Shown here one piece after another: positions 1 to 64,000 of a stretch of 64,000 nucleotides of DNA. The translations under genes were made by a program, and so were the position numbers. The stretch spans positions 6,341 through 70,340 of the forward strand of contig JAENZQ010000013.1 in the NCBI GenBank assembly GCA_016841185.1, in the 5' to 3' direction. The first letter of the stretch is position 1. Each line of letters opens with the position of its first letter. The notes under the pieces were generated by a model, which saw only the letters and a program-made list of their open reading frames with translations, was not told the DNA's origin and did no database searches. The stretch comes from Anaerovorax odorimutans (GTDB lineage: Bacteria > Bacillota > Clostridia > Peptostreptococcales > JAAYPU01).

Positions 1-3
1 TGC

Positions 4-1095
4 ATGATAGGAAAGCGGTTTGTAACTCTCAAAATATTGTTGATATCAGCAGCTGTGACATTAGCGGTAAATTCAGGGAATGTATATGCTGAGGAATTGT
101 TAAAAGGATTAATTATTCAGGATGATGTTCAGTCAAAATACACAGCTCAGAATGACGGAACAGTGACGGGAACATTTAACATGAATGCTGTTATAAATGT
201 AAAAGACGTCTATGGAGAGTGGGTACTAATAGAGAAGGAGAATATTTCCGGCTGGGTAAAAAATCATAATCTTTTTATAAAAACAGACACTGAAAAGCTG
301 GTCAGCTTTGGACATATCACAGCCACTATACTGAATGTCCGTGAAAAACCGGATTTAAACGCATCAATGACAGGGAAACTTGCAATGGGAGATGATGTTT
401 TTATTCTTGATATCAGTGAGGACTGGTTTTATGTTAAAAATGATAAGGTGGAGGGATGGGTGTTTTCTCCGTATGTGAATGTCCGGCTTCAGGATAAAAA
501 GGGGAAAATGGTATACAAGAAAGAAGCAGAGGAGGTCAGCCGAGGAGGATCGTCTTCAAGGGATCTTGTCAATACCCCTGATGCCCCCTCTCTGGAAAAG
601 GAACAAGAAATAGAAATACTGGATTATAAAGACGGAGAATTTTACATAAAGGATGAAAAGAGTACTTTAAAATGGGTAACTGCCGGAGGCATTGTAATAT
701 CAGACCCTATTATGGAGAATGAAAGGATCATTCAAATAGCTGAAAAATATCTGGGAAAGCCTTATAAATGGGGTGCCACAGGTCCGTACAGCTTTGATTG
801 CTCAGGATTCACCAAATATGTTTTCAACCAGATTGGAATACAGATTCCAAGAGTGTCCCGTGACCAGGCAAAAGCCGGACGGGCGGTAAACCGCAGTGAT
901 TTACAAGCGGGTGATTTAGTGTTTTTTGATACCACGGGATCTATGAACAACGTGATTACGCATGTGGGAATTTATATGGGGAACAATCAATTTATCCATG
1001 CTTCGTCAAGCAGATCCGGAAAATATGTACGAATTTCATCAATGGAAAAATCTTTTTATAACACCCGGTTTGTTACGGCAAGAAGATACAGATAA
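4..1095 (+). CDS. Secreted cell-wall hydrolase with SH3b-like repeats and a C-terminal NlpC/P60 cysteine peptidase domain
   Basis: 363-aa ORF with a signal-like N-terminus (LLISAAVTLAVNSGNVYA). Repeated GWV motifs are typical of bacterial SH3 domains. C-terminal YKWGATGPYSFDCSGF...HVGIYMG matches the NlpC/P60 Cys/His core. Confidence 0.85.
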   Translation: MIGKRFVTLKILLISAAVTLAVNSGNVYAEELLKGLIIQDDVQSKYTAQNDGTVTGTFNMNAVINVKDVYGEWVLIEKENISGWVKNHNLFIKTDTEKLVSFGHITATILNVREKPDLNASMTGKLAMGDDVFILDISEDWFYVKNDKVEGWVFSPYVNVRLQDKKGKMVYKKEAEEVSRGGSSSRDLVNTPDAPSLEKEQEIEILDYKDGEFYIKDEKSTLKWVTAGGIVISDPIMENERIIQIAEKYLGKPYKWGATGPYSFDCSGFTKYVFNQIGIQIPRVSRDQAKAGRAVNRSDLQAGDLVFFDTTGSMNNVITHVGIYMGNNQFIHASSSRSGKYVRISSMEKSFYNTRFVTARRYR

Positions 1096-1203
1096 TACCG
1101 GTTTCGGAGCTAAATTAATAATGAATAATAAGCTTTAATAAAATAATGTCGTTTATTTTTATCATAATATGGTTGCCTTCGATAATACAATTAAATATCG
1201 GAG

Positions 1204-1959
1204 GTGATTTTTTTGAGAAAATACAGATTTAATAAAAAGGATGGGACAAAATCTATGCTCATTATTTTTTTAATGATCACGATAGGGGCTGTTATAATTG
1301 GATATTTTGGGACAAGATACTTTTTATATCCTATATTCATTAAGGGAACGACTGCTGAAGTGACCGGCATTGAAGAAAATCAGAATCAAGACACTGCAAC
1401 TCAATCAAACAATTCGGTTCAGAATTCCACTGTGAGTGAAGAATCAGAAGAACCTGAAGAAAAAAGACATACTTTTTATATCTATCATGTTCAAATGGGA
1501 AATTTCAGTTCTGAGAAAAATGCAGAATTACTTATTGACAGTCTTGAAGAAAACGATATTTATGCTTATGTATTGAAAGAAAACGGGTTGAAAGTAGTAA
1601 CAGCTCCTCTTGCGGATTATGGTCAAGCGGAGGTTTTGAAAAATAACCTATTGACTTATGCAAAAGATGCTTTTATTCTTAAGAGGCAAGTACAAGTTGA
1701 GAATACTTCTGTACAAACAACAATAACCAACATTCTTAATGATTTGAACGAGGCTCGTTCACAGCCGGACAGCAGTCGGTGGATCAATATATTAAAAGAT
1801 GCTTTTCAGGATGGATTAGGGGATTCGCAGATGGAGCAGGAGACCCTGCAAGTTTTTCAAAATATTTACGATGAGGTGAATCAGATTGACACATCGGAAA
1901 ATAATTTGTTTGATATAGAAAAAAATATTATAATAATGATTGAAGAAATTATAAGTTAG
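1204..1959 (+). CDS. Membrane-anchored SPOR-domain-like protein
   Basis: GGAGGTG RBS precedes GTG 1204 and in-frame TTG 1213. One TM helix (MLIIFLMITIGAVIIGYF) and a Ser/Glu-rich linker are followed by YHVQMGNFSSEKNAELLIDSL...VVTAPLADYGQAEVLKNNL, which resembles a SPOR peptidoglycan-binding repeat. Confidence 0.55.
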   Translation: MIFLRKYRFNKKDGTKSMLIIFLMITIGAVIIGYFGTRYFLYPIFIKGTTAEVTGIEENQNQDTATQSNNSVQNSTVSEESEEPEEKRHTFYIYHVQMGNFSSEKNAELLIDSLEENDIYAYVLKENGLKVVTAPLADYGQAEVLKNNLLTYAKDAFILKRQVQVENTSVQTTITNILNDLNEARSQPDSSRWINILKDAFQDGLGDSQMEQETLQVFQNIYDEVNQIDTSENNLFDIEKNIIIMIEEIIS

Positions 1960-1972
1960 TCGGAGGGCAGAC

Positions 1973-2329
1973 ATGAAATTACTGGAAATAAAGGAATTGC
2001 TGGATTGTGCGTGCATTACTGGCGAAGAATATATGGATGAATATGATGTAGAATATGCTTTCGGATGTGATTTGATGAGTGATGTTCTTGCATTTTCTAA
2101 TCATAAAACATTACTTCTTACAGGGCTGGTCAATCCGCAAGTCATCCGGACAGCAGAAATGATGGACATTGCGGCTATCGTATTTGTAAGAGGTAAGAGG
2201 CCGGACGATAAAACCATTGAATTAGCTGAGAAATATAATAAGATATTACTCTGCACGCGGAATATCCTTTATACTTCCTGTGGAATCTTATATAAACATG
2301 GACTGAAAGGAGTCACCATAAATGAGTGA
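1973..2329 (+). CDS. DRTGG-domain protein (copy 1)
   Basis: 118-aa ORF with a GGAGGG RBS. KTLLLTGLVNPQVIRTAEMMDIAAIVFVRGKRP resembles stand-alone DRTGG domains. Its stop overlaps the next start (ATGAGTGA). Confidence 0.65.
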   Translation: MKLLEIKELLDCACITGEEYMDEYDVEYAFGCDLMSDVLAFSNHKTLLLTGLVNPQVIRTAEMMDIAAIVFVRGKRPDDKTIELAEKYNKILLCTRNILYTSCGILYKHGLKGVTINE

Positions 2330-2786
2330 TTACCCCGGGTTTTTAAAATACGATTATGAAGTGGAGCGATACGATTTTACAAGAGCAGGTGAGGCATCCA
2401 GTGCTATAAAAGCCCGGTTAAAAAAGCTTGGTTTGGATACAGATTTGGTTCGCAGAATTGCTGTTGCGTCTTACGAGTCGGAGATCAATATTATTATACA
2501 TTCTTTTGGGGGCTCTCTGACTTTGTATATATCGACTGATAAAATTATTATTGTGGCAAAGGATAGTGGCCCCGGAATAGATGATATTGAATTGGCAATG
2601 CAGGAGGGTTACACAACAGCTTCCGACAAGGCACGTGAATATGGTTTTGGAGCAGGTATGGGACTTCCCAATATAAAAAGGTATTGTGACCGCCTGGAAA
2701 TTGATTCTTCAAAGGGACATGCTACAACGATTGTTATGACTTTTATAATTACGGATATGGATGGTGAACAGAATGAAAATGGATGA
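2322..2786 (+). CDS. Small GHKL-type ATP-binding protein (RsbW/SpoIIAB-like anti-sigma Ser/Thr kinase fold)
   Basis: 154 aa with N-box ESEINIIIHS, G1 DSGPGI and G2 GFGAGMGLPN. No DHp/His-phosphotransfer, sensor or receiver domain is present. Confidence 0.7.
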   Translation: MSDYPGFLKYDYEVERYDFTRAGEASSAIKARLKKLGLDTDLVRRIAVASYESEINIIIHSFGGSLTLYISTDKIIIVAKDSGPGIDDIELAMQEGYTTASDKAREYGFGAGMGLPNIKRYCDRLEIDSSKGHATTIVMTFIITDMDGEQNENG

Positions 2787-3105
2787 ATTAATAAATGATA
2801 ACCAATTCAAACAACTTACTTTTTTGGAGTTGGACAAACAGATAAGAGGCTTATATTATGGCGACTTGCTGAGCTGGGTCATGTCACATGCAAAGGAAGG
2901 AGATGCATGGATTACAGTTCAGACTCATGTCAATATCGTTGCCGTAGCCTCGTTGCTTAATTTAAGCTGTATCATTATTCCTGAAAACAGTACTGTTGAA
3001 CAGGCTACCGTTGATAAAGCAAATGAGATGAATATTCCGATTTTTTCTACAGAACTGAATGCTTATGAGATTTTTAAACGATATTATCAAAAAGATCTGC
3101 AATAG
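2761..3105 (+). CDS. DRTGG-domain protein (copy 2)
   Basis: 114 aa, overlapping the upstream gene by 26 nt. AWITVQTHVNIVAVASLLNLSCIIIPEN...IPIFSTELNAYE is paralogous in layout to the 1973-2329 product. Start choice is uncertain (in-frame ATGs at 2761, 2773, 2779). Confidence 0.6.
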   Translation: MVNRMKMDELINDNQFKQLTFLELDKQIRGLYYGDLLSWVMSHAKEGDAWITVQTHVNIVAVASLLNLSCIIIPENSTVEQATVDKANEMNIPIFSTELNAYEIFKRYYQKDLQ

Positions 3106-3111
3106 TCAGGG

Positions 3112-3846
3112 ATGAAAAAAATGAAATTATCTTATGATTTACATATTCATACGGCATTATCGCCATGTGCTTCAGATGATATGACGCCGAATAATATTGT
3201 TAATATGGCTGCTATCAAAGGGCTGGACATCATCGGTATTACGGATCATAACAGTACGGAGAATTGTGCCTCTGTCATCAAGGCTGCGAAGAATAAAGAG
3301 TTGCTTGTTGTCCCCGGAGTAGAGCTTCAGACCAGTGAGGAAGTTCATCTCCTTTGTTTTTTTGAGAACCTTTTGAATTTAAGAGAATTTCAGGATGTGA
3401 TTGACTCATCAATGGTAAAAGGCAAAAATATATCGGAAATTTTTGGAAATCAATTGATCATGGATGAAAAAGACCATGTTGTCGGGCAAAAACAGCATAT
3501 GCTCCTGACTTCTTCCGGATTGTCTCTTAACCGGGCCGTTGAACTTGTCTCTGAAATGGGAGGCGTTGTTGTACCGGCGCATATAGAAAGAAAAAGTTAT
3601 TCAATCATTACGAATCTGGGGTTTGTTCCACCGGAACTGAATTTGTCCTACCTGGAAATATATCAACCGGGAAACTTACCTGATTTAACTGCAAAGTTTG
3701 ACTATCTTAAGAACTACAAATATCTTTTTAATTCGGATGCTCATGAGTTGGGATGTATTTCGGAGCCGGAAAGATTCATAGAATGCAAATCCAAATCTCT
3801 CTATGAAGTCATTAATACAATAAAAAATGGGAGGCGGCATAAATGA
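3112..3846 (+). CDS. PHP-domain metal-dependent phosphoesterase
   Basis: 244 aa. DLHIHTALSPCASD, ITDHNS, VVPAHIER and NSDAHE give the His/Asp ligand pattern of the PHP (polymerase/histidinol phosphatase) fold. Confidence 0.8.
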   Translation: MKKMKLSYDLHIHTALSPCASDDMTPNNIVNMAAIKGLDIIGITDHNSTENCASVIKAAKNKELLVVPGVELQTSEEVHLLCFFENLLNLREFQDVIDSSMVKGKNISEIFGNQLIMDEKDHVVGQKQHMLLTSSGLSLNRAVELVSEMGGVVVPAHIERKSYSIITNLGFVPPELNLSYLEIYQPGNLPDLTAKFDYLKNYKYLFNSDAHELGCISEPERFIECKSKSLYEVINTIKNGRRHK

Positions 3847-4388
3847 AAGAACTGTCTCTGCATATTCTGGATATTGTCCAGAACAGTATCGCAGCAAAGG
3901 CGACCCAAATAGAAATTATCATTTGTGAAGATACACAAAAAAACATTTTGTCTATTGATATTAGTGATAATGGTACAGGTATGGACAAAGCAACGCTTCA
4001 GAAAGTGACAGATCCTTTCTGGACATCCAGAACTACAAGAAAAGTAGGACTGGGCATTCCCCTTTTTAAGGCTGCAGCAGAAAGATGTTCAGGACATTTT
4101 AAAATACGCTCTGAAGCAGGTGAAGGAACAGAAATAATCGCTGAATTTGTACGAAACCATATAGACAGAGCCCCCATGGGAGATATTGCAGAAACCATTT
4201 CATTATTGATTCTGACCAATGAAGGAATCGATTTTAAATATACGTATAGATTCAACGGACGTACGTATGAGCTTAATACGAAAAAAATCAAAGAAGTCAT
4301 TGGAGATATGCCGATACAACATCTGGACGTTATAGAATGGATAAAGAAAGATATCCGGCAGGGAATTGAAGAAATAACTCAGGAATGA
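3843..4388 (+). CDS. Small GHKL-type ATP-binding protein (histidine-kinase-like ATPase domain only)
   Basis: 181 aa with N-box LDIVQNSIAA, G1 DNGTGM and G2 GLGIPLFK. It has no DHp, sensor or receiver domain. Its start overlaps the PHP stop (ATGA). Confidence 0.7.
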   Translation: MKELSLHILDIVQNSIAAKATQIEIIICEDTQKNILSIDISDNGTGMDKATLQKVTDPFWTSRTTRKVGLGIPLFKAAAERCSGHFKIRSEAGEGTEIIAEFVRNHIDRAPMGDIAETISLLILTNEGIDFKYTYRFNGRTYELNTKKIKEVIGDMPIQHLDVIEWIKKDIRQGIEEITQE

Positions 4389-4547
4389 TTCGTTAAATAT
4401 TTAACCTTAGTAATTCCTAATCGCACCATGTAACACGGCATAAATATTCCACAGAAAAAATTTTTTTCAAGTATGTTAAATTATTATCAAGATAAAATGA
4501 TATAAATAAGCAGAGAACAGAAGTGTTTTGAATGAAATTCAAATATT

Positions 4548-4572
4548 GTGGACCTTACACGTCCATTTTTTT
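4548..4572 (+). terminator. Weak intrinsic terminator after the DRTGG/ATPase/PHP operon
   Basis: Stem (G)TGGAC / GTCCA(T) at 4548-4553 and 4561-4566, with a 7-nt loop, followed by T7 (4566-4572). Confidence 0.35.
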
Positions 4573-4698
4573 CTGTAGTTCTTTCATCTTTTGACTTTTA
4601 TTACTTTTTTTCGAGCAAAAATTTAACATAAATATGTTAAAAAATATGCAAAAAAGCATTGCTTTTTATATCAAAAAGGAGTATTCTAAAAGTAAGAA

Positions 4699-4716
4699 AT
4701 GTTAAAATATTAACGA
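4699..4716 (+). promoter_or_regulatory. Rex-type operator candidate overlapping the acyl-CoA dehydrogenase/etf promoter
   Basis: aTGTTAAaataTTAACga compared with the clostridial Rex consensus TTGTTAA-N4-TTAACAA, as recalled. It lies immediately upstream of a TATAAT at 4722-4727. Confidence 0.5.
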
Positions 4717-4809
4717 TTACGTATAATCGGGGCTTGCTAAATAATACGCTTTTATTGAGTAATTTAGTGCGGAGAAGGCCCACACCGAATGTAAAAAGGA
4801 GGCTTTATT

Positions 4810-5955
4810 ATGAATTTTTCAGAAACTAAAGAGCAAGAATTCGTCAGAAAAATGGTTAGAGAATTTGCTGTTGCCGAGGTGAGACCTATTGCTGCTGACA
4901 TAGATAAAGAGCATAGATTTCCAACTGAGACAGTAGAAAAAATGTCTAAATATGGACTGATGGGTGTACCGTTTCCAAAAGAATTAGGTGGAGCAGGCGG
5001 AGATCACATCGCATATGCCATTACAGTTGAAGAGTTATCAAGAGAATGTGCTTCAACAGGCGTTATCTGTTCAGCTCATACATCCCTCTGTGTATGGCCT
5101 ATTTGGGCATGGGGGACTGATGAGCAGAAACAGAAGTATATGATTCCTCTTGCAAAGGGAGAAAAACTTGGTGCCTTCGGGTTGACTGAGCCTAACGCCG
5201 GTTCAGATGCAGGCGGACAGCAGACCAGAGCGGTTGATATGGGAGACCACTGGCTGTTGAATGGTACAAAAGTATTTATCACCAACGGCGGATTTGCCGA
5301 TGTTTTTATCATAATAGCAATGACAGACAAATCTAAAGGAACAAGAGGCGGCATTTCAGCATTTATCGTAGAGAAGGATTTCGAAGGATTTTCCATCGGC
5401 AAGACTGAAGATAAGATGGGTATTTGTGCATCTTCTACTACTGAACTTATTTTTCAAAATTGTAAAGTTCCAAAAGAAAATCTTCTTGGCAAGGTTGGAG
5501 AAGGTTTTAAGGTTGCCATGTCAACACTTGACGGAGGGCGTATCGGAATTGCTTCTCAAGCGTTGGGGATTGCTCAGGGAGCGCTTGATGTTACTGTAGA
5601 ATACTTAAAGACGAGAAAACAATTTGGTAAGAAGCTTTCCAAAATGCAGGCGATTCAATTTGACATTGCCGAAATGAAGACGAGAATCGAAGCTTCAAGA
5701 TTATTGATTTACAAAGCTGCAGATATGAAGGATAAACATCTTGCATATGGTCCTGTTTCCGCAATGGCCAAATTATATGCTGCTGAAACAGCGATGTACG
5801 TAACGACCAAGGCAGTTCAGCTACATGGCGGCTATGGATTCATTAAAGATTATCCTGTTGAAAGAATGATGAGAGATGCAAAAATTACTGAGATATATGA
5901 AGGAACATCCGAAGTTCAAAAAATGGTAATAGCAGCATCTGTATTTGGTAAATAG
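4810..5955 (+). CDS. bcd: Short-chain (butyryl-type) acyl-CoA dehydrogenase
   Basis: 381 aa with an AAGGAGG RBS. GLTEPNAGSD and the C-terminal YEGTSEVQ (catalytic Glu) are present. The gene is followed by etfB and etfA. Confidence 0.9.
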   Translation: MNFSETKEQEFVRKMVREFAVAEVRPIAADIDKEHRFPTETVEKMSKYGLMGVPFPKELGGAGGDHIAYAITVEELSRECASTGVICSAHTSLCVWPIWAWGTDEQKQKYMIPLAKGEKLGAFGLTEPNAGSDAGGQQTRAVDMGDHWLLNGTKVFITNGGFADVFIIIAMTDKSKGTRGGISAFIVEKDFEGFSIGKTEDKMGICASSTTELIFQNCKVPKENLLGKVGEGFKVAMSTLDGGRIGIASQALGIAQGALDVTVEYLKTRKQFGKKLSKMQAIQFDIAEMKTRIEASRLLIYKAADMKDKHLAYGPVSAMAKLYAAETAMYVTTKAVQLHGGYGFIKDYPVERMMRDAKITEIYEGTSEVQKMVIAASVFGK

Positions 5956-5972
5956 AAGAGGAGGTAAGCAGA

Positions 5973-6773
5973 ATGGCATTTAAAATTATTGTATGTGCAA
6001 AACAAGTTCCTGACACAAGTGAAGTAAAGATCGATCCGGTCAAAAATACGATTATGAGAGAAGGCGTACCAAGTATTTTAAATCACGATGATGCAAACGC
6101 GCTTGAGGAAGCCCTTAAAATAAAGGATCAATACCCGGATACCACAGTGACCGTCATAACAATGGGTCCTCCGCAGGCAAAGGATATGTTGCTGGAATGC
6201 CTGGCCATGGGTGCGGATGAAGGCGTTTTGGTAAGCGACAGAGCGGTAGGAGGATCAGATACATGGGCGACATCCAATGTACTTGCAGCTGCTATTAATA
6301 AGCTTGGAGAATTTGACCTGATCTTTGCAGGACGTCAGGCAATCGACGGAGATACGGCACAGGTTGGACCCCAGCTGGCTGAAAAATTAGGCTTACCGCA
6401 GGTTACTTATGTAGCAGAATTCAAAATAGAATCAAATATGAAAGATATTAAGGTTAAAAGAGTTTTAGAAGACGGATATGAAATGATTAAAATCAAGACA
6501 CCATGTATGTTAACTGCAATTAATGAATTAAACGTACCAAGATACATGTCCATAGGCGGTATTTATGAGGCTGCCAATAAGGAACTTAAGATCTGGAATG
6601 CAAAGGATATAGCAGTTGACTTAAATACGGTAGGCTTGGAAGCATCTCCCACAAATGTATTTCGCTCATTTACACCTGTTCCCAAGGGCAAGGGCATGAT
6701 GATCGAAGGCGATACTCAAAAGGATATTGCACAGAATCTTTTGATAAATTTAAAAGCGAAGCATGTAATCTAA
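5973..6773 (+). CDS. etfB: Electron transfer flavoprotein beta subunit
   Basis: 266 aa. The N-terminus [12 protein letters not shown] and overall layout are typical of EtfB. It starts 17 nt after the dehydrogenase gene. Confidence 0.9.
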
Positions 6774-6793
6774 GTAAAAGGAGGAAGGATAGA

Positions 6794-8110
6794 ATGGCAA
6801 TAAATGTTATTGAAGATAAATGTAAAGGCTGTAAATTATGTATAAAGGCTTGCCCCTTCGAAGCGATAGAAATGGTCGGGAAATTAGCGGTTATCAACGA
6901 TAAATGTACCGGCTGTAATGCATGTATCCCGGTCTGTCCATTCGATGCTATTGAAAAGACTGCTGAAGAGGATGGCCCTGTAGATCTTTCCGAATATAAG
7001 GATGTGTGGGTATTTGCAGAGCAGAGGCAAGGCAAACTCATGAATGTAGCACTTGAATTGATCGGCGAAGGACAAAGATTATCCAGAGAGCTGGATGATG
7101 CAAAGGTATGTGCGCTGATCGTCGGAAACAAAGTTGAACATCTATCGAAGGAATGCTTTGAGCATGGCGCGGATGCGGTCTATTTGATTGAAGATGATTT
7201 ATTAGAAAACTTTACCACGGATGGTTATACAAAGGTTATAGTAGATGCTATCAAGGAATATAAACCTGAAATTGTTCTGTATGGTGCAACACACATCGGC
7301 AGAGATCTGGCTCCGAGGGTTGCGGCAAGATTGAATACCGGACTTACCGCAGACTGTACCAGATTGGATGTTAAAGTATCCAGCTATATTGATTATGCTG
7401 TCAAAAATACGACTCTGGATACTTCCACCTTAGATCCGGATTCGGATGACAAGGGATTGAAGCAGACCCGTCCTGCATTTGGAGGGAATCTGATGGCAAC
7501 TATTATTTGCCCAAGAACCAGGCCTCAGATGGCAACAGTAAGACCCGGGGTTATGCAAAAAATAGAAAAAATCCAGGGGGCAGCCGGAGAGGTTATTGAA
7601 GTTAAGCCTCAGATTGCAAAGTCTGATATTCGGACAGAAATCATAGATATTGTAAAATCGGCTAAAGAGATTGTTTCCTTGACGGATGCAAAAATCATAT
7701 GTTCCGGCGGCAGAGGCCTGGGGGATGCTTCGGGCTTTGAATTGATCAAGAAACTCGCCGACAAGGTTGGCGGAGTGGTTGGTTCTTCGAGGGCTGCTGT
7801 AGATGCCGGATGGATAGATCATTCACATCAGGTTGGGCAGACGGGAACAACCGTAAAGCCAAATATCTATTTTGCCTGCGGCATCTCAGGTGCGATTCAG
7901 CATTTAGCAGGAATGCAGACATCGGATATTATTATTGCTATCAATAAAGATCCGGATGCGCCGATCTTTGAAGTTGCAGATTATGGCATTGTCGGAGATT
8001 TGTATAAAGTAATTCCCGAGCTTATTGAAGAGTGGGATAATGCTGAGGAACTGTACAGCGCATCCTTATATCACAAAGAAGAAATAACTGAAGAGGAAGC
8101 AGCTTCTTAA
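6794..8110 (+). CDS. etfA: Electron transfer flavoprotein alpha subunit with an N-terminal 2x[4Fe-4S] ferredoxin domain
   Basis: 438 aa. The N-terminal ~60 aa carry [12 protein letters not shown] and [12 protein letters not shown]. The remainder is EtfA-like ([23 protein letters not shown]). Confidence 0.9.
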
Positions 8111-8187
8111 CAGTTTCCCTTTACTTATATAAGATGAATATGTATGAAGAAAAAATTATAAATCAGCTTTCCATGATAGAATAAAAT

Positions 8188-8215
8188 GTGAGGCGGCTCA
8201 AATGAGCCGCCTCAC
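8188..8215. terminator. GC-rich perfect hairpin downstream of etfA, marking the junction with the Rhs remnant
   Basis: GTGAGGCGGCTCA aa TGAGCCGCCTCAC (13-nt arms). No T-run follows on the + strand; a T-rich run follows on the - strand. Confidence 0.5.
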
Positions 8216-8218
8216 AAT

Positions 8219-9097
8219 TCAAAGGAAATCACCAATTATTTCTATGACAATAACGGAAACACCTTTGCTAAAAACAAAGGTACAGAAATTATAACAGATG
8301 GAAGTATAACTGTAGAAATTTCCTTGAATGCACCGGGAACTGAGCTGTATTCCTATGACGGCTTTAACCGAATGATTCAGGCAGAAAATGGCAATGGCAT
8401 TCATTCATACAACTATCGCCCTGACGGTTTACGATTAAGCAAGACGATAAATGGCATAACGACGACTCATATATGGGACGGTCAGAGCATTGCATTGGAG
8501 CTTGATGGCAGCAGCAATGTCGTTGACAGCTACATCCGTGGTATCGGGCTGATTGAAAGTGATCAAAATGGCTGGTATCTATACAATGGACATGGTGATG
8601 TGGTACAATTAACCAATAATACAGGTGCTGTAACGAAAGAATATGAGTATGATGCTTTTGGAAATGAAAAAAATATAGATGTATCAGACAACAACCCATA
8701 CCGTTATTGTGGTGAGTACTTTGACAAAGAAACGGGAACCATCTATCTGAGAGCAAGATACTATGATCCTGTAATGGGTAGATTTATTAATGAAGATACC
8801 TATGAAGGCAGTATAGATAACCCATTAAGCTTGAACCTTTATACCTATTGCTATAATAATCCTATCCGATACATTGACCCGACTGGACATGTGGTAACTG
8901 AATGGGATAAGAAAAATTGTAGTAAAAAACAACAAAGGGCTATAGATAAAGCAACAAAAGACTACAATGATGCTAAAGCCAGGGGCGATGCAAAAGGGAT
9001 GGCAGATGCTCATAAAGCAGCTGAGGATGCTCGCCAGAAAAACAGGTCAAAAGACGAAATAGGCAGTGCCAGCGGATATACATTACAAAGTAGATAG
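8219..9097 (+). pseudogene. N-terminally truncated Rhs/YD-repeat protein fragment (Rhs-associated core end plus a short C-terminal tail)
   Basis: The frame is open from 8192, inside the hairpin, with no credible start or RBS. It contains YD-type repeats (YFYDNNGN, YSYDGFNR, YNYRPDGLRLSK, YEYDAFGN) and the core end PYRYCGEYFDKETG...RARYYDPVMGRFINEDT...NNPIRYIDPTGH. The tail continues in another frame (YKVDSKGKAKLNKHDS...) up to 9187. Confidence 0.75.
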
Positions 9098-9187
9098 TAA
9101 AGGTAAAGCTAAATTAAACAAGCACGACTCAAAGGCACTAAATAAGAGTAAAAGCAGCGGTTCAACCACATTAAATGATTCCGACTA

Positions 9188-9261
9188 TATGTCAACAGGG
9201 ACGTATGTCAACAGGGACGGTTCTTTTTGACATATGTCAACAGGGACGGTTCTTTTTGACA
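9188..9261 (+). repeat. Tandem hairpin repeats at the boundary of the transposase remnant
   Basis: TATGTCAACAGGGACG at 9188-9203 is followed by two exact 29-nt copies of TATGTCAACAGGGACGGTTCTTTTTGACA (9204-9232 and 9233-9261). Each copy has an ATGTCAA/TTGACAT inverted repeat. Confidence 0.85.
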
Positions 9262-9310
9262 CAAACACTTCTGTCTGTTATAGTATGTTATCGGATGGAG
9301 GTGTTTTATT

Positions 9311-9738
9311 ATGCCCAGAATCAGTAGAGCAAGAAGCGAAGGAGATATATTCACCAAAACCCAATTAAAGCAGGAATAATAGAGGATATAAAGGATTATA
9401 AATGGAGCAGCTATAACGAATACATAGGAAAGCCTGAAAACAGAATAACGGACACTGATCTATTAGAAATGCTTTCAAAAAACAAAAAAGAAGCAATAAA
9501 AGAGTTCATTGAGTTTCATAAAGAGATTGAAGACGAGACCTATCTGGAAGACAAGGAAGAAGAAAAAGAAAATGAAGAAAAGAAAGCCTGGACCCTTATT
9601 CAAGACAAGATCAGTGAATCAGGATCAGTAAATAAAACAGAGCTTGCAGAATTGATACTAAAGAATACCAAATTATCACACAGGAAAATCGCAGAAATGT
9701 TGGAGATCAACAGAGGGGTAGTGCAAAGGATAGGATAG
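9311..9738 (+). pseudogene. Remnant of an IS200/RAYT-like Y1 (HUH) transposase with an internal out-of-frame deletion
   Basis: MPRISRARSE (ATG 9311) switches frame at about 9343 into RYIHQNPIKAGIIEDIKDYKWSSYNEYIG...KLSHRKIAEMLEINRGVVQRIG. The segment that should carry the HUH motif is missing. The tracked ORF 9469-9738 is only the C-terminal part. Confidence 0.7.
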
Positions 9739-9881
9739 GAAAAGAAAGGAAATGAATCATAAATATTTTGAGTATAAGCTTATGAATTCAAGATAGGCAA
9801 AGAAAATAGGTTGGCATTTGATGATGCCGGCCTTTTGAATTGGCTTTTTCTTAAATCGACATTGCATTATGGGTTTTTGGA

Positions 9882-9926
9882 ATATACGAACTTTATAAAA
9901 AAAGAAATTGAATAACATTCGCAATT
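9882..9926 (+). promoter_or_regulatory. Possible PurR operator (pair of inverted PurBox-like sequences)
   Basis: ATATACGAACTTT (9882-9894) and the reverse complement of AACATTCGCAATT (9914-9926) compare with the recalled PurBox AWWWCCGAACWWT. The second box is poorer. The spacer is 19 nt, against 16-17 nt in Bacillus. Confidence 0.25.
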
Positions 9927-9960
9927 AAGCAAATTATTTTAAGTATTTCTATGAAATATA

Positions 9961-9989
9961 TTGATATTTCATAGGGAAAAATGTAAAAT
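9961..9989 (+). promoter_or_regulatory. Sigma-A-type promoter candidate for the xpt/nucleoside-transporter operon
   Basis: TTGATA (9961-9966), a 17-nt spacer, TAAAAT (9984-9989). A 10-bp palindrome CTATGAAATA/TATTTCATAG (9948-9973) overlaps the -35. Confidence 0.4.
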
Positions 9990-10025
9990 GAGTGTATTGT
10001 TACATATGTCGAAAGGATGATTTTT

Positions 10026-10610
10026 TTGGAGCTTCTTAAAAGACGAATTCTAACGGAAGGAAGAGTTGAAGGCAAGGATGTCGTAAAGGTAGATTCTTTT
10101 TTAAACCATCAGATGGACGTGGTTTTGTTAAATGAAATCGGGAAGGAGTTCCAATCAAGGTTTGTAAACCAAACTGTTACAAAAATATTAACCATTGAAG
10201 CCTCCGGGATAGGAGTTGCATGTATTACCGCTCAATATTTTAACGTTCCGGTTGTTTTCGCAAAAAAAATGGAATCCAGAAATCTGGACAAGGAAGTATT
10301 TGAAAGCAAAGTCACTTCTTATACCAAAGGGATCGAATACGGCATCAAAGTGTCTAAAAGGTACCTTGGACCGGAGGATCATGTTCTGATCATTGATGAT
10401 TTTTTAGCAAACGGACAGGCTATTGCAGGTTTGAGAAATATTGTAAAACAGGCAGGTGCTCATTTGACGGGGGTAGGAATCGTCATTGAAAAAAGTTTCC
10501 AAAATGGCGGAAAAGTTATTCGAGATGAAGGGATTCATCTTGAGTCTCTGGCCATTATAAAAGAAATAGAAAACAATAAAATTATTTTTAAAGAAGAGGG
10601 GAGAGAATAA
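10026..10610 (+). CDS. xpt: Xanthine phosphoribosyltransferase
   Basis: ELLKRRILTEGRVEGKDVVKVDSFLNHQMD matches the Xpt N-terminal pattern, and VLIIDDFLANGQA is the PRPP loop. TTG 10026 is better spaced from the AAAGGA RBS than ATG 10017. Confidence 0.85.
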   Translation: MELLKRRILTEGRVEGKDVVKVDSFLNHQMDVVLLNEIGKEFQSRFVNQTVTKILTIEASGIGVACITAQYFNVPVVFAKKMESRNLDKEVFESKVTSYTKGIEYGIKVSKRYLGPEDHVLIIDDFLANGQAIAGLRNIVKQAGAHLTGVGIVIEKSFQNGGKVIRDEGIHLESLAIIKEIENNKIIFKEEGRE

Positions 10611-10611
10611 A

Positions 10612-11727
10612 ATGAAAAAGTTTTTAACCATTAGTATGATTTTGATGCTTGTTTTTACCATGGTGCTCAGTGGATGCGGCGGTTCCGAAGCACCGGATAC
10701 TTCAGAAGATGCATCAGGTGATGTTGCAGAGAATTCTGTTAAAGTTGGTTTTATTTACATAGGGCCTGTTGGTGACTGCGGCTACACATATGCACATGAT
10801 TTAGGACGACAGTATCTTGAAGATCAATTGGGAGTTGAAACCATCTATCAGGAAAATGTAGCAGAATCACAGCAGGATGTTGAAACTGCCGTAAAGAATA
10901 TGATCGATCAGGGTGCAAATGTTATTTTTGGGACAAGTTTTGGGTATATGGAGCCTATGGCTCAATTATCACCGGAATATCCGGATGTTGCTTTCATGCA
11001 CTGCTCAGGATATATGACTACTGATAATATGGGTAATTATTTTGGAGCAATGGAAGAAGCTCGATATCTGTCTGGAATTGTTGCAGGAATGAAAACTGAA
11101 AGTAATGAAATAGGCTATGTAGCAGCTTATCCTATACCTGAAGTCATCAGAGGTATCAATGCATTTTCTTTAGGGGTCCAATCTGTTAATCCGGATGCAG
11201 TTGTTAATGTTACATGGACAAATACCTGGTATGATCCCGCCAAAGAAAAAGAAGCTGCAAAAGCTCTTTTGGATCAGGGGTGTGATGTTATTACACAACA
11301 TCAGGACACTACAGGACCTCAAATTGCAGCAGCCGAAAAGGGTGCTACGGCAATCGGATATAATACCGACACCAGCGAATTGGTACCGGATGCATTTATG
11401 ACAGCACCTATCTGGAATTGGGGACCGTATTATGTTGAGCAGGTTCAGGAAGTCATAGATGGTACATGGGCACCGGAAAGCTATTATGGCGGAATGACAG
11501 ACGGAATTGTTGAATTGGCACCATTGACCGATTTAGCTCCGGAAGGTGCTCAAGAAGCAGTAGATGAAGCACAAGCTAAGATAATCGACGGAAGTTTTAA
11601 TATCTTTACCGGACCAATTTATGGACAGGATGGACAGATTCAGGTTGAAGAGGGTCAAACACTTACATTGGATGAGTTGTTGTCAATGGATTGGTTTGTA
11701 GAAGGCGTAAAAGGTAGCATTCAATAA
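10612..11727 (+). CDS. BMP-family (PnrA/NupN-like) nucleoside-binding lipoprotein of an ABC transporter
   Basis: 371 aa with a signal peptide and lipobox (VLSGCGG). The layout is BMP-family, and the gene is followed by an ATPase and two permeases. Confidence 0.85.
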   Translation: MKKFLTISMILMLVFTMVLSGCGGSEAPDTSEDASGDVAENSVKVGFIYIGPVGDCGYTYAHDLGRQYLEDQLGVETIYQENVAESQQDVETAVKNMIDQGANVIFGTSFGYMEPMAQLSPEYPDVAFMHCSGYMTTDNMGNYFGAMEEARYLSGIVAGMKTESNEIGYVAAYPIPEVIRGINAFSLGVQSVNPDAVVNVTWTNTWYDPAKEKEAAKALLDQGCDVITQHQDTTGPQIAAAEKGATAIGYNTDTSELVPDAFMTAPIWNWGPYYVEQVQEVIDGTWAPESYYGGMTDGIVELAPLTDLAPEGAQEAVDEAQAKIIDGSFNIFTGPIYGQDGQIQVEEGQTLTLDELLSMDWFVEGVKGSIQ

Positions 11728-11742
11728 TTCAGGAGGCTTGTA

Positions 11743-13263
11743 ATGCAGACGAAAATCGCAGTTGAAATGAGAAACATTTCAAAGGGCTTCGGGCCGATAA
11801 TGGCTAACGAGGATGTGAATTTTAACGTGCGCTATGGAGAAGTGCATGCGCTGCTTGGTGAAAACGGTGCAGGCAAGAGCACTTTGATGAATATGCTGTC
11901 AGGGATATATAGCCCTGACAGCGGTTCTATTTTTGTACACGGAAAAGAAGTCCGTTTCACTTCGCCCAAAGAGCCTATTCAAATGGGAATCGGAATGATT
12001 CACCAGCATTTTAAATTGATTGATATATTCACCGCCTTAGAAAATATTATTCTGGGCGAAAAAGGAAATTTTCTGATTGAAAAGGATAAAATCACAGACG
12101 AAATCAGAGAGATCTCCGAAAAATTTGGATTAGGAATACAGCAGAATAAGAAAGTATATGATATGTCAGTAGGAGAAAAGCAGACGTTAGAAATCATAAA
12201 AGTCCTTTTTAGAGGAGCCAATATACTTATCCTGGATGAACCGACAGCGGTTCTTACGCCTCAGGAAATCAAAAAGCTCTTTGAAATAATAAATAATATG
12301 AAAACTGCAGGTTGTGCTGTTATCATCATTACCCATAAACTCAATGAAGTCAAGGAAATAAGTGATCGTGTAACGGTGCTCAGGAAAGGACGATCCATTG
12401 CTACTTTTGAAACAGCAAAGACCTCTATTCAAGAGCTGACAGAAAAAATGGTAGGGAAAAGCATTGATCTGTCAATAAAAAAGGCCGAATCAACACAAAA
12501 AAAAGAAATCCTTAAGGTTAAAGATCTGACAGTGGTCAACAAAGAGAAGATTCAGGCACTTCAGGGCGTCAGTTTCAGTCTTAAAGGCGGAGAAATATTA
12601 GGAGTTGCCGGGATTGCAGGAAGCGGACAGAAAGAACTGTGTGAGACTATTGCAGGATTAAGTTCAGCGGAGAGCGGAAGAATTATTTTCGAAGATGAGA
12701 ATATATTGGGAAAATCTCCAAGAGAAATCATAAGACTGGGTATACGGATGGGCTTTATTCCTGAGGACAGATTGGGCATGGGACTGGTTGCCTCCATGGA
12801 TATTGTACACAATCTCATACTAAAAGATTATCAGGGCCAAAAAGGAATATTTTTGAAAAGAAAACACATTGTCGAGAAAGCGGAAAAAATTGTCAAACGA
12901 CTTGATATAGATACGCCGTCTATTTATCATCCTGTAAGAAAATTGTCCGGCGGAAATATACAAAAAGTTCTCCTGGGGAGAGAAATCGATTCGGATCCAA
13001 AGGTCCTTATTACGGCTTATCCGGTGAGAGGATTGGATATAGGCGCATCATTTAAAATATATGATCTGCTGAATGAACAGAAAAAAAACGGTGTGGGAAT
13101 ACTTTTTATTGGTGAAGATCTGGATATTCTCATCGATTTATGTGACAGAATTCTTGTTCTTTGTGATGGAAAAGTTACCGGGATATTGGATACTAAAGAT
13201 GTAAGTAAAGAAGATATAGGGTTATTGATGGCAGGAGAGAACATCTTACGGCAGGAGGCATAA
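11743..13263 (+). CDS. ABC transporter ATP-binding protein (duplicated ATPase, sugar/nucleoside type)
   Basis: 506 aa. First cassette: Walker A GENGAGKST and Walker B ILILDEPT. Second cassette: GIAGSGQKE and signature LSGGNIQK. Confidence 0.9.
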   Translation: MQTKIAVEMRNISKGFGPIMANEDVNFNVRYGEVHALLGENGAGKSTLMNMLSGIYSPDSGSIFVHGKEVRFTSPKEPIQMGIGMIHQHFKLIDIFTALENIILGEKGNFLIEKDKITDEIREISEKFGLGIQQNKKVYDMSVGEKQTLEIIKVLFRGANILILDEPTAVLTPQEIKKLFEIINNMKTAGCAVIIITHKLNEVKEISDRVTVLRKGRSIATFETAKTSIQELTEKMVGKSIDLSIKKAESTQKKEILKVKDLTVVNKEKIQALQGVSFSLKGGEILGVAGIAGSGQKELCETIAGLSSAESGRIIFEDENILGKSPREIIRLGIRMGFIPEDRLGMGLVASMDIVHNLILKDYQGQKGIFLKRKHIVEKAEKIVKRLDIDTPSIYHPVRKLSGGNIQKVLLGREIDSDPKVLITAYPVRGLDIGASFKIYDLLNEQKKNGVGILFIGEDLDILIDLCDRILVLCDGKVTGILDTKDVSKEDIGLLMAGENILRQEA

Positions 13264-13265
13264 GC

Positions 13266-14357
13266 ATGCTGAAGTTAACAAAGCGTAATGATTTAAGTAA
13301 GAGACAAATTTTGAAAGTAAGAATAACGGCAATTGCACTGGCAATCGCTTTATCAGGCTTATTTATTGCTATCCTTGGTTATAACCCGTTCAAAGTATTT
13401 ATGAGTATGATTTTTGGTGCCGTAGGAACCAAAATGAGAATCGAACAGACTATTACCATTACGATACCATTAGTTATTACTTCTTTAGGAATCTTGGTAG
13501 CTTTTAAGATGAAATTCTGGAACATAGGAGGAGAAGGACAGATTCTTATGGGAGGATTTGTGGCAAGCTATGCTGCTTTGAATTTTGCTTTTCTTCCCAA
13601 GCCCATTCTTTTATTGGTAATGGCTGTTTTCGGCATGATTGGCGGAGGTATATGGGCTTTTATTCCTGCCTTTTTTAAAATGAGGTTTGGCACCAATGAA
13701 ACGATCTTTACTTTAATGATGAACTACATTGCTTTAAAGTGGGTTACATATCTTCAATTCGGACCATGGAGAGATCCAAATGCATTGGGTTTTCCCAAAA
13801 TACCCCTTTTTAGTTCCAATGCAACCCTGCCGAAGCTTTTTGGTGTTCATATCGGATGGATTATTGCATTGGTTATGACGGCTGTGATTTTTGTTTTTAT
13901 GAATCATACCAAAAAAGGTTATGAGGTAGCTGTGGTTGGTGAAAGCGTTGATACGGCAAAATATGCCGGAATGAATATAAAAACAATCGTTATTTTTGCC
14001 ATGTTGATGAGCGGAGGTTTATGCGGCTTGACCGGTATGTTACAGGCTTCCGGTGTTGAACGGACGCTCTCTGTTACTCTTACAGGGGGGTACGGATTTA
14101 CAGCTATTATTACCACCTGGCTTTCCGGCCTTAGTGCACCTTTTATATTGTTAACTTCTTTTGCATTTGCGGTTTTGATTCAAGGCGGGAATTTTATTCA
14201 GACCGCTCTTCAGATTCCACAATCTGCAGCAGATATGATACAAGGAATGATTTTATTCTTTATTCTCGGAAGCGAATTTTTTATACAATACAGAATCCAA
14301 ATTAATAAAAAGACACAGGTAACAGAGGACAGAAATCAAATGAACAATGGACAATGA
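13266..14357 (+). CDS. ABC transporter permease (nucleoside/BMP system)
   Basis: 363 aa and polytopic. It is coupled to the ATPase gene by a 2-nt gap. The last ~7 codons (NQMNNGQ) are encoded by the ATGNACA heptamer repeat. Confidence 0.85.
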   Translation: MLKLTKRNDLSKRQILKVRITAIALAIALSGLFIAILGYNPFKVFMSMIFGAVGTKMRIEQTITITIPLVITSLGILVAFKMKFWNIGGEGQILMGGFVASYAALNFAFLPKPILLLVMAVFGMIGGGIWAFIPAFFKMRFGTNETIFTLMMNYIALKWVTYLQFGPWRDPNALGFPKIPLFSSNATLPKLFGVHIGWIIALVMTAVIFVFMNHTKKGYEVAVVGESVDTAKYAGMNIKTIVIFAMLMSGGLCGLTGMLQASGVERTLSVTLTGGYGFTAIITTWLSGLSAPFILLTSFAFAVLIQGGNFIQTALQIPQSAADMIQGMILFFILGSEFFIQYRIQINKKTQVTEDRNQMNNGQ

Positions 14358-14485
14358 ATAATGAACAATTAAGGAAAAAAATTTGCTTAAGTAAATTTTC
14401 CACCATAAATCTTAAATCTTAACTCATACTTATATTTGGCTCGGGCGCAGGCACAGAGACCAGCCCCTATCTGGAGGGAATCAAT
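14358..14485 (+). repeat. Modular intergenic repeat element (locus L1) between the two permease genes
   Basis: It shares AATGAATAATGAA (14353-14365) with 26238-26250. It shares the 18-nt AAATCTTAAATCTTAACT (14407-14424) exactly with 43446-43463. A central imperfect hairpin AAATTTGC ttaa GTAAATTT is present. Confidence 0.5.
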
Positions 14486-15415
14486 ATGGATATTTCTTTT
14501 TTTGCTGCGGCAGTTGTATCGGCGACACCCCTTTTATTTGCAACGCTTGGCGAAATCATAACAGAAAAAGCAGGAAATCTTAATCTTGGTGTTGAAGGCA
14601 TGATGCTCATGGGAGCAGTAATTGGTTTTTTTGTTGGTATGCTGACACAAAATCCAATTTTAGCTTTGTTAGGTGCAGCGGCAGCGGGAGGTATAGGTGC
14701 TTTGATTTTTGCATTTCTGACGGTTTCTCTGAGAGCAAACCAGGTTGTATCAGGGCTGGCACTGACTATTTTTGGCTCAGGTTTTTCAAGCTTTTTAGGA
14801 AACAAATTAATCGGTCAGGTTATGCCTGACAGCATAAAGAATTTTTTTAAACCAGTTCTTATTCCATTATTGTCCGATATACCGGTTTTAGGGCCTGTTT
14901 TTTTCAGGCAGGATGTTTTCGTTTATATGGGATTTTTATGTGTGATCATTTCAGGGCTTTATCTTTACAATACAAGAAAAGGTTTGAATCTTCGTGCGGT
15001 AGGAGAAAATACAGCCGCTGCAGATGCTTCCGGTATCAACATTAATTTATATAAGTATGTGCATATTGTTATGGGAGGTGTACTTTGCGGTTTGGGCGGT
15101 GCGTATTTATCCCTTGTTTATATACCTGCATGGCAGGACAATGTTACGGCAGGACGCGGTTGGATCGCGGTTGCTTTAGTTATATTTGCTTCATGGAATC
15201 CGTTTAAAGCGATTTTTGGCGCCTTTTTATTCGGGGGGTTGGATATTATTGGTTTTAGGCTGCAGAGTCACGATATTCATATTTCCCAATATTTAATCGA
15301 CATGCTTCCCTATGTGGCAACCATTGTTGCATTAATACTTAGTACAAATAAAAATAAAAGAGAAAACCATCCCCCAAAAGATTTAAGCATCCCGTATTTC
15401 AGGGAGGAAAGGTAA
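14486..15415 (+). CDS. ABC transporter permease (second permease of the nucleoside/BMP system)
   Basis: 309 aa, polytopic, with a GGAGGG RBS. Confidence 0.85.
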   Translation: MDISFFAAAVVSATPLLFATLGEIITEKAGNLNLGVEGMMLMGAVIGFFVGMLTQNPILALLGAAAAGGIGALIFAFLTVSLRANQVVSGLALTIFGSGFSSFLGNKLIGQVMPDSIKNFFKPVLIPLLSDIPVLGPVFFRQDVFVYMGFLCVIISGLYLYNTRKGLNLRAVGENTAAADASGININLYKYVHIVMGGVLCGLGGAYLSLVYIPAWQDNVTAGRGWIAVALVIFASWNPFKAIFGAFLFGGLDIIGFRLQSHDIHISQYLIDMLPYVATIVALILSTNKNKRENHPPKDLSIPYFREER

Positions 15416-15651
15416 TTCTAACAATTAAGATTTAAGAATTATGATTTAAGATATTATGAATGAATTTGCTGCTACAGCAAATTCTTTTTAATAGAATAAT
15501 GTCAGGAAACTATTCATAAGTGATAATTGGACACTTTGCGTTAGCAAAATTCACCATAATTGTCACTCGACTTTTGTATCTTAGAATTATTCAAATGTAG
15601 TAAAGAATATTAAAAGTTTTCTTAAGAGTTACAAGGACGAAAGTTGAGTCG
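15416..15651 (+). repeat. Modular intergenic repeat element (locus L2)
   Basis: ACAATTAAG is followed by TTAAGATTTAAG (15425-15436), the reverse complement of the CTTAAATCTTAA module. Hairpins GAATTTGCTG/CAGCAAATTC and TTTGC gtta GCAAA are present, plus the CACCATAAT word seen at other loci. Confidence 0.4.
15462..15489 (+). terminator. Intrinsic terminator of the xpt/ABC transporter operon
   Basis: Perfect 10-bp stem GAATTTGCTG cta CAGCAAATTC followed by TTTTT. Confidence 0.7.
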
Positions 15652-15855
15652 TTATTTAAATTCTTCTCTGTTTTGGTTTGATAGTTGCTTTTCTGCGGAT
15701 TCTACTAATTTTCTTGTAATCTGCCCCGTATGATAGGACGACATGTATCCCCAATCGATATGCCCGTGTTTTTTCCCCATTATTTCCTCTGCCATTTCCA
15801 TTTTGAATTTATTCAGTGCTTCTCTGGCTTCAGGAACGACCAGTCTTTTTGACAT
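15652..15855 (-). CDS. Alpha/beta-type small acid-soluble spore protein
   Basis: 67 aa. VPEAREALNKFKMEMAEE...GQITRKLVESAEKQL fits the alpha/beta SASP pattern. An AAAGGAGAG RBS is present. Confidence 0.85.
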   Translation of the reverse strand: MSKRLVVPEAREALNKFKMEMAEEIMGKKHGHIDWGYMSSYHTGQITRKLVESAEKQLSNQNREEFK

Positions 15856-15951
15856 GACATTTTCTCTCCTTTATATTCAAGTCTTCATTTTTCTATTTTA
15901 CACAGATATTAAACTGAAAATACATTAAATCAGAATGTATATATTGACAGC

Positions 15952-15983
15952 AAAGCACCCTGAGAAAATTTTCAGGGTGCTTT
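15952..15983. terminator. Bidirectional-terminator-like hairpin in a divergent intergenic region
   Basis: AAAGCACCCTGA gaaaattt TCAGGGTGCTTT has a perfect 12-bp stem with an A-tract on one side and a T-tract on the other. No gene ends here. Confidence 0.4.
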
Positions 15984-16188
15984 AAAAATATATAAATAGG
16001 GAGGTCTATAAATCCGAGATAGAGATGCCTTGTCTGATCCTTCTAAAAAAAATTATAGAGATGAATTGTTCAGGGAAGGTTAACTATTTGCTAAAAAGAA
16101 GTTAAATATTTAAGCGCCATCAGAGTTTCATATAGAATTTACATTTTTTTTATAAGGACTTAATATTCGACATTTAAAATGAAACCAG

Positions 16189-16791
16189 ATGGAAAGGATG
16201 GGATGGATATTGCTGGTCAATACACATGGCGAAATAGCAAACCTGATATTTAAACATCTGTCAAGAAATAATCATTGCCATCTCTCCCGTTTCAGCTTTA
16301 TTACAGGGAATATCAAACCGGACCTTGTGAAAGAGCTGAGAAAGGAGAGCCATTATTACGAAGATGCAATTTTTTACGTTCTGGATAAGGTTCAGCAACT
16401 GGAAGATTTAACGCTGACAAAAGAAGAATTTTCAACAGAGTTAGGCGTTATTTGTCATTTCTTATCTGATTTTTTCTGCAGATATCATCAAAAGGACTTT
16501 CAAAAAAAGAATATTGTTGATCATATTCTCTATGAAATGAATCTGCATTTTAAATTCAGTAAAATGCTAAAGAAAAACCTGGATATTATTTCCGGAAGAT
16601 ATGATTATCTGTATACCTCTGATTTAAAAAAAATGATTGTTGCTATGCACCAGGAATACGTGTCAGGCAAAAGTACTTATGAAGATGACATTTTGTATGC
16701 ACTTAAATGTACCTTAATGGTTAGCGGAAAGCTGGAATACGATTATAGATGTAAAAATCAAAAGTATTTTCAGGAATATGTTTACGCCTGA
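16189..16791 (+). CDS. Zinc-dependent phospholipase C-like family protein (tentative)
   Basis: 200 aa. THGEIA, KPD, SHYY and CHFLSDFFCRYH (H-x3-D-x5-H) resemble the zinc-ligand spacing of the PLC/P1-nuclease fold. Confidence 0.45.
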   Translation: MERMGWILLVNTHGEIANLIFKHLSRNNHCHLSRFSFITGNIKPDLVKELRKESHYYEDAIFYVLDKVQQLEDLTLTKEEFSTELGVICHFLSDFFCRYHQKDFQKKNIVDHILYEMNLHFKFSKMLKKNLDIISGRYDYLYTSDLKKMIVAMHQEYVSGKSTYEDDILYALKCTLMVSGKLEYDYRCKNQKYFQEYVYA

Positions 16792-16814
16792 ACTCTTATT
16801 AATTGAGGTGTTTT

Positions 16815-17951
16815 ATGAAAATAGCAATTTTTACAGACACTTATCTGCCGCAGGTGAATGGTGTCACCAATACATTGAATCGAATGGAGAAATATTTTAA
16901 TAAAAATCAAATCGAATATAAAATATTAGCTCCGGATTATAATATGAAAGAAAAGCCTGTAAATGTTGAAACATTTTACAGCATTAGATTTATACTATAC
17001 CCTGAGTGCCGGCTATCTATGGTTAGAAGCAGCCGTGTCAATGAAGTTCTGGATGAATTTAAACCGGATCTGGTTCATATGACGACGGAATTCAATATGG
17101 GCTGGGCCGGTATGACTTATGCGTTGAAAAGAGAAATTCCGAGTATTTCCACTTATACCACCAATTTCTCTCATTACCTTAAGTACTATAAGTTAGAGAT
17201 GCTTTCCAAGGCTTCATGGGATTATTTTAGATGGTTCCATAATCAAAACCAATTGACCTTATGCCCATCCGAGAATACCAAAAAGCTGTTAATAGGAAAA
17301 GGTGTCGAGCATGTAGGCGTCTGGGGGAGGGGAATTGACAGTTTTAGATTTTCACCGTCAAAAAGGAGTGCTTCCTTGAGGAAAAAATTCAATATTGCAG
17401 ATGAACATATCATGCTTTTGTATGTCGGAAGAATATCTTTGGAAAAAGATCTGGATATTTTATTAGAAGTTTACCGCCGGATCAGAAGAGAACAGGGAGA
17501 TCAAGTACGTCTGGTCATTACAGGTGACGGACCGATGCTGAATAAATACCGTTCTGAAAACAAAGATGTCGTTTTTACAGGGTATCTTCAAGGAGAAAAA
17601 TTATCCCAGCTATATGCATCGGCGGATATTTTTACTTTTCCTTCTTCATCAGAGACCTTAGGAAATGTCGTGCTGGAAGCGATGGCATCAGAGGTCCCCG
17701 TGGCCGGAGTAAATTCAGGAGGCGTTACAGAAAATATTATGGATCATCATAACGGCATACTATGTAAGCCAAGAAATGTAAAGGCATATTATCAAAGCTT
17801 AAAAAAGCTTATTGAAGATAGAGCATTCAGAAAGGAACTGGGCAAAAATGCAAGGCAGTATGCTCTTAAAAAAGATTGGGAAAATGTTTTTAAAAAGCTT
17901 GTTGATGATTACTTGGATGTCATAAAAAAAAGGAAGCAAATTGCTGCATAA
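16815..17951 (+). CDS. Glycosyltransferase family 4 (GT-B fold)
   Basis: MKIAIFTDTYLPQVNGV N-terminus, with FPSSSETLGNVVLEAMASEVPV (EX7E-type motif). A GAGGTG RBS precedes ATG 16815. Confidence 0.85.
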   Translation: MKIAIFTDTYLPQVNGVTNTLNRMEKYFNKNQIEYKILAPDYNMKEKPVNVETFYSIRFILYPECRLSMVRSSRVNEVLDEFKPDLVHMTTEFNMGWAGMTYALKREIPSISTYTTNFSHYLKYYKLEMLSKASWDYFRWFHNQNQLTLCPSENTKKLLIGKGVEHVGVWGRGIDSFRFSPSKRSASLRKKFNIADEHIMLLYVGRISLEKDLDILLEVYRRIRREQGDQVRLVITGDGPMLNKYRSENKDVVFTGYLQGEKLSQLYASADIFTFPSSSETLGNVVLEAMASEVPVAGVNSGGVTENIMDHHNGILCKPRNVKAYYQSLKKLIEDRAFRKELGKNARQYALKKDWENVFKKLVDDYLDVIKKRKQIAA

Positions 17952-17987
17952 ATCTCATTTGCGGCAAATATCCAAAATTTATTCGGA

Positions 17988-19019
17988 TTAACGGCTTCTT
18001 TCATATTGGTCGGGCCAGTAATCGATTTCAGTATTTAAATATTTTGATGCATGTAATGGCCAATAGGGGTTTCTTAAAAGTTCCCTTCCGAGATAGACCA
18101 AGTCCGCTCTTTCGTTTTGTATGATTTCATTTGCCATTGAAGGTGATGATATTTTTCCTCCTGCTAATACCGGTAAGCCTGTCAGAATGCGAATAATTTC
18201 TGCAAATTTAATCTGGTATCCTTCAAAAGAAGGAACCGGTGCGGGGATTACGCCTCCTGAGCTTACATTGATAATATCGATGCCTTCCTCTTTTACCATA
18301 TTAATCAGATTGGCTACATCTTCGGGATTGTTACCTTCGGGATGATAGTCTTTTGCGGTGACTCTCAGCATTATGGGTTTTTCAGCCGGCCATACTTTCT
18401 TAACTTCCTGAGTTATTTCTTTTAGCAACCGGACTCTATTTTCCGGGTTTCCGCCGTATTCATCTTTTCTTTTGTTTGTTACCGGCGAAAGAAATTCATT
18501 GATCAGATAACCGTGGGCACCATGAATTTCAATAATATCAAAATCGCATTGCAATGCTCTTTCGGCTGCCTTTCCATAGGACCGGATAACTTCTTTTATA
18601 TCTTCTTTTGTCATTTCACGAGGTGTTGCATAACTGTCATCGTTTTCATCAAAATTAATGGGAGAAGGGGCGATGATATCCTCGTCGGGAGCAGTACATT
18701 TTCTGCCGGCATGAGCAAGTTGTATGCCTATTTTGGAACCATGTTTTTTTACGGTTTCTGTTAATTGGAAAAGGCCTTTTGTCTGGGCATCATGCCATAT
18801 ACCTAAATCAGAATCACTGATTCTTCCTCTGCTTTCTACAGCGGTAGCCTCTATAAGAATAAGGCCGGTACCTCCTATAGCTCGGGTTTCATAATGCGTC
18901 AAATGCCATGAGTTCACCAGTCCGTCTTTGGCTGCACTATACATGCACATGGGCGGCATGGTGATTCTGTTTCTAATTTGTAAATCTTTAATTTTAAAAG
19001 AATCGAATAGTTGGCTCAT
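17988..19019 (-). CDS. namA: NADPH dehydrogenase, Old Yellow Enzyme family (NamA/YqjM-like)
   Basis: 343 aa. LFDSFKIKDLQIRNRITMPPMCMY and HGAHGYLINEFLSP are typical of YqjM-type OYEs. Confidence 0.85.
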   Translation of the reverse strand: MSQLFDSFKIKDLQIRNRITMPPMCMYSAAKDGLVNSWHLTHYETRAIGGTGLILIEATAVESRGRISDSDLGIWHDAQTKGLFQLTETVKKHGSKIGIQLAHAGRKCTAPDEDIIAPSPINFDENDDSYATPREMTKEDIKEVIRSYGKAAERALQCDFDIIEIHGAHGYLINEFLSPVTNKRKDEYGGNPENRVRLLKEITQEVKKVWPAEKPIMLRVTAKDYHPEGNNPEDVANLINMVKEEGIDIINVSSGGVIPAPVPSFEGYQIKFAEIIRILTGLPVLAGGKISSPSMANEIIQNERADLVYLGRELLRNPYWPLHASKYLNTEIDYWPDQYERSR

Positions 19020-19055
19020 ATGAAATACTCCTTTCTTTGGGCGGGTAAAAGCACA

Positions 19056-19769
19056 TTATTTCAAATCCGGTAGATTTTCTGCAAAATAATAAAAGTCCTC
19101 ATAATTTCCCATATAATCTGAAACGATTTTTTCGTCAGTCCTGTGGATCAAATGATCACGAATCAGAAATGTCGTAATGCCTATTTTAGATGCAACCAAG
19201 TCTTCTTGAACATCATTACCGACCATCAGACATTCTTTAGGAGATTTCTTTGTATCCAGGAGGATTTCTTCATAGTATTGTAATTGTGGTTTGCAGAAAT
19301 GGTTATTTTCATAGGCGGTGATATAAAAAAAATCTTCAGGTTCAAGGCCAGCCCATCGAATACGATGGTGAATGGCTTTTGCAGGAAATAACGGATTGGT
19401 AGCTAAAGCCACTTTATAATTTTTAGATTTCAAAATGTAGATACTTTTTTTGATCCACTCATTTTGTGATGCAGCTGCTTTTGTTTTCAGGAAACCATTG
19501 TCGTAGAATTCATCAAACCGTTTTTTATAATATTCAATTTCACCTTCCGGAATAAGAGTTTCAAATGTTTTCATAAATACTTCTTCATTGGTTTTGTCTT
19601 CAGTATTATGTATCATTGCATTTGTGGCAGTCCATATGTTCGAAACAAGTTTGTTCCCATCGGTTTCTCTGAAAAATGCAGATATTTCCTTAAAATAGAT
19701 TTTAGTAAAGGCGTCCATATCCAATGGTAATACTGTGCCGTCTAAATCAAATAGAATCGTATTAATCAT
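19056..19769 (-). CDS. HAD-superfamily hydrolase
   Basis: 237 aa with motif I FDLDGTV, followed later by GNDVQEDL. Confidence 0.75.
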   Translation of the reverse strand: MINTILFDLDGTVLPLDMDAFTKIYFKEISAFFRETDGNKLVSNIWTATNAMIHNTEDKTNEEVFMKTFETLIPEGEIEYYKKRFDEFYDNGFLKTKAAASQNEWIKKSIYILKSKNYKVALATNPLFPAKAIHHRIRWAGLEPEDFFYITAYENNHFCKPQLQYYEEILLDTKKSPKECLMVGNDVQEDLVASKIGITTFLIRDHLIHRTDEKIVSDYMGNYEDFYYFAENLPDLK

Positions 19770-19930
19770 TTAATTACTCCCGTTTATAGTATTTTACAAA
19801 AAGAACAGTCTTAAACATTATCTTTTAGTATTGTATCACAGCTTTGGGGTCTATGGATATGATAAGATAATAAATATAATTTATAACCGATTTATGGTAT
19901 AATATTACCTGTTACTTACAATTGTATTCT

Positions 19931-20006
19931 GACAGGGGCTTGTATTCGGACAGGGGCAAGCCTGCCCCTACAGTTTATACTTACACTCGAACTTGCACTT
20001 ATAAAG
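19931..20006 (+). repeat. GC-rich hairpin repeat module (locus L3) upstream of csoR
   Basis: GACAGGGGC occurs twice (19931-19939 and 19949-19957). GGACAGGGGCAAGCCTGCCCCTAC (19948-19971) is near-identical to 26171-26195 and is followed by the shared word CGAACTT. Confidence 0.5.
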
Positions 20007-20019
20007 TCGGAGGAATAAC

Positions 20020-20286
20020 ATGAAAGATAAAGACAGAGCAGAGATACTGAATCTTTTAAAGACATCAAAAGGCCAGATAGAAGGGGTTATCAAAATGGTC
20101 GAAGAGGACAGGTACTGTGTCGATATATCCAAACAGATATTGGCAGTTCAGGCACTTCTTCGAAAATCCAATCTTAAAAACCTTGATCAACATATCAAAA
20201 ACTGTGTTAAACAAGCTTTTTCTGAAGGACATGGAGATGAGAAGGTTGAGGAGATTATACAAATTTTAGACAAATATACCAGATAG
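20020..20286 (+). CDS. csoR: CsoR/RcnR-family metal-sensing transcriptional repressor
   Basis: 88 aa. RYCVDISKQILAVQALL...QHIKNC gives a Cys...His-x3-Cys ligand pattern of the CsoR type. Confidence 0.8.
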   Translation: MKDKDRAEILNLLKTSKGQIEGVIKMVEEDRYCVDISKQILAVQALLRKSNLKNLDQHIKNCVKQAFSEGHGDEKVEEIIQILDKYTR

Positions 20287-20303
20287 AAATCTGAGGTGAA
20301 ATA

Positions 20304-21566
20304 ATGAACCCTTTAGCAGATAGAATGCGCCCCGAAGATTTAAATGAAATTGTCGGGCAGGAACATGTAATAGGTGAAGGGAAGCTTTTAAACAGAATTG
20401 TCATGACCCGGATGATTCCCAATATGATTTTTTACGGCCCTTCAGGAACAGGCAAAACAACCGTAGCGAACATTCTTGCAAAAAGTTCGGATCAAAAATT
20501 TTTTAAGCTTAATGGAACCAATGCAAATTTAGATGATATCAAACAGGTTGTTGCTCAGATAGGTACTTTGACCACTTTGAAAGGCATTTTGTTATATATT
20601 GACGAATTGCATTATCTGAATAAAAGGCAGCAGCAGTCGATTCTTGAATATATAGAAAAAGGGAATATTACTTTAATTGGCAGTACAACTGAAAATATTA
20701 ATTTTTCCATCTTCAATTCATTGTTGAGCAGATGCAGCACTATTGAATTTAAACCTTTGACTAAAGATAATATAACAGACGGTCTCAAGAGAGCCATTTT
20801 AAAAGAAGAAGAAAGGCTTGGCGTAAAAATTTTTTATGAGGATGAGGCTTTGAAGTATATTTCGGAAGTTTCAGGGGGAGATCTAAGGCGCGCACTAAAT
20901 ACTTTAGAATTAATTATCAATACTTATATGATTTATGAAACTGCTGAGCTGTTTATTGATATCAGTAAAGCAAAAGAATGCTCTCAAAGTAAAATTATGT
21001 ATTATGATAAGGATGGAGACGGGCATTATAACTTGATGAGCTTTTTTCAGAAATGCATTCGAGGTTCTGACCCCCAGGCAAGTATTCATGCATTGGCACG
21101 CCTGATAAAAGGCGGTGATTTGAATTCTATCTGCAGAAGGCTATTGGTAATAGCATCTGAAGATATTGGGCTGGCCTATCCTAAAGCAATAAGTATCGTA
21201 AAGTCATGTGTAGATGCCGCATTTCAGATTGGGCTGCCGGAGGCAAAAATTCCTCTTGCACAAGCAGTATTACTTTTGGCATTGCTCCCAAAATCAAATT
21301 CGGCATACAGAGCAATAAATGAGGCTTTGAATGATCTGGATTCAATGGATACAGGAAAGATTCCGGAACACTTATGCGACGGGCATTCTAATCACGGACG
21401 CAGCAACAAAAAGAGATATCTTTATCCTCATGATTATCCAAACCATTTTGTGAAGCAAGAATATATGCCGAGAAACATTAAAGATAAAAAATACTATGAG
21501 TTTGATGATAATAAATTTGAGAAATCTTTAAAAGATTATTGGGACAGATTAAAGAGCAAGGAGTAA
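20304..21566 (+). CDS. rarA: Replication-associated recombination protein A (AAA+ ATPase)
   Basis: 420 aa. LADRMRPEDLNEIVGQEH, Walker A GPSGTGKTT, and the MgsA C-terminal region (HYNLMSFFQKCIRGSDPQASIH). Confidence 0.9.
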   Translation: MNPLADRMRPEDLNEIVGQEHVIGEGKLLNRIVMTRMIPNMIFYGPSGTGKTTVANILAKSSDQKFFKLNGTNANLDDIKQVVAQIGTLTTLKGILLYIDELHYLNKRQQQSILEYIEKGNITLIGSTTENINFSIFNSLLSRCSTIEFKPLTKDNITDGLKRAILKEEERLGVKIFYEDEALKYISEVSGGDLRRALNTLELIINTYMIYETAELFIDISKAKECSQSKIMYYDKDGDGHYNLMSFFQKCIRGSDPQASIHALARLIKGGDLNSICRRLLVIASEDIGLAYPKAISIVKSCVDAAFQIGLPEAKIPLAQAVLLLALLPKSNSAYRAINEALNDLDSMDTGKIPEHLCDGHSNHGRSNKKRYLYPHDYPNHFVKQEYMPRNIKDKKYYEFDDNKFEKSLKDYWDRLKSKE

Positions 21567-21579
21567 GGAAGGGATTGTT

Positions 21580-23748
21580 TTGGATATTATTGTAGCTGAA
21601 AATTCGGGATTTTGCTTTGGTGTAAAAGAGGCCATAAAAAAAACCCAGGAAACCATTAAGGAAAATGAAGGAAAAAGTATTCGTATTTATACATACGGGC
21701 CATTGATACATAATGCACAGGTGACACAAGAGCTTGAAAAGCAAGGGGTAAGATGTGTTGATTCGCTGGAAGATATACAGGAAGGTTCTATTGTAATCGT
21801 TCGATCACATGGCGTGCAAAAGTCTTTTTATCAGCAGGCCGAACAAAAAAAAATAAAAGTAGTGGATGCAACCTGCAGACATGTTCGGAAAATACAGGAA
21901 ACCGCAAGGCAAAACTATGAAAAAGGCAAAAAGGTAATTATTATTGGAAATAAGAATCATCCTGAAGTAACAGGTATCAACGGATGGTGTGACAATAGCG
22001 CCACAATCATTGAAAATAAAGAAGATGCCAAGGCAATTTCATCTGATAATATTTGCATTGTTGCACAAACTACTATTACTAAAAGTTTATGGGACGATGT
22101 AATGTCCATATTGGATCATAAAGCATTAAACATGGATAAGTACAATACAATTTGTTTTGCCACTGAAAAAAGACAGAAAAGCTGTGAAAAAACAGCAAAG
22201 CAAGTTGATGCAATGATTATTATTGGAGGAAAGCACAGTTCAAATACCCAGAAACTGTATGCGATATCTAAAAAATTTTGTAAAAATTCATATTTTATTG
22301 AAACAAAAGACGATTTACCATTGAATGATTTCAAAAAATATAATAAAATTGGAATCGCAGCAGGTGCATCTACACCTGAATGGATTATTAAGGAGGTTAT
22401 TACTGTTATGAGTGAAACAAGCTTTCATGGAGAGACTGAAACAACTAAAGAAAGTGATTCAGAAAATCAAATGTATGATTTGATGGATGAAATCGAAAAA
22501 TCCTTGCGTATCCCCGGAAGAGGAGAAATTGTTAAGGGAACCATTATTCAAGTCAGTGACAGTGAAATAGTGGTAAATTTAGGGTGTAAAAAAGATGGGA
22601 TTATTCCAAAAGAAGAGATTACAACCAATTCGGAGGCTTCATTGACTTCAATGTATAATTATGGAGATGAGATTGAAGCTCAAGTATTAAAAACGGATGA
22701 TGGAGAAGGCAATCTTTTATTATCCAAAAAGAAATTAGAAGCCAATGAGCATTGGAATGAAATTTCTCAATTATATAGAGACAAATCAACTATTGAGGTA
22801 AAAGTGAAAAACAAAGTAAGAGGCGGTGTCATTGCAGCTTACAAAGAAATATCAGGCTTTATCCCGATTTCTCAATTATCCGACAGGTATATTGAAAATG
22901 TAAATGAATTTATCGGGAAAGTTTTACCTGTAAAAGTAACTCAATTGGATAAGAAGAAAAACAAAATTATTTTTTCACACAGAACTTACTTGGATGAAGA
23001 AAAAGCACGTAATGTAGAAAAAATCTGGAACAGTATATCGGTAGGCGATATTGTAGAAGGTAAAGTCATGCGATTTACGGATTATGGGGCTTTTGTAGAT
23101 ATTGGAGGAATTGATGGACTACTTCATATATCAGAGATTTCCTGGGGTAAGATCAGCCATCCTTCAGATGTATTAAAAATAGGGGAAACAATAAACGTCA
23201 AAATACTGTCTGTTGACAAAGAAAATGAAAAAGTTTCTCTGGGACTTAAACAGACTACTGCTGAACCTTGGGAACAGGTAGACAGCAAATATCATGTCGG
23301 AGAGATCATAGATGGAAAAGTCGTACAGATAAAAGAATACGGAGTTTTTGTTGAGATAGAGCCCGGCATGGATGGTTTGGTTCATATTTCTGAAATGGCA
23401 CATAAACATGTTGCAAGCCCCGCCAGTGAAGTTCAAATAGGAGAGATTGTCAAGGCACAAATTCTTGACATTGATAAAGAAAACAAAAGAATCAGTTTGA
23501 GCATCAAAGAAACTCTTGAAAAACCGGAAAATGATGATCTTCAAGAGAAAGTAATAGAAAAAGTACAAGAAGCAACAGAAGGGGCAGCAGGAGCTGTAAA
23601 AGAGGAAGTACAAATAGCAGCAGAGGATTCAATAGACGAAGCCAAAAATGAAGAAGTCCGGACAGCAGAAGATGCGGCTGAGACAGTTAAAGCGGAAGTA
23701 CAAGAGGCAGCGGAAGAGAATAACGAGACTGAAGAAGAACAGGATTAA
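21580..23748 (+). CDS. ispH: Bifunctional 4-hydroxy-3-methylbut-2-enyl diphosphate reductase / ribosomal protein S1-like fusion
   Basis: 722 aa. The N-terminal ~285 aa are IspH-like (GFCFGVKEAI, ATCRHV, SSNTQKL). Four S1 RNA-binding repeats follow (GxV..V..FGAFV-type), then an acidic tail. Confidence 0.9.
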   Translation: MDIIVAENSGFCFGVKEAIKKTQETIKENEGKSIRIYTYGPLIHNAQVTQELEKQGVRCVDSLEDIQEGSIVIVRSHGVQKSFYQQAEQKKIKVVDATCRHVRKIQETARQNYEKGKKVIIIGNKNHPEVTGINGWCDNSATIIENKEDAKAISSDNICIVAQTTITKSLWDDVMSILDHKALNMDKYNTICFATEKRQKSCEKTAKQVDAMIIIGGKHSSNTQKLYAISKKFCKNSYFIETKDDLPLNDFKKYNKIGIAAGASTPEWIIKEVITVMSETSFHGETETTKESDSENQMYDLMDEIEKSLRIPGRGEIVKGTIIQVSDSEIVVNLGCKKDGIIPKEEITTNSEASLTSMYNYGDEIEAQVLKTDDGEGNLLLSKKKLEANEHWNEISQLYRDKSTIEVKVKNKVRGGVIAAYKEISGFIPISQLSDRYIENVNEFIGKVLPVKVTQLDKKKNKIIFSHRTYLDEEKARNVEKIWNSISVGDIVEGKVMRFTDYGAFVDIGGIDGLLHISEISWGKISHPSDVLKIGETINVKILSVDKENEKVSLGLKQTTAEPWEQVDSKYHVGEIIDGKVVQIKEYGVFVEIEPGMDGLVHISEMAHKHVASPASEVQIGEIVKAQILDIDKENKRISLSIKETLEKPENDDLQEKVIEKVQEATEGAAGAVKEEVQIAAEDSIDEAKNEEVRTAEDAAETVKAEVQEAAEENNETEEEQD

Positions 23749-23790
23749 GCAATTCATAATTTAGAATTAATAATTAAAAATTAATAAAAA

Positions 23791-23822
23791 TTTCCCATAA
23801 ACCTGATCAGGTTTATGGGAAA
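23791..23822. terminator. Bidirectional intrinsic terminator between convergent ispH-S1 and recN
   Basis: Perfect 32-nt palindrome TTTCCCATAAACCTGA|TCAGGTTTATGGGAAA flanked by an A-run and a T-run. The right arm contains the recN stop codon. Confidence 0.75.
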
Positions 23823-25522
23823 TTCAGCTTTTTTGCCTGTTTCAACATGTCTTCTGCGTTTTTCACGGCGGCTTCTGAGATGTTTTCACCACCCAGCATT
23901 CTTGCGATTTCAAGGATCACTTTATTCTGATCAAGCTTTTTTAAAGAGGTTCTGGTGCCCTGATCATCGGTATGCTTATTGATTTGAAAATGACAATCTC
24001 CCATAGCGGCAATCTGAGGTAAATGTGTAATGCATATTACTTGATGATTTTCAGATATTTCCTTAAGTTTTTTTCCTACGACGCTGGCTGTTGAACCGCT
24101 GATGCCAATATCGATTTCATCGAAAATCATAGTTGAGATTTCATCAAAATCACCGATTATTTTTTTAAAGGCCAACATGATCCTCGAAATTTCTCCGCCG
24201 GATGCAATTCTTGCCAAGGGTTTGAGAGGTTCTCCCTTATTAGTAGAAATTAAAAACTCGACCAAATCGGTTCCTTCTGAAGAAAATACAGGTTGTCCGT
24301 AGGAATTCAGTTTTTTATTAAAATTCACATTAAATTCTGAATGATTAAAATTCAGTTCTTTTAATTCTATGTTTATTTTCTTTTCAATTTCATTTGCAGT
24401 TTCTTTTCTGATTTGAGTCAAAGACTCGCATTGGCTTTTAAGCTTATTTTCTATTTTTTTTATTCTATCTTTCAATTCTGATATGGTATCTTCGGAGTTT
24501 TCTATTAAATTGATTTCTTTTTCTATTTTTTCCTTGTATTGAAGAATCTGTTCTATACTGTTTCCATACTTTCTTTTCAGAGCATTTATGGTTTCTAATC
24601 TTTCCTGAATTTCGTCCAGTTCATGAGAAGAAAAATGAATCTGATCTTTATATTTTCTTATTTCAGTAGAAAGGTCTTCAAGTTGAAACAGATGGTCAGA
24701 TATCATTGTTTCAAATTCTGAAAGTGATTGATCGTAGCCGCTGATTTCTTTCAGATGTCCCGATATTTTTCCCAGACGGCTAAGAACAGCATGTGAATCA
24801 GAATACAGAAGCTCATAAGAAGCAGACAAAGTGTTAAAAATTTTTTCACTGTTCTGAAGAATGATTAATTTCTGGTCTAACTCATCATCTTCTCCTATAT
24901 TCAAAGATGCAGACGATATTTCCTGGTGTTCATACATCAGAAAGTCTTTCTTTCTCTCAGATTCCTCTTTTGTATTCAAAAGGTCATTTAATTGATTAAC
25001 AAGTTCCATATATTCATTGTAAAATTCTTTCACCGTTTCTTTCACCTGGGATATTTCGGCATTATTGTAAAGATCTATTAGGGAAAGATGATTTTCAGGC
25101 GAAAGTAGGGATTGGTGGTCATATTGACCATGAATATCTACAATTTTTCTGCATATTTTGTTCAGAAGAGATACGGTTACCATTGTATCATTGATTTTGC
25201 AGATGCTTTTACCGGATGCATAGATTTCCCGGGTAATGATAATGTTTTCATCGTTAGTTGAAATATCATTTTTCTGAAGGATTTTTATAATGATCGGATT
25301 AATGCAATCCAAAACCAATTGGATTACGGATTTCTCTTTGCCTGTTCTGACAAAAGTCGTGTCGGCACGACTGCCTAATGCCAGACTGATGGCTTCAATG
25401 ATAATAGATTTCCCTGCACCCGTTTCTCCGGTTATGATATTGAGGCCTTTCTCAAAATCTGCGTTCAGTGTATCAATCAATGCAAAATCTTTTATGGATA
25501 GAAATGAAATCATTTTCTTCAC
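23813..25522 (-). CDS. recN: DNA repair protein RecN
   Basis: 569 aa. N-terminal Walker A GETGAGKS, a long coiled-coil middle, and C-terminal ASGGEISR and FDEID motifs. Confidence 0.9.
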   Translation of the reverse strand: MKKMISFLSIKDFALIDTLNADFEKGLNIITGETGAGKSIIIEAISLALGSRADTTFVRTGKEKSVIQLVLDCINPIIIKILQKNDISTNDENIIITREIYASGKSICKINDTMVTVSLLNKICRKIVDIHGQYDHQSLLSPENHLSLIDLYNNAEISQVKETVKEFYNEYMELVNQLNDLLNTKEESERKKDFLMYEHQEISSASLNIGEDDELDQKLIILQNSEKIFNTLSASYELLYSDSHAVLSRLGKISGHLKEISGYDQSLSEFETMISDHLFQLEDLSTEIRKYKDQIHFSSHELDEIQERLETINALKRKYGNSIEQILQYKEKIEKEINLIENSEDTISELKDRIKKIENKLKSQCESLTQIRKETANEIEKKINIELKELNFNHSEFNVNFNKKLNSYGQPVFSSEGTDLVEFLISTNKGEPLKPLARIASGGEISRIMLAFKKIIGDFDEISTMIFDEIDIGISGSTASVVGKKLKEISENHQVICITHLPQIAAMGDCHFQINKHTDDQGTRTSLKKLDQNKVILEIARMLGGENISEAAVKNAEDMLKQAKKLNFP

Positions 25523-25526
25523 CTGC

Positions 25527-25976
25527 TTATTGTATTAATTCATTAAATTGATTCACCAGCTTGTTTACATTAGATTTTTCATCTACCACGATAAAAATAG
25601 TGTTATCACCGGCCAGAGTCCCTAAAATATTATCCAGATTGAGAGCGTCGATTGCCTCGCATGCTGCGTTTGCACAGCCTGTCAGAGTTTTGATGATGAT
25701 GATGTTATTAGAGAAGGTCACGGATAAAATGGTGTCTTTAAAGACTTTGATAAACCTGTCCGTGATGGACTGATAAGCATGGGTTTCGGCAGCATATTTG
25801 TATTTGCCTGATGCGGTTTGTATTTTAATCAGTTTAAGTTCTTTTATGTCTCTTGATATTGTCGCCTGGGTTACATTATATCCATTTTTTATGAGGAGTT
25901 GTGCAAGTTCTTCTTGCGTTTCAACTTCATTTTTCTGGATTAATTCAAGAATTTTATTGTGCCTTGAATACTTCAT
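25527..25976 (-). CDS. argR: Arginine repressor
   Basis: 149 aa with a winged-helix N-terminus (QEELAQLL...ATISRDIKEL) and C-terminal GTLAGDNTIFIV. Confidence 0.9.
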   Translation of the reverse strand: MKYSRHNKILELIQKNEVETQEELAQLLIKNGYNVTQATISRDIKELKLIKIQTASGKYKYAAETHAYQSITDRFIKVFKDTILSVTFSNNIIIIKTLTGCANAACEAIDALNLDNILGTLAGDNTIFIVVDEKSNVNKLVNQFNELIQ

Positions 25977-26099
25977 GTAAACCTCCCGAATAAATATAAG
26001 ATTTTTTTTATAATTATTATATCATAAGAAAAAGATTCTTAGACAATAAAAATTTTAAATAATTACCACTTATGATATAATACATTAAGCACAAACGAA

Positions 26100-26342
26100 C
26101 AACAATTAGATATTAGAAGATAGATGAAAGATGAGATTATGTTATCTTATTACTGTTTCTAACTTCTTGAGGACAGGGGCAAGCCCTGTCCCTACAACTA
26201 ATACTAAACAACTCCGGACTTCGAACTTAAAAAGGATAATGAATAATGAAAAATTAACGAAAAAATCTGTTTTTGCAATTTTCACCATAAATCATAAAAT
26301 TCAACTTACACGAATTACACGAACTGTAAAAAAGGAGAACTT
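26100..26342 (+). repeat. Modular intergenic repeat element (locus L4) upstream of ruvC
   Basis: Contains hairpin GGACAGGG gcaag CCCTGTCC (26171-26191). CGAACTTAAAAAG (26222-26234) is identical to 41337-41349. AATGAATAATGAA (26238-26250) is identical to 14353-14365. A TTCACCATAAATC word is also present. Confidence 0.5.
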
Positions 26343-26837
26343 ATGAGGATTTTAGGAATTGATCCGGGCTTTGCTACTTTAGGATATGGAATCATTGAAC
26401 TTAATGGAAGCCGTTTTCAGACTATACAATATGGTGCGATTACGACGCCAGCCAAGACTAAAATGCCTGAAAGACTTAAAATGATTTATTCAGAATTAAC
26501 TGAGCTTATAATAAAATATGAACCTCAGGAAGCTTCAATTGAAGAACTGTTTTTTAATAAAAATACAAAAACTGCTTTATTGGTTGGACAGGCAAGAGGA
26601 GCTGTTTTGGTAGCATGTGCAAATAAAAATTTGCATGTTTTTGAGTACACACCACTTCAAATTAAACAGGCTCTCGTAGGGTACGGCAGAGCAGAGAAAA
26701 AACAAATTCAGGTTATGGTGAAAAACATTTTAAATTTAAAAGATATTCCCAAACCGGATGATACTGCAGATGCGTTGGCAGCTGCAGTATGCCATGCAAA
26801 TTCACGCAACTATCAAAAGCTATGTCTTGAAAAATAA
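26343..26837 (+). CDS. ruvC: Crossover junction endodeoxyribonuclease RuvC
   Basis: 164 aa with MRILGIDPGFATLGYG and C-terminal DDTADALAAAVCH. Confidence 0.9.
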   Translation: MRILGIDPGFATLGYGIIELNGSRFQTIQYGAITTPAKTKMPERLKMIYSELTELIIKYEPQEASIEELFFNKNTKTALLVGQARGAVLVACANKNLHVFEYTPLQIKQALVGYGRAEKKQIQVMVKNILNLKDIPKPDDTADALAAAVCHANSRNYQKLCLEK

Positions 26838-26850
26838 GGAGGAAAGAGGC

Positions 26851-27447
26851 ATGTTTCATTATATTAAGGGAAAGGTGATGTCTTTTTTCGAAAGTGGCAT
26901 CATCTTAGAAAACGGAGGTATTGGATATGAAATACATGTGCCTCAACTTTCAATCAATGCTATCAATAAAAATGAAGAAGTGCTGATTTATACTGTTATG
27001 ATGGTAAGGGAAGATGATGTAAGTCTTTATGGATTTGCAACAAAGGACGATATTGACATGTTTAAAAAACTTCTCACCGTCAATGGCGTCGGAGCAAAAG
27101 CAGCATTATCCATTATGTCTGCTTATAGGACTACAGAGCTTAAAAAATCCATTTTATTTGAAGATGCAACAGCCCTTATAAAAGCACCTGGAGTTGGGAA
27201 AAAAACAGCTCAGAGGATTGTTCTGGAGTTAAAAGATAAAATAGGTGATATTGGTGCGTTTGGTGATTATAATGGTGTAAGTATTTCCGGCCGTAAGAAA
27301 GGAATAAAGGAAGAGGCACTGGAAGCTTTAACAGGTTTAGGCTATACCAAAGGGGAAGCTCTTGAAGCGATAGGATTAATTCAAGAGGAGACGGCAAGTG
27401 TGGAAGAAATCATTAAATCAGCACTGATGAAACTGAGCAGACAATAA
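26851..27447 (+). CDS. ruvA: Holliday junction branch migration protein RuvA
   Basis: MFHYIKGKV is the start typical of RuvA, and AAGGAGGAAAGAGGC precedes ATG 26851. The HhH motif GVGKKTAQRI is present. The longer tracked ORF from 26758 overlaps ruvC. Confidence 0.9.
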   Translation: MFHYIKGKVMSFFESGIILENGGIGYEIHVPQLSINAINKNEEVLIYTVMMVREDDVSLYGFATKDDIDMFKKLLTVNGVGAKAALSIMSAYRTTELKKSILFEDATALIKAPGVGKKTAQRIVLELKDKIGDIGAFGDYNGVSISGRKKGIKEEALEALTGLGYTKGEALEAIGLIQEETASVEEIIKSALMKLSRQ

Positions 27448-27613
27448 GACAGTGATTAGAGGTCGGGGGTTTAGAGATCAGAGAATGTAGATTTTTTACA
27501 GCAAAATTACTATAGGATATTTTGTAAGATTAATAATAACCAGAAGTAAAAAATACTCATAGAAAAACTATCGGCACTAATCACTACCTCTAATAAAAAC
27601 AGGAGAGTAACAT
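27448..27613 (+). repeat. Modular intergenic repeat element (locus L5) between ruvA and ruvB
   Basis: Left arm AGTGATTAGAGGT (27451-27463) is complementary to ACCTCTAAT / CTAATCACT in the right arm (27577-27594). A central CAAAAT...ATTTTG hairpin and TTAGAG words shared with L7 are present. Confidence 0.4.
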
Positions 27614-28639
27614 ATGGAAGAACATGAAAGAATAACAGCAGCAAATTTATCCAGAGAAGATACGGATACGGAGATCAGCTTGAGGCCAAAATACTTGAGT
27701 GAATATATTGGTCAGAAGAATGCAACAGAAAATCTGAAAATATTTATTGATGCAGCCCGTATGAGGAGTGAACCTTTGGACCATGTTTTGTTTTATGGCC
27801 CTCCCGGACTGGGGAAAACAACTCTTGCAGGGATTATTGCAAATGAAATGAATGTAAAAATAAAGGTGACTTCCGGGCCGGCTATCGAAAGAGCAGGAGA
27901 TTTAGCAGCAATTCTGACGAATTTAGAGGAAAATGACGTATTGTTCATAGACGAGATACATAGATTAAACAGATCTGTGGAGGAGATTTTATATTCTGCA
28001 ATGGAAGATTTCGTTTTAGATATTGTTATAGGTAAAGGGCCTGCGGCACGATCCATAAGACTTGACTTATCAAAATTTACTCTTGTAGGTGCGACTACAA
28101 GAGCAGGAAGTGTATCTCCTCCATTAAGGGATCGGTTTGGTGTTGTTTCGAAGCTGGATTTATATAGAAATGAAGAACTTGAGCAGATTATCAGAAGGTC
28201 TGCAGATATTTTAAATATAGATATTGATGAAGCATCTGCAAAAGAGATTGCCATGAGATCAAGGGGAACCCCCAGAATCTCAAATCGTCTTTTAAAAAGA
28301 GTCAGGGATTTTTCCCAAGTAAAAGGAACCGGGAGAATCCATATGGATATTACGAATATTGCTCTGGACTCTTTGGGAATAGATAAAATGGGATTGGAGA
28401 GGTTAGATAGAGAAATATTGGATATTATTATTAATAAATTTAACGGCGGCCCTGTAGGCATTGATACGATTTCTGCCGCAGTAGGAGAAGAGAAAATTAC
28501 AATTGAAGATGTATATGAGCCCTATTTGCTTCAGGCCGGATTTATTCATAGAACACAAAAAGGGAGAACTGCGGCAAAACAGGCATATTTACACTTAGGG
28601 ATTAATATATCAGAAGAGGAGCAATTTAGTTTTAAATAA
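27614..28639 (+). CDS. ruvB: Holliday junction DNA helicase RuvB
   Basis: 341 aa. [12 protein letters not shown], Walker [12 protein letters not shown], Walker [10 protein letters not shown]. Confidence 0.95.
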
Positions 28640-28655
28640 TTCTGGGGGAATCAGT

Positions 28656-30314
28656 ATGGTTAAAAAAATAATTGTTTTTATATTCATTCTAATTATTACA
28701 TTTTCATTAAATCTGTTTTCATTTGCCGAGGATAGTTCTTATCAGTTTATAAAAATCGGTCTTAGAAGCGGTAGTAGTGCGGTTGCAACTACATCACTAA
28801 CATCCGACAAAGGATTTATTTTCGGGTATTATTCTAATAATGAATTTATTCCTTTATTTGATCTTAATAACAGAAAAGAGGTATGTGTCAGAAAAGACAG
28901 TTATTATCTGAATATGGAAGACTATTTTTTCGAATATGATTTTGATGATAGAAAAGATTCAGGAAACGCCGATATAACAGGTCCCATCCACATTCAGTTA
29001 GGTGCGAGTTATGCTTCAAAGACTGAAGCCCTTGACTTTGCAGATTCCATAAAGGCTCTTGGGATCGAGCCTTATCTGGCATTGGAAGGTAAATGGAAAG
29101 TATGGGTCGGTGCATTTACTACTTATGATAATGCGGAAAAATATTTTGATGAATTGAAATCGTTATTTTCTAATATAGATATGACCGTTATTTCAAAGAA
29201 CAGCCGAAGAATACAGGTAACGGATCAATCGGGGAAAATTATATTTATCTATACGCCTTCTTATGGAGATTATGTCTTCCAGCCAAAGGAAGATGCTTTG
29301 ATTGCTATGGACAATAAATTATTCAGAGGGGAAATTATTTTTAAAAATGCTTCAAATGGAAATTTAACCGTTATAAATCAATTGAAGATGGATGAGTATT
29401 TATATGGGGTCCTGCCAAAAGAGATATCTGTGACCGCACCGGTTGAAGCTTTAAAAGCACAAGCTGTTGCAGCAAGAAATTATGCAGTGGTAAACAGAAA
29501 CAAACACAGGGAGGAAGGGTTTGATTTATGCTCAACCACTCATTGCCAGTCTTATGGCGGCTTTTCTGCTGAAAATCAAAGTACAAGTCAAGCCGTAGAT
29601 GAGACTAAAGGCTTGATTCTTGCCTATAACGGAATTCCCATATCCACATTTTACCATATGGACAGCGGAGGGCATACTGAAAACAGTGAGAATGTATGGG
29701 GGCAGGAAATAGGTTATATAAGAGGTGTAACGGATGATTTCGGTGAAACTTATACATGGGAACAGCACTTATCTAAAAATGAAATAGTAAAAGCATTGAA
29801 TCTGGCAGGTTATTCCCCGGGTGAAATCAGAAACATATATATAAACGGTCATTCTGAATTTGGAAGTGTATCGCAGCTTATTATCCAGGGTTCGGAAAAT
29901 ACTGTCACTCTTGAAAAAGATTATATACGAAAAGTTTTAGGATATAATATTATTAAATCTTTAAAGTTTTCTATAATGAACGATAACACCGTTAATCTGA
30001 TGGGGAAAAATTCTGATATAAAGACTGAATTAATTGGATGTTTTACTATAAACGAAGAAAACAATATTTCCCGACTCCGAAATTCAAGGAATTATGTATC
30101 AAATGGAAACAGGATTTCTTTAATTGAACGTGATGTTGTTTCTGATCCTGACACATATGTTTTTTTGGGAACGGGATATGGGCATGCACTTGGTATGAGC
30201 CAGAAAGGAGCTATTGCTATGGCTCGATCCGGTTATACGTTTAAAGAAATATTGTATCATTATTATACCGGTGTTGAATTAATATCTACTTATGGAGAAG
30301 AAAATGCGGATTGA
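28656..30314 (+). CDS. SpoIID/LytB-domain protein with a SPOR-like insert
   Basis: 552 aa with a signal/TM N-terminus. [21 protein letters not shown] and [13 protein letters not shown] are typical of the SpoIID/LytB domain. Confidence 0.8.
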
Positions 30315-31341
30315 CGAATTTGATTACGATTTGCCGGAAGAAAGAATTGCACAGAAGCCTTTGCCTGAAAGGGATCATTCAAGGCTTATGATCTTAAATA
30401 AAAATACAGGTATTATTGAGCACAGGAATTTTGCTGATATCCTTGATTATATTTATGAAGGTGACTGTCTGGTTTTAAATAATTCTCGTGTGATCCCGGC
30501 GAGACTCTATGGCATCAAAGCTTCTACCGGTGCAAGAATAGAGTTTCTTTTGACCAGACGGAAAAGTATCGATACATGGGAAACCTTGGTAAGGCCGGGA
30601 AAGAGGCTGAAAAAGGGCGACACGGTGATTTTCGGTGAAAACGATGAGTTGAGAGCAGAAATTATGGGCTATGGAGATGAAGGCACCAGAGTCGTTAAAT
30701 TTTCATACGACGGTATTTTTGAGGAAGTTCTGGACAGGCTGGGGCATATTCCGCTTCCTCCCTATATCAGAAGAGAAAGTGATCAGAGTGACAAAGAGCG
30801 GTATCAGACAGTATATTCCAAGGAAGAAGGATCTGTTGCAGCACCGACGGCAGGATTACATTTTACTGAGCCGTTATTGGAGCGGGTAAAAGAAAAGGGC
30901 GTTAAATTAGCATATGTAACGCTGCATGTAGGGATCGGAACCTTCAGACCGGTCAAAAGCAAATATATTTCTGAGCATCATATGCATTCTGAAAATTACA
31001 GTATAGATGATAAGAATGCAAAAATCATTAACGATACCAAACTGCATGGCGGCAGAATCATAGCGGTAGGGACAACATCTGCAAGAACTTTGGAAAGTGC
31101 ATCGGATGAAAAAGGAATGGTCAAAAGTACAAATATGGCTACAACAAACTTGTTTATATATCCCGGATATAAATATAAAGCAGTGGATGCTGTTATAACC
31201 AATTTTCATCTGCCTAAATCGACTCTTTTGATGCTTGTTTCAGCGTTTTATAACAGGGAAGCCATACTAAAAGCGTACAATGAAGCTGTTGCGCTTAACT
31301 ACAGGTTTTTCAGTTATGGAGATGCAATGTTTATATACTGA
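30304..31341 (+). CDS. queA: tRNA preQ1(34) S-adenosylmethionine ribosyltransferase-isomerase
   Basis: [20 protein letters not shown] start and C-terminal [10 protein letters not shown]. Confidence 0.9.
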
Positions 31342-31483
31342 ATTAGAAGATAACAGATAAAAGATAATAAATAACTTTGGTTCAGCCAAAATCTTTGATT
31401 AACTAAATTAAATCGAGAGTTTTTAGAATGCTCAAAACTTACCGTAATTATTATCTATTATCCGTTATCTGTTATCTTTTTTT
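31342..31483 (+). repeat. Modular intergenic repeat element (locus L6): long heptamer-built inverted repeat followed by a T-run
   Basis: The left arm is (AGATAAN)x4 at 31348-31375. The right arm at 31444-31477 reverse-complements to AGATAACAGATAACGGATAATAGATAAT. Blocks of 13 and 7 consecutive bases match. Inner hairpins TTTGG/CCAAA and AGTTTT/AAAACT are present. T7 follows at 31477-31483. Confidence 0.6.
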
Positions 31484-31566
31484 ATAGTACCTGTATCTTA
31501 CACGCTTAATCACAGATATTATATATTAGGTTTTATATTAATATGTCATAATTTTGGAGGAACTAA

Positions 31567-32684
<1,118 letters not shown>

Positions 32685-32685
<1 letters not shown>

Positions 32686-32972
32686 TGATGTGGACTGAAA
32701 ATATTAAGCAGGCGATGTTGTTTTACTTGGTTTTATTCAATGTAATCGGTTTTACGGTGGTTGTAGCAGATAAATATCGGGCCAAAAGACATAAATGGCG
32801 GATCAGGGAAAGCAGATTTTTTCTTATTGCATTATTAGGAGGCGGTGTTGGTGTTTATTCAGGAATGAGGATTTTTCATCATAAAACTAAGCACAGGTAT
32901 TTTATGTGGGGGATTCCATCAATTGTAATTATTCAATGTATTCTGGCGTATTTTATTTACTGTTACTGGTAA
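32685..32972 (+). CDS. DUF1294-family small membrane protein
   Basis: 95 aa. KWRIRESRFFLIALLGGGVGVYSGMRIFHHKTKH fits the DUF1294 pattern. Confidence 0.7.
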
Positions 32973-33065
32973 AACTCAACAAATTGAAAAGGTTTCATTT
33001 CTTTTTGTTTGATTTTTTTACATTTTATAGTATAATCTAACTTGAGTATTGAAAGGAGGGTTTTC

Positions 33066-33443
33066 ATGAACGGACAGAATTTATCATTATTATTTCCGAT
33101 TCTATTAATATTTGTTTTTTATTTTCTTTTAATCAGGCCGCAGAAAAAACGTGAGAAACAGGTCAATGAAATGAGAAGTAATCTCAGAGTCGGAGACAGA
33201 GTCATTACCATTGGGGGAATAAACGGTAAGATTATTAAAATAAAGGATGACAAAATTACCATTGAAATAGGTTCTGACAAAACCAAACTGGATATGATGA
33301 GATGGGCTATCTCTTCATTGGAGCAGCCTGCAAAAGCTGCACCGGAAAAGAGCAAGAAAAAAGTGGAGGACAAGCCGGAAGTTACTGAAGAAGAAACAAA
33401 TGAATCTGAGGAAGATAATACTTCTGAAAAGAAAGACGAATAA
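33066..33443 (+). CDS. yajC: Preprotein translocase subunit YajC (with a charged C-terminal extension)
   Basis: An AGGAGG RBS lies 6 nt before ATG 33066. LLIRPQKKREKQVNEMRSNLRVGDRVITIGGINGKI is the YajC core. Confidence 0.85.
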   Translation: MNGQNLSLLFPILLIFVFYFLLIRPQKKREKQVNEMRSNLRVGDRVITIGGINGKIIKIKDDKITIEIGSDKTKLDMMRWAISSLEQPAKAAPEKSKKKVEDKPEVTEEETNESEEDNTSEKKDE

Positions 33444-33458
33444 CCGATTAATAATAGG

Positions 33459-33481
33459 AAGAAGCGTAATGCTTCTTTTTT
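33459..33481 (+). terminator. Intrinsic terminator after yajC
   Basis: AAGAAGC gtaat GCTTCTT followed by a T-run. Confidence 0.6.
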
Positions 33482-33559
33482 ATTTGCCTGTTCTTAAGGT
33501 AATAATTTAATGATCAAGCAAATATAATATATCAAATATTTAAATAATGGGGTGTTAGT

Positions 33560-33943
33560 TTGCTTGATGGAAATAATTTAAAAGAGCATGTTGGCGTATA
33601 CATAAAATCTTTGATTGCAGGCCTGGTGGTATGTCTTCTCTGTATGCTTCTTTTCAGCATAATCATGAGATATACACCGATTTCAGAAAAATGGATCCAA
33701 TATTACAGTTTAGGTATTGTAGCTTTTGCATGTTTCTTTTCCGGAGTTACTGCAGGATATTATAAAAGAAGAATGGGGCTATTAAACGGAATGATTCATT
33801 CTGTTATTCTTATGCTGGTGCTATATATCCTCTATTTTTTTGCTGTGGAAAATATTTCAATAATGAGTATGATCCATTATAAACATTTAATTTCTTTGGT
33901 ATGCGGAGGCGTTGGCGGAATGTTCGGTGTCAATGCCAAATGA
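33560..33943 (+). CDS. Small polytopic membrane protein (TIGR04086/YrzE-like, tentative)
   Basis: 127 aa with 4 predicted TM helices. A position after yajC is common for this family in Firmicutes, from memory. Confidence 0.45.
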   Translation: MLDGNNLKEHVGVYIKSLIAGLVVCLLCMLLFSIIMRYTPISEKWIQYYSLGIVAFACFFSGVTAGYYKRRMGLLNGMIHSVILMLVLYILYFFAVENISIMSMIHYKHLISLVCGGVGGMFGVNAK

Positions 33944-33992
33944 AATGATAGTCCATCAATGTGAATGATGAATTAAAAAGTCAAATGCTGAT

Positions 33993-34020
33993 TTGACTTA
34001 AGTTTCCAATATGATATAAT
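33993..34020 (+). promoter_or_regulatory. Strong sigma-A promoter candidate for the SCIFF operon
   Basis: TTGACT (33993-33998), a 16-nt spacer, and an extended -10 TGATATAAT (34012-34020). Confidence 0.55.
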
Positions 34021-34054
34021 TTGATTGCATACATATCATACGGAGGAGAACATC

Positions 34055-34198
34055 ATGAAACACATTAAAACACTCTCAAAACTGTCATTAAACACTACTG
34101 AAGGCAAAGGCTGCGGGGAATGTCAGACATCTTGTCAATCGGCTTGTAAGACATCATGCACCGTTGCAAATCAGAAATGTGAAAATAAGAACCAATAA
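34055..34198 (+). CDS. scfA: SCIFF (six-cysteines-in-forty-five) ranthipeptide precursor
   Basis: Not in the ORF track because it is under 60 aa. GGAGGAG RBS. Hand translation gives MKHIKTLSKLSLNTTEGKGCGECQTSCQSACKTSCTVANQKCENKNQ (47 aa, 6 Cys). The radical-SAM/SPASM gene follows. Confidence 0.85.
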   Translation: MKHIKTLSKLSLNTTEGKGCGECQTSCQSACKTSCTVANQKCENKNQ

Positions 34199-34233
34199 TT
34201 TTAATCATTCTTGTTTGTAAATATGTTTAACAC

Positions 34234-34260
34234 ATCAGATGGAGAAACACTCCATCTGAT
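34234..34260 (+). terminator. Hairpin between the SCIFF precursor and maturase genes (possible partial terminator or stabiliser)
   Basis: ATCAGATGGA gaaacac TCCATCTGAT has a perfect 10-bp stem. The downstream tract is only moderately T-rich. Confidence 0.45.
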
Positions 34261-34358
34261 AATATTTACTTTATTCTTCCGAAAAGGAAGGCTTTTTTAT
34301 TGTAATCAAAAATAAAATTTTATAAAATATAGACGTCAAATTATTACCGGAGGAAAAG

Positions 34359-35717
34359 ATGGTACACAAATACAGATTTAAAGACAAATATATTGCTTTG
34401 GATATAAATAGCGGTGCAGTTCATGTAATTGATAAAATAGTATTTGACATTTTAGATTATTATGATGGTGAAAATAAAGAAAAGGTATTTTCTCATTTAG
34501 ATCATAAATATGCTTTCAATGAGATTTCAGAGGCCATTGAAGAATTGAATGAGTTAAAATCAAAAGGTCTGCTTTTTTCAGAAGATACCTATTATAATCA
34601 ATACATATTTCAAAAGAAACCTGTCGTAAAAGCTCTTTGCCTGCACGTTGCCCATGACTGCAATATGAATTGTAAATATTGTTTCGGTACACAAGGATCG
34701 TTTGAAGGCATCAGAGAATTAATGTCTTTTGAAACAGGTGCGGCTGCAATAGATTTTCTTATGAATAATTCAGGAAACAGAAAAAATCTTGAAATAGATT
34801 TTTTTGGCGGAGAACCTTTAATGAATTTTGAAATAGTAAAAAGAATTGTTTCTTACGGGAGGAAAGTGGAAAAAAAGCTGAACAAAAGGATTCGGTTCAC
34901 CATTACCACAAACGGCATTCTATTAGATGATGAAAAAACGGATTATATTAATGAACACATGGAAAATGTCATTCTCAGTATAGACGGCAGGCCGGAAGTT
35001 AATGATAAAATGAGAAGAACATGGAATGGCGGCGGTACATACAATTTAATAATAGATAATTACAAAAAATTTGTCAAAAAAAGAAAGGATCGGCTGTATT
35101 ATGTTAGAGGAACATTTACTAAAGAAAATCTTGATTTTTCTCAAGACGTTATACATCTGATCAATGAAGGCTTTAAGAGCGTATCTGTAGAGCCGGTTGT
35201 CGTAAAGGAAAACGAAGAATATGCTATTTTGCCGGGGCATTTAGAAAAGATTGTTAATGAATATGAAAAGCTTTCGGATTATCTTATTGAGAATGCAAAG
35301 CATAACAGTAGTATAGATTTTTTTCATTTTAATATTGATCTGGATCAGGGTCCCTGTGTAATAAAAAGAATCTCCGGATGTGGTGCAGGAACAGAGTATA
35401 TGGCAGTCGCACCTAATGGAGATCTGTATCCCTGCCATCAATTTGTAGGGAATACCGATTTTAAAATCGGCAGCGTTTATGATGAATATTATCAGAATCA
35501 TTTATACCATACATTTAATGATGCCCATATTTATAATAAAGAAAAGTGCAGCAGCTGCTGGGCAAAATTCTACTGCAGCGGAGGCTGTCATGCCAATGCT
35601 TATCACATAAACGGAGATATTACACAGCCTTATGAAACAGGCTGTGAGATGGAGAAAAAAAGAATAGAATGTGCCATTGGTATAAAGGCAGTGTTGGATT
35701 TGGAGTATGGAGTATAG
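34359..35717 (+). CDS. scfB: SCIFF radical SAM maturase (SPASM-domain thioether-forming enzyme)
   Basis: 452 aa. Radical SAM CNMNCKYC (CX3CX2C) and C-terminal SPASM cysteines (CGAG...YPC..., CSSCWAKFYCSGGCHANAY). It lies directly downstream of the SCIFF peptide gene. Confidence 0.9.
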   Translation: MVHKYRFKDKYIALDINSGAVHVIDKIVFDILDYYDGENKEKVFSHLDHKYAFNEISEAIEELNELKSKGLLFSEDTYYNQYIFQKKPVVKALCLHVAHDCNMNCKYCFGTQGSFEGIRELMSFETGAAAIDFLMNNSGNRKNLEIDFFGGEPLMNFEIVKRIVSYGRKVEKKLNKRIRFTITTNGILLDDEKTDYINEHMENVILSIDGRPEVNDKMRRTWNGGGTYNLIIDNYKKFVKKRKDRLYYVRGTFTKENLDFSQDVIHLINEGFKSVSVEPVVVKENEEYAILPGHLEKIVNEYEKLSDYLIENAKHNSSIDFFHFNIDLDQGPCVIKRISGCGAGTEYMAVAPNGDLYPCHQFVGNTDFKIGSVYDEYYQNHLYHTFNDAHIYNKEKCSSCWAKFYCSGGCHANAYHINGDITQPYETGCEMEKKRIECAIGIKAVLDLEYGV

Positions 35718-35755
35718 ATGCAAGTTGAGTTGGTAATTAAAGAATGGAGGAAGAT

Positions 35756-36280
35756 ATGATCGTCAATGTTTCCGGTCTTGAGCCGAAAATCCATGAGTCG
35801 TGTTATATTGCAGATACGGCAGTTGTTGCCGGAGATGTTTCAATGGAAGAACACGCCAGTATCTGGTTCAATACTGTCGTAAGAGGTGATATCAACCCTA
35901 TTTATATAGGCAGAAACAGCAACATTCAGGATAACTGTACCGTTCATGTATCAACTAAGCATCCGGCTATAATAGGGGACAATACTGTGATAGGGCATAA
36001 TGCCGTTATTCATGCCTGTACCATCGGCAGCGGAGTTTTAGTCGGAATGGGGACAACCATTCTGGACGGTGCCATTATAGGAGACCATGTTGTAATAGGA
36101 GCAGGTACTCTTATTCCTCCCGGAAAAATACTTGAAGACTATACGGTGGTTATGGGGAATCCATACAAGGTGATTCGAAAATATAATGAGAATGATGAAG
36201 AAATGATCAAAGGTATTATTTTCAGATATTCAAAATGGGCAAAAATATATCAGGATACTGCAAAGGAGGTTTTTAAATGA
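35756..36280 (+). CDS. Gamma-carbonic-anhydrase-like / hexapeptide-repeat (LbH) family protein
   Basis: Left-handed beta-helix hexapeptide repeats (IGDNTVIGHNAVIHACTIGSGVLVGMG...). A GGAGGA RBS precedes ATG 35756. Confidence 0.75.
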   Translation: MIVNVSGLEPKIHESCYIADTAVVAGDVSMEEHASIWFNTVVRGDINPIYIGRNSNIQDNCTVHVSTKHPAIIGDNTVIGHNAVIHACTIGSGVLVGMGTTILDGAIIGDHVVIGAGTLIPPGKILEDYTVVMGNPYKVIRKYNENDEEMIKGIIFRYSKWAKIYQDTAKEVFK

Positions 36281-37533
36281 AAAAGATTATGGTCATACTG
36301 CTGATTATAATCATTATTGCAGGCTGGACAATATCCATATCCGGTCTGTCTATTGGCGGAAATATAATTGACCCCATTAATAAACAGATAAAGCTGGGAC
36401 TTGACTTGAAGGGCGGCGTTTATGTGGTGCTGGAAGCAGAAACCGATGCTTCAGGGGAAGAACTGAGACAGCTTATGGAACAGACGCAGCAGGTTATCGC
36501 CAGACGTGTAAATGCAATGGGGCTTTCGGAACCCAATGTAATCATTGAAGGAGAAAAAAGAATTCGTGTGGAACTGCCGGGTGTCAAAAATGCATCCGAA
36601 GCTATTGAAGCTATCGGGAAAACAGCCCGATTAGAATTTATCGATCATACCGGTAAGGTGATCCTCACAGGAAAAGATATTAAAAATGCCGGCGTTTCCT
36701 ATGATGAGTATAACCAACCTGTAGTGGCACTGGAGATGACAGGTGAAGGCGGGGATGCATTTTATGAAGCCACTAAAATCGCCGCTGCTTCCACCGGCGA
36801 CGCCAATATCATTGAGATTGTGCTGGATGGAGAAGTAATTTCTGCTCCTGGTGTGGAAAACGAAATACCCAGCGGAAGGGCTCAGATCACAGGCGGGTTT
36901 ACGGTAGAAGGAGCAGCTACTTTAGCAGCACTGATTCGAGGCGGGGCGCTTCCAGTTACCCTTAACGAAGTACAGACATCTGCCATAGGAGCAACGTTGG
37001 GAGCGGATTCGTTTAATAAAAGCGTATTTGCAGGCGTTATCGGTATTGCTCTGATCCTTATTTTTATGGTTGCTTATTATAGGCTTCCGGGTGTTTCTGC
37101 AGGCATTGCATTGCTTTTGTATATACTGATTGTTATCTGGGTCATGATTGGCTTTAAATCTGTTCTGACACTGCCCGGGGCAGCAGGGATTATACTTTCC
37201 ATAGGAATGGCGGTAGATGCCAATGTTATCATCTTTGAAAGAATCAAAGAAGAAATTCGAAATGGAAAAACCATAAGGGTATCTGTTAATTCAGGCTTTA
37301 AGCGGGCATTGAGAACCATTATGGATGCTAATATAACCACTTTTATTGCAGGAATCGTTTTGTATCAATTTGGTTCAGGCCCTGTTAAAGGATTTGCTGT
37401 TACTTTGATGATCGGTATTTTAACAAGTTTTCTTACGGCGGTTCTTATTACCAGGCTCCTGCTGTCTGTTTTATCGGATATTAAGGGGTTTAGTAAACCG
37501 GTATTTTATGGTGTAAGGGAGGGTGGAAAATGA
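36277..37533 (+). CDS. secD: Protein translocase subunit SecD
   Basis: 418 aa with LGLDLKGGV and the C-terminal 6-TM domain. Its stop overlaps the secF start. Confidence 0.9.
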   Translation: MKKIMVILLIIIIIAGWTISISGLSIGGNIIDPINKQIKLGLDLKGGVYVVLEAETDASGEELRQLMEQTQQVIARRVNAMGLSEPNVIIEGEKRIRVELPGVKNASEAIEAIGKTARLEFIDHTGKVILTGKDIKNAGVSYDEYNQPVVALEMTGEGGDAFYEATKIAAASTGDANIIEIVLDGEVISAPGVENEIPSGRAQITGGFTVEGAATLAALIRGGALPVTLNEVQTSAIGATLGADSFNKSVFAGVIGIALILIFMVAYYRLPGVSAGIALLLYILIVIWVMIGFKSVLTLPGAAGIILSIGMAVDANVIIFERIKEEIRNGKTIRVSVNSGFKRALRTIMDANITTFIAGIVLYQFGSGPVKGFAVTLMIGILTSFLTAVLITRLLLSVLSDIKGFSKPVFYGVREGGK

Positions 37534-38414
37534 AATTGGAGATTATTAAGAACCTTAAACGATGGTATCTCATTTCATCAGTAATCATAATAATCGGCCT
37601 GATTTTAGGATTTCTCGGGGGATTTAACCTCGGTATTGATTTTACAGGCGGGACGATGATGCATATTGACATGGGACAGAAAATTTCTGTCAGTGAGGTT
37701 AAAGGGATTACAGATCAATATAAACTGAATGCAAGTATTGCCTATGTGGGAACTGAGAAAGAGGAAATAATGATTAAAACCAAAAAATCTCTTTCAAATA
37801 ATGAAAGAACGGAAATATTTAACAGTATTGCCGAAAAGTATGGTATATCTCAGGAGAGTCTTCTTGCGGTTGATCAGTTCGGCCCGTCCATAGGAGAAGA
37901 AATCAAGAGAAAAGCAATTATTTCAATACTGATTGCAAGTGTTGGGATGCTGATTTATATTACATTAAGATTTGAAATTAAATTTGCAATGGCAGCGATT
38001 GTTGCGTTGGTTCATGATATTTTAATTATGGTGGCATTTTATGGCATTTTCCGGATTCCAATAAACAGCCCTTTTATTGCTGCCATACTGATTATTGTAG
38101 GATACTCCATCAATGATACCATTGTTGTATTCGACAGAGTCCGAGAAAATTTAAAAATTGTAAAGAAAAAGAAATTTGATGAGATCGTTGATATGAGTGT
38201 GACGCAAACCATAAGCAGATCCATCAATACTTCCTTGACAACGATATTGGCAATTATTTGCTTATATATTTTCGGAGTAGAATCTATTAAAGATTTTACA
38301 CTTCCATTGATTGCAGGCATCTTATCCGGAACATATTCATCTATATTCATAGCAAGCCCGGTATGGTATAATCTCAATATGATGGTTCACAAACCTAAAT
38401 ATGCCGGCAAATAG
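37530..38414 (+). CDS. secF: Protein translocase subunit SecF
   Basis: 294 aa with GIDFTGGT and DTIVVFDRVREN. Confidence 0.9.
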   Translation: MKLEIIKNLKRWYLISSVIIIIGLILGFLGGFNLGIDFTGGTMMHIDMGQKISVSEVKGITDQYKLNASIAYVGTEKEEIMIKTKKSLSNNERTEIFNSIAEKYGISQESLLAVDQFGPSIGEEIKRKAIISILIASVGMLIYITLRFEIKFAMAAIVALVHDILIMVAFYGIFRIPINSPFIAAILIIVGYSINDTIVVFDRVRENLKIVKKKKFDEIVDMSVTQTISRSINTSLTTILAIICLYIFGVESIKDFTLPLIAGILSGTYSSIFIASPVWYNLNMMVHKPKYAGK

Positions 38415-38447
38415 TAAATGAAAGAAGATAATAAGGGGGATTCATCA

Positions 38448-38966
38448 ATGAAAGTCAATTTAAAAGATAAAATCAGAAATATTCAGGATTTTCCTGAAAA
38501 GGGTATTCTCTTCAGAGACATAACTACTTTGCTTCAGGATAAAGATGCATTTATCACTGCAGTGGACGAAATGAAAAAAATGGTGAGCGAATATGATTTT
38601 GATTTGATTGTAGGTCCTGAATCGAGAGGTTTTATTGTGGGAACCCCTTTAGCTTATGCAACGGGAAGAGGGTTTGTACCGGTAAGAAAACCCGGGAAGC
38701 TGCCATATAAGACCATACGGTTTCAATATGATCTGGAATATGGAAGTGACATACTGGAAATTCATATGGATGCTATCAAGGAAGGACAAAAAATAATCAT
38801 TGTGGATGATCTTCTGGCTACAGGCGGTACGATCCTTTCAACCATCAAATTGGTAGAACAATTGGGAGGAGAAGTGACCGGTGTATTTGTTATGATAGAA
38901 CTATTGGATCTGAAAGGCAGAGATAAACTGAAAGAATACGAAGTAAAATCTTTGTTGCAATATTAG
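38448..38966 (+). CDS. apt: Adenine phosphoribosyltransferase
   Basis: MKVNLKDKIRNIQDFPEKGILFRDITTLL and PRPP loop IIIVDDLLATGGT. An AAGGGGGA RBS precedes ATG 38448. Confidence 0.9.
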   Translation: MKVNLKDKIRNIQDFPEKGILFRDITTLLQDKDAFITAVDEMKKMVSEYDFDLIVGPESRGFIVGTPLAYATGRGFVPVRKPGKLPYKTIRFQYDLEYGSDILEIHMDAIKEGQKIIIVDDLLATGGTILSTIKLVEQLGGEVTGVFVMIELLDLKGRDKLKEYEVKSLLQY

Positions 38967-39031
38967 TCATATTATTTTAAAATGCTATTTAAAAAGACAG
39001 GTTCCATGAAAGAATAATCCTCTAAGAGAGA

Positions 39032-39058
39032 AAGACGGGATGTACCCGTCTTCATTTT
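39032..39058 (+). terminator. Intrinsic terminator after apt
   Basis: AAGACGGG atgta CCCGTCTT followed by CATTTTC. Confidence 0.55.
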
Positions 39059-39082
39059 CAATTCAATACAGGAGAAAATGAG

Positions 39083-41263
39083 ATGACGTTAGAGTATTTT
39101 ATTGATGAGATAATTGAATACAACCAAAATACGGATTTGCTGCTGATAGAAAAAGCATATAATGTTTCTGAAAAAGCACATTCAGGACAATACAGAAAAT
39201 CCGGAGAGGCATATTTCAGCCATCCTGTTGAAGTCGCTAAAATACTGGTTGAATTGGAGATGGATGATGCTACTATAGTTGCGGGGTTACTTCATGATGT
39301 TCTGGAAGATACGGACTATAAGTATGAGCAATTATTAGATGATTTTGGTGAAGAAATCGCGATGCTGGTGGAAGGGGTTACAAAGCTGGGAACTTTGGTT
39401 TATGAGAGCAAAGAAGAACGCCAGGCTGAGAATTTGAGAAAAATGTTTCTTGCTATGTCGAAGGACATTCGTGTTCTTATTATTAAACTTGCAGACCGTC
39501 TTCATAATATGCGTACTATTAACTATATGGACGAAAAGAAGATCCGGGAAAAATGCCAGGAGACCCTTCAGATCTACGCACCTTTGGCGCACCGGCTGGG
39601 AATGTCCAGGATAAAATGGGAGATGGAGGATATTTCGTTTCGATATCTGGAGCCCAATGCATATTATGAGCTTTATGAGAAAGTTAAAAAGAAGCGTAAA
39701 GAAAGAGAAGCATTGATCAATGAAGTAATTAAGGAGCTGAAATCCGAAATAAAGCTTCATGATATTTCTTTTGAAATTACAGGGAGATCTAAACATTTTT
39801 ACAGTATCTATAAAAAGATGAAGTATCAGAACAAAGAATTCGATGAGATTTTTGATTTAATGGCAGTCAGGGTCATCGTAAATTCAATACGTGATTGCTA
39901 TGCCGTATTAGGGATCGTACACACCATGTGGAAGCCCATCCCCGGAAGATTCAAAGATTATATTGCCATGCCAAAGCCCAATATGTATCAGTCGATCCAT
40001 ACGACTGTTATCGGAAAAAATGGAGAACCTTTTGAAATCCAAATAAGAACTGTGGAAATGCATAAAATTTCTGAATATGGGATTGCTGCCCATTGGCGGT
40101 ATAAGGAAGGAAGGAAAACGACGGACGAGTTTGACCATAAATTGGCCTGGCTCAGACAAATGATGGAATGGCAAAGGGATTTGAAAGACCCAAAGGAATT
40201 TATGGAGTCTTTAAAAGTAGATTTGTTTTCCAATCAGGTTTTTGTATTTACGCCTAAGGGAGAAGTTATTGAGCTTCCAACAGGTTCCACCCCTATAGAT
40301 TTTGCTTATAAGATTCATTCGGAAGTTGGCAACCGATGCATTGGCGCAAGGGTCGACGGAAAAATGGTTCCTATTGATTATAAGCTGAGCAATGGAAATA
40401 TCGTAGAAATTATTACTTCCGGTAACAGCAAAGGGCCAAGTATCGACTGGCTTAAAATCGTTAAAAGCACTCAAGCAAAGAATAAAATAAAACAATGGCT
40501 TAAAAAAGAAGATAAAGAAGAAAATATTGATAAAGGGAAAGAAATGCTTGAAAAGTATGTAAGAAGAAAAGGGTATGATACTCAGCAGATTATCAAACCT
40601 CAATGGGTTAATAAGGCAGCAAAGCAGTTCAACCTTAATTCTTCCGATCATCTTTATGCGTCCATTGGCAATGGAAGCATTCTGGTTAATAAGGTGGTTC
40701 CCAAACTTCAGGATTATTACCGTCAAGAGAAACAACAAGAATTGGTACAAAAGGAAAAGTCAGTCATAGCTGAGCCTTCTTATAAACCCAGAAATAATAA
40801 AAATGAGACAAGTGGTATAAAGGTAAAAGGCGGTGCGGATAATCTATTAATAAGAATGTCAAAATGCTGTAACCCTGTACCCGGAGATGAAATTGTAGGC
40901 TTTATTACAAAGGGAAGTGGCCTTTCAATCCATCGCAGGGATTGTATCAACATTGTCAGTGAATACGACAGCATCAAGAACAGACTGATAGATGTAGAAT
41001 GGGATATGGAAAAAGAAGACCTTTCTTATGAAACAGAGATCAATATTTTACTGGAGGACAGAAAGGGATTTCTTGTTGATATTACAAGGATATTTGATGA
41101 TCTGAATTTGACGGTTACCGGAATCAATGCAAAAACCGGAAGAGATAAAATCGCAACTGTCAATTTGACCATAGAAATAACCAATATAGAACAGCTGGAC
41201 AAAGTATTTAATAAGATAAAGAATATTGAAGGGGTTATGGATGTTTACAGAGTGATATCATGA
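39083..41263 (+). CDS. relA: Bifunctional (p)ppGpp synthetase/hydrolase (RelA/SpoT homologue)
   Basis: 726 aa. HD hydrolase motif (HPVEVA...LLHDVLEDT), synthetase domain (RSKHFYSIYKKM), and TGS and ACT domains. Confidence 0.95.
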   Translation: MTLEYFIDEIIEYNQNTDLLLIEKAYNVSEKAHSGQYRKSGEAYFSHPVEVAKILVELEMDDATIVAGLLHDVLEDTDYKYEQLLDDFGEEIAMLVEGVTKLGTLVYESKEERQAENLRKMFLAMSKDIRVLIIKLADRLHNMRTINYMDEKKIREKCQETLQIYAPLAHRLGMSRIKWEMEDISFRYLEPNAYYELYEKVKKKRKEREALINEVIKELKSEIKLHDISFEITGRSKHFYSIYKKMKYQNKEFDEIFDLMAVRVIVNSIRDCYAVLGIVHTMWKPIPGRFKDYIAMPKPNMYQSIHTTVIGKNGEPFEIQIRTVEMHKISEYGIAAHWRYKEGRKTTDEFDHKLAWLRQMMEWQRDLKDPKEFMESLKVDLFSNQVFVFTPKGEVIELPTGSTPIDFAYKIHSEVGNRCIGARVDGKMVPIDYKLSNGNIVEIITSGNSKGPSIDWLKIVKSTQAKNKIKQWLKKEDKEENIDKGKEMLEKYVRRKGYDTQQIIKPQWVNKAAKQFNLNSSDHLYASIGNGSILVNKVVPKLQDYYRQEKQQELVQKEKSVIAEPSYKPRNNKNETSGIKVKGGADNLLIRMSKCCNPVPGDEIVGFITKGSGLSIHRRDCINIVSEYDSIKNRLIDVEWDMEKEDLSYETEINILLEDRKGFLVDITRIFDDLNLTVTGINAKTGRDKIATVNLTIEITNIEQLDKVFNKIKNIEGVMDVYRVIS

Positions 41264-41528
41264 TTTAGGGTTAGAGATGGAGTATATAGAGTATGGAGTA
41301 TGGATTATGGAGTATAAAAAGTTAGAGGTAGAGGTACGAACTTAAAAAGACGGAAAGAATTCAAAGATAAGAGATAAGAGATAAGAGATAAGAGTAAACG
41401 AGGATTTTGTGTTACAAAATCTCCATTTATATATAAAAGATAGAAAATATTGGAATGGCATAGTTTCCGACCAGAACTGTTATCTATTATCTGTTCTCTA
41501 CTAATCTGTTATAAAAAAATGAGAAATT
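41264..41528 (+). repeat. Modular intergenic repeat element (locus L7, the largest copy) between relA and dtd
   Basis: Ordered modules: GGAGTAT-type heptamers, TAGAGG repeats, CGAACTTAAAAAG, (AGATAAG)x4, hairpin GATTTTGT gtt ACAAAATC (41403-41421), then the pyrimidine-rich arm CTGTTATCTATTATCTGTTCT (41477-41497), which is partly complementary to the AGATAAG array. Confidence 0.55.
41365..41394 (+). repeat. Perfect tandem heptamer repeat (AGATAAG)x4 plus AG
   Basis: Counted directly: 41365-41371, 41372-41378, 41379-41385 and 41386-41392. Confidence 0.9.
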
Positions 41529-41540
41529 TTGGAGGGTATT

Positions 41541-41990
41541 ATGCGGGCTGTAGTGCAGAGAGTCAGTGAGGCAGATGTTACTGTTGGGAATGATGTAACA
41601 GGAATAATCAAGTCAGGATTAATGGTATTGATAGGAGTCGAAGAAACGGATACAAAAGCAGATGCTGATTATATGGCTGAAAAAATTGTAAACTTGAGAA
41701 TTTTTGAAGATGAGGCCGGCAAAATGAATTTATCCCTTATGGATATAAAAGGAGAGATTTTAGCTGTTTCGCAGTTTACTTTGTTAGGAGATTGCAGAAA
41801 AGGAAGAAGGCCAAGTTTTATTCAGGCTGCAAGGCCTGAAAAAGCTGTTGATTTATATGATCATTTTGTTGAAAAATGCAGGCAAATGGGTATTAAAGCG
41901 GAAACCGGCGTGTTTCAAGCTGAGATGAAGGTAAGATTATGTAACGAAGGCCCTGTTACAGTGCTTGTAGATAGTAAAAAATTATTTTAA
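41541..41990 (+). CDS. dtd: D-aminoacyl-tRNA deacylase
   Basis: [15 protein letters not shown] start and [27 protein letters not shown] precedes ATG 41541. Confidence 0.9.
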
Positions 41991-42003
41991 AGGAGTATTC
42001 ATA

Positions 42004-42639
42004 ATGATTAAAAAGTTTGTCTTAGGAATGTATCAGGAGAATTGTTATGTTGTATTTTGCAGCAGCACTAAAAAGGGATTTGTTGTAGATCCGGGAATAT
42101 ACAGTCAGGATGTAATAAGTTATATTGAAGAAAAACAATTAAGTATTGAATTTGTTTTACTGACGCATGCCCATGGAGATCATATCTGCGGACTGACAGA
42201 TACAGTTGAAAAGTTTAATGCTCCGGTTTACATACATAAGAAGGAAGCTGAGATATTACAGGATTCTAAAAAGAATTTTTCTGAAGAAATATGCAGGCGG
42301 AAGATAGAAATAGAAGCGGAAAGGCTTCTAAAGGATGGAGAAGTAATACGGATAGGTGAAATGGAAATTAGGATCATTCATACGCCGGGACATACGCCGG
42401 GCGGTATTTGTATATACATTCCTGCTGAAAAAAGTCTAATCAGCGGAGATACTCTTTTTGACAGATCTATAGGCAGAACGGATTTTGGGTATTCTTCTAC
42501 GGAGGCGCTGGTCCAAGCTGTCGGAGAGAAATTGTATGCTTTGCCGGATGATACCGAAGTATATCCCGGGCACGGAACGAATACATCCATAGGCCAGGAA
42601 AAAAAGAGCAATCCGTTTGTGAGAGGAGATTGCAATTAA
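42004..42639 (+). CDS. MBL-fold metallo-hydrolase (glyoxalase II-like)
   Basis: 211 aa with the HxHxDH motif (LLTHAHGDHICG), followed later by HTPGHTPG. Confidence 0.8.
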   Translation: MIKKFVLGMYQENCYVVFCSSTKKGFVVDPGIYSQDVISYIEEKQLSIEFVLLTHAHGDHICGLTDTVEKFNAPVYIHKKEAEILQDSKKNFSEEICRRKIEIEAERLLKDGEVIRIGEMEIRIIHTPGHTPGGICIYIPAEKSLISGDTLFDRSIGRTDFGYSSTEALVQAVGEKLYALPDDTEVYPGHGTNTSIGQEKKSNPFVRGDCN

Positions 42640-42769
42640 TTGACAATTGAAAATTGGAAACTGACAATTAAGGTGGATTTTGTTTAACAAAATCCTGAGA
42701 TTGTTGAAAAATCTACAATCATCTAATAACCATAAATCTTAATCTATTAACTGTATCGGGGGTTTTGTT
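42640..42769 (+). repeat. Modular intergenic repeat element (locus L8)
   Basis: TTGACAA/TTGAAAA heptamer words, then ACAATTAAGG, hairpin GGATTTTG tttaa CAAAATCC (42675-42695), and CCATAAATCTTAATCTATTAACT (42731-42753). Confidence 0.45.
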
Positions 42770-43360
42770 TTGAAGTTTGTTTGTATAGGAGACAGCTTGA
42801 CCTATGGATACAAGGTATCCAGATCTGAGATCTGGACAAAACTGTTTTCTGAAAAATATCAAATAGAAGTATTGAATAAGGGTATTAACGGTGATACTAC
42901 CGCAGGGATGCTTTCAAGGTTTTATCACGATGTTGTAAGCCATGGCCCGACGCATGTTCTTGTCATGGGAGGAACTAACGATTATATAATGGGGGCATCG
43001 CTGAATATGGTGAGATTAAATATATCTACCATGGTCCATCAGGCGTTTGGGTGCAATATTGTCCCTGTTATAGGAATCCAGATATTGACAGATACGGTTA
43101 TGGCAAAAGAACACTGGTCAAATATAACGGATTTTCAGATTGTGAATGATGAAATCGCAAAATACCGCAGATGGGTCTATAAATTTGCAGAGATATTTAA
43201 TGTAAAAATCATTGATTTTTATAAGGATTTTAATACTCAGCTTGAAAAATCCGATAACAGTCCATTATATCTTGACGGACTCCACCCGACTCCGAAAGGA
43301 CATGAAATCATGGCGGAAAGTATTCACCTTTCTACGAGATCAGGGGACAGAGAAAAATGA
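42770..43360 (+). CDS. SGNH/GDSL-family hydrolase
   Basis: 196 aa with block I FVCIGDSLTYGY, GGTNDY, and C-terminal DGLHPT. Confidence 0.75.
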   Translation: MKFVCIGDSLTYGYKVSRSEIWTKLFSEKYQIEVLNKGINGDTTAGMLSRFYHDVVSHGPTHVLVMGGTNDYIMGASLNMVRLNISTMVHQAFGCNIVPVIGIQILTDTVMAKEHWSNITDFQIVNDEIAKYRRWVYKFAEIFNVKIIDFYKDFNTQLEKSDNSPLYLDGLHPTPKGHEIMAESIHLSTRSGDREK

Positions 43361-43501
43361 TTAATAAATAAATCAACTTTTCCACAAATTTGCAGTAGAA
43401 CTGAAAAACTCTTTACCAATCAGAGATTGGAGAGTTTCTGAGTCCAAATCTTAAATCTTAACTTACATTTATACTTTATTTACTATTGTTGGAGGTTAAA
43501 A
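43361..43501 (+). repeat. Modular intergenic repeat element (locus L9)
   Basis: Hairpin AAACTCT tta CCAATC aga GATTGG AGAGTTT, then AAATCTTAAATCTTAACT (43446-43463), identical to 14407-14424. Confidence 0.45.
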
Positions 43502-45004
43502 GTGCTGTATGTTTATATAAATGACAATAGTTTCAGGTATGACGTTGGAGAATTGATAAAAGTATTTATGCCGCCTTCTTCTTTTGAGTTTATAGAAGAA
43601 GACGCTGAGGTCTTGCAGGATGACTTATTACTGACCATTTATTCAGCTTATGGAAATGGTTCGGGAGAAATATCCGTACACCTTACGGAAGAAGGTAGAA
43701 TAACATGTTCTGTTTTAACACCGGAGGTTTTGGAAAACGGTGCCGATGCTTCGAAGAAAGAAATTAAGGATGGTATCAAGCGAGCTGTGTATCATGTATT
43801 CTCCAAGTTTTTTGATTATCGGCCGCCCTGGGGGGTCCTGACCGGTGTCAGACCGACTAAAATGGTTAATGAAATGTCGGAAGCAGGGATGAAGGAGCAG
43901 GAGATTAAAGAAAAATTAAAATATTTTTATTACATTCAGGAGGAAAAAATCAATTTACTCTTGAATGTATGTCAGAACGAAAGAGAAATTTTAAAAAATA
44001 CTTCAGACAGAAAAATAAGTCTGTATATCGGGATACCCTTTTGCCCTACGAAATGTATTTATTGTTCATTCACTTCATATCCTGCGGATATTCTTAAAAT
44101 GGATGCCTACATGGATGCATTGGTTCAGGAAATTGTCTTTGTGGGTAAAGAATTGTCTGAAAGAAATCTAACTATTGAAACCCTTTATATTGGCGGAGGG
44201 ACACCAACGGCATTGTCTGAAGAACAGTTAAACAGATTACTCACACAAGTCAGGACTTCTTTTGATCTAAATGAATTAAAAGAGTATAGCATTGAATGCG
44301 GAAGGCCGGACACCATTACGGAGAAAAAACTTGAAATCATGAAATCCTTCGGCGTCCATAGAATCAGTATAAATCCTCAAACCATGAAACAAGAGACTTT
44401 ATCTAAAATAGGGAGAAAACATTCAACCCGGCAGATTCTTGAAGCGTATGATCTGGCTCGTCGGTATGCTTTTGAGAGTATAAACATGGATTTGATTGCC
44501 GGATTGCCAAATGAAACTCCTGAAGATTTCCGAAGTTCCGTTGACGCTCTGATTCGGCTTGGACCGGAAAACATTACGGTTCACACTCTATCGTTTAAAA
44601 AGGCGTCTAAATTAAAGGAAAAAAGGGAAGAATATACCTATAAATCAGAAGAGCAGGTATCGGATATGCTTAGAATCGCTTCTTCCCTGTTGGACCGAAA
44701 TGGTTATAAGCCGTATTACATGTACCGCCAGAAATATATGTCTGGAAATTTTGAAAACGTAGGTTATTGTAAGAATCACCGACAATGCATTTATAATATA
44801 CGGATAATGGAAGAAAAGCAGACGATTATTGCCCTGGGGGCCGGAGGTATTTCTAAAGTATATTACCCGTCGGAAAACAGATTGGAACGAGTTCCGAACG
44901 TATCGAACTATGAAATTTATATAGAGAGAATTCAGGAAATGAAAGACCGTAAAAGGAATTTGATTTTTGCAAATATTGACAACAAAATCAGTAATACATT
45001 ATAA
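43502..45004 (+). CDS. hemZ: Radical SAM coproporphyrinogen-dehydrogenase-like protein HemZ
   Basis: 500 aa with a GTG start 6 nt after GGAGG. Radical SAM cluster motif CPTKCIYCSF and a HemN/HemZ-like layout. A position upstream of hisS is common in Clostridia, from memory. Confidence 0.8.
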   Translation: MLYVYINDNSFRYDVGELIKVFMPPSSFEFIEEDAEVLQDDLLLTIYSAYGNGSGEISVHLTEEGRITCSVLTPEVLENGADASKKEIKDGIKRAVYHVFSKFFDYRPPWGVLTGVRPTKMVNEMSEAGMKEQEIKEKLKYFYYIQEEKINLLLNVCQNEREILKNTSDRKISLYIGIPFCPTKCIYCSFTSYPADILKMDAYMDALVQEIVFVGKELSERNLTIETLYIGGGTPTALSEEQLNRLLTQVRTSFDLNELKEYSIECGRPDTITEKKLEIMKSFGVHRISINPQTMKQETLSKIGRKHSTRQILEAYDLARRYAFESINMDLIAGLPNETPEDFRSSVDALIRLGPENITVHTLSFKKASKLKEKREEYTYKSEEQVSDMLRIASSLLDRNGYKPYYMYRQKYMSGNFENVGYCKNHRQCIYNIRIMEEKQTIIALGAGGISKVYYPSENRLERVPNVSNYEIYIERIQEMKDRKRNLIFANIDNKISNTL

Positions 45005-45005
45005 T
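44976..45005 (+). promoter_or_regulatory. Consensus sigma-A promoter for hisS-aspS, embedded in the hemZ 3' end
   Basis: TTGACA (44976-44981), an 18-nt spacer, TATAAT (45000-45005). Confidence 0.55.
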
Positions 45006-45067
45006 TAGAAGGTATAAACAAATAATATGGTTATAAATCATAGTAATCCAATTAGGGCGGCACAAAT

Positions 45068-45115
45068 ACTTCTCGTCCCTGACTACGGGATGTAGAAGTT
45101 TTTGTATTTTGTTTT
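45068..45115 (+). terminator. Leader terminator/attenuator upstream of hisS
   Basis: ACTTCT cg TCCC tgactac GGGA tgt AGAAGT followed by TTTTTGTATTTTGTTTT. The upstream AGGG (45054-45057), inside AATTAGGGCGGCAC, could alternatively pair with TCCC. Confidence 0.6.
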
Positions 45116-45117
45116 AT

Positions 45118-45221
45118 AAATTGAGCGAGCTAAGAGCTGTGGAAAAAAGGCAAATTATAAATTTGTGATTTCCTTGCATAAGTTCGCTTGGAATTTGCTT
45201 CACAAATTGAGCGAGCTAAGA
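45118..45221 (+). repeat. Exact 18-nt direct repeat in the hisS leader
   Basis: AAATTGAGCGAGCTAAGA at 45118-45135 and again at 45204-45221. An inverted repeat AATTTGTGA / TCACAAATT (45160-45168 and 45200-45208) overlaps the second copy. Confidence 0.8.
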
Positions 45222-45240
45222 AACAGGAGGTACTGATAAA

Positions 45241-46503
45241 ATGTTGACAAAGGCACCAAGAGGTACAAGAGATATATTGCCGGAACAGATTAATAAGTGG
45301 GTTTATGTTGAGAACAAATTCAGAGATATATGCAGCAGATTTGGTTTTGAAGAAATTCGAACCCCTATGTTTGAACATACCGAATTATTTAAAAGAGGCG
45401 TTGGTGAAACAACAGATGTTGTTGAAAAGCAAATGTATTCCTTTGATGATAACGGAGGAAGAAATATTACTTTAAAAGCGGAAGGGACGGCTCCGGTGGC
45501 CCGGGCGTATGTAGAAAACAAATTATATGCCAATCCTCAACCTGTAAAATTATTTTACATAACACCCTGCTTCAGGTATGAAAGGCCACAGGCAGGCAGG
45601 CTAAGACAATTTCATCAATTTGGAGTTGAAATCTTCGGTACGACTAACCCATTGGCGGATGCAGAGGTTATAGGCGTTGCGGTCAATCTTTTTGATGAAT
45701 TAGGCCTTGAGAACCTTGAGGTCCGTATTAACAGTGTCGGATGCCCAAATTGCAGAGCGGCATATAGAAAAAAATTAAAAGAATATTTAAGAGATAAACT
45801 GGAAATACTTTGCGACACCTGCAAAGGCAGATATGACAGAAATCCCATGAGGATACTGGACTGCAAATCGGAAATCTGTCAAGCAAGTGTAAAAGAGGCA
45901 CCCCGGATGATGGACTATCTGTGCGACTCATGCGTTCAGGATTTTGATGCGCTTAAGAAATATTTGACAGCCATGGAAATAGAATTCATTGTAGATCCTG
46001 ATATTGTAAGAGGCCTGGATTATTATACCAAAACCGCTTTTGAAATAGTTTCCAGTGAAATAGGAGCCCAGGGTACGGTATGCGGCGGCGGAAGATATGA
46101 TCAGTTGGTTGAAGAAATCGGAGGGCCTCCGACTACCGGTGTGGGATTCGGGTTAGGCATTGAAAGACTTTTATTGTCACTTGAAAAAAATGAGACAGTT
46201 ATGGAAGAAATGCACTCTACAGATGTTTTCATTGCGTTTTTAGGTGAAGAGTCTGAGAATATAGCTGTTAAGTTGTTAAAGGATTTAAGATATAAAGGAA
46301 TAAAGGGCCAGATGGATTTAGCAGGAAGAACTCTTAAATCACAATTTAAGAGTGCAGATAGATTAAATGCATTCTTTACAGTTGTTATTGGTGAAGATGA
46401 GTTAAAAGAAAACAGTGTTATGTTAAAGGATATGGAAAGTTCCGAACAAGAAAAAGTAGAAATCAGTAAAGTAATAGAAAAAATTGAAAGCAGACTGAAA
46501 TGA
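45241..46503 (+). CDS. hisS: Histidine--tRNA ligase
   Basis: 420 aa with KAPRGTRDILPE, the class II motifs (FRYERPQAGRLRQFHQ) and GGGRYD. Confidence 0.95.
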   Translation: MLTKAPRGTRDILPEQINKWVYVENKFRDICSRFGFEEIRTPMFEHTELFKRGVGETTDVVEKQMYSFDDNGGRNITLKAEGTAPVARAYVENKLYANPQPVKLFYITPCFRYERPQAGRLRQFHQFGVEIFGTTNPLADAEVIGVAVNLFDELGLENLEVRINSVGCPNCRAAYRKKLKEYLRDKLEILCDTCKGRYDRNPMRILDCKSEICQASVKEAPRMMDYLCDSCVQDFDALKKYLTAMEIEFIVDPDIVRGLDYYTKTAFEIVSSEIGAQGTVCGGGRYDQLVEEIGGPPTTGVGFGLGIERLLLSLEKNETVMEEMHSTDVFIAFLGEESENIAVKLLKDLRYKGIKGQMDLAGRTLKSQFKSADRLNAFFTVVIGEDELKENSVMLKDMESSEQEKVEISKVIEKIESRLK

Positions 46504-46518
46504 AAGGATGAATAACAG

Positions 46519-48312
46519 GTGAGTGACATTCTTAAAAGAACGCATATGTGTGGACAATTAAGAAGCGAAAACATTGGAAATACAGTTGTTTTGAATGGCT
46601 GGGTCCAGAGAAAGAGGAATCTTGGAGGTTTAATCTTTGTTGATTTAAGGGATAAAACCGGATTGGTACAAATCGTTTTTGATAAAGATATTTCTGCTGA
46701 AGCGTTATATCAATCCGACAGGATAAAAAGTGAATATGTTATCGGGATTCAAGGGATTGTAAAGGAAAGAGAATCAAAAAACAGTGAACTGCCCACAGGT
46801 GATATTGAAGTTTTCGTGGATAAATTAGTGATATACTCTGAGGCAGATACACCGCCAATTTACATTAAAGATCATGATGATGTTTCCGAAAACTTAAGAT
46901 TAAAATACAGATATTTGGATTTAAGAAAACCAACGATGCAGGAAAATTTGAAGTTCCGCTATAAAATAACACAAATTACAAGACGTTTTTTTGATGAGGA
47001 AGGTTTTACAGATGTTGAAACACCGATGCTCATTAAGCCAACTCCGGAGGGTGCCAGGGACTATCTTGTTCCCAGCAGAGTAAATCCGGGTAATTTTTAT
47101 GCTTTGCCTCAGTCGCCTCAAATGTATAAGCAATTGCTGATGTTATCCGGTATCGACAAGTATTATCAAATCACAAAATGTTTTCGTGATGAGGATTTGA
47201 GAGCAGACAGGCAGCCGGAATTTACTCAGATCGATCTGGAAATGTCATTTGTAGATGTAGATGATGTTATTGAAGTAAATGAAAGGTATTTAAAAAGGCT
47301 TTTTAAGGAAGTAAAAGGCATTGATATTGATCTGCCTCTAACACGATTGCCTTATTCGGAAGCAATGGAGAGGTATGGTAGTGATAAACCGGATATCAGG
47401 TTTGGTTTTGAATTAAGGTTTCTTAATGATATTCTGTCTGGTTGTAAGTTTAAGGTTTTCCGCAATGTAATCGAAGAAAAAGGCGATGTACGGGGTATTA
47501 ATGTCAAAGGTTACAGTGAACAAATCAGCAGAAAAACCATCGACAAGTATCAGGAATATGTAAAAACCTATGGTGCCAGCGGATTAGCCTGGATTCGAGT
47601 AAATAATTCAGAAATTCAATCCCCTATAGCAAAATTTTTCACTGAAGAAGAAATGTCGGCTATATTAAAGCGTTTTGATGCCGAACCGGGAGATTTGATA
47701 TTAATAATAGCAGACAAACCTTCTGTTGCATTGAATGCTCTGGGACATCTTAGAAATGAAGTGGCTGATCAATTGGGTATTGTTGATGAAAATGAATATA
47801 AGTTACTCTGGGTTACTGATTTTCCTCTTTTGGAATACGATGAAGAGGAAGAACGGTTTTCAGCCGTCCACCATGCCTTTACGGCACCAAGGGATGAAGA
47901 CATAAGCTTGATTCAAACCAAACCGGAGAGGGTCAGGGCCAAGGCATATGATATTGTTTTAAATGGTGTTGAAATAGGAGGAGGAAGTATCAGGATTCAT
48001 GACAACAGACTGCAGAAGAAAATGTTTGATGCCATCGGCCTTTCTGAGGAAGAGGCGGATAGAAAATTCGGGTTCTTTCTTGAAGCGTTTAAATTTGGAG
48101 CACCACCTCATGGAGGATTGGCTTACGGACTGGACAGGCTTGTTATGCTTTTGAACAAAAACGAAAACATACGTGAAGTCATTGCTTTTCCCAAGACTCA
48201 GAATGCCATGTGCCTTATGAGCGGTGCACCGGGAATAGCAGAAAAAAAACAGCTCCAAGAGCTGAAAATCAAATTTAAGGAAGAGAAGGAATCGTATAAA
48301 GAAAAGAAGTAA
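46519..48312 (+). CDS. aspS: Aspartate--tRNA ligase
   Basis: 597 aa with an OB-fold N-terminus (GWVQRKRNLGGLIFVDLRD), FRDEDLRADRQPEFTQID and GGGSIRIH. It carries a Lys/Glu-rich C-terminal tail. Confidence 0.95.
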   Translation: MSDILKRTHMCGQLRSENIGNTVVLNGWVQRKRNLGGLIFVDLRDKTGLVQIVFDKDISAEALYQSDRIKSEYVIGIQGIVKERESKNSELPTGDIEVFVDKLVIYSEADTPPIYIKDHDDVSENLRLKYRYLDLRKPTMQENLKFRYKITQITRRFFDEEGFTDVETPMLIKPTPEGARDYLVPSRVNPGNFYALPQSPQMYKQLLMLSGIDKYYQITKCFRDEDLRADRQPEFTQIDLEMSFVDVDDVIEVNERYLKRLFKEVKGIDIDLPLTRLPYSEAMERYGSDKPDIRFGFELRFLNDILSGCKFKVFRNVIEEKGDVRGINVKGYSEQISRKTIDKYQEYVKTYGASGLAWIRVNNSEIQSPIAKFFTEEEMSAILKRFDAEPGDLILIIADKPSVALNALGHLRNEVADQLGIVDENEYKLLWVTDFPLLEYDEEEERFSAVHHAFTAPRDEDISLIQTKPERVRAKAYDIVLNGVEIGGGSIRIHDNRLQKKMFDAIGLSEEEADRKFGFFLEAFKFGAPPHGGLAYGLDRLVMLLNKNENIREVIAFPKTQNAMCLMSGAPGIAEKKQLQELKIKFKEEKESYKEKK

Positions 48313-48490
48313 TAGAGGATAGGGACAAAAAGAGTTTTAAGATCATAGATAATAAATAAAAGATAATAGCTTAGGGAAGATTTTGCCGAAGCAAATCTCA
48401 ATAATTTATAATCTCTAAACGATAAACTATAAGATAAGAATTATTTGCTGAAGGCACTTTATTGAGCGAAGCGTTAAATTTTAAATCTTA
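48313..48490 (+). repeat. Modular intergenic repeat element (locus L11) between aspS and nadD
   Basis: AGATAAT/AAATAAA heptamer words, hairpin AGATTTTGC cgaa GCAAATCT (48378-48398), ATTGAGCGAAGCG (related to the hisS-leader repeat), and AAATTTTAAATCTTA. Confidence 0.4.
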
Positions 48491-48505
48491 TTGGTGGTGT
48501 GTGTT

Positions 48506-49114
48506 ATGGTCAAGCGGATAGGTGTAATGGGAGGGACATTTGATCCAATTCATCATGGACATTTGGTCCTTTCGGAACAAGTAAGAACTGAATATAATCT
48601 GGACAAAATTATTTTTGTTCCTGCGGGTATTCCTCCGCACAAAACGGAGCTTTCAATCAGTAAAAATATTCATCGATATTTTATGACCGTGCTGGCTACA
48701 ATCAATAATGAGAATTTTATGGTTTCCGACATAGAAATAGGCTCGGACAAAGTTTCTTATACTCTGAATACATTACATAACTTAAAAAGATTGTACGGGA
48801 AAGAGATTCAGATTTTCTTTAATACAGGAGCAGATGCTATACTGGATATTGAATCATGAAAGGATCCTGATGAGCTTCTGAGAACTTTCAGCTTTATTGC
48901 GGGAACCAGGCCGGGCCATAAAAACAAGGATCTTGAACAGAAAATTATGATTTTAAGGCAAAAGTATAAATCGGAGATGCATTTACTGGAAGTGCCTGCG
49001 TTAGCCATATCCTCTACCGATATACGCAGCAGGGTCAGGGCCGGCCGGTCTATTAAATATTTAGTTCCGGATGCTGTGGAACAGTATATTTTTAAAAACA
49101 AGCTGTATAAATGA
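48506..49114 (+). pseudogene. nadD: Nicotinate-nucleotide adenylyltransferase NadD interrupted by one in-frame TGA at a conserved Trp position
   Basis: N-terminal part has GVMGGTFDPIHHGH (H/TxGH motif). TGA at 48857-48859 sits where NadD homologues have W (..LDIES[W]KDP..). The same frame then stays open for 84 codons to TGA 49112-49114 and contains the conserved ISSTDIRSRV motif. Confidence 0.7.
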
Positions 49115-49124
49115 GGTGTTCTGG

Positions 49125-49739
49125 TTGAATGAAGCATCATTGATTGATAAAATAGGTAGGATATTAAAGGATGAACGCTTTAAACATACACTTTCTGTAT
49201 ATAAGGAAGCTCTGCGGCTTGCAAAACATTATCACTGTGATACAAAAAAGGCCTCTATTGCTGCAATTCTGCATGATATATGCAGAGATTATTCTGTAGA
49301 AGAGTTGAATTCATACGTAAAAATGTATAATCTGGATAATATATATATAAATAACAAAGCGCTGTCCCATGCTAAAGTGGCTTCACTGATTGTTCAGGAG
49401 GAATTCAATATTACGGATACAGAGATTATAAATGCCATTTCCTTTCATACTACCGGAAAAGAGAATATGTCTTTGCTGGAAAAAATCATTTACTTATCGG
49501 ATATTATTGAAGAGAGAAGAACCTTTGAAGGGATTGAAGCATTACGGAAACTGGCCTATAAGGATTTAGATTCAGCGTGCCTTTTGGCATTGGATAATGC
49601 GATTAAGTATGTAATAGAAAAAAAAGAATATCTTCATATAGATACTCTGTTAGCGAGAAATTATCTTTTAATAAACAAAAAAGGAGGTAAAGATGAGCAT
49701 AAGAACAAATGCTATCAAGGCTGCAAAGCGAATCGATGA
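49125..49739 (+). CDS. yqeK: HD-domain bis(5'-nucleosyl)-tetraphosphatase YqeK
   Basis: A GAGGTG RBS lies 6 nt before TTG 49125. RFKHTLSVYKEAL...AAILHDICRD is the HD motif. The nadD-yqeK-rsfS order is conserved. Confidence 0.8.
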   Translation: MNEASLIDKIGRILKDERFKHTLSVYKEALRLAKHYHCDTKKASIAAILHDICRDYSVEELNSYVKMYNLDNIYINNKALSHAKVASLIVQEEFNITDTEIINAISFHTTGKENMSLLEKIIYLSDIIEERRTFEGIEALRKLAYKDLDSACLLALDNAIKYVIEKKEYLHIDTLLARNYLLINKKGGKDEHKNKCYQGCKANR

Positions 49740-50046
49740 AAAAAAGGGAAAAGATATTGTGATTTTGGACGTTTCAAAAATCTCAAGCTTTGCGGATTAT
49801 TTTGTTATTTCTCATGGTACTTCGGACAGGCAGCTTAAAACATTGGCTCAAGAGGTAGAAAAGGGAATGGACGAAGAAGGTATTCCATTATACCATAAAG
49901 AGGGAACGGAGAAATCCGGTTGGATACTGCTTGATTACGGAGATATTATCGTACATTTATTTTTATCAGAGCAAAGGCAGCATTATAATATTGAGAAATT
50001 ATGGAATGACGGCGAATATATTTCTTTTGAGGGTTCAGAGACATAG
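49693..50046 (+). CDS. rsfS: Ribosome silencing factor RsfS
   Basis: 117 aa with DIVILDVSKISSFADYFVISHGTSDRQ and an AAAGGAGG RBS. Confidence 0.9.
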   Translation: MSIRTNAIKAAKRIDEKKGKDIVILDVSKISSFADYFVISHGTSDRQLKTLAQEVEKGMDEEGIPLYHKEGTEKSGWILLDYGDIIVHLFLSEQRQHYNIEKLWNDGEYISFEGSET

Positions 50047-50092
50047 AATAGTTTAAGTGACATATTTACTACAAATCTGGAGGGTATGAATT

Positions 50093-52540
50093 ATGGCAAT
50101 TTATGATTATAGATCTATTGAGAATAAATGGCAGAAAAAATGGGAAGAAACACAGATTTACAAATTTAAGGAAGAAGACACGGAAAACAAGCTTTATTGC
50201 CTTGAGATGTTTTCTTACCCGTCAGGTGCAAATCTTCATGTAGGGCATTGGTATAATTACGGGTTAACGGATTCATGGGCCCGTATGAAGAAGATGCAGG
50301 GCTATAATGTATTCCATCCTCAGGGGTTTGATGCATTTGGACTTCCCGCTGAAAATTATGCCATAAAGACCGGGATTCATCCAATGGATTCGACATATAA
50401 AAATATTGAAACCATGGAAAAACAATTGAAAAGCATGGGGGCAACATTTAACTGGGAGTATGAGGTTGTCACCTGTAACCCGGATTATTACAAATGGACA
50501 CAGTGGATTTTTATAAAGCTTTTTGAAAATGGGCTTGCATACCGTAAAAATGCACCTGTTAACTGGTGTTCAAGTTGTAAAACTGTTTTAGCAAACGAAC
50601 AGGTTATTGACGGAAGCTGTGAACGTTGTAAGAACCCTGTGACCAAAAGAGACCTGACACAATGGTTTTTTAGAATCACTGAATATGCTCAGGAATTGCT
50701 GGATTTCTTACCTGAAATCGACTGGCCGGAAAAAACAAAAAAGATTCAGAATAACTGGATCGGACGTTCGGAAGGGGCGGAGATTGAGTTCAGTATAGAT
50801 GAAAGTCATCTATCTTTTAAAGTCTTTACTACAAGGCCGGATACACTTTATGGCGTTACATATATGGTGCTGGCGCCCGAAAATGAATTGGTGGATAAGA
50901 TTACCTCTGAAGCATATAAAGAAGAAGTAGAAGCTTATAAAGAGATGGCAAAGAAACAGTCTGAGATTGAAAGGATGTCAACGGTACGGGAAAAGACAGG
51001 GGTTTTTACAGGTGCTTATGCCATTAATCCTGTAAACGGAGAAAAGGTGCCTGTCTGGATTGCTGACTATGTTCTGGCCGGTTATGGGACCGGTTGTGTA
51101 ATGGCAGTTCCCGGGCATGATGAAAGAGATTATGAATTTGCTTCAAAATATAATCTGCCTATCAAAAGGGTTATTAAAGGAGAGGCCTTACAGGATGATG
51201 CACTTCCTTTTACTGAGTACGGCGTACTGGTGGAGAGCATGGAATTCTCCGGAAAGACTTCTGCTGAAGCAATAAGACTTATTGTAGAAAAGTTAAATCA
51301 GCAGAAAAAAGGGGAACTGAAGGTCAATTACAGGTTGAGAGACTGGCTGGTTTCGAGACAGAGATATTGGGGTGCTCCTATTCCAATTATTCATTGTGAA
51401 AAATGCGGTGTGGTTCCTGTACCTGAAAAAGATTTGCCTGTTGAATTACCATATGATGTAGAATTTACCCCGGATGGTGAATCACCACTGGCTAAAAATG
51501 AAGCCTTTCTTTATACTGTCTGTCCTAAGTGCGGAGGAAGGGCTAAAAGAGACCCTGACACTTTGGATACTTTTGTATGCTCTTCATGGTATTTTTTAAG
51601 GTATCCGGATAATAAAAATGAAAAAGAAGCCTTTAACAGAGAATGGATCAATAAAATGCTTCCTGTAGATAAGTATGTAGGAGGGGCAGAACATGCTGCC
51701 ATGCATCTCCTTTATGCCCGCTTTTTCACAAAAGCATTAAGAGATATGGGATACCTTGATTTTGATGAACCTTTCTTGTCACTGGTTCATCAGGGAACCA
51801 TATTAGGGCCTGACGGGAACAGGATGAGTAAATCAAAAGGCAATACCATCTCACCGGACGATTATATCAATGAATATGGCTCAGATATTTTCAGACTTTA
51901 TCTTGCATTTGGTTTTGCCTATACGGAAGGCGGTCCCTGGAATGACGACGGCATTAAAGCCATTGCCAAATTTGTAAACAGGGTAGAAAGAATTGTAGAA
52001 AAGTATATAAGTGAAAAAGAAAAAAAAGGAAAGAATAAGATTGAAAGTGAAGAAAAGGAATTGAATTTTGTTCGTCATACGGCAATAAAGGGCGTTACTG
52101 AGGATGCTGATAAATTTCAGTTTAATACGTCTATAGCAAGACAAATGGAATTGGTCAATGCTTTAAATAAATATGATGCTGTTGAAGAAAAAAATTATAG
52201 GATACTTGAAGATACGATAAAGGACCTATTGCTGTTGATGGCGCCATTTGCACCTCATTTTACTGAAGAGATGTGGGAGCAAATGGGATATGAATATTCT
52301 ATATTTAATCAGAAATGGCCTGAATTTGATAAAAATGTGCTGGTCAAAGACAGCATTGAAATGGTGATTCAGGTCAATGGTAAAGTAAGAGATAAAATAA
52401 ATGCCCCTGCAGACCTGTCACAGAATGATGCAGAAAAAATGGCATTGGAAAATGAGCGTATTATTAAACTTATACAAGGAAAAAAACTTGTAAAGGTAAT
52501 CGTTGTTCCCAATAAACTCATTAACATTGTTGTAAAATAA
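50093..52540 (+). CDS. leuS: Leucine--tRNA ligase
   Basis: 815 aa with the HIGH-type motif ([14 protein letters not shown]) and the KMSKS motif (RMSKSKGN). Confidence 0.95.
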
Positions 52541-52578
52541 TGAATAACAATTGAATATTAGATGAAGGAGGAGTTTTT

Positions 52579-54252
52579 TTGCCAAAAAAAGAGGAAAGTT
52601 TTTTGAAAGTAATTCCTTTAGGAGGATTGAATGAAATTGGTAAAAACATTACTGTACTGGAATATCAGGATGATATTATTATTATAGATTGCGGCATGTC
52701 ATTTCCGGATGATGAGATGTTTGGAATAGATATTGTCATACCGGATTTTACATATTTACTTCGAAACAGAGAACGGATAAAAGGGATGGTATTGACCCAT
52801 GGACATGAAGACCATATTGGCGCAATTCCCTATTTACTTAAGGAAATAGATATTCCTATATACGGGACGAAATTAACTCTGGGGCTTGTGGAGAGCAAGC
52901 TGAAAGAGCATTCTTTAAACGATCTTGCAAGACTAAATGTAGTAAAGCCCGGAGATCGAATAAAATTAGGTGTTTTCTCAATAGAATTCATTCGGACAAA
53001 TCATTCTATAGCAGATGCCGTAGCATTAGCAATCAATACGCCAGTAGGGACAGTGCTTCATACCGGTGATTTCAAAGTAGATTATACACCGGTGGATGCA
53101 GAACCAATTGATTTTCAAAAATTGGCAGAGGTAGGACGAAAAGGTGTATTGCTGATGCTGGCGGACAGCACAAATGCAGAGAGGAAAGGATATACGCTTT
53201 CGGAGAAGACCGTTGGGATTACACTGGAAAATATATTCAGAAATGTAGAAAACAGAATTATCATCGCAACTTTTGCTTCTAATGTTCACAGGGTTCAAAG
53301 GATCATAGATGCGGCAGAAAAATGCGGCAGGAAAGTGGCCATATCGGGAAGAAGTATGGTAAATGTTGTTAATGTTGCTACTGAACTGGGGTACCTTAAG
53401 ATACCTGAAAAGATACTGGTAGATATCAATAAATTAAAATCTCTGGATGAAAATAAAATTGTTGTTATTACCACAGGAAGTCAGGGAGAACCCATGTCGG
53501 CCCTGTCCAGAATGGCTGCATCGGAGCATAAAGCCATACAGATAAAAAAAGGGGATACCATTATTTTATCATCCAGTCCAATTCCGGGGAATGAAAAAAC
53601 CATTTCAAACGTTGTTAATAAACTGTTTGAAAAGGGTGCGGAAGTTATTTATTCGGATCTGGCAGATATCCATGTATCAGGCCATGCATGTGAAGAAGAA
53701 ATTAAACTCATGCATTCTTTAGTGAAACCTAAATTTTTTATTCCTGTCCATGGTGAGTATAAACACCTGAGGCAACATGGCATTATTGCAGAAAACCTGG
53801 GGATGCCAAAAGATAATATCTTTATTCTTGAGTCAGGTCAGGTTCTGGAATTGACTCCGAGTAAAGCAAAAGTAGCGGCTAAATCTGTTCCGGCAGGAAA
53901 AACGCTGGTTGATGGTCTTGGAGTCGGCGATGTTGGGAATATCGTTTTGAGAGACCGTAGACTTCTGTCAGAGAGCGGTTTAATGATTATTGTCGTGGCC
54001 CTGACTAAAGAGACCGGACAGATATGTTCCGGTCCGGATCTGATTTCCAGAGGTTTTGTATATGTCAGAGAATCTGAGGATTTAATGGAATCTGCAAAGC
54101 AAGTTGTTAAAGAAACCTTGGAAAAATGTCAATCTGACGGTATAAGAGAATGGGCAGCACTTAAGAATGCCGTTAAAGACGATTTGAAGGAATTTATTTA
54201 TGCAAGAACAAAAAGAAATCCTGTTATTCTGCCCATTATTATGGAAGTGTAA
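52579..54252 (+). CDS. rnj: Ribonuclease J
   Basis: 557 aa with a TTG start 5 nt after AAGGAGGAG. It has the beta-lactamase/beta-CASP motif LTHGHEDHIGA. Confidence 0.9.
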   Translation: MPKKEESFLKVIPLGGLNEIGKNITVLEYQDDIIIIDCGMSFPDDEMFGIDIVIPDFTYLLRNRERIKGMVLTHGHEDHIGAIPYLLKEIDIPIYGTKLTLGLVESKLKEHSLNDLARLNVVKPGDRIKLGVFSIEFIRTNHSIADAVALAINTPVGTVLHTGDFKVDYTPVDAEPIDFQKLAEVGRKGVLLMLADSTNAERKGYTLSEKTVGITLENIFRNVENRIIIATFASNVHRVQRIIDAAEKCGRKVAISGRSMVNVVNVATELGYLKIPEKILVDINKLKSLDENKIVVITTGSQGEPMSALSRMAASEHKAIQIKKGDTIILSSSPIPGNEKTISNVVNKLFEKGAEVIYSDLADIHVSGHACEEEIKLMHSLVKPKFFIPVHGEYKHLRQHGIIAENLGMPKDNIFILESGQVLELTPSKAKVAAKSVPAGKTLVDGLGVGDVGNIVLRDRRLLSESGLMIIVVALTKETGQICSGPDLISRGFVYVRESEDLMESAKQVVKETLEKCQSDGIREWAALKNAVKDDLKEFIYARTKRNPVILPIIMEV

Positions 54253-54267
54253 ATTAGGAGGTACATC

Positions 54268-54597
54268 ATGAATGTATACGATTGCGCACATCAATTGGCA
54301 AAGGCACTGAGGGATTCTCAGGAATATAAAAATTTCAACCGTTTAAAGGAGGAAGTATCAGGAAACAAAGAGCTGCAGGAAATGCTTAATGATTTTCAGC
54401 AAAAACAGCTTGAGATACAGACCCAACAGCTTTTTGGAAATGAAGTTGAAGAAGACGGGATGGAAGAGATACAAAAACTTTATCAGATTATTTCCAAAGA
54501 TCCCAAGGCGGCCGAATACTTACAGGCTCAAATGGTTTTATCGAAGATGATGGCAGATATATACGGCATTTTAGGAGAAGTGATTAAAGTTGTGTAG
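54268..54597 (+). CDS. YlbF/YmcA-family regulatory protein
   Basis: 109 aa, helical. The pattern A..LA.AL..S.EY..F...K resembles the YlbF family. Confidence 0.65.
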   Translation: MNVYDCAHQLAKALRDSQEYKNFNRLKEEVSGNKELQEMLNDFQQKQLEIQTQQLFGNEVEEDGMEEIQKLYQIISKDPKAAEYLQAQMVLSKMMADIYGILGEVIKVV

Positions 54598-55669
54598 CCC
54601 TGATTTTGAAAAAAGAATCTCAGAAATCAGACGGAGGATGGAAAAGCAGAATTTAGATATCCTATTCGTTACAAAACCTGAAGATAAATACTATCTGTCG
54701 GGCTTTGAATCGTCTAATTTTTATATCGTTTTAACAGACAAAAGCAGCTATATGCTTACAGATTTCAGATACTTTGAGGCTGCTCGGAAAAAAAACTGTC
54801 AAGGATTTGAGATTATAAAAGTAGATTCTAAGCATTCTATATTTGATTTTTTGTCAAAATACGATAAAATGAGTATTGGTATAGAAGAAAAGCATTTGAC
54901 AGCAGATGAATTTAAGATACTGGAGCAGATCTTTACTTCTGAGAAAATATTTTTTTCTCAGAATATTTTTGAAGAGCAAAGATTGATAAAGGATTCCTCA
55001 GAAATACGCAGTATCAGAAAAGCTGCGGAAATTGCGGATTATGCATTTTCAAATATCTTAAAGCATATTGGACCGGGTATGTCTGAAAGAGAAATAGCAA
55101 TTAAAATGGAATCATTTATGAAAAAGGAAGGTGCAAGCCGATTATCTTTTGATATTATAGCAGCTTCCGGAGAAAGGTCTGCTTTGCCCCATGGTCTCGC
55201 TTCAGAAAGGATCATTCAAAAGGGAGATTTTTTAACTTTGGATTTCGGATGTATGGTAGACCACTACTGCTCCGACATGACAAGAACAGTTGCTATTGGA
55301 AAGGCATCCGATGAAAAAAAAAGCGTATATAATACTGTGAAAGATGCTCAACAGGCAGCCTTGGACAAAGTGAAGCCGGGAATATCAACATCTGAGGCAG
55401 ATAAAATTGCACGAAGCATAATCGACCGAGCCGGATATGGGGAGTGCTTTGGTCACGGCTTGGGACATGGCGTCGGACTGGAGGTCCATGAAGCACCGCG
55501 TCTGAGCCCCTCTTGTCATTCTTATCTTCGTGAAGGAATGGTGGTAACGGTGGAGCCGGGAATATATATAGCCGATTCTTTCGGTGTTCGTATAGAAGAT
55601 TTAGTTGTAATAACACAAAATGGTATTGATAATTTGACCACATCAAATAAAGAATTAATAATAATTTAG
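54590..55669 (+). CDS. Xaa-Pro aminopeptidase/dipeptidase (M24B family)
   Basis: 359 aa. Metal ligands are in FDIIAASGERSALPHG, DFGCMVDHYCSDMTRT, HGLGHGVGLEVHE and EPGIY. The gene lies upstream of efp, as is common. Confidence 0.85.
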   Translation: MCSPDFEKRISEIRRRMEKQNLDILFVTKPEDKYYLSGFESSNFYIVLTDKSSYMLTDFRYFEAARKKNCQGFEIIKVDSKHSIFDFLSKYDKMSIGIEEKHLTADEFKILEQIFTSEKIFFSQNIFEEQRLIKDSSEIRSIRKAAEIADYAFSNILKHIGPGMSEREIAIKMESFMKKEGASRLSFDIIAASGERSALPHGLASERIIQKGDFLTLDFGCMVDHYCSDMTRTVAIGKASDEKKSVYNTVKDAQQAALDKVKPGISTSEADKIARSIIDRAGYGECFGHGLGHGVGLEVHEAPRLSPSCHSYLREGMVVTVEPGIYIADSFGVRIEDLVVITQNGIDNLTTSNKELIII

Positions 55670-55701
55670 CCAATAATGTATCAGGATAGGAGGGTATTAT
55701 T

Positions 55702-56259
55702 ATGATTTATGCCGGCGATTTTAGAAAAGGAGTGACTTTTGAAATTAACGGAGAGCCTCACGTTGTTTTGGATTTTCAACATGTCAAACCGGGAAAAGGT
55801 GCAGCCTTTGTAAGAACAAAGTATAAAAATATTTTAACTGGAGCTACAAGGGAAGAAGCTTTCAATCCTAATGACAAGTTCCCGAAAGCACATATTGAGA
55901 CAAAACAGATGCAATATTTGTATAATGACGGAGAATTGTATTATTTTATGGATCAGGAGACTTTTGAGCAAATTCCGTTGACATTAGATCAGGTGGAGGA
56001 AGCAATGCAGTATCTAAGAGAAAATGATATTGCCACCATCAAGTTTTATAAAGGCAATGCTTTTCTTGTAGAAGCACCGAATTTTGTTGAATTAAAGGTT
56101 GTGGAGACAGAGCCCGGTGTTAAAGGAGATACAGCAACAAATGTGACAAAAGCAGCAACTGTGGAAACAGGCGCGGTTATTCAGGTTCCGATTTTCATTG
56201 AAGAAGGAGAAGTTATTAAGATAGATACCAGGACCGGCGTCTATTTGTCAAGAGCCTAA
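55702..56259 (+). CDS. efp: Elongation factor P
   Basis: 185 aa with [19 protein letters not shown]. Confidence 0.95.
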
Positions 56260-56389
56260 GCGTGAGTGTGAGTGTAAGTGTAGAAAGTAGAAATTATGTA
56301 TTTTATCATAATTTCTGTCCATAATTGGTCATTGCCCATTGTCAATTGTTAAATAAACAGAGTTTTAAATTAGTGGGGGACACTGAAAT
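56260..56389 (+). repeat. Modular intergenic repeat element (locus L12) between efp and mltG
   Basis: Left array GTGAGT GTGAGT GTAAGT GTAGAAA GTAGAAA. Perfect 10-bp hairpin AGAAATTATG / CATAATTTCT (56289-56316). Right CATTG/CAATTG words. Confidence 0.4.
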
Positions 56390-57403
56390 ATGAAGAAAAT
56401 TATATTTTTGGTGATAATTTGTGCAATCGTAATTTTTGGCTATATCATTTTTGATAATATTTTACAGAGCATGACATCACCAATTGATATGGAAAGTACC
56501 GAATATATTGTGGTAGAAATTCCAGCCGGCAGCAGTACCGGTGATATTTCTGAAATATTACAAAGTCACGGTCTCATCCGAAACAATTTTGTGTTTAAGT
56601 ATATGAGTAAAAAAATGAATTACGATGGAAAATATCAGGCAGGTGCTTATGTGCTGGGATATAGCATGTCAATGACGGATATCATGAATATGATGTATAA
56701 GGGCGAAGTGTCAGATAACAATACCATCCGATTCACTATTCCGGAAGGTTATACACTGCAAGATACTGCAAACGCATTACAGAATAAAGGTTTAATGGAT
56801 GCGGAGACCTTTTTATCAGAAACAAAAAATGGCGAATTTTCATATGATTTTCTTGAAGATATCCCCCATGGGCCTAACCGGTTGGAAGGGTTTCTTTTCC
56901 CCGATACTTACGAAGTTTATGTGGATTCAACACCTCATGAAATAATTGATAAGATGCTTTCGAGGTTTGATGAGCTTTTCACAGAAGAGTTCTACAACCG
57001 TGCAAATGAATTGGGATATTCTGTGAAGGATATTGTTACTTTGGCCTCCATCATAGAAAGAGAAGCTTTGTTGGATAGTGAAAGAACCGTTGTTTCAAGT
57101 GTGTTCCACAATCGTCTGAATATAGATATGGCGCTTCAATCCTGTGCTACGGTACAATATATTTTAGGAGAGGCAAAACCTAATTTAAGTATTGCGGATA
57201 CAAAAATAGAATCGCCATATAATACTTATCTGCACAGAGGGTTGCCGCCGGGGCCTATTGCATCACCAGGTCTGGCATCTTTACAAGCAGCTCTTTATCC
57301 CGCAGATACAAATTATATGTATTTTGTGGCAAAGGGTGACGGATCACATGCATTTGCAGAGACTTATGGGGAATTTTTAAAATATAAAAACCAGTATAGG
57401 TGA
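56390..57403 (+). CDS. mltG: Endolytic murein transglycosylase MltG (YceG-like)
   Basis: 337 aa with an N-terminal TM helix. EGFLFPDTY and LASIIEREA are YceG-family motifs. Confidence 0.9.
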   Translation: MKKIIFLVIICAIVIFGYIIFDNILQSMTSPIDMESTEYIVVEIPAGSSTGDISEILQSHGLIRNNFVFKYMSKKMNYDGKYQAGAYVLGYSMSMTDIMNMMYKGEVSDNNTIRFTIPEGYTLQDTANALQNKGLMDAETFLSETKNGEFSYDFLEDIPHGPNRLEGFLFPDTYEVYVDSTPHEIIDKMLSRFDELFTEEFYNRANELGYSVKDIVTLASIIEREALLDSERTVVSSVFHNRLNIDMALQSCATVQYILGEAKPNLSIADTKIESPYNTYLHRGLPPGPIASPGLASLQAALYPADTNYMYFVAKGDGSHAFAETYGEFLKYKNQYR

Positions 57404-57406
57404 AAA

Positions 57407-58057
57407 ATGAGTATTATTATAAACGATTTGGTTGAAGCATATATAGAAGGATTGTATAGAAGCCGTAATAATTTTTTAAAAAATTTAAGAGAAGGAGCTG
57501 AACGAGAAGGGGTACCGATTATTACTAAAGATACGGAAAATTTTCTGTCCGTATTACTTTCCATTCATAGACCTGAAAGAATCCTGGAAATTGGAACAGC
57601 TGTAGGTTATTCAGCTATTTTTTCCGCCTCTGTTATTTCCAAAACAAAAATTATTTCCGTTGAGATGGACGAACATATGTATGAAAGGGCTCTTATTAAT
57701 ATTGAAGCATCACAAATGGAGAACAGAATCAGTGTTCTTAAGGGTGATGCAAGGGAGATTATTTCTGATTTGAATGAATCCTTTGATATGGTTTTTATTG
57801 ATGCCGCAAAAGGTCATTACAAATCTTTTTTTGAAGGAAGTCTTAAACTTCTGAAACCAAAAGGTATTATTGTATCGGATAATGTTCTTTATAAAGGTAT
57901 GACAGCATCAAATGAGTTTTTACTAAAAAGAAAAAGAACTATTGTAAAAAGGATGCGGGCTTATTTGGAATATCTTTATCACCATACAGAATTTGAAACT
58001 GCAATACTTTCAATAGGCGATGGCGTTGCAGTCAGTGTTAGAAAGGTCGAAGAGTAA
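57407..58057 (+). CDS. Class I SAM-dependent O-methyltransferase (YrrM/TrmR-like)
   Basis: 216 aa with ILEIGTAVGYS (SAM motif I) and FDMVFIDAAK. It is followed by a U32 peptidase gene, as in the Bacillus yrrM-yrrNO arrangement. Confidence 0.8.
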   Translation: MSIIINDLVEAYIEGLYRSRNNFLKNLREGAEREGVPIITKDTENFLSVLLSIHRPERILEIGTAVGYSAIFSASVISKTKIISVEMDEHMYERALINIEASQMENRISVLKGDAREIISDLNESFDMVFIDAAKGHYKSFFEGSLKLLKPKGIIVSDNVLYKGMTASNEFLLKRKRTIVKRMRAYLEYLYHHTEFETAILSIGDGVAVSVRKVEE

Positions 58058-58060
58058 TAT

Positions 58061-59287
58061 ATGAAAAAGATTGAACTTCTGGCGCCGGCCGGAGATCTTG
58101 AAAAACTTAAAATTGCTGTTGAATATGGTGCAGATGCTGTCTATTTTGGCGGGGAAAGCTTTGGGCTGCGTGCGGCAGCCAGAAACCTAACTGTGGATGA
58201 AATAAGAGAAGGTGTTCAATATGCTCATAAAAAAGGCAGACGTGCTTATCTTACTTTGAATATTTTCGCCCATAATGATGATATCAACGGGTTAACAGAA
58301 TTTTTGAATAAAATAAAAAATATTTCCATTGATGCCGTTATCATGTCTGATCCGGGGATGATATTTCTGATTAAAGAGAAAATGCCGGGTACAGAAATCC
58401 ATTTAAGTACACAAGCCAACACCACTAATTATAAGAGTGCGGAATTTTGGTTCAGGCAAGGGATCAAACGTATCGTCCTATCAAGAGAACTTTCATTGAA
58501 AGAAATTAAAGAAATACGTGAAAAGGCACCTGAAGATTTGGAGCTTGAAACATTTATCCATGGGGCCATGTGTATTTCTTATTCCGGAAGATGTTTGCTG
58601 AGCAATTATATGGCAGGCAGAGATGCTAACAGAGGTGCATGTGCACATCCGTGCCGGTGGCATTATTATCTGGTGGAGGAGCAAAGACCGGGTGAATACA
58701 TTCCGGTAAGTGAGGATGAGCGAGGGACTTATTTCTTTAATTCAAAAGATCTTTGCCTTATAGATCATATACCCCAATTAGTCGATTCAGGTATTGGAAG
58801 CCTTAAAATTGAAGGGCGAATGAAGAGTATTTTTTATGTTGCCGTAATTGTAGGGACATATCGAAAGGCTATCGATACCTATTATAAAGATCCTGACAAT
58901 TATAAGTCTGATCCTCAATGGATGGAAGAACTAAAAAAAGTAAGCCACCGAAACTTTACCACAGGATTTTACTTTGGTAAACCTGAAGGCGCTGATCAGA
59001 ATTATGATACCGGCAGCTATATACGAGATTATGATTTTTTAGGTTTGGTTAAATCTTATGATGAAAAAACAGGATTTGCAATAATAGAACAGAGAAATAA
59101 AATCAGTATAGGGGATTCGGTTGAAATATTCGGGCCATACTCAGATTATTTTACCCAGACCATTGATATAATTCTGGATGAAAAGGATGAACCCATAGAA
59201 TCTGCACCCCATGCACAGCAGATCATAAAAATCAGAACGGTGAGACCCGTATCGGAAAATTATATGCTAAGAGGCAGAAGGATTTAA
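58061..59287 (+). CDS. Peptidase U32 family protein (YrrO/TrhP-like)
   Basis: 408 aa. ETFIHGAMCISYSGRCLLS matches the U32 signature. Confidence 0.85.
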   Translation: MKKIELLAPAGDLEKLKIAVEYGADAVYFGGESFGLRAAARNLTVDEIREGVQYAHKKGRRAYLTLNIFAHNDDINGLTEFLNKIKNISIDAVIMSDPGMIFLIKEKMPGTEIHLSTQANTTNYKSAEFWFRQGIKRIVLSRELSLKEIKEIREKAPEDLELETFIHGAMCISYSGRCLLSNYMAGRDANRGACAHPCRWHYYLVEEQRPGEYIPVSEDERGTYFFNSKDLCLIDHIPQLVDSGIGSLKIEGRMKSIFYVAVIVGTYRKAIDTYYKDPDNYKSDPQWMEELKKVSHRNFTTGFYFGKPEGADQNYDTGSYIRDYDFLGLVKSYDEKTGFAIIEQRNKISIGDSVEIFGPYSDYFTQTIDIILDEKDEPIESAPHAQQIIKIRTVRPVSENYMLRGRRI

Positions 59288-59312
59288 TCCTTTCTTCTGC
59301 CAATAATTTTTT
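59273..59312 (+). terminator. Intrinsic terminator overlapping the U32 gene stop
   Basis: GGCAGAAGGA tttaa TCC tttCTTCTGCC, then AATAATTTTTT. Confidence 0.5.
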
Positions 59313-59421
59313 CATGAGTATTCTTAAATAATTTTATGTTGATTGCCGACTTGATTTCCGCATACCTTTATGATCAATTTTGGTTTCTGCAAATTTGAGT
59401 TGCCAATTAAGCCCCTTAATA

Positions 59422-60126
59422 TTACTTATATAAATCCATAGCCAGATGCTTCAGTTGGTTTTCATCGGTTATTTCATAATATTTTTTTTTCTTACTGAGT
59501 ATATTTTGATTGCAGAACTGATCCAATGTTCTGATTAAATGCCTGTAACTGGTTCCTAAAAGTTCTGCAATTTCCGAAAGGTTTTCCTTGAAAATGAAAT
59601 GAGGCCGATTTTCTTCGTTTATAAGATAGCTGGTCTTAGAAATATAACCGGCCAATTTATTTTTTAGGGGATAAAGTTGATTGATAGAGCTGTTAAGGGT
59701 AATACGGCTGAGCTTTTCTGCTAAAAGACAAGAGATGTTTTTCAAAAAAATAGGATCATCCAGTAAAAATTCTCTGACTTTATTTCTGGGGATACCAATG
59801 CAATAAACGTCATCTATGGCCTGGGCATTTGTTGTAAAACTATTTGAATTGAAAAGCTCTACTTCTCCGAGGATATTAAAATTTTCATAAAAACACAACA
59901 ATAATCTTTTTCCGTTGCTTAATGTCTGATATATTTTTGCTTTTCCTTCAAGAAAAAAATAAAAGTAAGAAAAGGTCTCGCCTGATTGAAAGATATATTC
60001 GTTTCTTACAAAATGATAAAGAACCATATAATCCATATAATCAGAAATATCTTCGGAAAAAAAGTTGGAAATCTGAAATTTTTCAATATAATCATGAAGC
60101 TTTTTCCGGTTTTTTATTTTCTCCAT
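59422..60126 (-). CDS. Crp/Fnr-family transcriptional regulator
   Basis: 234 aa with a cNMP-binding-like beta-roll (FFLEGKAKIY...LGEVELF) and a C-terminal HTH (LSEIAELLGTSYRHLIRTL). Confidence 0.85.
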   Translation of the reverse strand: MEKIKNRKKLHDYIEKFQISNFFSEDISDYMDYMVLYHFVRNEYIFQSGETFSYFYFFLEGKAKIYQTLSNGKRLLLCFYENFNILGEVELFNSNSFTTNAQAIDDVYCIGIPRNKVREFLLDDPIFLKNISCLLAEKLSRITLNSSINQLYPLKNKLAGYISKTSYLINEENRPHFIFKENLSEIAELLGTSYRHLIRTLDQFCNQNILSKKKKYYEITDENQLKHLAMDLYK

Positions 60127-60156
60127 TATCTTCTCCTATAATCATAATTAATAATT

Positions 60157-60204
60157 TAATTATGACATATGTCATAATTAAACTCAAATTTTTTGTGCTA
60201 TAAT
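60157..60204. promoter_or_regulatory. Perfect 24-bp palindrome (candidate Crp/Fnr-family box) plus an extended -10 promoter for the divergent DMT/nitroreductase genes
   Basis: TAATTATGACATATGTCATAATTA (60157-60180) is its own reverse complement. TGCTATAAT lies at 60196-60204. The palindrome centre is about 42 nt upstream of the inferred start site, a class II-like geometry. Confidence 0.55.
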
Positions 60205-60243
60205 ATTTTAGCTCAAGTCAAACAAGAAGGAGATGAGATATCA

Positions 60244-60675
60244 ATGGTTGGAATTGTTTTTTCTATTATTGCCGGTATATTTATAAGCTTTCAGGGTGTT
60301 TTCAATACACGGGTCAGTGAAAAAATCGGGCTCTGGGAAACTAATACCATTGTTATGGGGAGCGGATTTTTTATTGCAGCATTGCTGATGTTTATATTTG
60401 GAAACGGAAGCCTTGAAAATATTGGAGAGATCAACAAATTGTATCTATTAGGAGGAGTACTTGGTGTTGCTATTGTTTTTTGTGTTATGAAAGGCATTGC
60501 CCTTTTGGGGACAACTTATTCCATTGCCATTATTATCATTACTCAGCTTATAATGTGCTCTATCATCGATACATTAGGGTTATTTGAAAATCCTCCAATT
60601 AGATTTGATTTTACAAAGCCTTTAGGCGTTGCGATCATGATATTTGGGTTGATCATCTTTAAGTTAAGAGGATAG
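60244..60675 (+). CDS. DMT-superfamily small membrane transporter (DUF606/YdcZ-like)
   Basis: An AAGGAGATGAG RBS precedes ATG 60244. 143 aa with 5 hydrophobic helices. Confidence 0.65.
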   Translation: MVGIVFSIIAGIFISFQGVFNTRVSEKIGLWETNTIVMGSGFFIAALLMFIFGNGSLENIGEINKLYLLGGVLGVAIVFCVMKGIALLGTTYSIAIIIITQLIMCSIIDTLGLFENPPIRFDFTKPLGVAIMIFGLIIFKLRG

Positions 60676-60724
60676 ATACAAGGATATTTTTTAAAATAGA
60701 AGTGTAAATTGGGAGGTGGTGTCT

Positions 60725-61483
60725 ATGGATACTCAAAATTTGTACAATACAATCTTTAAACGAAAATCTGTAAGAAAATATGACTTAACGCCTTTACCGG
60801 AAGCGGATTTATCAAAAGTGTCCGAGCATATACAGGCATTAAAGACTTTGATTCCCGGCGTCAGATCAAAAATAGATATTCTGTCGAGCCGTGAGATTAA
60901 GAACTTGACGCCTGTCAAAGCACCACATTATTTGGTGTTTTTTTCGGAGGAAAAGGATGGGTTTTTGACAAATGCGGGATTTATATTGCAGCAGATGGAC
61001 CTGTTCCTATCCTCAAACGGAATCGGCAGTTGCTGGATAGGAATGGCAAAACCTCAAAGAGAAATATTGAAAAAATCAGAATTGGATTTTGTTATTATGT
61101 TGGCTTTTGGTAAGCCAAAAGAACCCATATACAGAAAGGACATATGGGAGTTTAAAAGAAAGCCCTTAGAAGAAATCACAAATATTTCAGGATCAAATGA
61201 ATTATTGGAGCCGGTTCGCTTAGCACCTTCGGCAACCAACAGCCAGCCCTGGTATTTTATCGGGGAAGATAATAAAATACATGTGTACTGTATAAAGGCA
61301 AAGGCTTTAAAATCGGTTTTGTATGAAAAAGTAAACAAAATCGATATGGGCATTGCCCTGTGCCATTTGTGGATAGCTGCGGAATACTTTCAGAAAAACA
61401 TGGATATTATTTATGATGACCCGGCTCGAAAGGCAATTCCTGCAGGATACTTTTACATTGCTACCGTTATCATAGAACAATAA
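60725..61483 (+). CDS. Nitroreductase-family protein
   Basis: A GGGAGGTGG RBS precedes ATG 60725. IFKRKSVRKY and RLAPSATNSQPW are nitroreductase-fold motifs. Confidence 0.8.
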   Translation: MDTQNLYNTIFKRKSVRKYDLTPLPEADLSKVSEHIQALKTLIPGVRSKIDILSSREIKNLTPVKAPHYLVFFSEEKDGFLTNAGFILQQMDLFLSSNGIGSCWIGMAKPQREILKKSELDFVIMLAFGKPKEPIYRKDIWEFKRKPLEEITNISGSNELLEPVRLAPSATNSQPWYFIGEDNKIHVYCIKAKALKSVLYEKVNKIDMGIALCHLWIAAEYFQKNMDIIYDDPARKAIPAGYFYIATVIIEQ

Positions 61484-61569
61484 TTGATATAGACAAGAGG
61501 AAAAAACTGAGTTACCATTAAATGTATACGGTATGCAATATATAAGATACAATAAAAGGAAGGTCATAG

Positions 61570-62343
61570 ATGAATAAGGATAAATTGTCAAATACAGAGA
61601 AGGTTATCGAAATACTGATGGTATTGAGCCGGGAACCGTATAATTACAAAGCTGTAGATATCAGCCATTTGTCCGGAATCAATCGAACGACAATCCATCG
61701 AATATTATCTGTGCTTATTCAGCATGGTTTCGTGATACAGGAGGAAGCCAGCAAACTGTATAAAATCGGACCCATGCTATACAATATCGGATCTGTATAT
61801 TTAAACAGCTTCAGTTATGAAGACAAAGTACTTGAAATCCTCAACAAAATTTCTCAACGGGTAAGGGAGTCCGTTGGCTATGCCGTAATGGATAATGAAA
61901 AAGTAATCAATCTTTATGCTGTAGAAATGTATCAGCCGCTGAAGATGAATTATCGACCTGGATGGCTTTATCCTATGAATAGAGGATCTTACGGAAAATG
62001 CTTATGGGCGTATTATCCGGATCAGGAGAGAGTGAAAGAGCTGCTTTATTCTCAGAAGTTTGAGAAACTCTACCCCAATACACTTACGGAGCCGGAAGAG
62101 ATCCTTAAAGAATATGAAAATATCCGGAAACAGGGGTATGTCATCAGTGACGAAGAGACTTTCGGGCCCTCCGTAGTAGGTGTAGGGGTACCGGTATTTA
62201 ATACAAAAGGTGAAGTGAAAGCCTGTATTGCATTGGCTTTTATAAAAGGCAATGATTATAAGGAAAAAATTGAGGAATTCAAGGAAGTACTCCTGTCTCA
62301 TTCGAAGGAACTGACAAAGTATATGCCAAATAATTATTTATAA
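61570..62343 (+). CDS. IclR-family transcriptional regulator
   Basis: 257 aa with an N-terminal wHTH (KVIEILMVLSREP...ISHLSGINRTTIHRILSVL) and a C-terminal IclR effector domain. Confidence 0.85.
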   Translation: MNKDKLSNTEKVIEILMVLSREPYNYKAVDISHLSGINRTTIHRILSVLIQHGFVIQEEASKLYKIGPMLYNIGSVYLNSFSYEDKVLEILNKISQRVRESVGYAVMDNEKVINLYAVEMYQPLKMNYRPGWLYPMNRGSYGKCLWAYYPDQERVKELLYSQKFEKLYPNTLTEPEEILKEYENIRKQGYVISDEETFGPSVVGVGVPVFNTKGEVKACIALAFIKGNDYKEKIEEFKEVLLSHSKELTKYMPNNYL

Positions 62344-62397
62344 TTTTTAAACAAATATTTCGCTTTTCGCAAAGTCGAAAGTAGAGGCGTTAACTCT

Positions 62398-62426
62398 TTA
62401 GCATGTATATACATGCTAATTTTTTT
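62398..62426 (+). terminator. Intrinsic terminator after the IclR gene
   Basis: TTAGCATGTA ta TACATGCTAA followed by T7. Confidence 0.75.
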
Positions 62427-62490
62427 GTTATATTTTAAAGGATTAGAACCTTATATTCACTGAATTTTCTAAATATTTTTAAGAAATAAA

Positions 62491-62519
62491 TTGATTAACC
62501 GGAAAGGGTCTGATATAAT
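62491..62519 (+). promoter_or_regulatory. Sigma-A promoter candidate for the YfcC-type carrier gene
   Basis: TTGATT (62491-62496), a 17-nt spacer, and an extended -10 TGATATAAT (62511-62519). Confidence 0.55.
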
Positions 62520-62526
62520 ATATTCA

Positions 62527-62560
62527 GTTCATTATATGAACTTGAGTTCACATGATGAAC
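62527..62560. promoter_or_regulatory. Two tandem palindromic operators (candidate IclR sites) at the transcription start
   Basis: GTTCAT tat ATGAAC (62527-62541) and GTTCAC atg ATGAAC (62546-62560), immediately downstream of the -10. Confidence 0.5.
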
Positions 62561-62662
62561 AATAGACTTTTGTACAAATCCAGTGATGAAGGAATCAGAT
62601 GAAAGGAGGTAAGAAGTGTATAAAAGTTATTGAAGTTTATTCGTGGATAGGAGGTTTAATCT

Positions 62663-64000
62663 ATGACGGAATCCAACGTAAATTTAGAACAACCTAAGAA
62701 AAAAAGGACTTTCAGAATACCACATGTTTATGTTTTATTGATTATCATTATGCTGATTGCGACCATTGCTTCATATTTGATACCCGCAGGAGAATATGCC
62801 AGGGTAAGTGATGAAGCAACCGGCAGAATGATTATTGATGCCAGTTCTTTTCAATTAATTGAAAGGACACCTGTAGGGTTGTTTGATTTGGCTCTGGCCA
62901 TACCTGAAGGTATGGCTGCTGCTGTGGATATCATATTTCTTGTAATTTTAGTTGTTGCGTCATTTGAGATTGTCAATGCTACCGGTGCATTCAACACCGG
63001 AATTGCTTATCTTGTAAAAAAGCTTGCCAATAAAGAATCCATTGTAATCATTGGCGTGACATGTCTTTTTTCAATAATCGGTGCTTTTCTCGGGTGGGCT
63101 GAAGGTGTTTTGGTTTTTATACCTCTTGGCGTTGCCTTATCAAAAGCCATGGGTTATGATGCTTTATTAGGTATGGGTATGGTGGTCCTCGGTACCGGAG
63201 CAGGATTTGCAGGAGGCGTCCTCAATATTTATACTGTCGGTGTTGCACAGTCTATTGCAAAGCTTCCTCTTTTCTCCGGGATGGGTTTCAGGTTTGCAGC
63301 GTATGTTGTTTTTACGTTTATCACCATCATTTTTTTGCTGGTATATGCGAGAAAGGTTAAGAAAAACCCTGAAATAAGTCCGGTACACGGAGTGCAATTG
63401 GCAAATTTGGAGGAAATTGACCTTAATGATATACCACAATTTACTACAAGACAAAAAAGCGTTATTTTAGTTGTTATAATCGGTTTTGCAATTTGTGTTT
63501 ACGGAACCATGAACTGGGGATGGTATTTACGGCAGATTTCAGCACTATTTATTATCATAGGAATTGTTGCAGGTTTTGTTGGCGGATTTAAACCAAGTGA
63601 AATGGCTGAACATTTTGCTAATGGTGCAAAAGGTATTATTTTTGGCGCCATCACCATTGGTCTTGCAAGAGGGATTCTTATTGTGATGGAAAAAGGTCAT
63701 GTTATTGATTCCGTGATACATTCATTGGCAGAACTTGTGCAGGGTATGCCGACTATTTCTGCTGCTTGGGGGATGTACGTTATACAATTAGTGATGAATT
63801 TCTTTATACCATCCGGCAGCGGTCAGGCCGTAACGACAATGCCCATCATGGCTCCGTTGGCAGATATTGTTGGAACGACGCGGCAGGTTGCTGTTCTGGC
63901 TTACCAGTATGGAGATGCCTTTACCAATGCTTTTTTCCCAACATCCGGGGTATTGTTAGCCGGGCTTGCAATAGCGGGAGGTATTCCCTGGGATAAATGG
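62663..64000 (+). CDS. YfcC/DcuC-like anaerobic C4-dicarboxylate/amino-acid carrier family membrane protein (3' end outside the window)
   Basis: Not in the ORF track because no stop lies inside the window. A GGAGG RBS precedes ATG 62663. Hand translation gives MTESNVNLEQPKKKRTFRIPHVYVLLIIIMLIATIASYLIPAGEYARV...FFIPSGSGQAVTTMPIMAPLAD, open for 446 codons to the window end. Confidence 0.8.
   Translation, partial: MTESNVNLEQPKKKRTFRIPHVYVLLIIIMLIATIASYLIPAGEYARVSDEATGRMIIDASSFQLIERTPVGLFDLALAIPEGMAAAVDIIFLVILVVASFEIVNATGAFNTGIAYLVKKLANKESIVIIGVTCLFSIIGAFLGWAEGVLVFIPLGVALSKAMGYDALLGMGMVVLGTGAGFAGGVLNIYTVGVAQSIAKLPLFSGMGFRFAAYVVFTFITIIFLLVYARKVKKNPEISPVHGVQLANLEEIDLNDIPQFTTRQKSVILVVIIGFAICVYGTMNWGWYLRQISALFIIIGIVAGFVGGFKPSEMAEHFANGAKGIIFGAITIGLARGILIVMEKGHVIDSVIHSLAELVQGMPTISAAWGMYVIQLVMNFFIPSGSGQAVTTMPIMAPLADIVGTTRQVAVLAYQYGDAFTNAFFPTSGVLLAGLAIAGGIPWDKW

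What the first reader, a model, noticed from the sequence alone, without database searches (positions are those of the whole stretch)
1973..4388. Translationally coupled five-gene DRTGG / GHKL-ATPase / DRTGG / PHP / GHKL-ATPase module of unknown function
Seen: five short genes with overlapping or near-abutting boundaries (ATGAGTGA, a 26-nt overlap, a 6-nt gap, ATGA). They form two paralogous pairs (two ~115-aa DRTGG proteins and two GHKL ATPase-only proteins of 154 and 181 aa) plus a PHP phosphoesterase. Neither ATPase has a DHp/phospho-His domain, a sensor domain or a receiver. No protein in the module has a DNA-binding domain. Inference: this looks like a kinase/phosphatase partner-switching or nucleotide-sensing device with an unknown output. 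From memory, this gene set usually sits beside NuoE/NuoF-type electron-bifurcating [FeFe]-hydrogenase operons in Thermoanaerobacterales/Clostridia, and it has never been functionally dissected. Here no hydrogenase is adjacent. The neighbour is a Bcd/EtfBA operon, another flavin-based bifurcating system, which hints at a general redox or electron-bifurcation regulatory role.
Basis: partly seen in the sequence, partly recalled or inferred. Interest (0 to 1): 0.7.

Follow-up and report, generated by a model that had tools for sequence, protein, structure and literature searches.

The report
Hydrogen-sensor gene cassette missing its sensor
These five small genes are the helper genes that in most Clostridia surround a putative hydrogen-sensing hydrogenase, but here the sensor gene has been cleanly deleted and the helpers are still well conserved, so they must do something useful without it.

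Summary
The five translationally coupled genes are real and the domain calls hold: DRTGG-like D1, SpoIIAB-like GHKL ATPase A1, DRTGG D2, PHP phosphoesterase, and GHKL ATPase A2. In 61 of 70 informative species genomes a sixth gene sits between A1 and D2. It encodes the M2e/group D putative H2-sensing [FeFe]-hydrogenase HydS. A2 normally lies inside the hydC-A2-hydD-hydB-hydA bifurcating-hydrogenase operon, where it corresponds to TTE0891.

The window carries a sensor-less, hydrogenase-less derivative. hydS was lost at least three times independently, and only where the adjacent hydrogenase genes are also gone. All five remaining genes are under strong purifying selection (dN/dS 0.06–0.11) and keep their catalytic motifs.

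Rare D1::A1 and D1::HydS fusions point to D1 as the adaptor. A2 models as a MutL-like GHKL ATPase, not a kinase. The PHP protein resembles nucleotide and nucleic-acid phosphoesterases, not protein phosphatases.

The Bcd-Etf neighbour is a separate transcription unit with its own Rex-type box, and the adjacency is specific to this clade. Sister lineages have rnf at that position.

Function remains unproven. The likeliest reading is an ATP-driven protein switch acting on ferredoxin/NAD(H) redox complexes. This is a new variant of a known but uncharacterised cassette, of moderate interest.

The parts
1204..1959 (+). SPOR-domain membrane protein gene. Probably the first gene of the operon; no functional link to the module has been established.
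   Evidence: Pfam SPOR 24.9 bits. It ends 13 nt before g1, with a GGAGGG ribosome-binding site at 1962-1967. The SPOR-to-D1 gap has a median of 17 nt, and 83% of 23 loci have a gap of 30 nt or less. dN/dS is 0.21 against L008.
1973..2329 (+). g1 = D1, a standalone DRTGG-like protein of 118 aa. Candidate adaptor for A1 and, where present, HydS.
   Evidence: 60% identical to Caminicella D1. hhalign to the D2 family gives 98.8%, and the profile matches PDB 3L2B at E=6e-5. All residues that are at least 90% conserved are kept except A12C, including DLMSDV, LLLTGL, RTAEM and VFVRGK.P. D1::A1 fusions exist (L003, P0417, P0494) and one D1::HydS fusion (P0464). dN/dS is 0.056.
2322..2786 (+). g2 = A1, a SpoIIAB/RsbW-like GHKL ATPase (HATPase_c_2), 154 aa.
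   Evidence: Pfam and NCBIfam hits. Matches PDB anti-sigma F factor structures at E about 3e-4. The N box (YE.E.N..IH), G1 (D.GPGI) and G2 (GFGAGMGLPN) are intact. dN/dS is 0.075. It has a clade-specific acidic C-terminal tail that overlaps the D2 start.
2773..2786 (+). A1/D2 junction, the site from which hydS is missing (deletion scar).
   Evidence: 61 of 70 informative loci carry a 413-470-aa Fer4+Fe_hyd_lg_C+FeS gene here. No remnant was detected in any HydS-less locus.
2773..3105 (+). g3 = D2, a DRTGG protein. The longest ORF starts at 2761; homology favours ATG 2773.
   Evidence: Pfam DRTGG 27.9 bits. 64% identical to Caminicella D2. The conserved DLLS.VM, W.T.Q.H.N and AVA motifs are kept. 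The D2-to-PHP gap has a median of 0 nt over 79 loci. dN/dS is 0.090.
3121..3846 (+). g4 = PHP-family metal-dependent phosphoesterase. The longest ORF starts at 3112.
   Evidence: Pfam PHP 39 bits. Metal-ligand motifs are invariant: HxH 8/10, DH 42/43, E68, H76, H154, D206/H208. The AF2 model has pLDDT 95.1. The nearest solved folds are EndoQ, BAD_1165, RNase AM, TM0559 and Cv1693. dN/dS is 0.111.
3843..4388 (+). g5 = A2, a GHKL ATPase with a ~75-aa C-terminal second domain. It is the orthologue of TTE0891, which lies inside hydC-tte0891-hydD-hydB-hydA.
   Evidence: HATPase_c 56.8 bits and HATPase_c_3 39.5 bits. 54-57% identical to the L001 and L003 A2 proteins. N, G1 and G2 boxes are invariant, as is HIDRxPxG at 106-113. 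The AF2 model has pLDDT 89.4. Full-length Foldseek matches are to MutL, PMS1, MLH1 and Topo VI-B. The NuoE-to-A2 median gap is 3 nt and the A2-to-fdx median gap is -4 nt over 45 loci. dN/dS is 0.096.
4548..4576 (+). Terminator-like hairpin followed by a T-run, downstream of g5. Probable end of the operon.
   Evidence: Consensus scan only: 6-bp stem with 3 G-C pairs. Weak evidence.

Best explanation
WHAT IT IS (confidence about 0.9). The cluster is the orthologue of the accessory genes that in most Clostridia flank the M2e/group D putative H2-sensing [FeFe]-hydrogenase HydS and the electron-bifurcating hydrogenase HydABC. The canonical layout is D1-A1-HydS-D2-PHP, then a gap, then hydC(NuoE)-A2-hydD(fdx)-hydB(NuoF)-hydA. 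In this lineage hydS and the hydrogenase structural genes have been cleanly deleted. What remains is SPOR-D1-A1-D2-PHP-A2, kept as a tightly coupled operon under purifying selection.

HOW IT MOST LIKELY WORKS (inferred, about 0.35). It is a cytoplasmic, ATP-driven protein-protein switch with no transcription-factor output of its own.
- D1 is an adaptor that binds the SpoIIAB-like ATPase A1. Where HydS exists, D1 also docks to HydS and so couples the H2/redox state to A1.
- D2 pairs with the PHP phosphoesterase, which resets the switch by hydrolysing a phospho- or nucleotidyl-linkage or a nucleotide ligand.
- A2 is a MutL-like dimerising GHKL ATPase. It is the output element and acts on ferredoxin/NAD(H)-coupling complexes: HydABC where present, otherwise Rnf or another such complex.
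- In the sensor-less variant the input must be something else, such as ATP/ADP or another nucleotide sensed by the DRTGG or GHKL domains.
- The invariant Ser in the shared DL[ML]S motif of D1 (S36) and D2 is the candidate modification site.
For: Orthology and synteny:
- Each window gene is the best match of the corresponding gene in six-gene loci, with 50-64% identity to Caminicella L001 and 39-54% to hydrogenase-linked L003.
- The upstream NlpC/P60-SPOR synteny is shared.

Census:
- At least 585 species genomes carry the PHP orthologue.
- 61 of 70 informative loci have HydS between A1 and D2.
- The sixth gene shows M2e/group D features: SSACP (no C299 equivalent), SPC (M353S), GLAC (M497L), and a C-terminal Cx2Cx4C...C motif (compared with PMC8163306).

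Composite origin:
- Median gaps are -4 nt for D1 to A1, 14 for A1 to HydS, 6 for HydS to D2, and 0 for D2 to PHP.
- The PHP-to-NuoE gap has a median of 141 nt, and 0 of 44 loci have a gap of 30 nt or less.
- The NuoE-to-A2 median is 3 nt and the A2-to-fdx median is -4 nt.

Retained function:
- dN/dS is 0.056-0.111 for all five genes at dS of about 1.
- All family-conserved residues and catalytic motifs are kept.
- hydS was lost 3-4 times independently in 100 of 100 bootstraps, and the other genes were kept each time.

Partnerships:
- Three independent D1::A1 fusions and one D1::HydS fusion.

Protein types:
- A1 resembles SpoIIAB.
- A2 models as a GHKL core plus a second domain, with full-length matches to MutL, PMS and Topo VI-B.
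- No DNA-binding, DHp or receiver domains.
- A2 lies next to rnfC in 13 or more loci, including a lone A2 before rnf in Defluviitalea.
Against: - No biochemical or genetic data exist for any of the five proteins.
- The PHP protein is closest to nucleic-acid and nucleotide phosphoesterases. No PHP-type protein phosphatase (CpsB/YwqE) appears in the top 50 structural matches, so protein dephosphorylation is not favoured by similarity.
- A2 looks like a GHL clamp rather than a kinase.
- There is no STAS partner, PP2C phosphatase or sigma factor in the window.
- Fusions are rare: 3-4 among about 1,170 D1 clusters. The single D1::HydS case could be a gene-calling artefact.
- I could not check whether hydS, hydA or hydEFG exist elsewhere in this genome, because only 64 kb is available.
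- The adjacency of A2 to rnf may reflect conserved chromosomal synteny rather than function.
Confidence: 0.5

Rival explanations
1. The proteins are assembly, maintenance or repair factors, not regulators. They would serve flavin/FeS NAD(H):ferredoxin oxidoreductase modules such as HydABC or Rnf. A2 would act as an Hsp90/MutL-like ATP-driven chaperone-clamp, and the PHP protein would process a nucleotide or cofactor-related phosphoester.
For: - A2 is translationally embedded between hydC and hydD.
- A2's fold resembles GHL ATPases rather than kinases.
- The PHP protein resembles nucleotide phosphoesterases such as the pAp phosphatase Cv1693 and RNase AM.
- The genes persist next to rnf when the hydrogenase genes are gone.
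Against: - D1-A1-HydS-D2-PHP is a separate tightly coupled unit built around a hydrogenase with sensor-like properties (PMC8163306).
- A1 is SpoIIAB-like, which is a regulatory family.
- From memory, purified Caldanaerobacter hydrogenase contains HydA-D only. PMC4694547 lists four subunits plus the 'hypothetical' Tte0891.
- In the window neither rnf nor hyd lies within 64 kb.
Confidence: 0.2
2. It is a nucleotide-signal device. The DRTGG proteins would bind an adenine-nucleotide-type ligand (as in CBS-DRTGG pyrophosphatases), the PHP protein would degrade that ligand, and the two GHKL ATPases would read out the energy state. No protein phosphorylation would be involved.
For: - D1 matches the DRTGG domain of the nucleotide-regulated CBS-pyrophosphatase 3L2B.
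- The PHP protein's nearest folds include an AMP-bound pAp phosphatase and RNase AM.
- The system works without HydS, so it needs another input.
Against: - There is no evidence that isolated DRTGG domains bind nucleotides.
- No cyclase or synthetase is linked to the cluster.
- The similarity to EndoQ and RNase AM is at fold level only, with 15-21% identity.
Confidence: 0.1
3. In this organism the module would specifically regulate the neighbouring Bcd-EtfBA flavin-based bifurcating system.
For: - The module lies next to bcd-etfBA in the window, L008/L011, L005 and L010.
- EtfA here carries an N-terminal 2x[4Fe-4S] domain.
- The hyd, rnf and bcd-etf systems all couple ferredoxin and NAD(H).
Against: - Only 1 of 70 census species shows this adjacency.
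- In L006 a MarR gene and two ABC-transporter genes intervene.
- There is a 421-nt gap with a terminator-like site.
- bcd has its own conserved promoter block and a conserved Rex-type box at 4699-4716.
- The nearest HydS-less relatives have rnf, not bcd, at that position.
Confidence: 0.08
4. The genes are a non-functional relic left behind after loss of the hydrogenase genes.
For: The sensor and all adjacent hydrogenase genes are gone.
Against: - dN/dS is 0.06-0.11 at dS of about 1.
- All reading frames are intact and translational coupling is rebuilt.
- All catalytic and family-conserved residues are kept.
- The same five genes are retained after 3-4 independent hydS losses.
Confidence: 0.03
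5. It is an anti-phage defence or DNA-targeting system, combining an EndoQ-like PHP nuclease with a MutL/MORC-like GHKL ATPase.
For: - Fold similarity of the PHP protein to EndoQ and of A2 to MutL and Topo VI-B.
- Weak NCBIfam hits to TrlF and Ppl over the PHP domain only.
Against: - No PADLOC hit for any of the six proteins.
- The cluster sits in a core housekeeping neighbourhood: recA in relatives, and ruvCAB, queA, tgt, secDF and relA in the window.
- It is vertically conserved, present in at least 585 species, and embedded in hydrogenase operons.
- It lacks the EndoQ Zn-ribbon and DNA-binding parts (241 aa against about 400).
Confidence: 0.02

Closest known systems
Gene cassette around the M2e/group D putative sensory [FeFe]-hydrogenase HydS (TamHydS of Thermoanaerobacter mathranii; Caldanaerobacter subterraneus hydC-tte0891-hydD-hydB-hydA region)
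   Same: D1, A1, D2, PHP and A2 are one-to-one orthologues in the same order and orientation (L060 is Caldanaerobacter). Land et al. (PMC8163306) note a histidine-kinase-like ATPase flanking TamHydS upstream of HydABC. PMC4694547 lists tte0891 inside the operon.
   Different: The window lacks hydS and lacks hydC, hydD, hydB and hydA. A2 is fused into the cassette by an ATGA overlap with PHP. The neighbours are a SPOR gene upstream and bcd-etf downstream. The cassette itself has no demonstrated function anywhere.
Group C HydS/HfsB systems (Ruminococcus albus HydS; Thermoanaerobacterium hfsABCD)
   Same: The same logic applies: a hydrogenase-like sensor encoded with small kinase- or phosphatase-type proteins and no DNA-binding output, affecting redox and fermentation balance (PMC5707799, PMC11837493).
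   Different: Group C sensors carry a PAS domain and pair with Ser/Thr kinase and PP2C-type phosphatase proteins. Here there is no PAS, no PP2C and no sensor at all. DRTGG, GHKL and PHP proteins are used instead.
Partner-switching modules (SpoIIAB-SpoIIAA-SpoIIE; RsbW-RsbV-RsbU)
   Same: A1 is a small HATPase_c_2 protein whose best matches are anti-sigma F and RsbW. It is paired, and sometimes fused, with a small ~115-aa partner, and a hydrolase is encoded nearby.
   Different: The partner is DRTGG-like, not STAS. The hydrolase is PHP, not PP2C. No sigma factor is linked. The A1 score against the SpoIIAB equivalog model is 55.6 bits against a cut-off of 135.
GHL ATPases (MutL/PMS/MLH1 N-terminal domain, Topo VI-B, MORC)
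   Same: The A2 model aligns over about 180-210 columns, covering the GHKL core plus a following alpha/beta domain (TMq 0.55-0.62). A2 also gets a HATPase_c_3 Pfam hit.
   Different: A2 is only 181 aa and its second domain is much smaller than a MutL transducer domain. Sequence identity is 14-22%. It has no DNA-related context.
PHP phosphoesterases EndoQ, RNase AM (YciV/TrpH), TM0559, and Cv1693 pAp phosphatase
   Same: The PHP barrel has a full set of metal ligands. These are the best sequence and structure matches.
   Different: g4 lacks the EndoQ Zn-ribbon and C-terminal domains. Identity is 15-21%. The substrate is unknown. It is always encoded directly after a DRTGG protein.

Membership tests
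HydS (M2e/group D)-associated accessory cassette | Orthologues of D1, A1, D2, PHP and A2 in conserved order | tested here: met
   Best blastp matches are 50-64% identical to L001 and 39-54% to L003. The order is identical in 70 loci.
HydS (M2e/group D)-associated accessory cassette | hydS (Fer4 + Fe_hyd_lg_C + C-terminal FeS) between A1 and D2 | tested here: not met
   g2 and g3 overlap. tblastn finds no HydS in the 64-kb window and no remnant at the junction.
HydS (M2e/group D)-associated accessory cassette | Adjacent bifurcating hydrogenase genes hydC, hydD, hydB and hydA | tested here: not met
   tblastn finds no NuoE, NuoF or HydA in the window apart from the Fer4 domain of EtfA.
Partner-switching module (SpoIIAB/RsbW type) | HATPase_c_2 anti-sigma/Ser-kinase protein | tested here: inconclusive
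   Pfam HATPase_c_2 scores 31.9 bits (cut-off 27.4). TIGR01925 scores 55.6 bits, below its 135 cut-off. PDB SpoIIAB matches at E about 3e-4.
Partner-switching module (SpoIIAB/RsbW type) | STAS-domain antagonist | tested here: not met
   No STAS hit in any module protein or in the window ORFs surveyed. The partner is DRTGG-like.
Partner-switching module (SpoIIAB/RsbW type) | PP2C (SpoIIE/RsbU) phosphatase and a cognate sigma factor | tested here: not met
   The only hydrolase is PHP. No sigma factor was found among the window ORFs scanned. Not every ORF in the window was scanned.
Two-component histidine kinase | DHp domain with a phospho-accepting His, plus a receiver partner | tested here: not met
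   No HisKA or receiver hits. The A2 model has no helical-hairpin DHp. The invariant H106 sits in a short turn after the last core strand.
GHL (MutL-type) ATPases, tested for A2 | Bergerat fold with N, G1 and G2 boxes | tested here: met
   Invariant N14, D42.G44.G46 and G69LG71. HATPase_c and HATPase_c_3 hits.
GHL (MutL-type) ATPases, tested for A2 | A second (transducer) domain supplying a basic residue to the gamma-phosphate on dimerisation | tested here: inconclusive
   Full-length Foldseek matches to MutL, PMS and Topo VI-B have TMq of only 0.55-0.62. The invariant R109 in HIDRxPxG is a candidate, but this was not tested.
PHP-type protein phosphatases (CpsB/YwqE) | PHP fold with metal ligands | tested here: met
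   Invariant HxH, DH, E, H, H and DxH. Model pLDDT 95.
PHP-type protein phosphatases (CpsB/YwqE) | Closest similarity to CpsB/YwqE rather than to other PHP subfamilies | tested here: not met
   The top sequence and fold matches are EndoQ, BAD_1165, RNase AM, TM0559, Cv1693 and polymerase PHP domains. No CpsB or YwqE appears in the top 50.
DRTGG domain (PF07085) | Score above Pfam's gathering threshold | tested here: met
   g3 scores 27.9 bits against a cut-off of 25.2. g1 scores only 16.7 bits but is linked by profile methods: hhalign 98.8% to the D2 family, and 3L2B at E=6e-5.

The most novel reading that the evidence does not exclude
The DRTGG/GHKL/PHP set would be an autonomous, ancient energy- or redox-state switch. 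HydS would be only one exchangeable input for it. Its output, through the MutL-like ATPase A2, would be direct post-translational control of ferredoxin:NAD(H)-coupling machines (HydABC, Rnf, possibly Bcd-Etf). On this reading the sensor-less operon in this window is the minimal core of a previously unrecognised regulatory system of anaerobic energy metabolism. It would also identify D1 as the long-sought signalling partner of group D sensory hydrogenases.
Probability: 0.25. Interest if true: 0.75.

Novelty: new variant of a known kind. Interest (0 to 1): 0.55.

Why it matters
Group D [FeFe]-hydrogenases are proposed H2 sensors. How they signal is an explicit open question: a 2026 paper (PMC13104023) calls identification of their interaction partners critical. 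This analysis does three things.

1. It defines the conserved partner set (D1, A1, D2, PHP, plus A2 in the hydrogenase operon).
2. It nominates D1 as the adaptor, based on natural fusions to both A1 and HydS.
3. It shows, through recurrent natural deletions, that the partner set is kept under selection without the sensor or the hydrogenase. It therefore has an HydS-independent role, probably in ferredoxin/NAD(H) redox control.

This makes the question directly testable. It is relevant to engineering H2 and ethanol yields in thermophilic Clostridia, where related hfs/hyd regulators already matter (PMC5707799).

Tried and rejected
1. **H-box idea.** The invariant HIDRxPxG motif of A2 resembles a histidine-kinase H-box (HELRTPL). 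I rejected it as a DHp equivalent because the AF2 model shows no helical hairpin, and the motif lies at the junction between the core and the second domain.

2. **Rex control of the module.** There is no Rex-type box upstream of the SPOR gene or g1. The only two matches with two or fewer mismatches in the window lie in the bcd leader. The window-wide count is not above chance (2 found against 1.17 expected). One box (4699-4716) is conserved in relatives.

3. **Defence system.** No PADLOC hits.

4. **Relic.** Rejected on dN/dS and motif conservation.

5. **SPOR::D1 fusion (P0388).** The linker is low-complexity and the normal D1 start Met is retained, so this is probably a read-through or gene-calling artefact. 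P0491 and P0505 look chimeric.

6. **Folding a natural D1::A1 fusion or a D1-A1 pair.** Not possible.

7. **Literature.** Searching 'DRTGG' with 'hydrogenase' gave two irrelevant papers. Csac_1862 turned out to be the ferredoxin subunit, not A2.

8. **Miscalls by my automated classifier.** It miscalled L044 (as HydS-less) and L054, L069 and L071 (as lacking hyd downstream) because of distance cut-offs. The counts reported were corrected against the gene-order listing.

Full report
**Observation.** Comparison with relatives suggests slightly later starts for g3 (ATG 2773, giving a 14-nt overlap) and g4 (ATG 3121, giving a 15-nt gap). This does not change the picture of a translationally coupled operon. 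Pfam supports HATPase_c/HATPase_c_2 for g2, DRTGG for g3, PHP for g4 and HATPase_c/HATPase_c_3 for g5. g1 scores below the DRTGG threshold (16.7 against 25.2 bits). However, a profile of the g1 family aligns end to end with the g3 family (hhalign 98.8%, E=1e-16, 15% identity) and matches the DRTGG domain of the Clostridium perfringens CBS-pyrophosphatase 3L2B (E=6e-5). No DHp, receiver, sensor or DNA-binding domain is present. The upstream SPOR-domain gene ends 13 nt before g1, with a good ribosome-binding site in between.

Gene neighbourhoods of relatives of g5 showed the same genes in the same order, but with a sixth gene between the first ATPase and the second DRTGG gene. This gene encodes a 413-470-aa protein with two [4Fe-4S] motifs, the [FeFe]-hydrogenase H-domain and a C-terminal Fe-S motif. 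Examples are Caminicella sporogenes L001 and Tepidanaerobacteraceae L003. In the Caldanaerobacter subterraneus copy (L060) the diagnostic residues match what Land et al. describe for the M2e/group D enzyme TamHydS. These are SSACP (no equivalent of the CpI proton-relay C299), SPC (M353 to S), GLAC (M497 to L), a C-terminal Cx2Cx4C...C motif and no PAS domain (PMC8163306). That paper proposes HydS as an H2 sensor, notes a flanking histidine-kinase-like ATPase and the downstream HydABC, and leaves signal transduction open. A paper from April 2026 still calls identification of the partners critical (PMC13104023).

**Orthology.** Each window gene is the reciprocal counterpart of the corresponding gene in these loci. 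Identity to Caminicella is 60% for g1, 57% for g2, 64% for g3, 50% for g4 and 57% for g5. Identity to the hydrogenase-linked L003 is 39-54%. tblastn finds no HydS, HydA, NuoE, NuoF, Rex or RnfC anywhere in the 64-kb window, apart from the ferredoxin domain of EtfA. The rest of the window is core housekeeping: ruvCAB, queA-tgt, secDF, relA, dtd, ispH and recN.

**Census.** I annotated the 80 loci that were returned against reference proteins. Of 70 loci where the A1/D2 junction is informative, 61 have hydS and 9 do not.
- The commonest layout is D1-A1-HydS-D2-PHP followed by hydC(NuoE)-A2-hydD(fdx)-hydB(NuoF)-hydA.
- A second layout has NuoE-A2-fdx-NuoF followed by rnf.
- A third has SPOR-D1-A1-HydS-D2-PHP-A2 followed by rnf.
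- Nine loci have the cassette alone, with neither A2 nor hyd genes downstream.
- All nine HydS-less loci are of the SPOR-linked type with A2 directly after PHP. That is 9 of 21 loci of this type, against 0 of 38 with NuoE downstream. Fisher's exact test gives p=2e-5, but the loci are not phylogenetically independent.
- Only one census species (L011, which is the same contig as L008) shares the window's bcd-etf neighbour.

**Composite origin.** D1 to A1, A1 to HydS, HydS to D2 and D2 to PHP are tightly coupled, with median gaps of -4, 14, 6 and 0 nt. PHP to NuoE is never tight: the median is 141 nt, and 0 of 44 loci have a gap of 30 nt or less. A2 is tightly embedded between NuoE and the ferredoxin gene, with medians of 3 and -4 nt. 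This is the natural order hydC-tte0891-hydD-hydB-hydA of the biochemically studied Caldanaerobacter enzyme, in which Tte0891 is still called a 'hypothetical protein' (PMC4694547). The window operon is therefore the sensor cassette without its sensor, plus the ATPase that normally sits in the hydrogenase structural operon.

**Is the remnant functional?** Yes, by every sequence test available.
- Against the closest relative (L008), dN/dS is 0.056 for g1, 0.075 for g2, 0.090 for g3, 0.111 for g4 and 0.096 for g5, at dS of 0.9-1.6.
- The window proteins keep essentially all residues that are at least 90% conserved across 72-80 family members. This includes the N, G1 and G2 boxes of both ATPases and all PHP metal ligands.
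- A neighbour-joining tree of concatenated A1+D2+PHP+A2 (56 taxa, 631 columns) places the HydS-less lineages in 3-4 separate, well-supported groups. All 100 bootstrap trees require 3-4 loss events, and none makes the HydS-less taxa monophyletic.
- No hydS remnant survives at any junction. In the window clade, A1 has gained an acidic tail that runs into the D2 start.

Repeated clean loss of the sensor with retention of the same five genes argues for a HydS-independent function.

**Clues to mechanism.**
- A1 is SpoIIAB/RsbW-like.
- D1 occurs naturally fused to A1 in three independent proteins (L003, P0417, P0494). It is fused once to HydS itself (P0464). These fusions nominate D1 as the adaptor between the sensor and the ATPase.
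- D1 and D2 share an invariant Ser in a DL[ML]S motif. This is a candidate modification site, but that is inference only.
- The A2 model is confident (pLDDT 89.4, pTM 0.86). Its full-length structural matches are the MutL, PMS1, MLH1 and PMS2 N-terminal domains and Topo VI-B, over about 200 columns with TMq 0.55-0.62. Histidine kinases align only over the ~105-residue ATPase core. An invariant HIDRxPxG motif lies at the domain junction.
- The PHP model (pLDDT 95.1) is closest to EndoQ, BAD_1165, RNase AM, TM0559 and the AMP-bound pAp phosphatase Cv1693. No CpsB/YwqE protein phosphatase is among the top 50 matches.

A plain kinase/phosphatase partner switch is therefore not the only reading. 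An ATP-driven clamp with a nucleotide- or phosphoester-hydrolysing reset is equally compatible with the evidence.

**The Bcd-Etf neighbour.**
- The 421-nt spacer contains a terminator-like hairpin.
- It also contains a promoter-like block and a Rex-type box (ATGTTAAAATATTAACGA, 4699-4716) that are conserved in L008 and L005. bcd-etfBA is therefore an independently regulated unit.
- In L006 a MarR gene and two ABC-transporter genes separate the module from bcd.
- The other HydS-less lineages have rnfCDGEAB downstream instead.

The bcd adjacency itself carries little weight.

**Rivals.** An assembly or maintenance role is the main alternative (confidence 0.2), followed by a nucleotide-signal device (0.1). 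The relic and defence readings are effectively excluded.

**Verdict.** The locus is a sensor-less, hydrogenase-less variant of the still-uncharacterised accessory cassette of group D sensory hydrogenases. Confidence in this identity is about 0.9, and in the proposed switch mechanism about 0.35.

Noticed in passing
window 1204-1959; L001, L006, L008, L014-L033 and others: A SPOR-domain membrane protein gene is tightly coupled upstream of D1. The median gap is 17 nt, and 83% of 23 loci have a gap of 30 nt or less. It is often preceded by an NlpC/P60-SH3 hydrolase gene. Why a septal peptidoglycan-binding protein should share an operon with a cytoplasmic ATPase/PHP cassette is unexplained.
   Followed up: partly
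window 4699-4716 (also 4473-4490 and 4390-4407): A Rex-type operator lies in the bcd leader, with a promoter-like block upstream. Both are conserved in L008 and L005. A palindrome, GTTAAATATTTAAC, sits immediately after the g5 stop codon and is also conserved in L008.
   Followed up: partly
window 6794-8110: EtfA carries an N-terminal 2x[4Fe-4S] ferredoxin domain (Pfam Fer4 at residues 3-56). From memory, the CarE subunit of caffeyl-CoA reductase-Etf has the same arrangement. The window protein was not compared with CarE here.
   Followed up: no
window 8324-9097, with a strong terminator on the minus strand at 8216-8187: This is an orphan ORF with RHS/YD-repeat-like sequence (…RYYDPVMGRFINEDTY…) and a short C-terminal tip. 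It is followed by small ORFs and may be a stranded RHS toxin fragment. No domain search was run.
   Followed up: no
L016, L018, L031, L051, L053, L067, L068, L075, L079, L084: In ten species NuoE-A2-fdx-NuoF is followed directly by rnfC, with no hydA in between. This looks like an NADH/ferredoxin module without its hydrogenase subunit, sitting next to Rnf.
   Followed up: no
L012 (Anaerosolibacter MAG) 9110-9207: This HydS-less locus also lacks D1. Only 96 nt separate the SPOR gene from A1, so the cassette can apparently be reduced further.
   Followed up: partly
L002 (Defluviitalea phaphyphila) 10001-10555: A lone A2 gene sits directly upstream of rnfCDGEAB, while the PHP orthologue (P0196) lies on a different contig. 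The A2-rnf adjacency therefore persists even when the cassette is elsewhere in the genome.
   Followed up: partly
window 28656-30314: A second SPOR-domain protein is encoded here, fused to a SpoIID domain. It lies between ruvB and queA.
   Followed up: no
L003 5572-6207: A Rex repressor gene lies immediately upstream of the D1::A1 fusion gene and overlaps it by 4 nt, in a hydrogenase-linked cassette. A published prediction also places a Rex site before the Thermoanaerobacterium 'PHP domain protein' Tsac_1856 (PMC5886521).
   Followed up: no

What the first reader, a model, noticed from the sequence alone, without database searches (positions are those of the whole stretch)
41264..41528. A dense family of modular, strand-asymmetric, often heptamer-periodic intergenic elements (at least 12 loci in 64 kb)
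Related elements occupy 14358-14485, 15416-15651, 19931-20006, 26100-26342, 27448-27613, 31342-31483, 41264-41528, 42640-42769, 43361-43501, 45005-45240, 48313-48490 and 56260-56389, with heptamer words also at 23749-23790. They share several features. (a) A purine-rich left part is built of short tandem words, often with 7-nt (sometimes 6-nt) period and a recurring GAG/TAG/AAG triplet: GGAGTAT, TAGAGG, AGATAAG x4, AGATAAN x4, GTGAGT, ATGNACA. (b) A central hairpin of the type (G)ATTTTG-loop-CAAAAT(C) or AATTTGC-loop-GCAAATT occurs at 41403-41421, 42675-42695, 48378-48398 and 15462-15484. (c) A pyrimidine-rich right part is partly complementary to the left (TTATCT words, CCATAAATCTTAAATCTTAAC). 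(d) Exact long matches occur between loci: 18 nt (14407/43446), 13 nt (26222/41337), 13 nt (14353/26238) and about 24 nt (19948/26171). Each copy has its own word flavour while arm complementarity is kept, which looks like covariation of an RNA stem or rapid MITE-like divergence. Many copies interrupt operons that are contiguous in other Firmicutes (ruvA-ruvB, queA-tgt, relA-dtd, aspS-nadD, permease-permease). All are oriented purine-arm-first relative to transcription. The NAG-triplet periodicity recalls binding arrays of ring-shaped RNA-binding proteins (TRAP, HutP); this is speculation. I do not recognise the family as a described element.
Basis: seen in the sequence. Interest (0 to 1): 0.65.

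Follow-up and report, generated by a model that had tools for sequence, protein, structure and literature searches.

The report
Hairpin repeats with phased heptamer arms
The spacers between housekeeping genes of this uncultured Clostridia genome hold a high-copy, apparently undescribed family of small palindromic DNA repeats, each a conserved hairpin flanked by about four 7-base tandem units; it is most likely REP/MITE-like selfish DNA, not a protein-binding RNA array.

Summary
Spacers show a 7-nt periodicity absent from coding DNA (lag-7 z=6.0). Ten strict period-7 arrays all lie in spacers or at gene ends. The listed loci are not one family.

The true unit is an oriented half element of about 60 nt. 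It consists of about 4 heptamers (consensus A-R-W-T-A-A-N), a proximal unit AGTTAAG, then GG-NN-GATTTTG-loop-CAAAATC-TNCATT. The arrays are in phase with the proximal unit and resemble it (identity 0.64 in frame, 0.25-0.34 out of frame). The hairpin covaries.

Half elements occur alone or as head-to-head pairs with the arrays outward, like REPINs. Arm complementarity holds in about 5 of 12 loci and shows no sense-strand G-U excess.

The family is absent from relatives with RelA identity of 80% or less. It is present in metagenomic Clostridia contigs of 32-55% GC. It stands at about 57-164 times single-copy depth in digester metagenomes.

Best reading: dispersed REPIN/BIME-like palindromic DNA whose arms grow by 7-nt slippage. 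The TRAP/HutP idea is not supported. The other loci hold a GTAG-tagged REP-like hairpin, a 42-nt palindrome and a T-box remnant.

The parts
41285..41315 (+). Outer heptamer array TATGGAG/TATGGAT x4.4. The same flavour occurs at 35701-35715, at L001 1-100 (about 13 in-phase units plus two TATAGAG units) and at L003 6349-6380.
   Evidence: TRF; blastn; sequences
41365..41399 (+). Left arm: AGATAAG x4 (41365-41392) followed in phase by the degenerate proximal unit AGTAAAC (41393-41399).
41400..41427 (+). Conserved core: GAG-GATTTTG-TGTTA-CAAAATC-TCCATT (hairpin 41403-41421). It is the centre of covariance-model hit 41378-41436 (67.5 bits).
41425..41512 (-). Weak inverted half element (model hit 41425-41493, 25 bits) with the right arm of TTATCT-type heptamers (41476-41512). 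This arm pairs with 41372-41395 (24 nt, 83% complementary).
31347..31480 (+). Complete head-to-head element between queA and tgt. Left arm AGATAAC/A/T x4, two inner hairpins, right arm TTATCT x4. Model hits 31354-31414 (+) and 31401-31464 (-).
   Evidence: (z=-6.7)
42638..42713 (+). Solo half element between the MBL hydrolase and GDSL genes: AATTGAC-type x4, AATTAAG, GTG, GATTTTGTTTAACAAAATC.
   Evidence: (48 bits)
48340..48413 (+). Solo half element between aspS and nadD: AGATAAT-type array, AGCTTAG, GGAA, GATTTTGCCGAAGCAAATC.
   Evidence: 51 bits
14339..14424 (+). Half element between two ABC permease genes. The AATGAAC array starts inside the last codons of the upstream gene and supplies its stop codon. 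It continues with AATTAAG-G-hairpin and then TAAATCT units (18 nt identical to 43446-43463).
   Evidence: (30.9 bits)
15419..15582 (+). Probable head-to-head element between the permease gene (+) and a SASP gene (-). It has an AATTAAG/ATTTAAG array, hairpin 15459-15487 and a weak inverted half at 15515-15582.
   Evidence: (z=-2.7)
26100..26293 (+). Mosaic upstream of ruvC. It holds a small foldback of AGATGA-type words (26114-26165), the GTAG-tagged REP-like hairpin (26173-26197), and an ATAATGA array with a weak half element (26237-26293).
   Evidence: (z=-3.0)
27448..27597 (+). Degenerate element between ruvA and ruvB. TAGAG-type words sit on the left, an ATTTTTT..CAAAAT hairpin in the middle, and the complementary CTAATCAC/CCTCTAA on the right.
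   Evidence: (z=-1.95)
23751..23787 (+). Array-only locus (AATTAAT x5) after the ispH-S1 gene. It has no core and is followed by a 14+14 perfect palindrome.
35701..35715 (+). Remnant of two TGGAGTA units forming the end of a gene. L001, L002 and L003 carry full elements at this junction, so the window has lost its copy.
43399..43463 (+). Different module: a 42-nt palindromic repeat (43399-43440), 97.6% identical to L002 4013-4054 on the other strand at a non-orthologous spacer. It is followed by AAATCTT units.
19931..19975 (+). Different family: a GC-rich REP-like hairpin ending in CCCTAC (GTAG on the other strand), also at 26171-26197.
45044..45221 (+). Not a member. It is the hisS leader reduced to the T-box antiterminator/terminator part (45044-45110), plus another dispersed module flanked by an 18-nt direct repeat (45118-45135 / 45204-45221).
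56262..56316 (+). Analogous but separate element. GTGAGT x3 and GTAGAAA copies lie directly 5' of the hairpin GTAGAAATTATG...CATAATTTCT. No core match.
9188..9738 (+). Decayed RAYT-type Y1 transposase gene (9313-9738) with three tandem copies of its own flanking hairpin (9188-9261). Its flanking hairpin is not the core of this family, so it is context only and is not shown to mobilise the family.

Best explanation
The loci are copies, pairs and decayed remnants of a dispersed, non-coding palindromic DNA repeat family. In architecture it resembles REPINs and BIMEs or foldback MITEs.

The basic unit is an oriented half element of about 60 nt. It has about four heptamers (A-R-W-T-A-A-N), the proximal heptamer AGTTAAG, then GG-NN, a 7-9 bp A/T-rich hairpin (GATTTTG..CAAAATC) and TNCATT. 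Two half elements lie head to head with the arrays outward, giving a long imperfect palindrome. Solo half elements would be remnants of such pairs.

Shown:
- The unit is conserved in sequence at non-orthologous spacers and in distant Clostridia.
- It is high in copy number.
- Copies within one genome resemble each other more than orthologous copies do.
- Elements are gained, lost, duplicated and nested at fixed junctions.
- The heptamers are phased copies of the 7 nt abutting the core.

Inferred:
- Whole elements, arms included, are copied to new sites or homogenised by conversion. This may involve a hairpin-recognising enzyme such as a Y1 (IS200/RAYT-type) transposase.
- The arms lengthen and shorten in steps of 7 nt by replication slippage next to the hairpin. 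This is the same process proposed for the general excess of heptanucleotide repeats in prokaryotic spacers.
- The elements are co-transcribed with their operons because they hold no terminator. Any effect on mRNA, such as a double-stranded RNase III substrate or stop codons in all three frames, is secondary.
For: - **Conserved unit.** An alignment of 14 and then 36 copies gives the consensus AGATAAnAGATAAnAGTTAAGGAnGATTTTG..CAAAATCTnCATT.
- **Hairpin.** 94% of cells are paired and 6 of 8 pairs change on both sides. The closing pair is CG in 15 copies and UA in 14. No shuffle out of 500 reaches these values, and slid controls pair at 41-56%.
- **Phase.** Upstream heptamers match the proximal unit at 0.636 identity in frame 0 and 0.25-0.34 in frames 1-6. 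The median array is 4 units.
- **Pairs.** All nine adjacent pairs are + then -, with arrays outward.
- **Distribution.** Over 1.49 Mb of RelA-anchored loci, hits at E<=0.1 occur only in the window and L001-L003. A metagenome scan found the core with phased arrays of other flavours in contigs of 32-55% GC, including matched arms AGTGCAG/CTGCACT.
- **Foreign copy.** A single A/T-rich copy lies in a 55% GC gut Clostridia genome.
- **Copy number.** In four DNA metagenomes the 62-nt half element of L003 has 57-164 times the depth of its flanks, with many different flanks.
- **Concerted evolution.** Paralogues in L002 are 78-92% identical, while L002-window orthologues are 50-78%.
- **Turnover.** The window lost the element at 35717 that L001-L003 keep. 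L001 lost most of the relA-dtd element. L002 has duplicated halves with a REP-like insert.
- **DNA-level symmetry.** Sense and antisense fold equally well. A-type and B-type hairpin halves occur in either order.
- **No terminators.** No terminator-like site lies in any element.
- **Y1 transposases in the lineage.** A decayed RAYT-type gene lies in the window. An apparently C-terminally frameshifted homologue that keeps the HUH and catalytic Tyr motifs lies 1 kb from a family member in L101.
- **Background.** Heptanucleotide repeats are the commonest long simple repeats in prokaryotes and have been ascribed to polymerase slippage (PMC4679880 and PMC4692102, citing Mrazek 2007).
Against: - No transposition event, target-site duplication or clean empty-versus-filled site was seen. 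Elements at orthologous junctions in the window, L002 and L003 look old and vertically inherited.
- No autonomous parent element or cognate enzyme was identified. The flanks of the RAYT-type gene carry a different hairpin (GTCAA-NAGGGACGGTTC-TTGAC), not the core.
- The core lacks the GTAG or CGTC tag of classical REPs.
- The typical array length of about 4 units on both sides, and the conserved A1/T4-A5-A6 in each unit, suggest a constraint that pure slippage does not explain.
- The core keeps an SD-like AAGG(A/T)GG. Solo halves tend to be co-oriented with genes (about 9-11 vs 3-5), which could reflect RNA-level selection.
- The family is absent from plasmid, phage and IMG/VR collections, so no vector for spread is known.
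Confidence: 0.5

Rival explanations
1. The elements are functional cis-acting RNA modules inside operons. The transcribed arms pair into a long duplex cut by RNase III. Alternatively, the single-stranded purine array followed by a hairpin forms an RNase Y-type site. Either would uncouple the stability or translation of the flanking cistrons. The SD-like AAGGAGG and the hairpin would protect the new 5' end, as a STAB-SD does. The three-frame stop arrays would insulate translation.
For: - The elements sit between co-directional genes without terminators.
- Complete elements fold far better than shuffles: z=-6.7 and -6.3.
- The hairpin covaries.
- The core, with its SD-like motif, is conserved across genomes of 32-55% GC.
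- 86 of 90 array units carry a stop codon in tandem context.
- Solo halves are mostly co-oriented with genes.
- One 151-nt contig of a metatranscriptome run covers the array plus core at L003 4152-4302.
- There is a precedent. In H. influenzae the hmw (ATCTTTC)n heptamer repeat forms a long 5'-UTR hairpin that RNase III processes (PMC12721329).
Against: - Sense and antisense strands fold equally well, with no excess of G-U over A-C.
- Half the loci have non-complementary arms.
- Complete elements occur with their two different halves in either order.
- Closely related genomes lose or gain elements at the same junction without visible compensation.
- Orientation cannot be separated from replication direction, because all flanking genes look leading-strand.
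- The RNA data are too sparse to show ends.
Confidence: 0.25
2. There is no mobility. Each spacer evolved its own hairpin, a weak terminator or attenuator, and the heptamer arrays arose locally by hairpin-stimulated slippage. The similarity between loci would be convergence in A/T-rich sequence.
For: - Elements occupy the same junctions in the window, L002 and L003, often with the same heptamer flavour.
- The arrays are phased copies of the local flank.
- 56262-56316 shows the same flank-copying beside an unrelated hairpin.
- Slippage is the published explanation for heptamer repeats (PMC4679880).
Against: - A consensus of about 45 nt, including non-pairing flanks (AGTTAAGG....TNCATT), is shared by non-orthologous loci and by genomes of very different GC.
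- Matches of 18 to 42 nt that are identical or nearly so occur at non-orthologous loci, some on opposite strands.
- Paralogues are more alike than orthologues.
- Depth is 57-164 times single copy, with many different flanks.
Confidence: 0.1
3. The heptamer arrays are binding platforms for an oligomeric or multi-domain RNA-binding protein. Candidates are TRAP- or HutP-like rings, or cold-shock or S1 domains that each bind about 7 nt.
For: - The period is a strict 7 nt with a typical count of about 4-5 units.
- A1 and T4-A5-A6 are conserved within units.
- HutP sites have UAG at 7-nt spacing and CspB binds heptanucleotides (own knowledge).
- Csp, S1 and CsrA were proposed for the TAACTGA repeats (PMC4679880).
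Against: - No NAG triplet is conserved. Position 7 is nearly random and the flavours differ widely (AGATAAG, AGTGCAG, ATTTAGG, AATTGAC, TATGGAG).
- The same arrays occur as reverse complements on the transcribed strand.
- No gene for a HutP- or TRAP-like protein was seen. The window's proteins were only partly annotated, so this is a weak point.
Confidence: 0.05
4. The pattern is a chance product of A/T-rich, low-complexity spacers.
For: Shuffled spacers already share many 11-12-mers (40.6 and 11.3 diagonals). Several loci fold no better than shuffles.
Against: - Lag-7 autocorrelation gives z=6.0.
- There are 10 period-7 arrays against 0-2 for neighbouring periods.
- Covariance-model E-values go down to 1e-12.
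- The phase test separates frame 0 from the others.
- Metagenome depth is far above single copy.
Confidence: 0.02

Closest known systems
REP / REPIN / BIME elements of Proteobacteria (RAYT-associated)
   Same: They are short extragenic imperfect palindromes in high copy number, often inside operons. Singlets and inverted doublets form a larger hairpin (REPIN). They combine as mosaics with other small modules (BIME). Sequence is homogenised within a genome. A RAYT-type gene is present in the lineage (PMC3116915, PMC3733652, PMC5581495).
   Different: The core has no GTAG or CGTC tag and is A/T-rich. Each unit carries an arm of phased heptanucleotide repeats, which REPs lack. No cognate RAYT flanked by the repeat was found. 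The host is a Clostridia lineage, and the text of the GTAG/CGTC survey names no Firmicutes or Clostridia.
Heptanucleotide long simple sequence repeats: cyanobacterial STRR, Xanthomonas GGGAATC, Nostoc GGGGA(C/T)T, Beggiatoaceae TAACTGA, Chloroflexus GATAGRA
   Same: They are intergenic 7-nt tandem arrays of mostly a few units (most often four in Xanthomonas). Some occur as inverted pairs able to form stem-loops. They are kept between the same genes in related species with length and sequence variation. TAACTGA also gives stop codons in every frame (PMC4692102, PMC4679880, PMC6749651).
   Different: Here the arrays are not free-standing. They are in phase with a conserved hairpin core, resemble its 7-nt flank, and travel with it as the arms of a palindromic element. 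Several flavours coexist in one genome. The sequence is A/T-rich, so no G-quadruplex is possible.
Foldback-type MITEs (long terminal inverted repeats built of short tandem repeats, as in Drosophila FB elements; bacterial MITEs such as Correia or ERIC elements that fold in mRNA)
   Same: They have long inverted arms, are small and non-coding, are dispersed in spacers and are co-transcribed. A long duplex is expected in the RNA.
   Different: No target-site duplication and no parent insertion sequence were seen. The arms vary in sequence between copies while an internal core is conserved, the reverse of a typical MITE. The resemblance to FB and Correia elements is from my own knowledge and was not tested.
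H. influenzae hmw 5'-UTR (ATCTTTC)n hairpin processed by RNase III
   Same: A heptamer repeat forms one arm of a long RNA hairpin. Repeat number changes in steps of 7 (PMC12721329).
   Different: That is a single phase-variable locus upstream of adhesin genes, with a non-repetitive G-rich partner arm. Here the family is dispersed, both arms are repeat arrays, and there is no evidence of phase variation or RNase III cleavage.

Membership tests
REP/REPIN (RAYT-mobilised) | Short imperfect palindrome, extragenic, high copy number | tested here: met
   The hairpin core has covariation. At least 8 half elements lie in 64 kb, all in spacers. Depth is 57-164 times single copy in metagenomes.
REP/REPIN (RAYT-mobilised) | Conserved GTAG (or CGTC) tetranucleotide at one end of the palindrome | tested here: not met
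   The core flanks are AAGG-NN on the 5' side and TNCATT on the 3' side. Only the separate GC-rich module (26173-26197, 19948-19973) ends in CCCTAC, which is GTAG on the other strand.
REP/REPIN (RAYT-mobilised) | Inverted doublets as the repeated unit | tested here: met
   Nine of nine adjacent pairs are + then -, with arrays outward.
REP/REPIN (RAYT-mobilised) | A single-copy RAYT gene flanked by the same repeats | tested here: inconclusive
   A decayed RAYT-type gene lies at 9313-9738, and a homologue that keeps the HUH and catalytic Tyr motifs is P0011 in L101. Their upstream flank holds a different hairpin, and the downstream flank of L101 is cut off by the contig end.
MITE | Terminal inverted repeats | tested here: met
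   The arms of 31336-31374/31451-31489 span 39 nt at 79% complementarity, and those of 41372-41395/41476-41499 span 24 nt at 83%. Arm flavours match in L085, L095 and L002.
MITE | Target-site duplication flanking each copy | tested here: inconclusive
   No direct repeat was recognisable outside the arrays. The boundaries are blurred by the arrays themselves and by divergence from genomes with empty sites.
MITE | Autonomous parent element with the same ends | not tested
   Only 64 kb of this genome and fragments of relatives were available. No transposase with such ends was seen among the window proteins scanned; about a third of the window's proteins were not scanned.
Heptanucleotide LSSR / STRR | Tandem 7-nt units, intergenic, in excess over other periods | tested here: met
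TRAP / HutP-type protein-binding arrays | Conserved GAG/UAG triplets at fixed spacing | tested here: not met
   Position frequencies are A1 0.98, T4 0.73, A5 0.87 and A6 0.87. At position 7, G is only 0.36. Many flavours have no NAG.
Intrinsic terminators | G+C-rich stem followed by a T run | tested here: not met
   No terminator-like site lies in any element, while ordinary ones are found at 39032 and 34234.
Any Rfam family | Covariance-model match | tested here: not met
   There were 0 hits at gathering score over the whole window. Only chance-level hits appeared at E<=5 over 41200-45300.

The most novel reading that the evidence does not exclude
The half element is a conserved, functional nucleic-acid signal of Clostridia and not junk. 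A host or element-encoded machine would recognise the AAGG-hairpin-CATT core and measure DNA or RNA in 7-nt steps. The candidates are a Y1/HUH enzyme acting on single-stranded DNA or a ribonuclease/ribosome complex acting on the transcript. Either would generate and maintain about four phased heptamers on each side. If so, this family would give the first concrete mechanism and test system for the long-noted, unexplained excess of heptanucleotide repeats in prokaryotic spacers. It would also define a new class of operon-internal element.
Probability: 0.2. Interest if true: 0.75.

Novelty: new variant of a known kind. Interest (0 to 1): 0.55.

Why it matters
Small palindromic repeats (REP, BIME, REPIN, MITE) and heptanucleotide tandem repeats are both long known. 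In the papers read here they were not linked to each other, and I found no description of either in Clostridia. Here the two are physically and phase-locked. The heptamers are copies of the 7 nt next to a conserved hairpin and form the arms of a REPIN-like palindrome.

That offers a concrete handle on why 7 is the favoured repeat length in bacterial spacers. The choice is between slippage beside a hairpin and a measuring enzyme.

The family also shows that abundant anaerobic-digester Clostridia carry tens to hundreds of such elements inside core operons such as ruv, queA-tgt, relA-dtd and aspS-nadD. There they must be transcribed and may shape mRNA processing.

On the practical side, the elements break metagenome assemblies and inflate spacers. 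Annotators could mistake them for regulatory RNAs.

Tried and rejected
- **Rfam.** Nothing was found at gathering score or at a permissive threshold. There are no tRNA or tmRNA genes.
- **Sequencing runs for the window.** None were listed.
- **Exact-protein look-ups to find the window's own contig.** They failed for the MBL hydrolase and EF-P.
- **RNA runs for the relative L003.** Only sparse assembled contigs were available, with no read ends, so processing could not be judged.
- **Plasmid, phage and IMG/VR searches for the core.** There were no true matches.
- **Small ORF after the SD-like motif.** Rejected, because loop length varies from 2 to 7 nt and no frame or peptide is conserved (read).
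- **attC-like site.** Rejected. GTTAAGG/CCTTAAC resemble the integron core sites, but they lie in the opposite order (own knowledge of attC; sequence).
- **7-bp target-site duplications as the source of the arrays.** Rejected, because the two sides are inverted and not direct repeats.
- **parS half-site in the loop (TGTTTCAC).** Rejected, because the loops vary.
- **Orientation relative to transcription as a discriminator.** Abandoned. All flanking genes have leading-strand skew. Once nearly symmetric copies are set aside, the solo counts (about 9-11 vs 3-5) are not decisive.
- **Link between the RAYT remnant and the heptamer family.** Not established.
Full report
**Setting.** The window is low-GC (about 36%) Clostridia DNA. 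Nearly all genes lie on the + strand and GC skew is strongly positive. The closest public relatives by RelA are uncultured MAGs: L001 at 95% amino-acid identity, L002 at 88%, L003 at 85% and L004 at 80%. Named genera such as Anaerosolibacter are at 65% or less.

The finding's coordinates are simply the gaps between mechanical ORFs.

- TRF finds period-7 arrays at almost every listed locus, including a perfect (AGATAAG)4.3 at 41365-41394.
- Over all 30 spacers (6.9 kb), identity at lag 7, 14 and 21 exceeds dinucleotide shuffles by z=6.0, 5.2 and 4.2. Coding DNA shows only period 3.
- A strict scan gives 10 period-7 arrays against 0-2 for periods 5, 6, 8 and 9, all in spacers or at gene ends.
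- The hairpins and the exact inter-locus matches exist. Word sharing between spacers is 2-4 times that of shuffles.
- Arm complementarity is only partly true. It is strong at queA|tgt (z=-6.7). It is moderate for 41360-41505, 15416-15565 and 26100-26235 and weak at 27448-27597. It is absent at 14336, 42636, 48335, 43361, 56257 and 26225, and for the full named interval 41264-41528, which gives z=+0.17.

**What the unit really is.** Orthologous spacers of L002 and L003 carry the same kinds of modules. Comparing them exposed a conserved sequence at many different junctions. It consists of a heptamer array, then AGTTRAG, GG-NN, a hairpin GATTTTG-loop(2-7)-CAAAATC, and TNCATT (alignment A1).

A covariance model built from 14 copies finds further copies in the window:
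- 41378-41436 (+) at 67 bits.
- 48353-48413 (+) at 51 bits.
- 42651-42713 (+) at 48 bits.
- 14352-14418 (+) at 31 bits.
- 31354-31414 (+) at 22 bits and 31401-31464 (-) at 25 bits.
- 41425-41493 (-) at 25 bits.
- Weakly, 26237 and 15515.

In an alignment of 36 copies the hairpin is 94% paired, and 6 of 8 pairs show changes on both sides. The closing pair is C-G in 15 copies and U-A in 14. No shuffle and no slid control comes near these values. That alignment is model-fitted, so it leans towards the structure.

The heptamers are not arbitrary words. Read in register with the proximal unit, the four upstream units are 64% identical to it. In the other six registers identity is 25-34%. The unit consensus is A(0.98)-R-W-T(0.73)-A(0.87)-A(0.87)-N. 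The median array has 4 units. 86 of 90 units contain a stop codon in tandem context.

The so-called flavours (AGATAAG, AATGAAT, ATTTAAG, AATTGAC, AGTGCAG) are one to three substitutions from AGTTAAG. They recur at several loci and in several genomes.

**Architecture.** Half elements are oriented units, with AAGG on the 5' side and CATT on the 3' side. In all nine cases where two are adjacent they lie + then -, with the arrays outward. This produces a long imperfect palindrome whose arms are heptamer arrays. The arrangement is that of a REPIN, an inverted doublet of REPs (PMC3116915).

The two halves often carry different hairpins: type A is GATTTTG and type B is AGTTTTGC. These occur in either order relative to the genes. 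Solo halves are more often the upstream-facing half, about 9-11 against 3-5. The count is small. All flanking genes have leading-strand skew, so transcription and replication cannot be told apart.

**Anatomy of the named locus 41264-41528.**
- An outer TATGGAG-type array lies at 41285-41315. Its flavour also ends the gene at 35717 and forms an array of about 13 in-phase units plus two TATAGAG units in L001.
- TAGAGG x2 lies at 41323-41334.
- A 13-mer shared with 26222 follows.
- The left arm is (AGATAAG)4 plus AGTAAAC at 41365-41399.
- The core GAG-GATTTTG-TGTTA-CAAAATC-TCCATT lies at 41400-41427.
- A spacer with a weak second hairpin follows.
- The right arm of TTATCT-type units lies at 41476-41512.
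- The dtd ribosome-binding site follows.

At the same junction L002 has a larger, duplicated version with a REP-like insert. L003 has a compact version whose hairpin carries a compensatory T-A to A-T change. L001 retains only the outermost few bases of each arm. Relatives at 70% or less have 12-31 nt with no element.

**Distribution and copy number.**
- Over 1.49 Mb of RelA-anchored loci from 80 species, the model gives hits at E<=0.1 only in the window and L001-L003. The two hits elsewhere (L031, L043) are at chance level, E=0.14 and 0.34.
- An exact-pattern scan of JGI metagenomes found 20 contigs. Most show the same design with other flavours in genomes of 32-55% GC. One example has matched AGTGCAG/CTGCACT arms. 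Another has pyrimidine heptamers (CACTAAC) just before the next gene's ribosome-binding site.
- One copy sits as a 31% GC island in a 55% GC human-gut Clostridia genome, as the only copy in 17 kb.
- In four DNA metagenomes that hold the L003 organism, the 62-nt half element has 57-164 times the depth of its single-copy flanks, and the matching contigs carry many different flanks.
- Within L002, type-A copies at different junctions are 78-92% identical. Orthologous L002-window pairs are 50-78% identical.
- Nothing similar is in the plasmid, phage or IMG/VR collections.

**DNA or RNA?**
- The elements contain no terminator-like site and lie inside operons, so they must be transcribed. One metatranscriptome contig covers an array plus core. 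The available RNA data are assembled contigs and too sparse to show processing.
- A test for RNA-level selection compares sense with antisense folding and G-U with A-C mismatches. It shows no asymmetry: 58 vs 46 G-U pairs, with the sense strand more stable in 10 of 15 elements.
- Half of the loci have arms that no longer pair.
- Close relatives gain and lose elements freely.
- Complete elements occur in both orders of their two halves.
- Together these points fit a DNA-level palindromic repeat better than a selected RNA stem.
- The conserved SD-like AAGG(A/T)GG, the near-universal stop codons in the arrays and the regular arm length of about 4 units remain unexplained. They keep an RNA or measuring-enzyme reading alive.

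**Mechanism proposed.**
- Shown: a conserved, oriented hairpin unit; phased heptamer arms derived from its flank; inverted doublets; high copy number; within-genome homogenisation; turnover at fixed junctions; occurrence in distant Clostridia.
- Inferred: whole elements spread or are homogenised as DNA. A hairpin-recognising single-strand enzyme may be involved. Their arms expand and contract in 7-nt steps by slippage beside the hairpin, the process proposed for heptanucleotide repeats in general (Mrazek 2007, as cited in PMC4679880 and PMC4692102).
- A candidate enzyme class exists in the lineage. The window holds a decayed RAYT-type Y1 transposase at 9313-9738. NCBIfam's REP-associated tyrosine transposase model matches it at E=2.8e-5, over the last 24 profile positions only. 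Its homologues carry PF01797 and some are named RayT.
- A homologue that keeps the HUH and catalytic Tyr motifs, though it appears frameshifted at its C-terminal end, lies next to ssrA in L101, 1 kb from a family member.
- The flanks of these genes carry a different hairpin, so the link is not established.

**What else is in the list.**
- 19931-19975 and 26171-26197 are a GC-rich hairpin ending in CCCTAC, that is a GTAG-tagged REP-like repeat. L002 has it in the other orientation inside its relA|dtd element.
- 43399-43440 is a 42-nt palindromic module. It is 97.6% identical to a copy on the other strand at a non-orthologous L002 spacer and is also in L096.
- 45044-45110 is what remains of the hisS T-box leader, which is complete in L004 and L006. 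It is followed by another dispersed module bounded by an 18-nt direct repeat.
- 56262-56316 shows hexamer and heptamer copies of the flank of an unrelated hairpin.

These spacers are therefore mosaics of several small repeat families, as in BIMEs.

**Comparison with the known.** The nearest kinds are:
- REP/REPIN/BIME, with the same architecture and genomic habit but no GTAG/CGTC tag, no cognate RAYT shown and no heptamer arms.
- Heptanucleotide long simple repeats: STRR, Xanthomonas GGGAATC with mostly four units and occasional inverted pairs, Beggiatoaceae TAACTGA with stops in all frames, and Chloroflexus GATAGRA. These are free-standing arrays without a conserved core.
- The H. influenzae hmw heptamer hairpin cut by RNase III, which is a single phase-variable locus.

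I found no description of this composite in the searched literature, and Rfam has no model for it. The TRAP/HutP reading fails its defining feature.

**Verdict.** This is a real, abundant and apparently undescribed repeat family, and a new variant of known kinds. The phase-lock between a hairpin core and heptamer arrays is the most interesting point and is directly testable.

Noticed in passing
window 9188-9738: A decayed RAYT-type (IS200-like Y1) transposase gene. The N-terminal codons MPRISRARSEG are fused out of frame to the C-terminal part (..YIHQNPIKAGI..DYKWSSYNEY.. plus a helix-turn-helix tail). It is preceded by three tandem copies of a hairpin, ATATGTCAA-CAGGGACGGTTCTTT-TTGACATAT. A homologue that keeps the HUH and catalytic Tyr motifs (P0011, 80% identical over the shared part, apparently frameshifted at its C-terminal end) lies beside the tmRNA gene in L101.
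   Followed up: yes
window 26173-26197 and 19931-19975; L002 12272-12300: A GC-rich REP-like hairpin, GGACAGGGGCAAGCCCTGTCC followed by CTAC (GTAG on the other strand). It is a second, separate repeat family. The text of the published GTAG/CGTC survey read here names no Firmicutes or Clostridia.
   Followed up: partly
window 43399-43440; L002 4013-4054; L096 48-87: A 42-nt palindromic module, AACTGAAAAACTCTTTACCAATCAGAGATTGGAGAGTTTCTG. It is 97.6% identical between the window and L002, although the two copies lie in non-orthologous spacers on opposite strands. That is far above the similarity of neighbouring genes, which points to recent spread.
   Followed up: partly
window 44976-45110: The hisS leader keeps only the T-box antiterminator/terminator segment, behind a perfect TTGACA-18-TATAAT promoter at the end of hemZ. 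L004 and L006 have a full leader of about 250 nt. Rfam does not detect the remnant even at E<=5.
   Followed up: partly
window 48857-48859: nadD has an in-frame TGA where L002 has TGG (Trp), in ..DILDIES*KDPDELL.. against ..DILDIESWKDSKTLL... The reading frame continues intact to 49070. This may be a nonsense mutation, a sequencing error or read-through in a normally essential gene.
   Followed up: partly
window 42770-43360: The GDSL-type esterase gene is present only in the window, L002 and L003, where repeat elements flank it on both sides. L004-L006 have the MBL hydrolase gene directly followed by hemZ. The gene looks like an insertion bounded by elements.
   Followed up: no
window 14339-14357 and 35701-35717: Heptamer arrays extend into the 3' ends of two genes and supply their last codons and stop codons. 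The elements therefore remodel protein C-termini.
   Followed up: partly
L002 19508-19760 (aspS|nadD spacer): About six tandem copies of a unit of about 37 nt (ACTACTCCGAAGGAGTCCACTCAAACTTAACACTTAAAT), each with its own small hairpin, directly after a half element. This is a larger-period expansion at the same kind of site.
   Followed up: no
L004 12180-12600 and about 5000-5200: The next relative out (RelA 80%) lacks the heptamer family. It has two copies of a different repeat of about 300 nt in the corresponding spacers, so each lineage seems to carry its own spacer repeats.
   Followed up: no
window 15652-15855 (-) and 33990-34180 (+): Two small genes lie in the 'spacers'. One is an alpha/beta-type small acid-soluble spore protein on the minus strand. 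The other is a SCIFF-type six-cysteine peptide upstream of its radical-SAM maturase.
   Followed up: no
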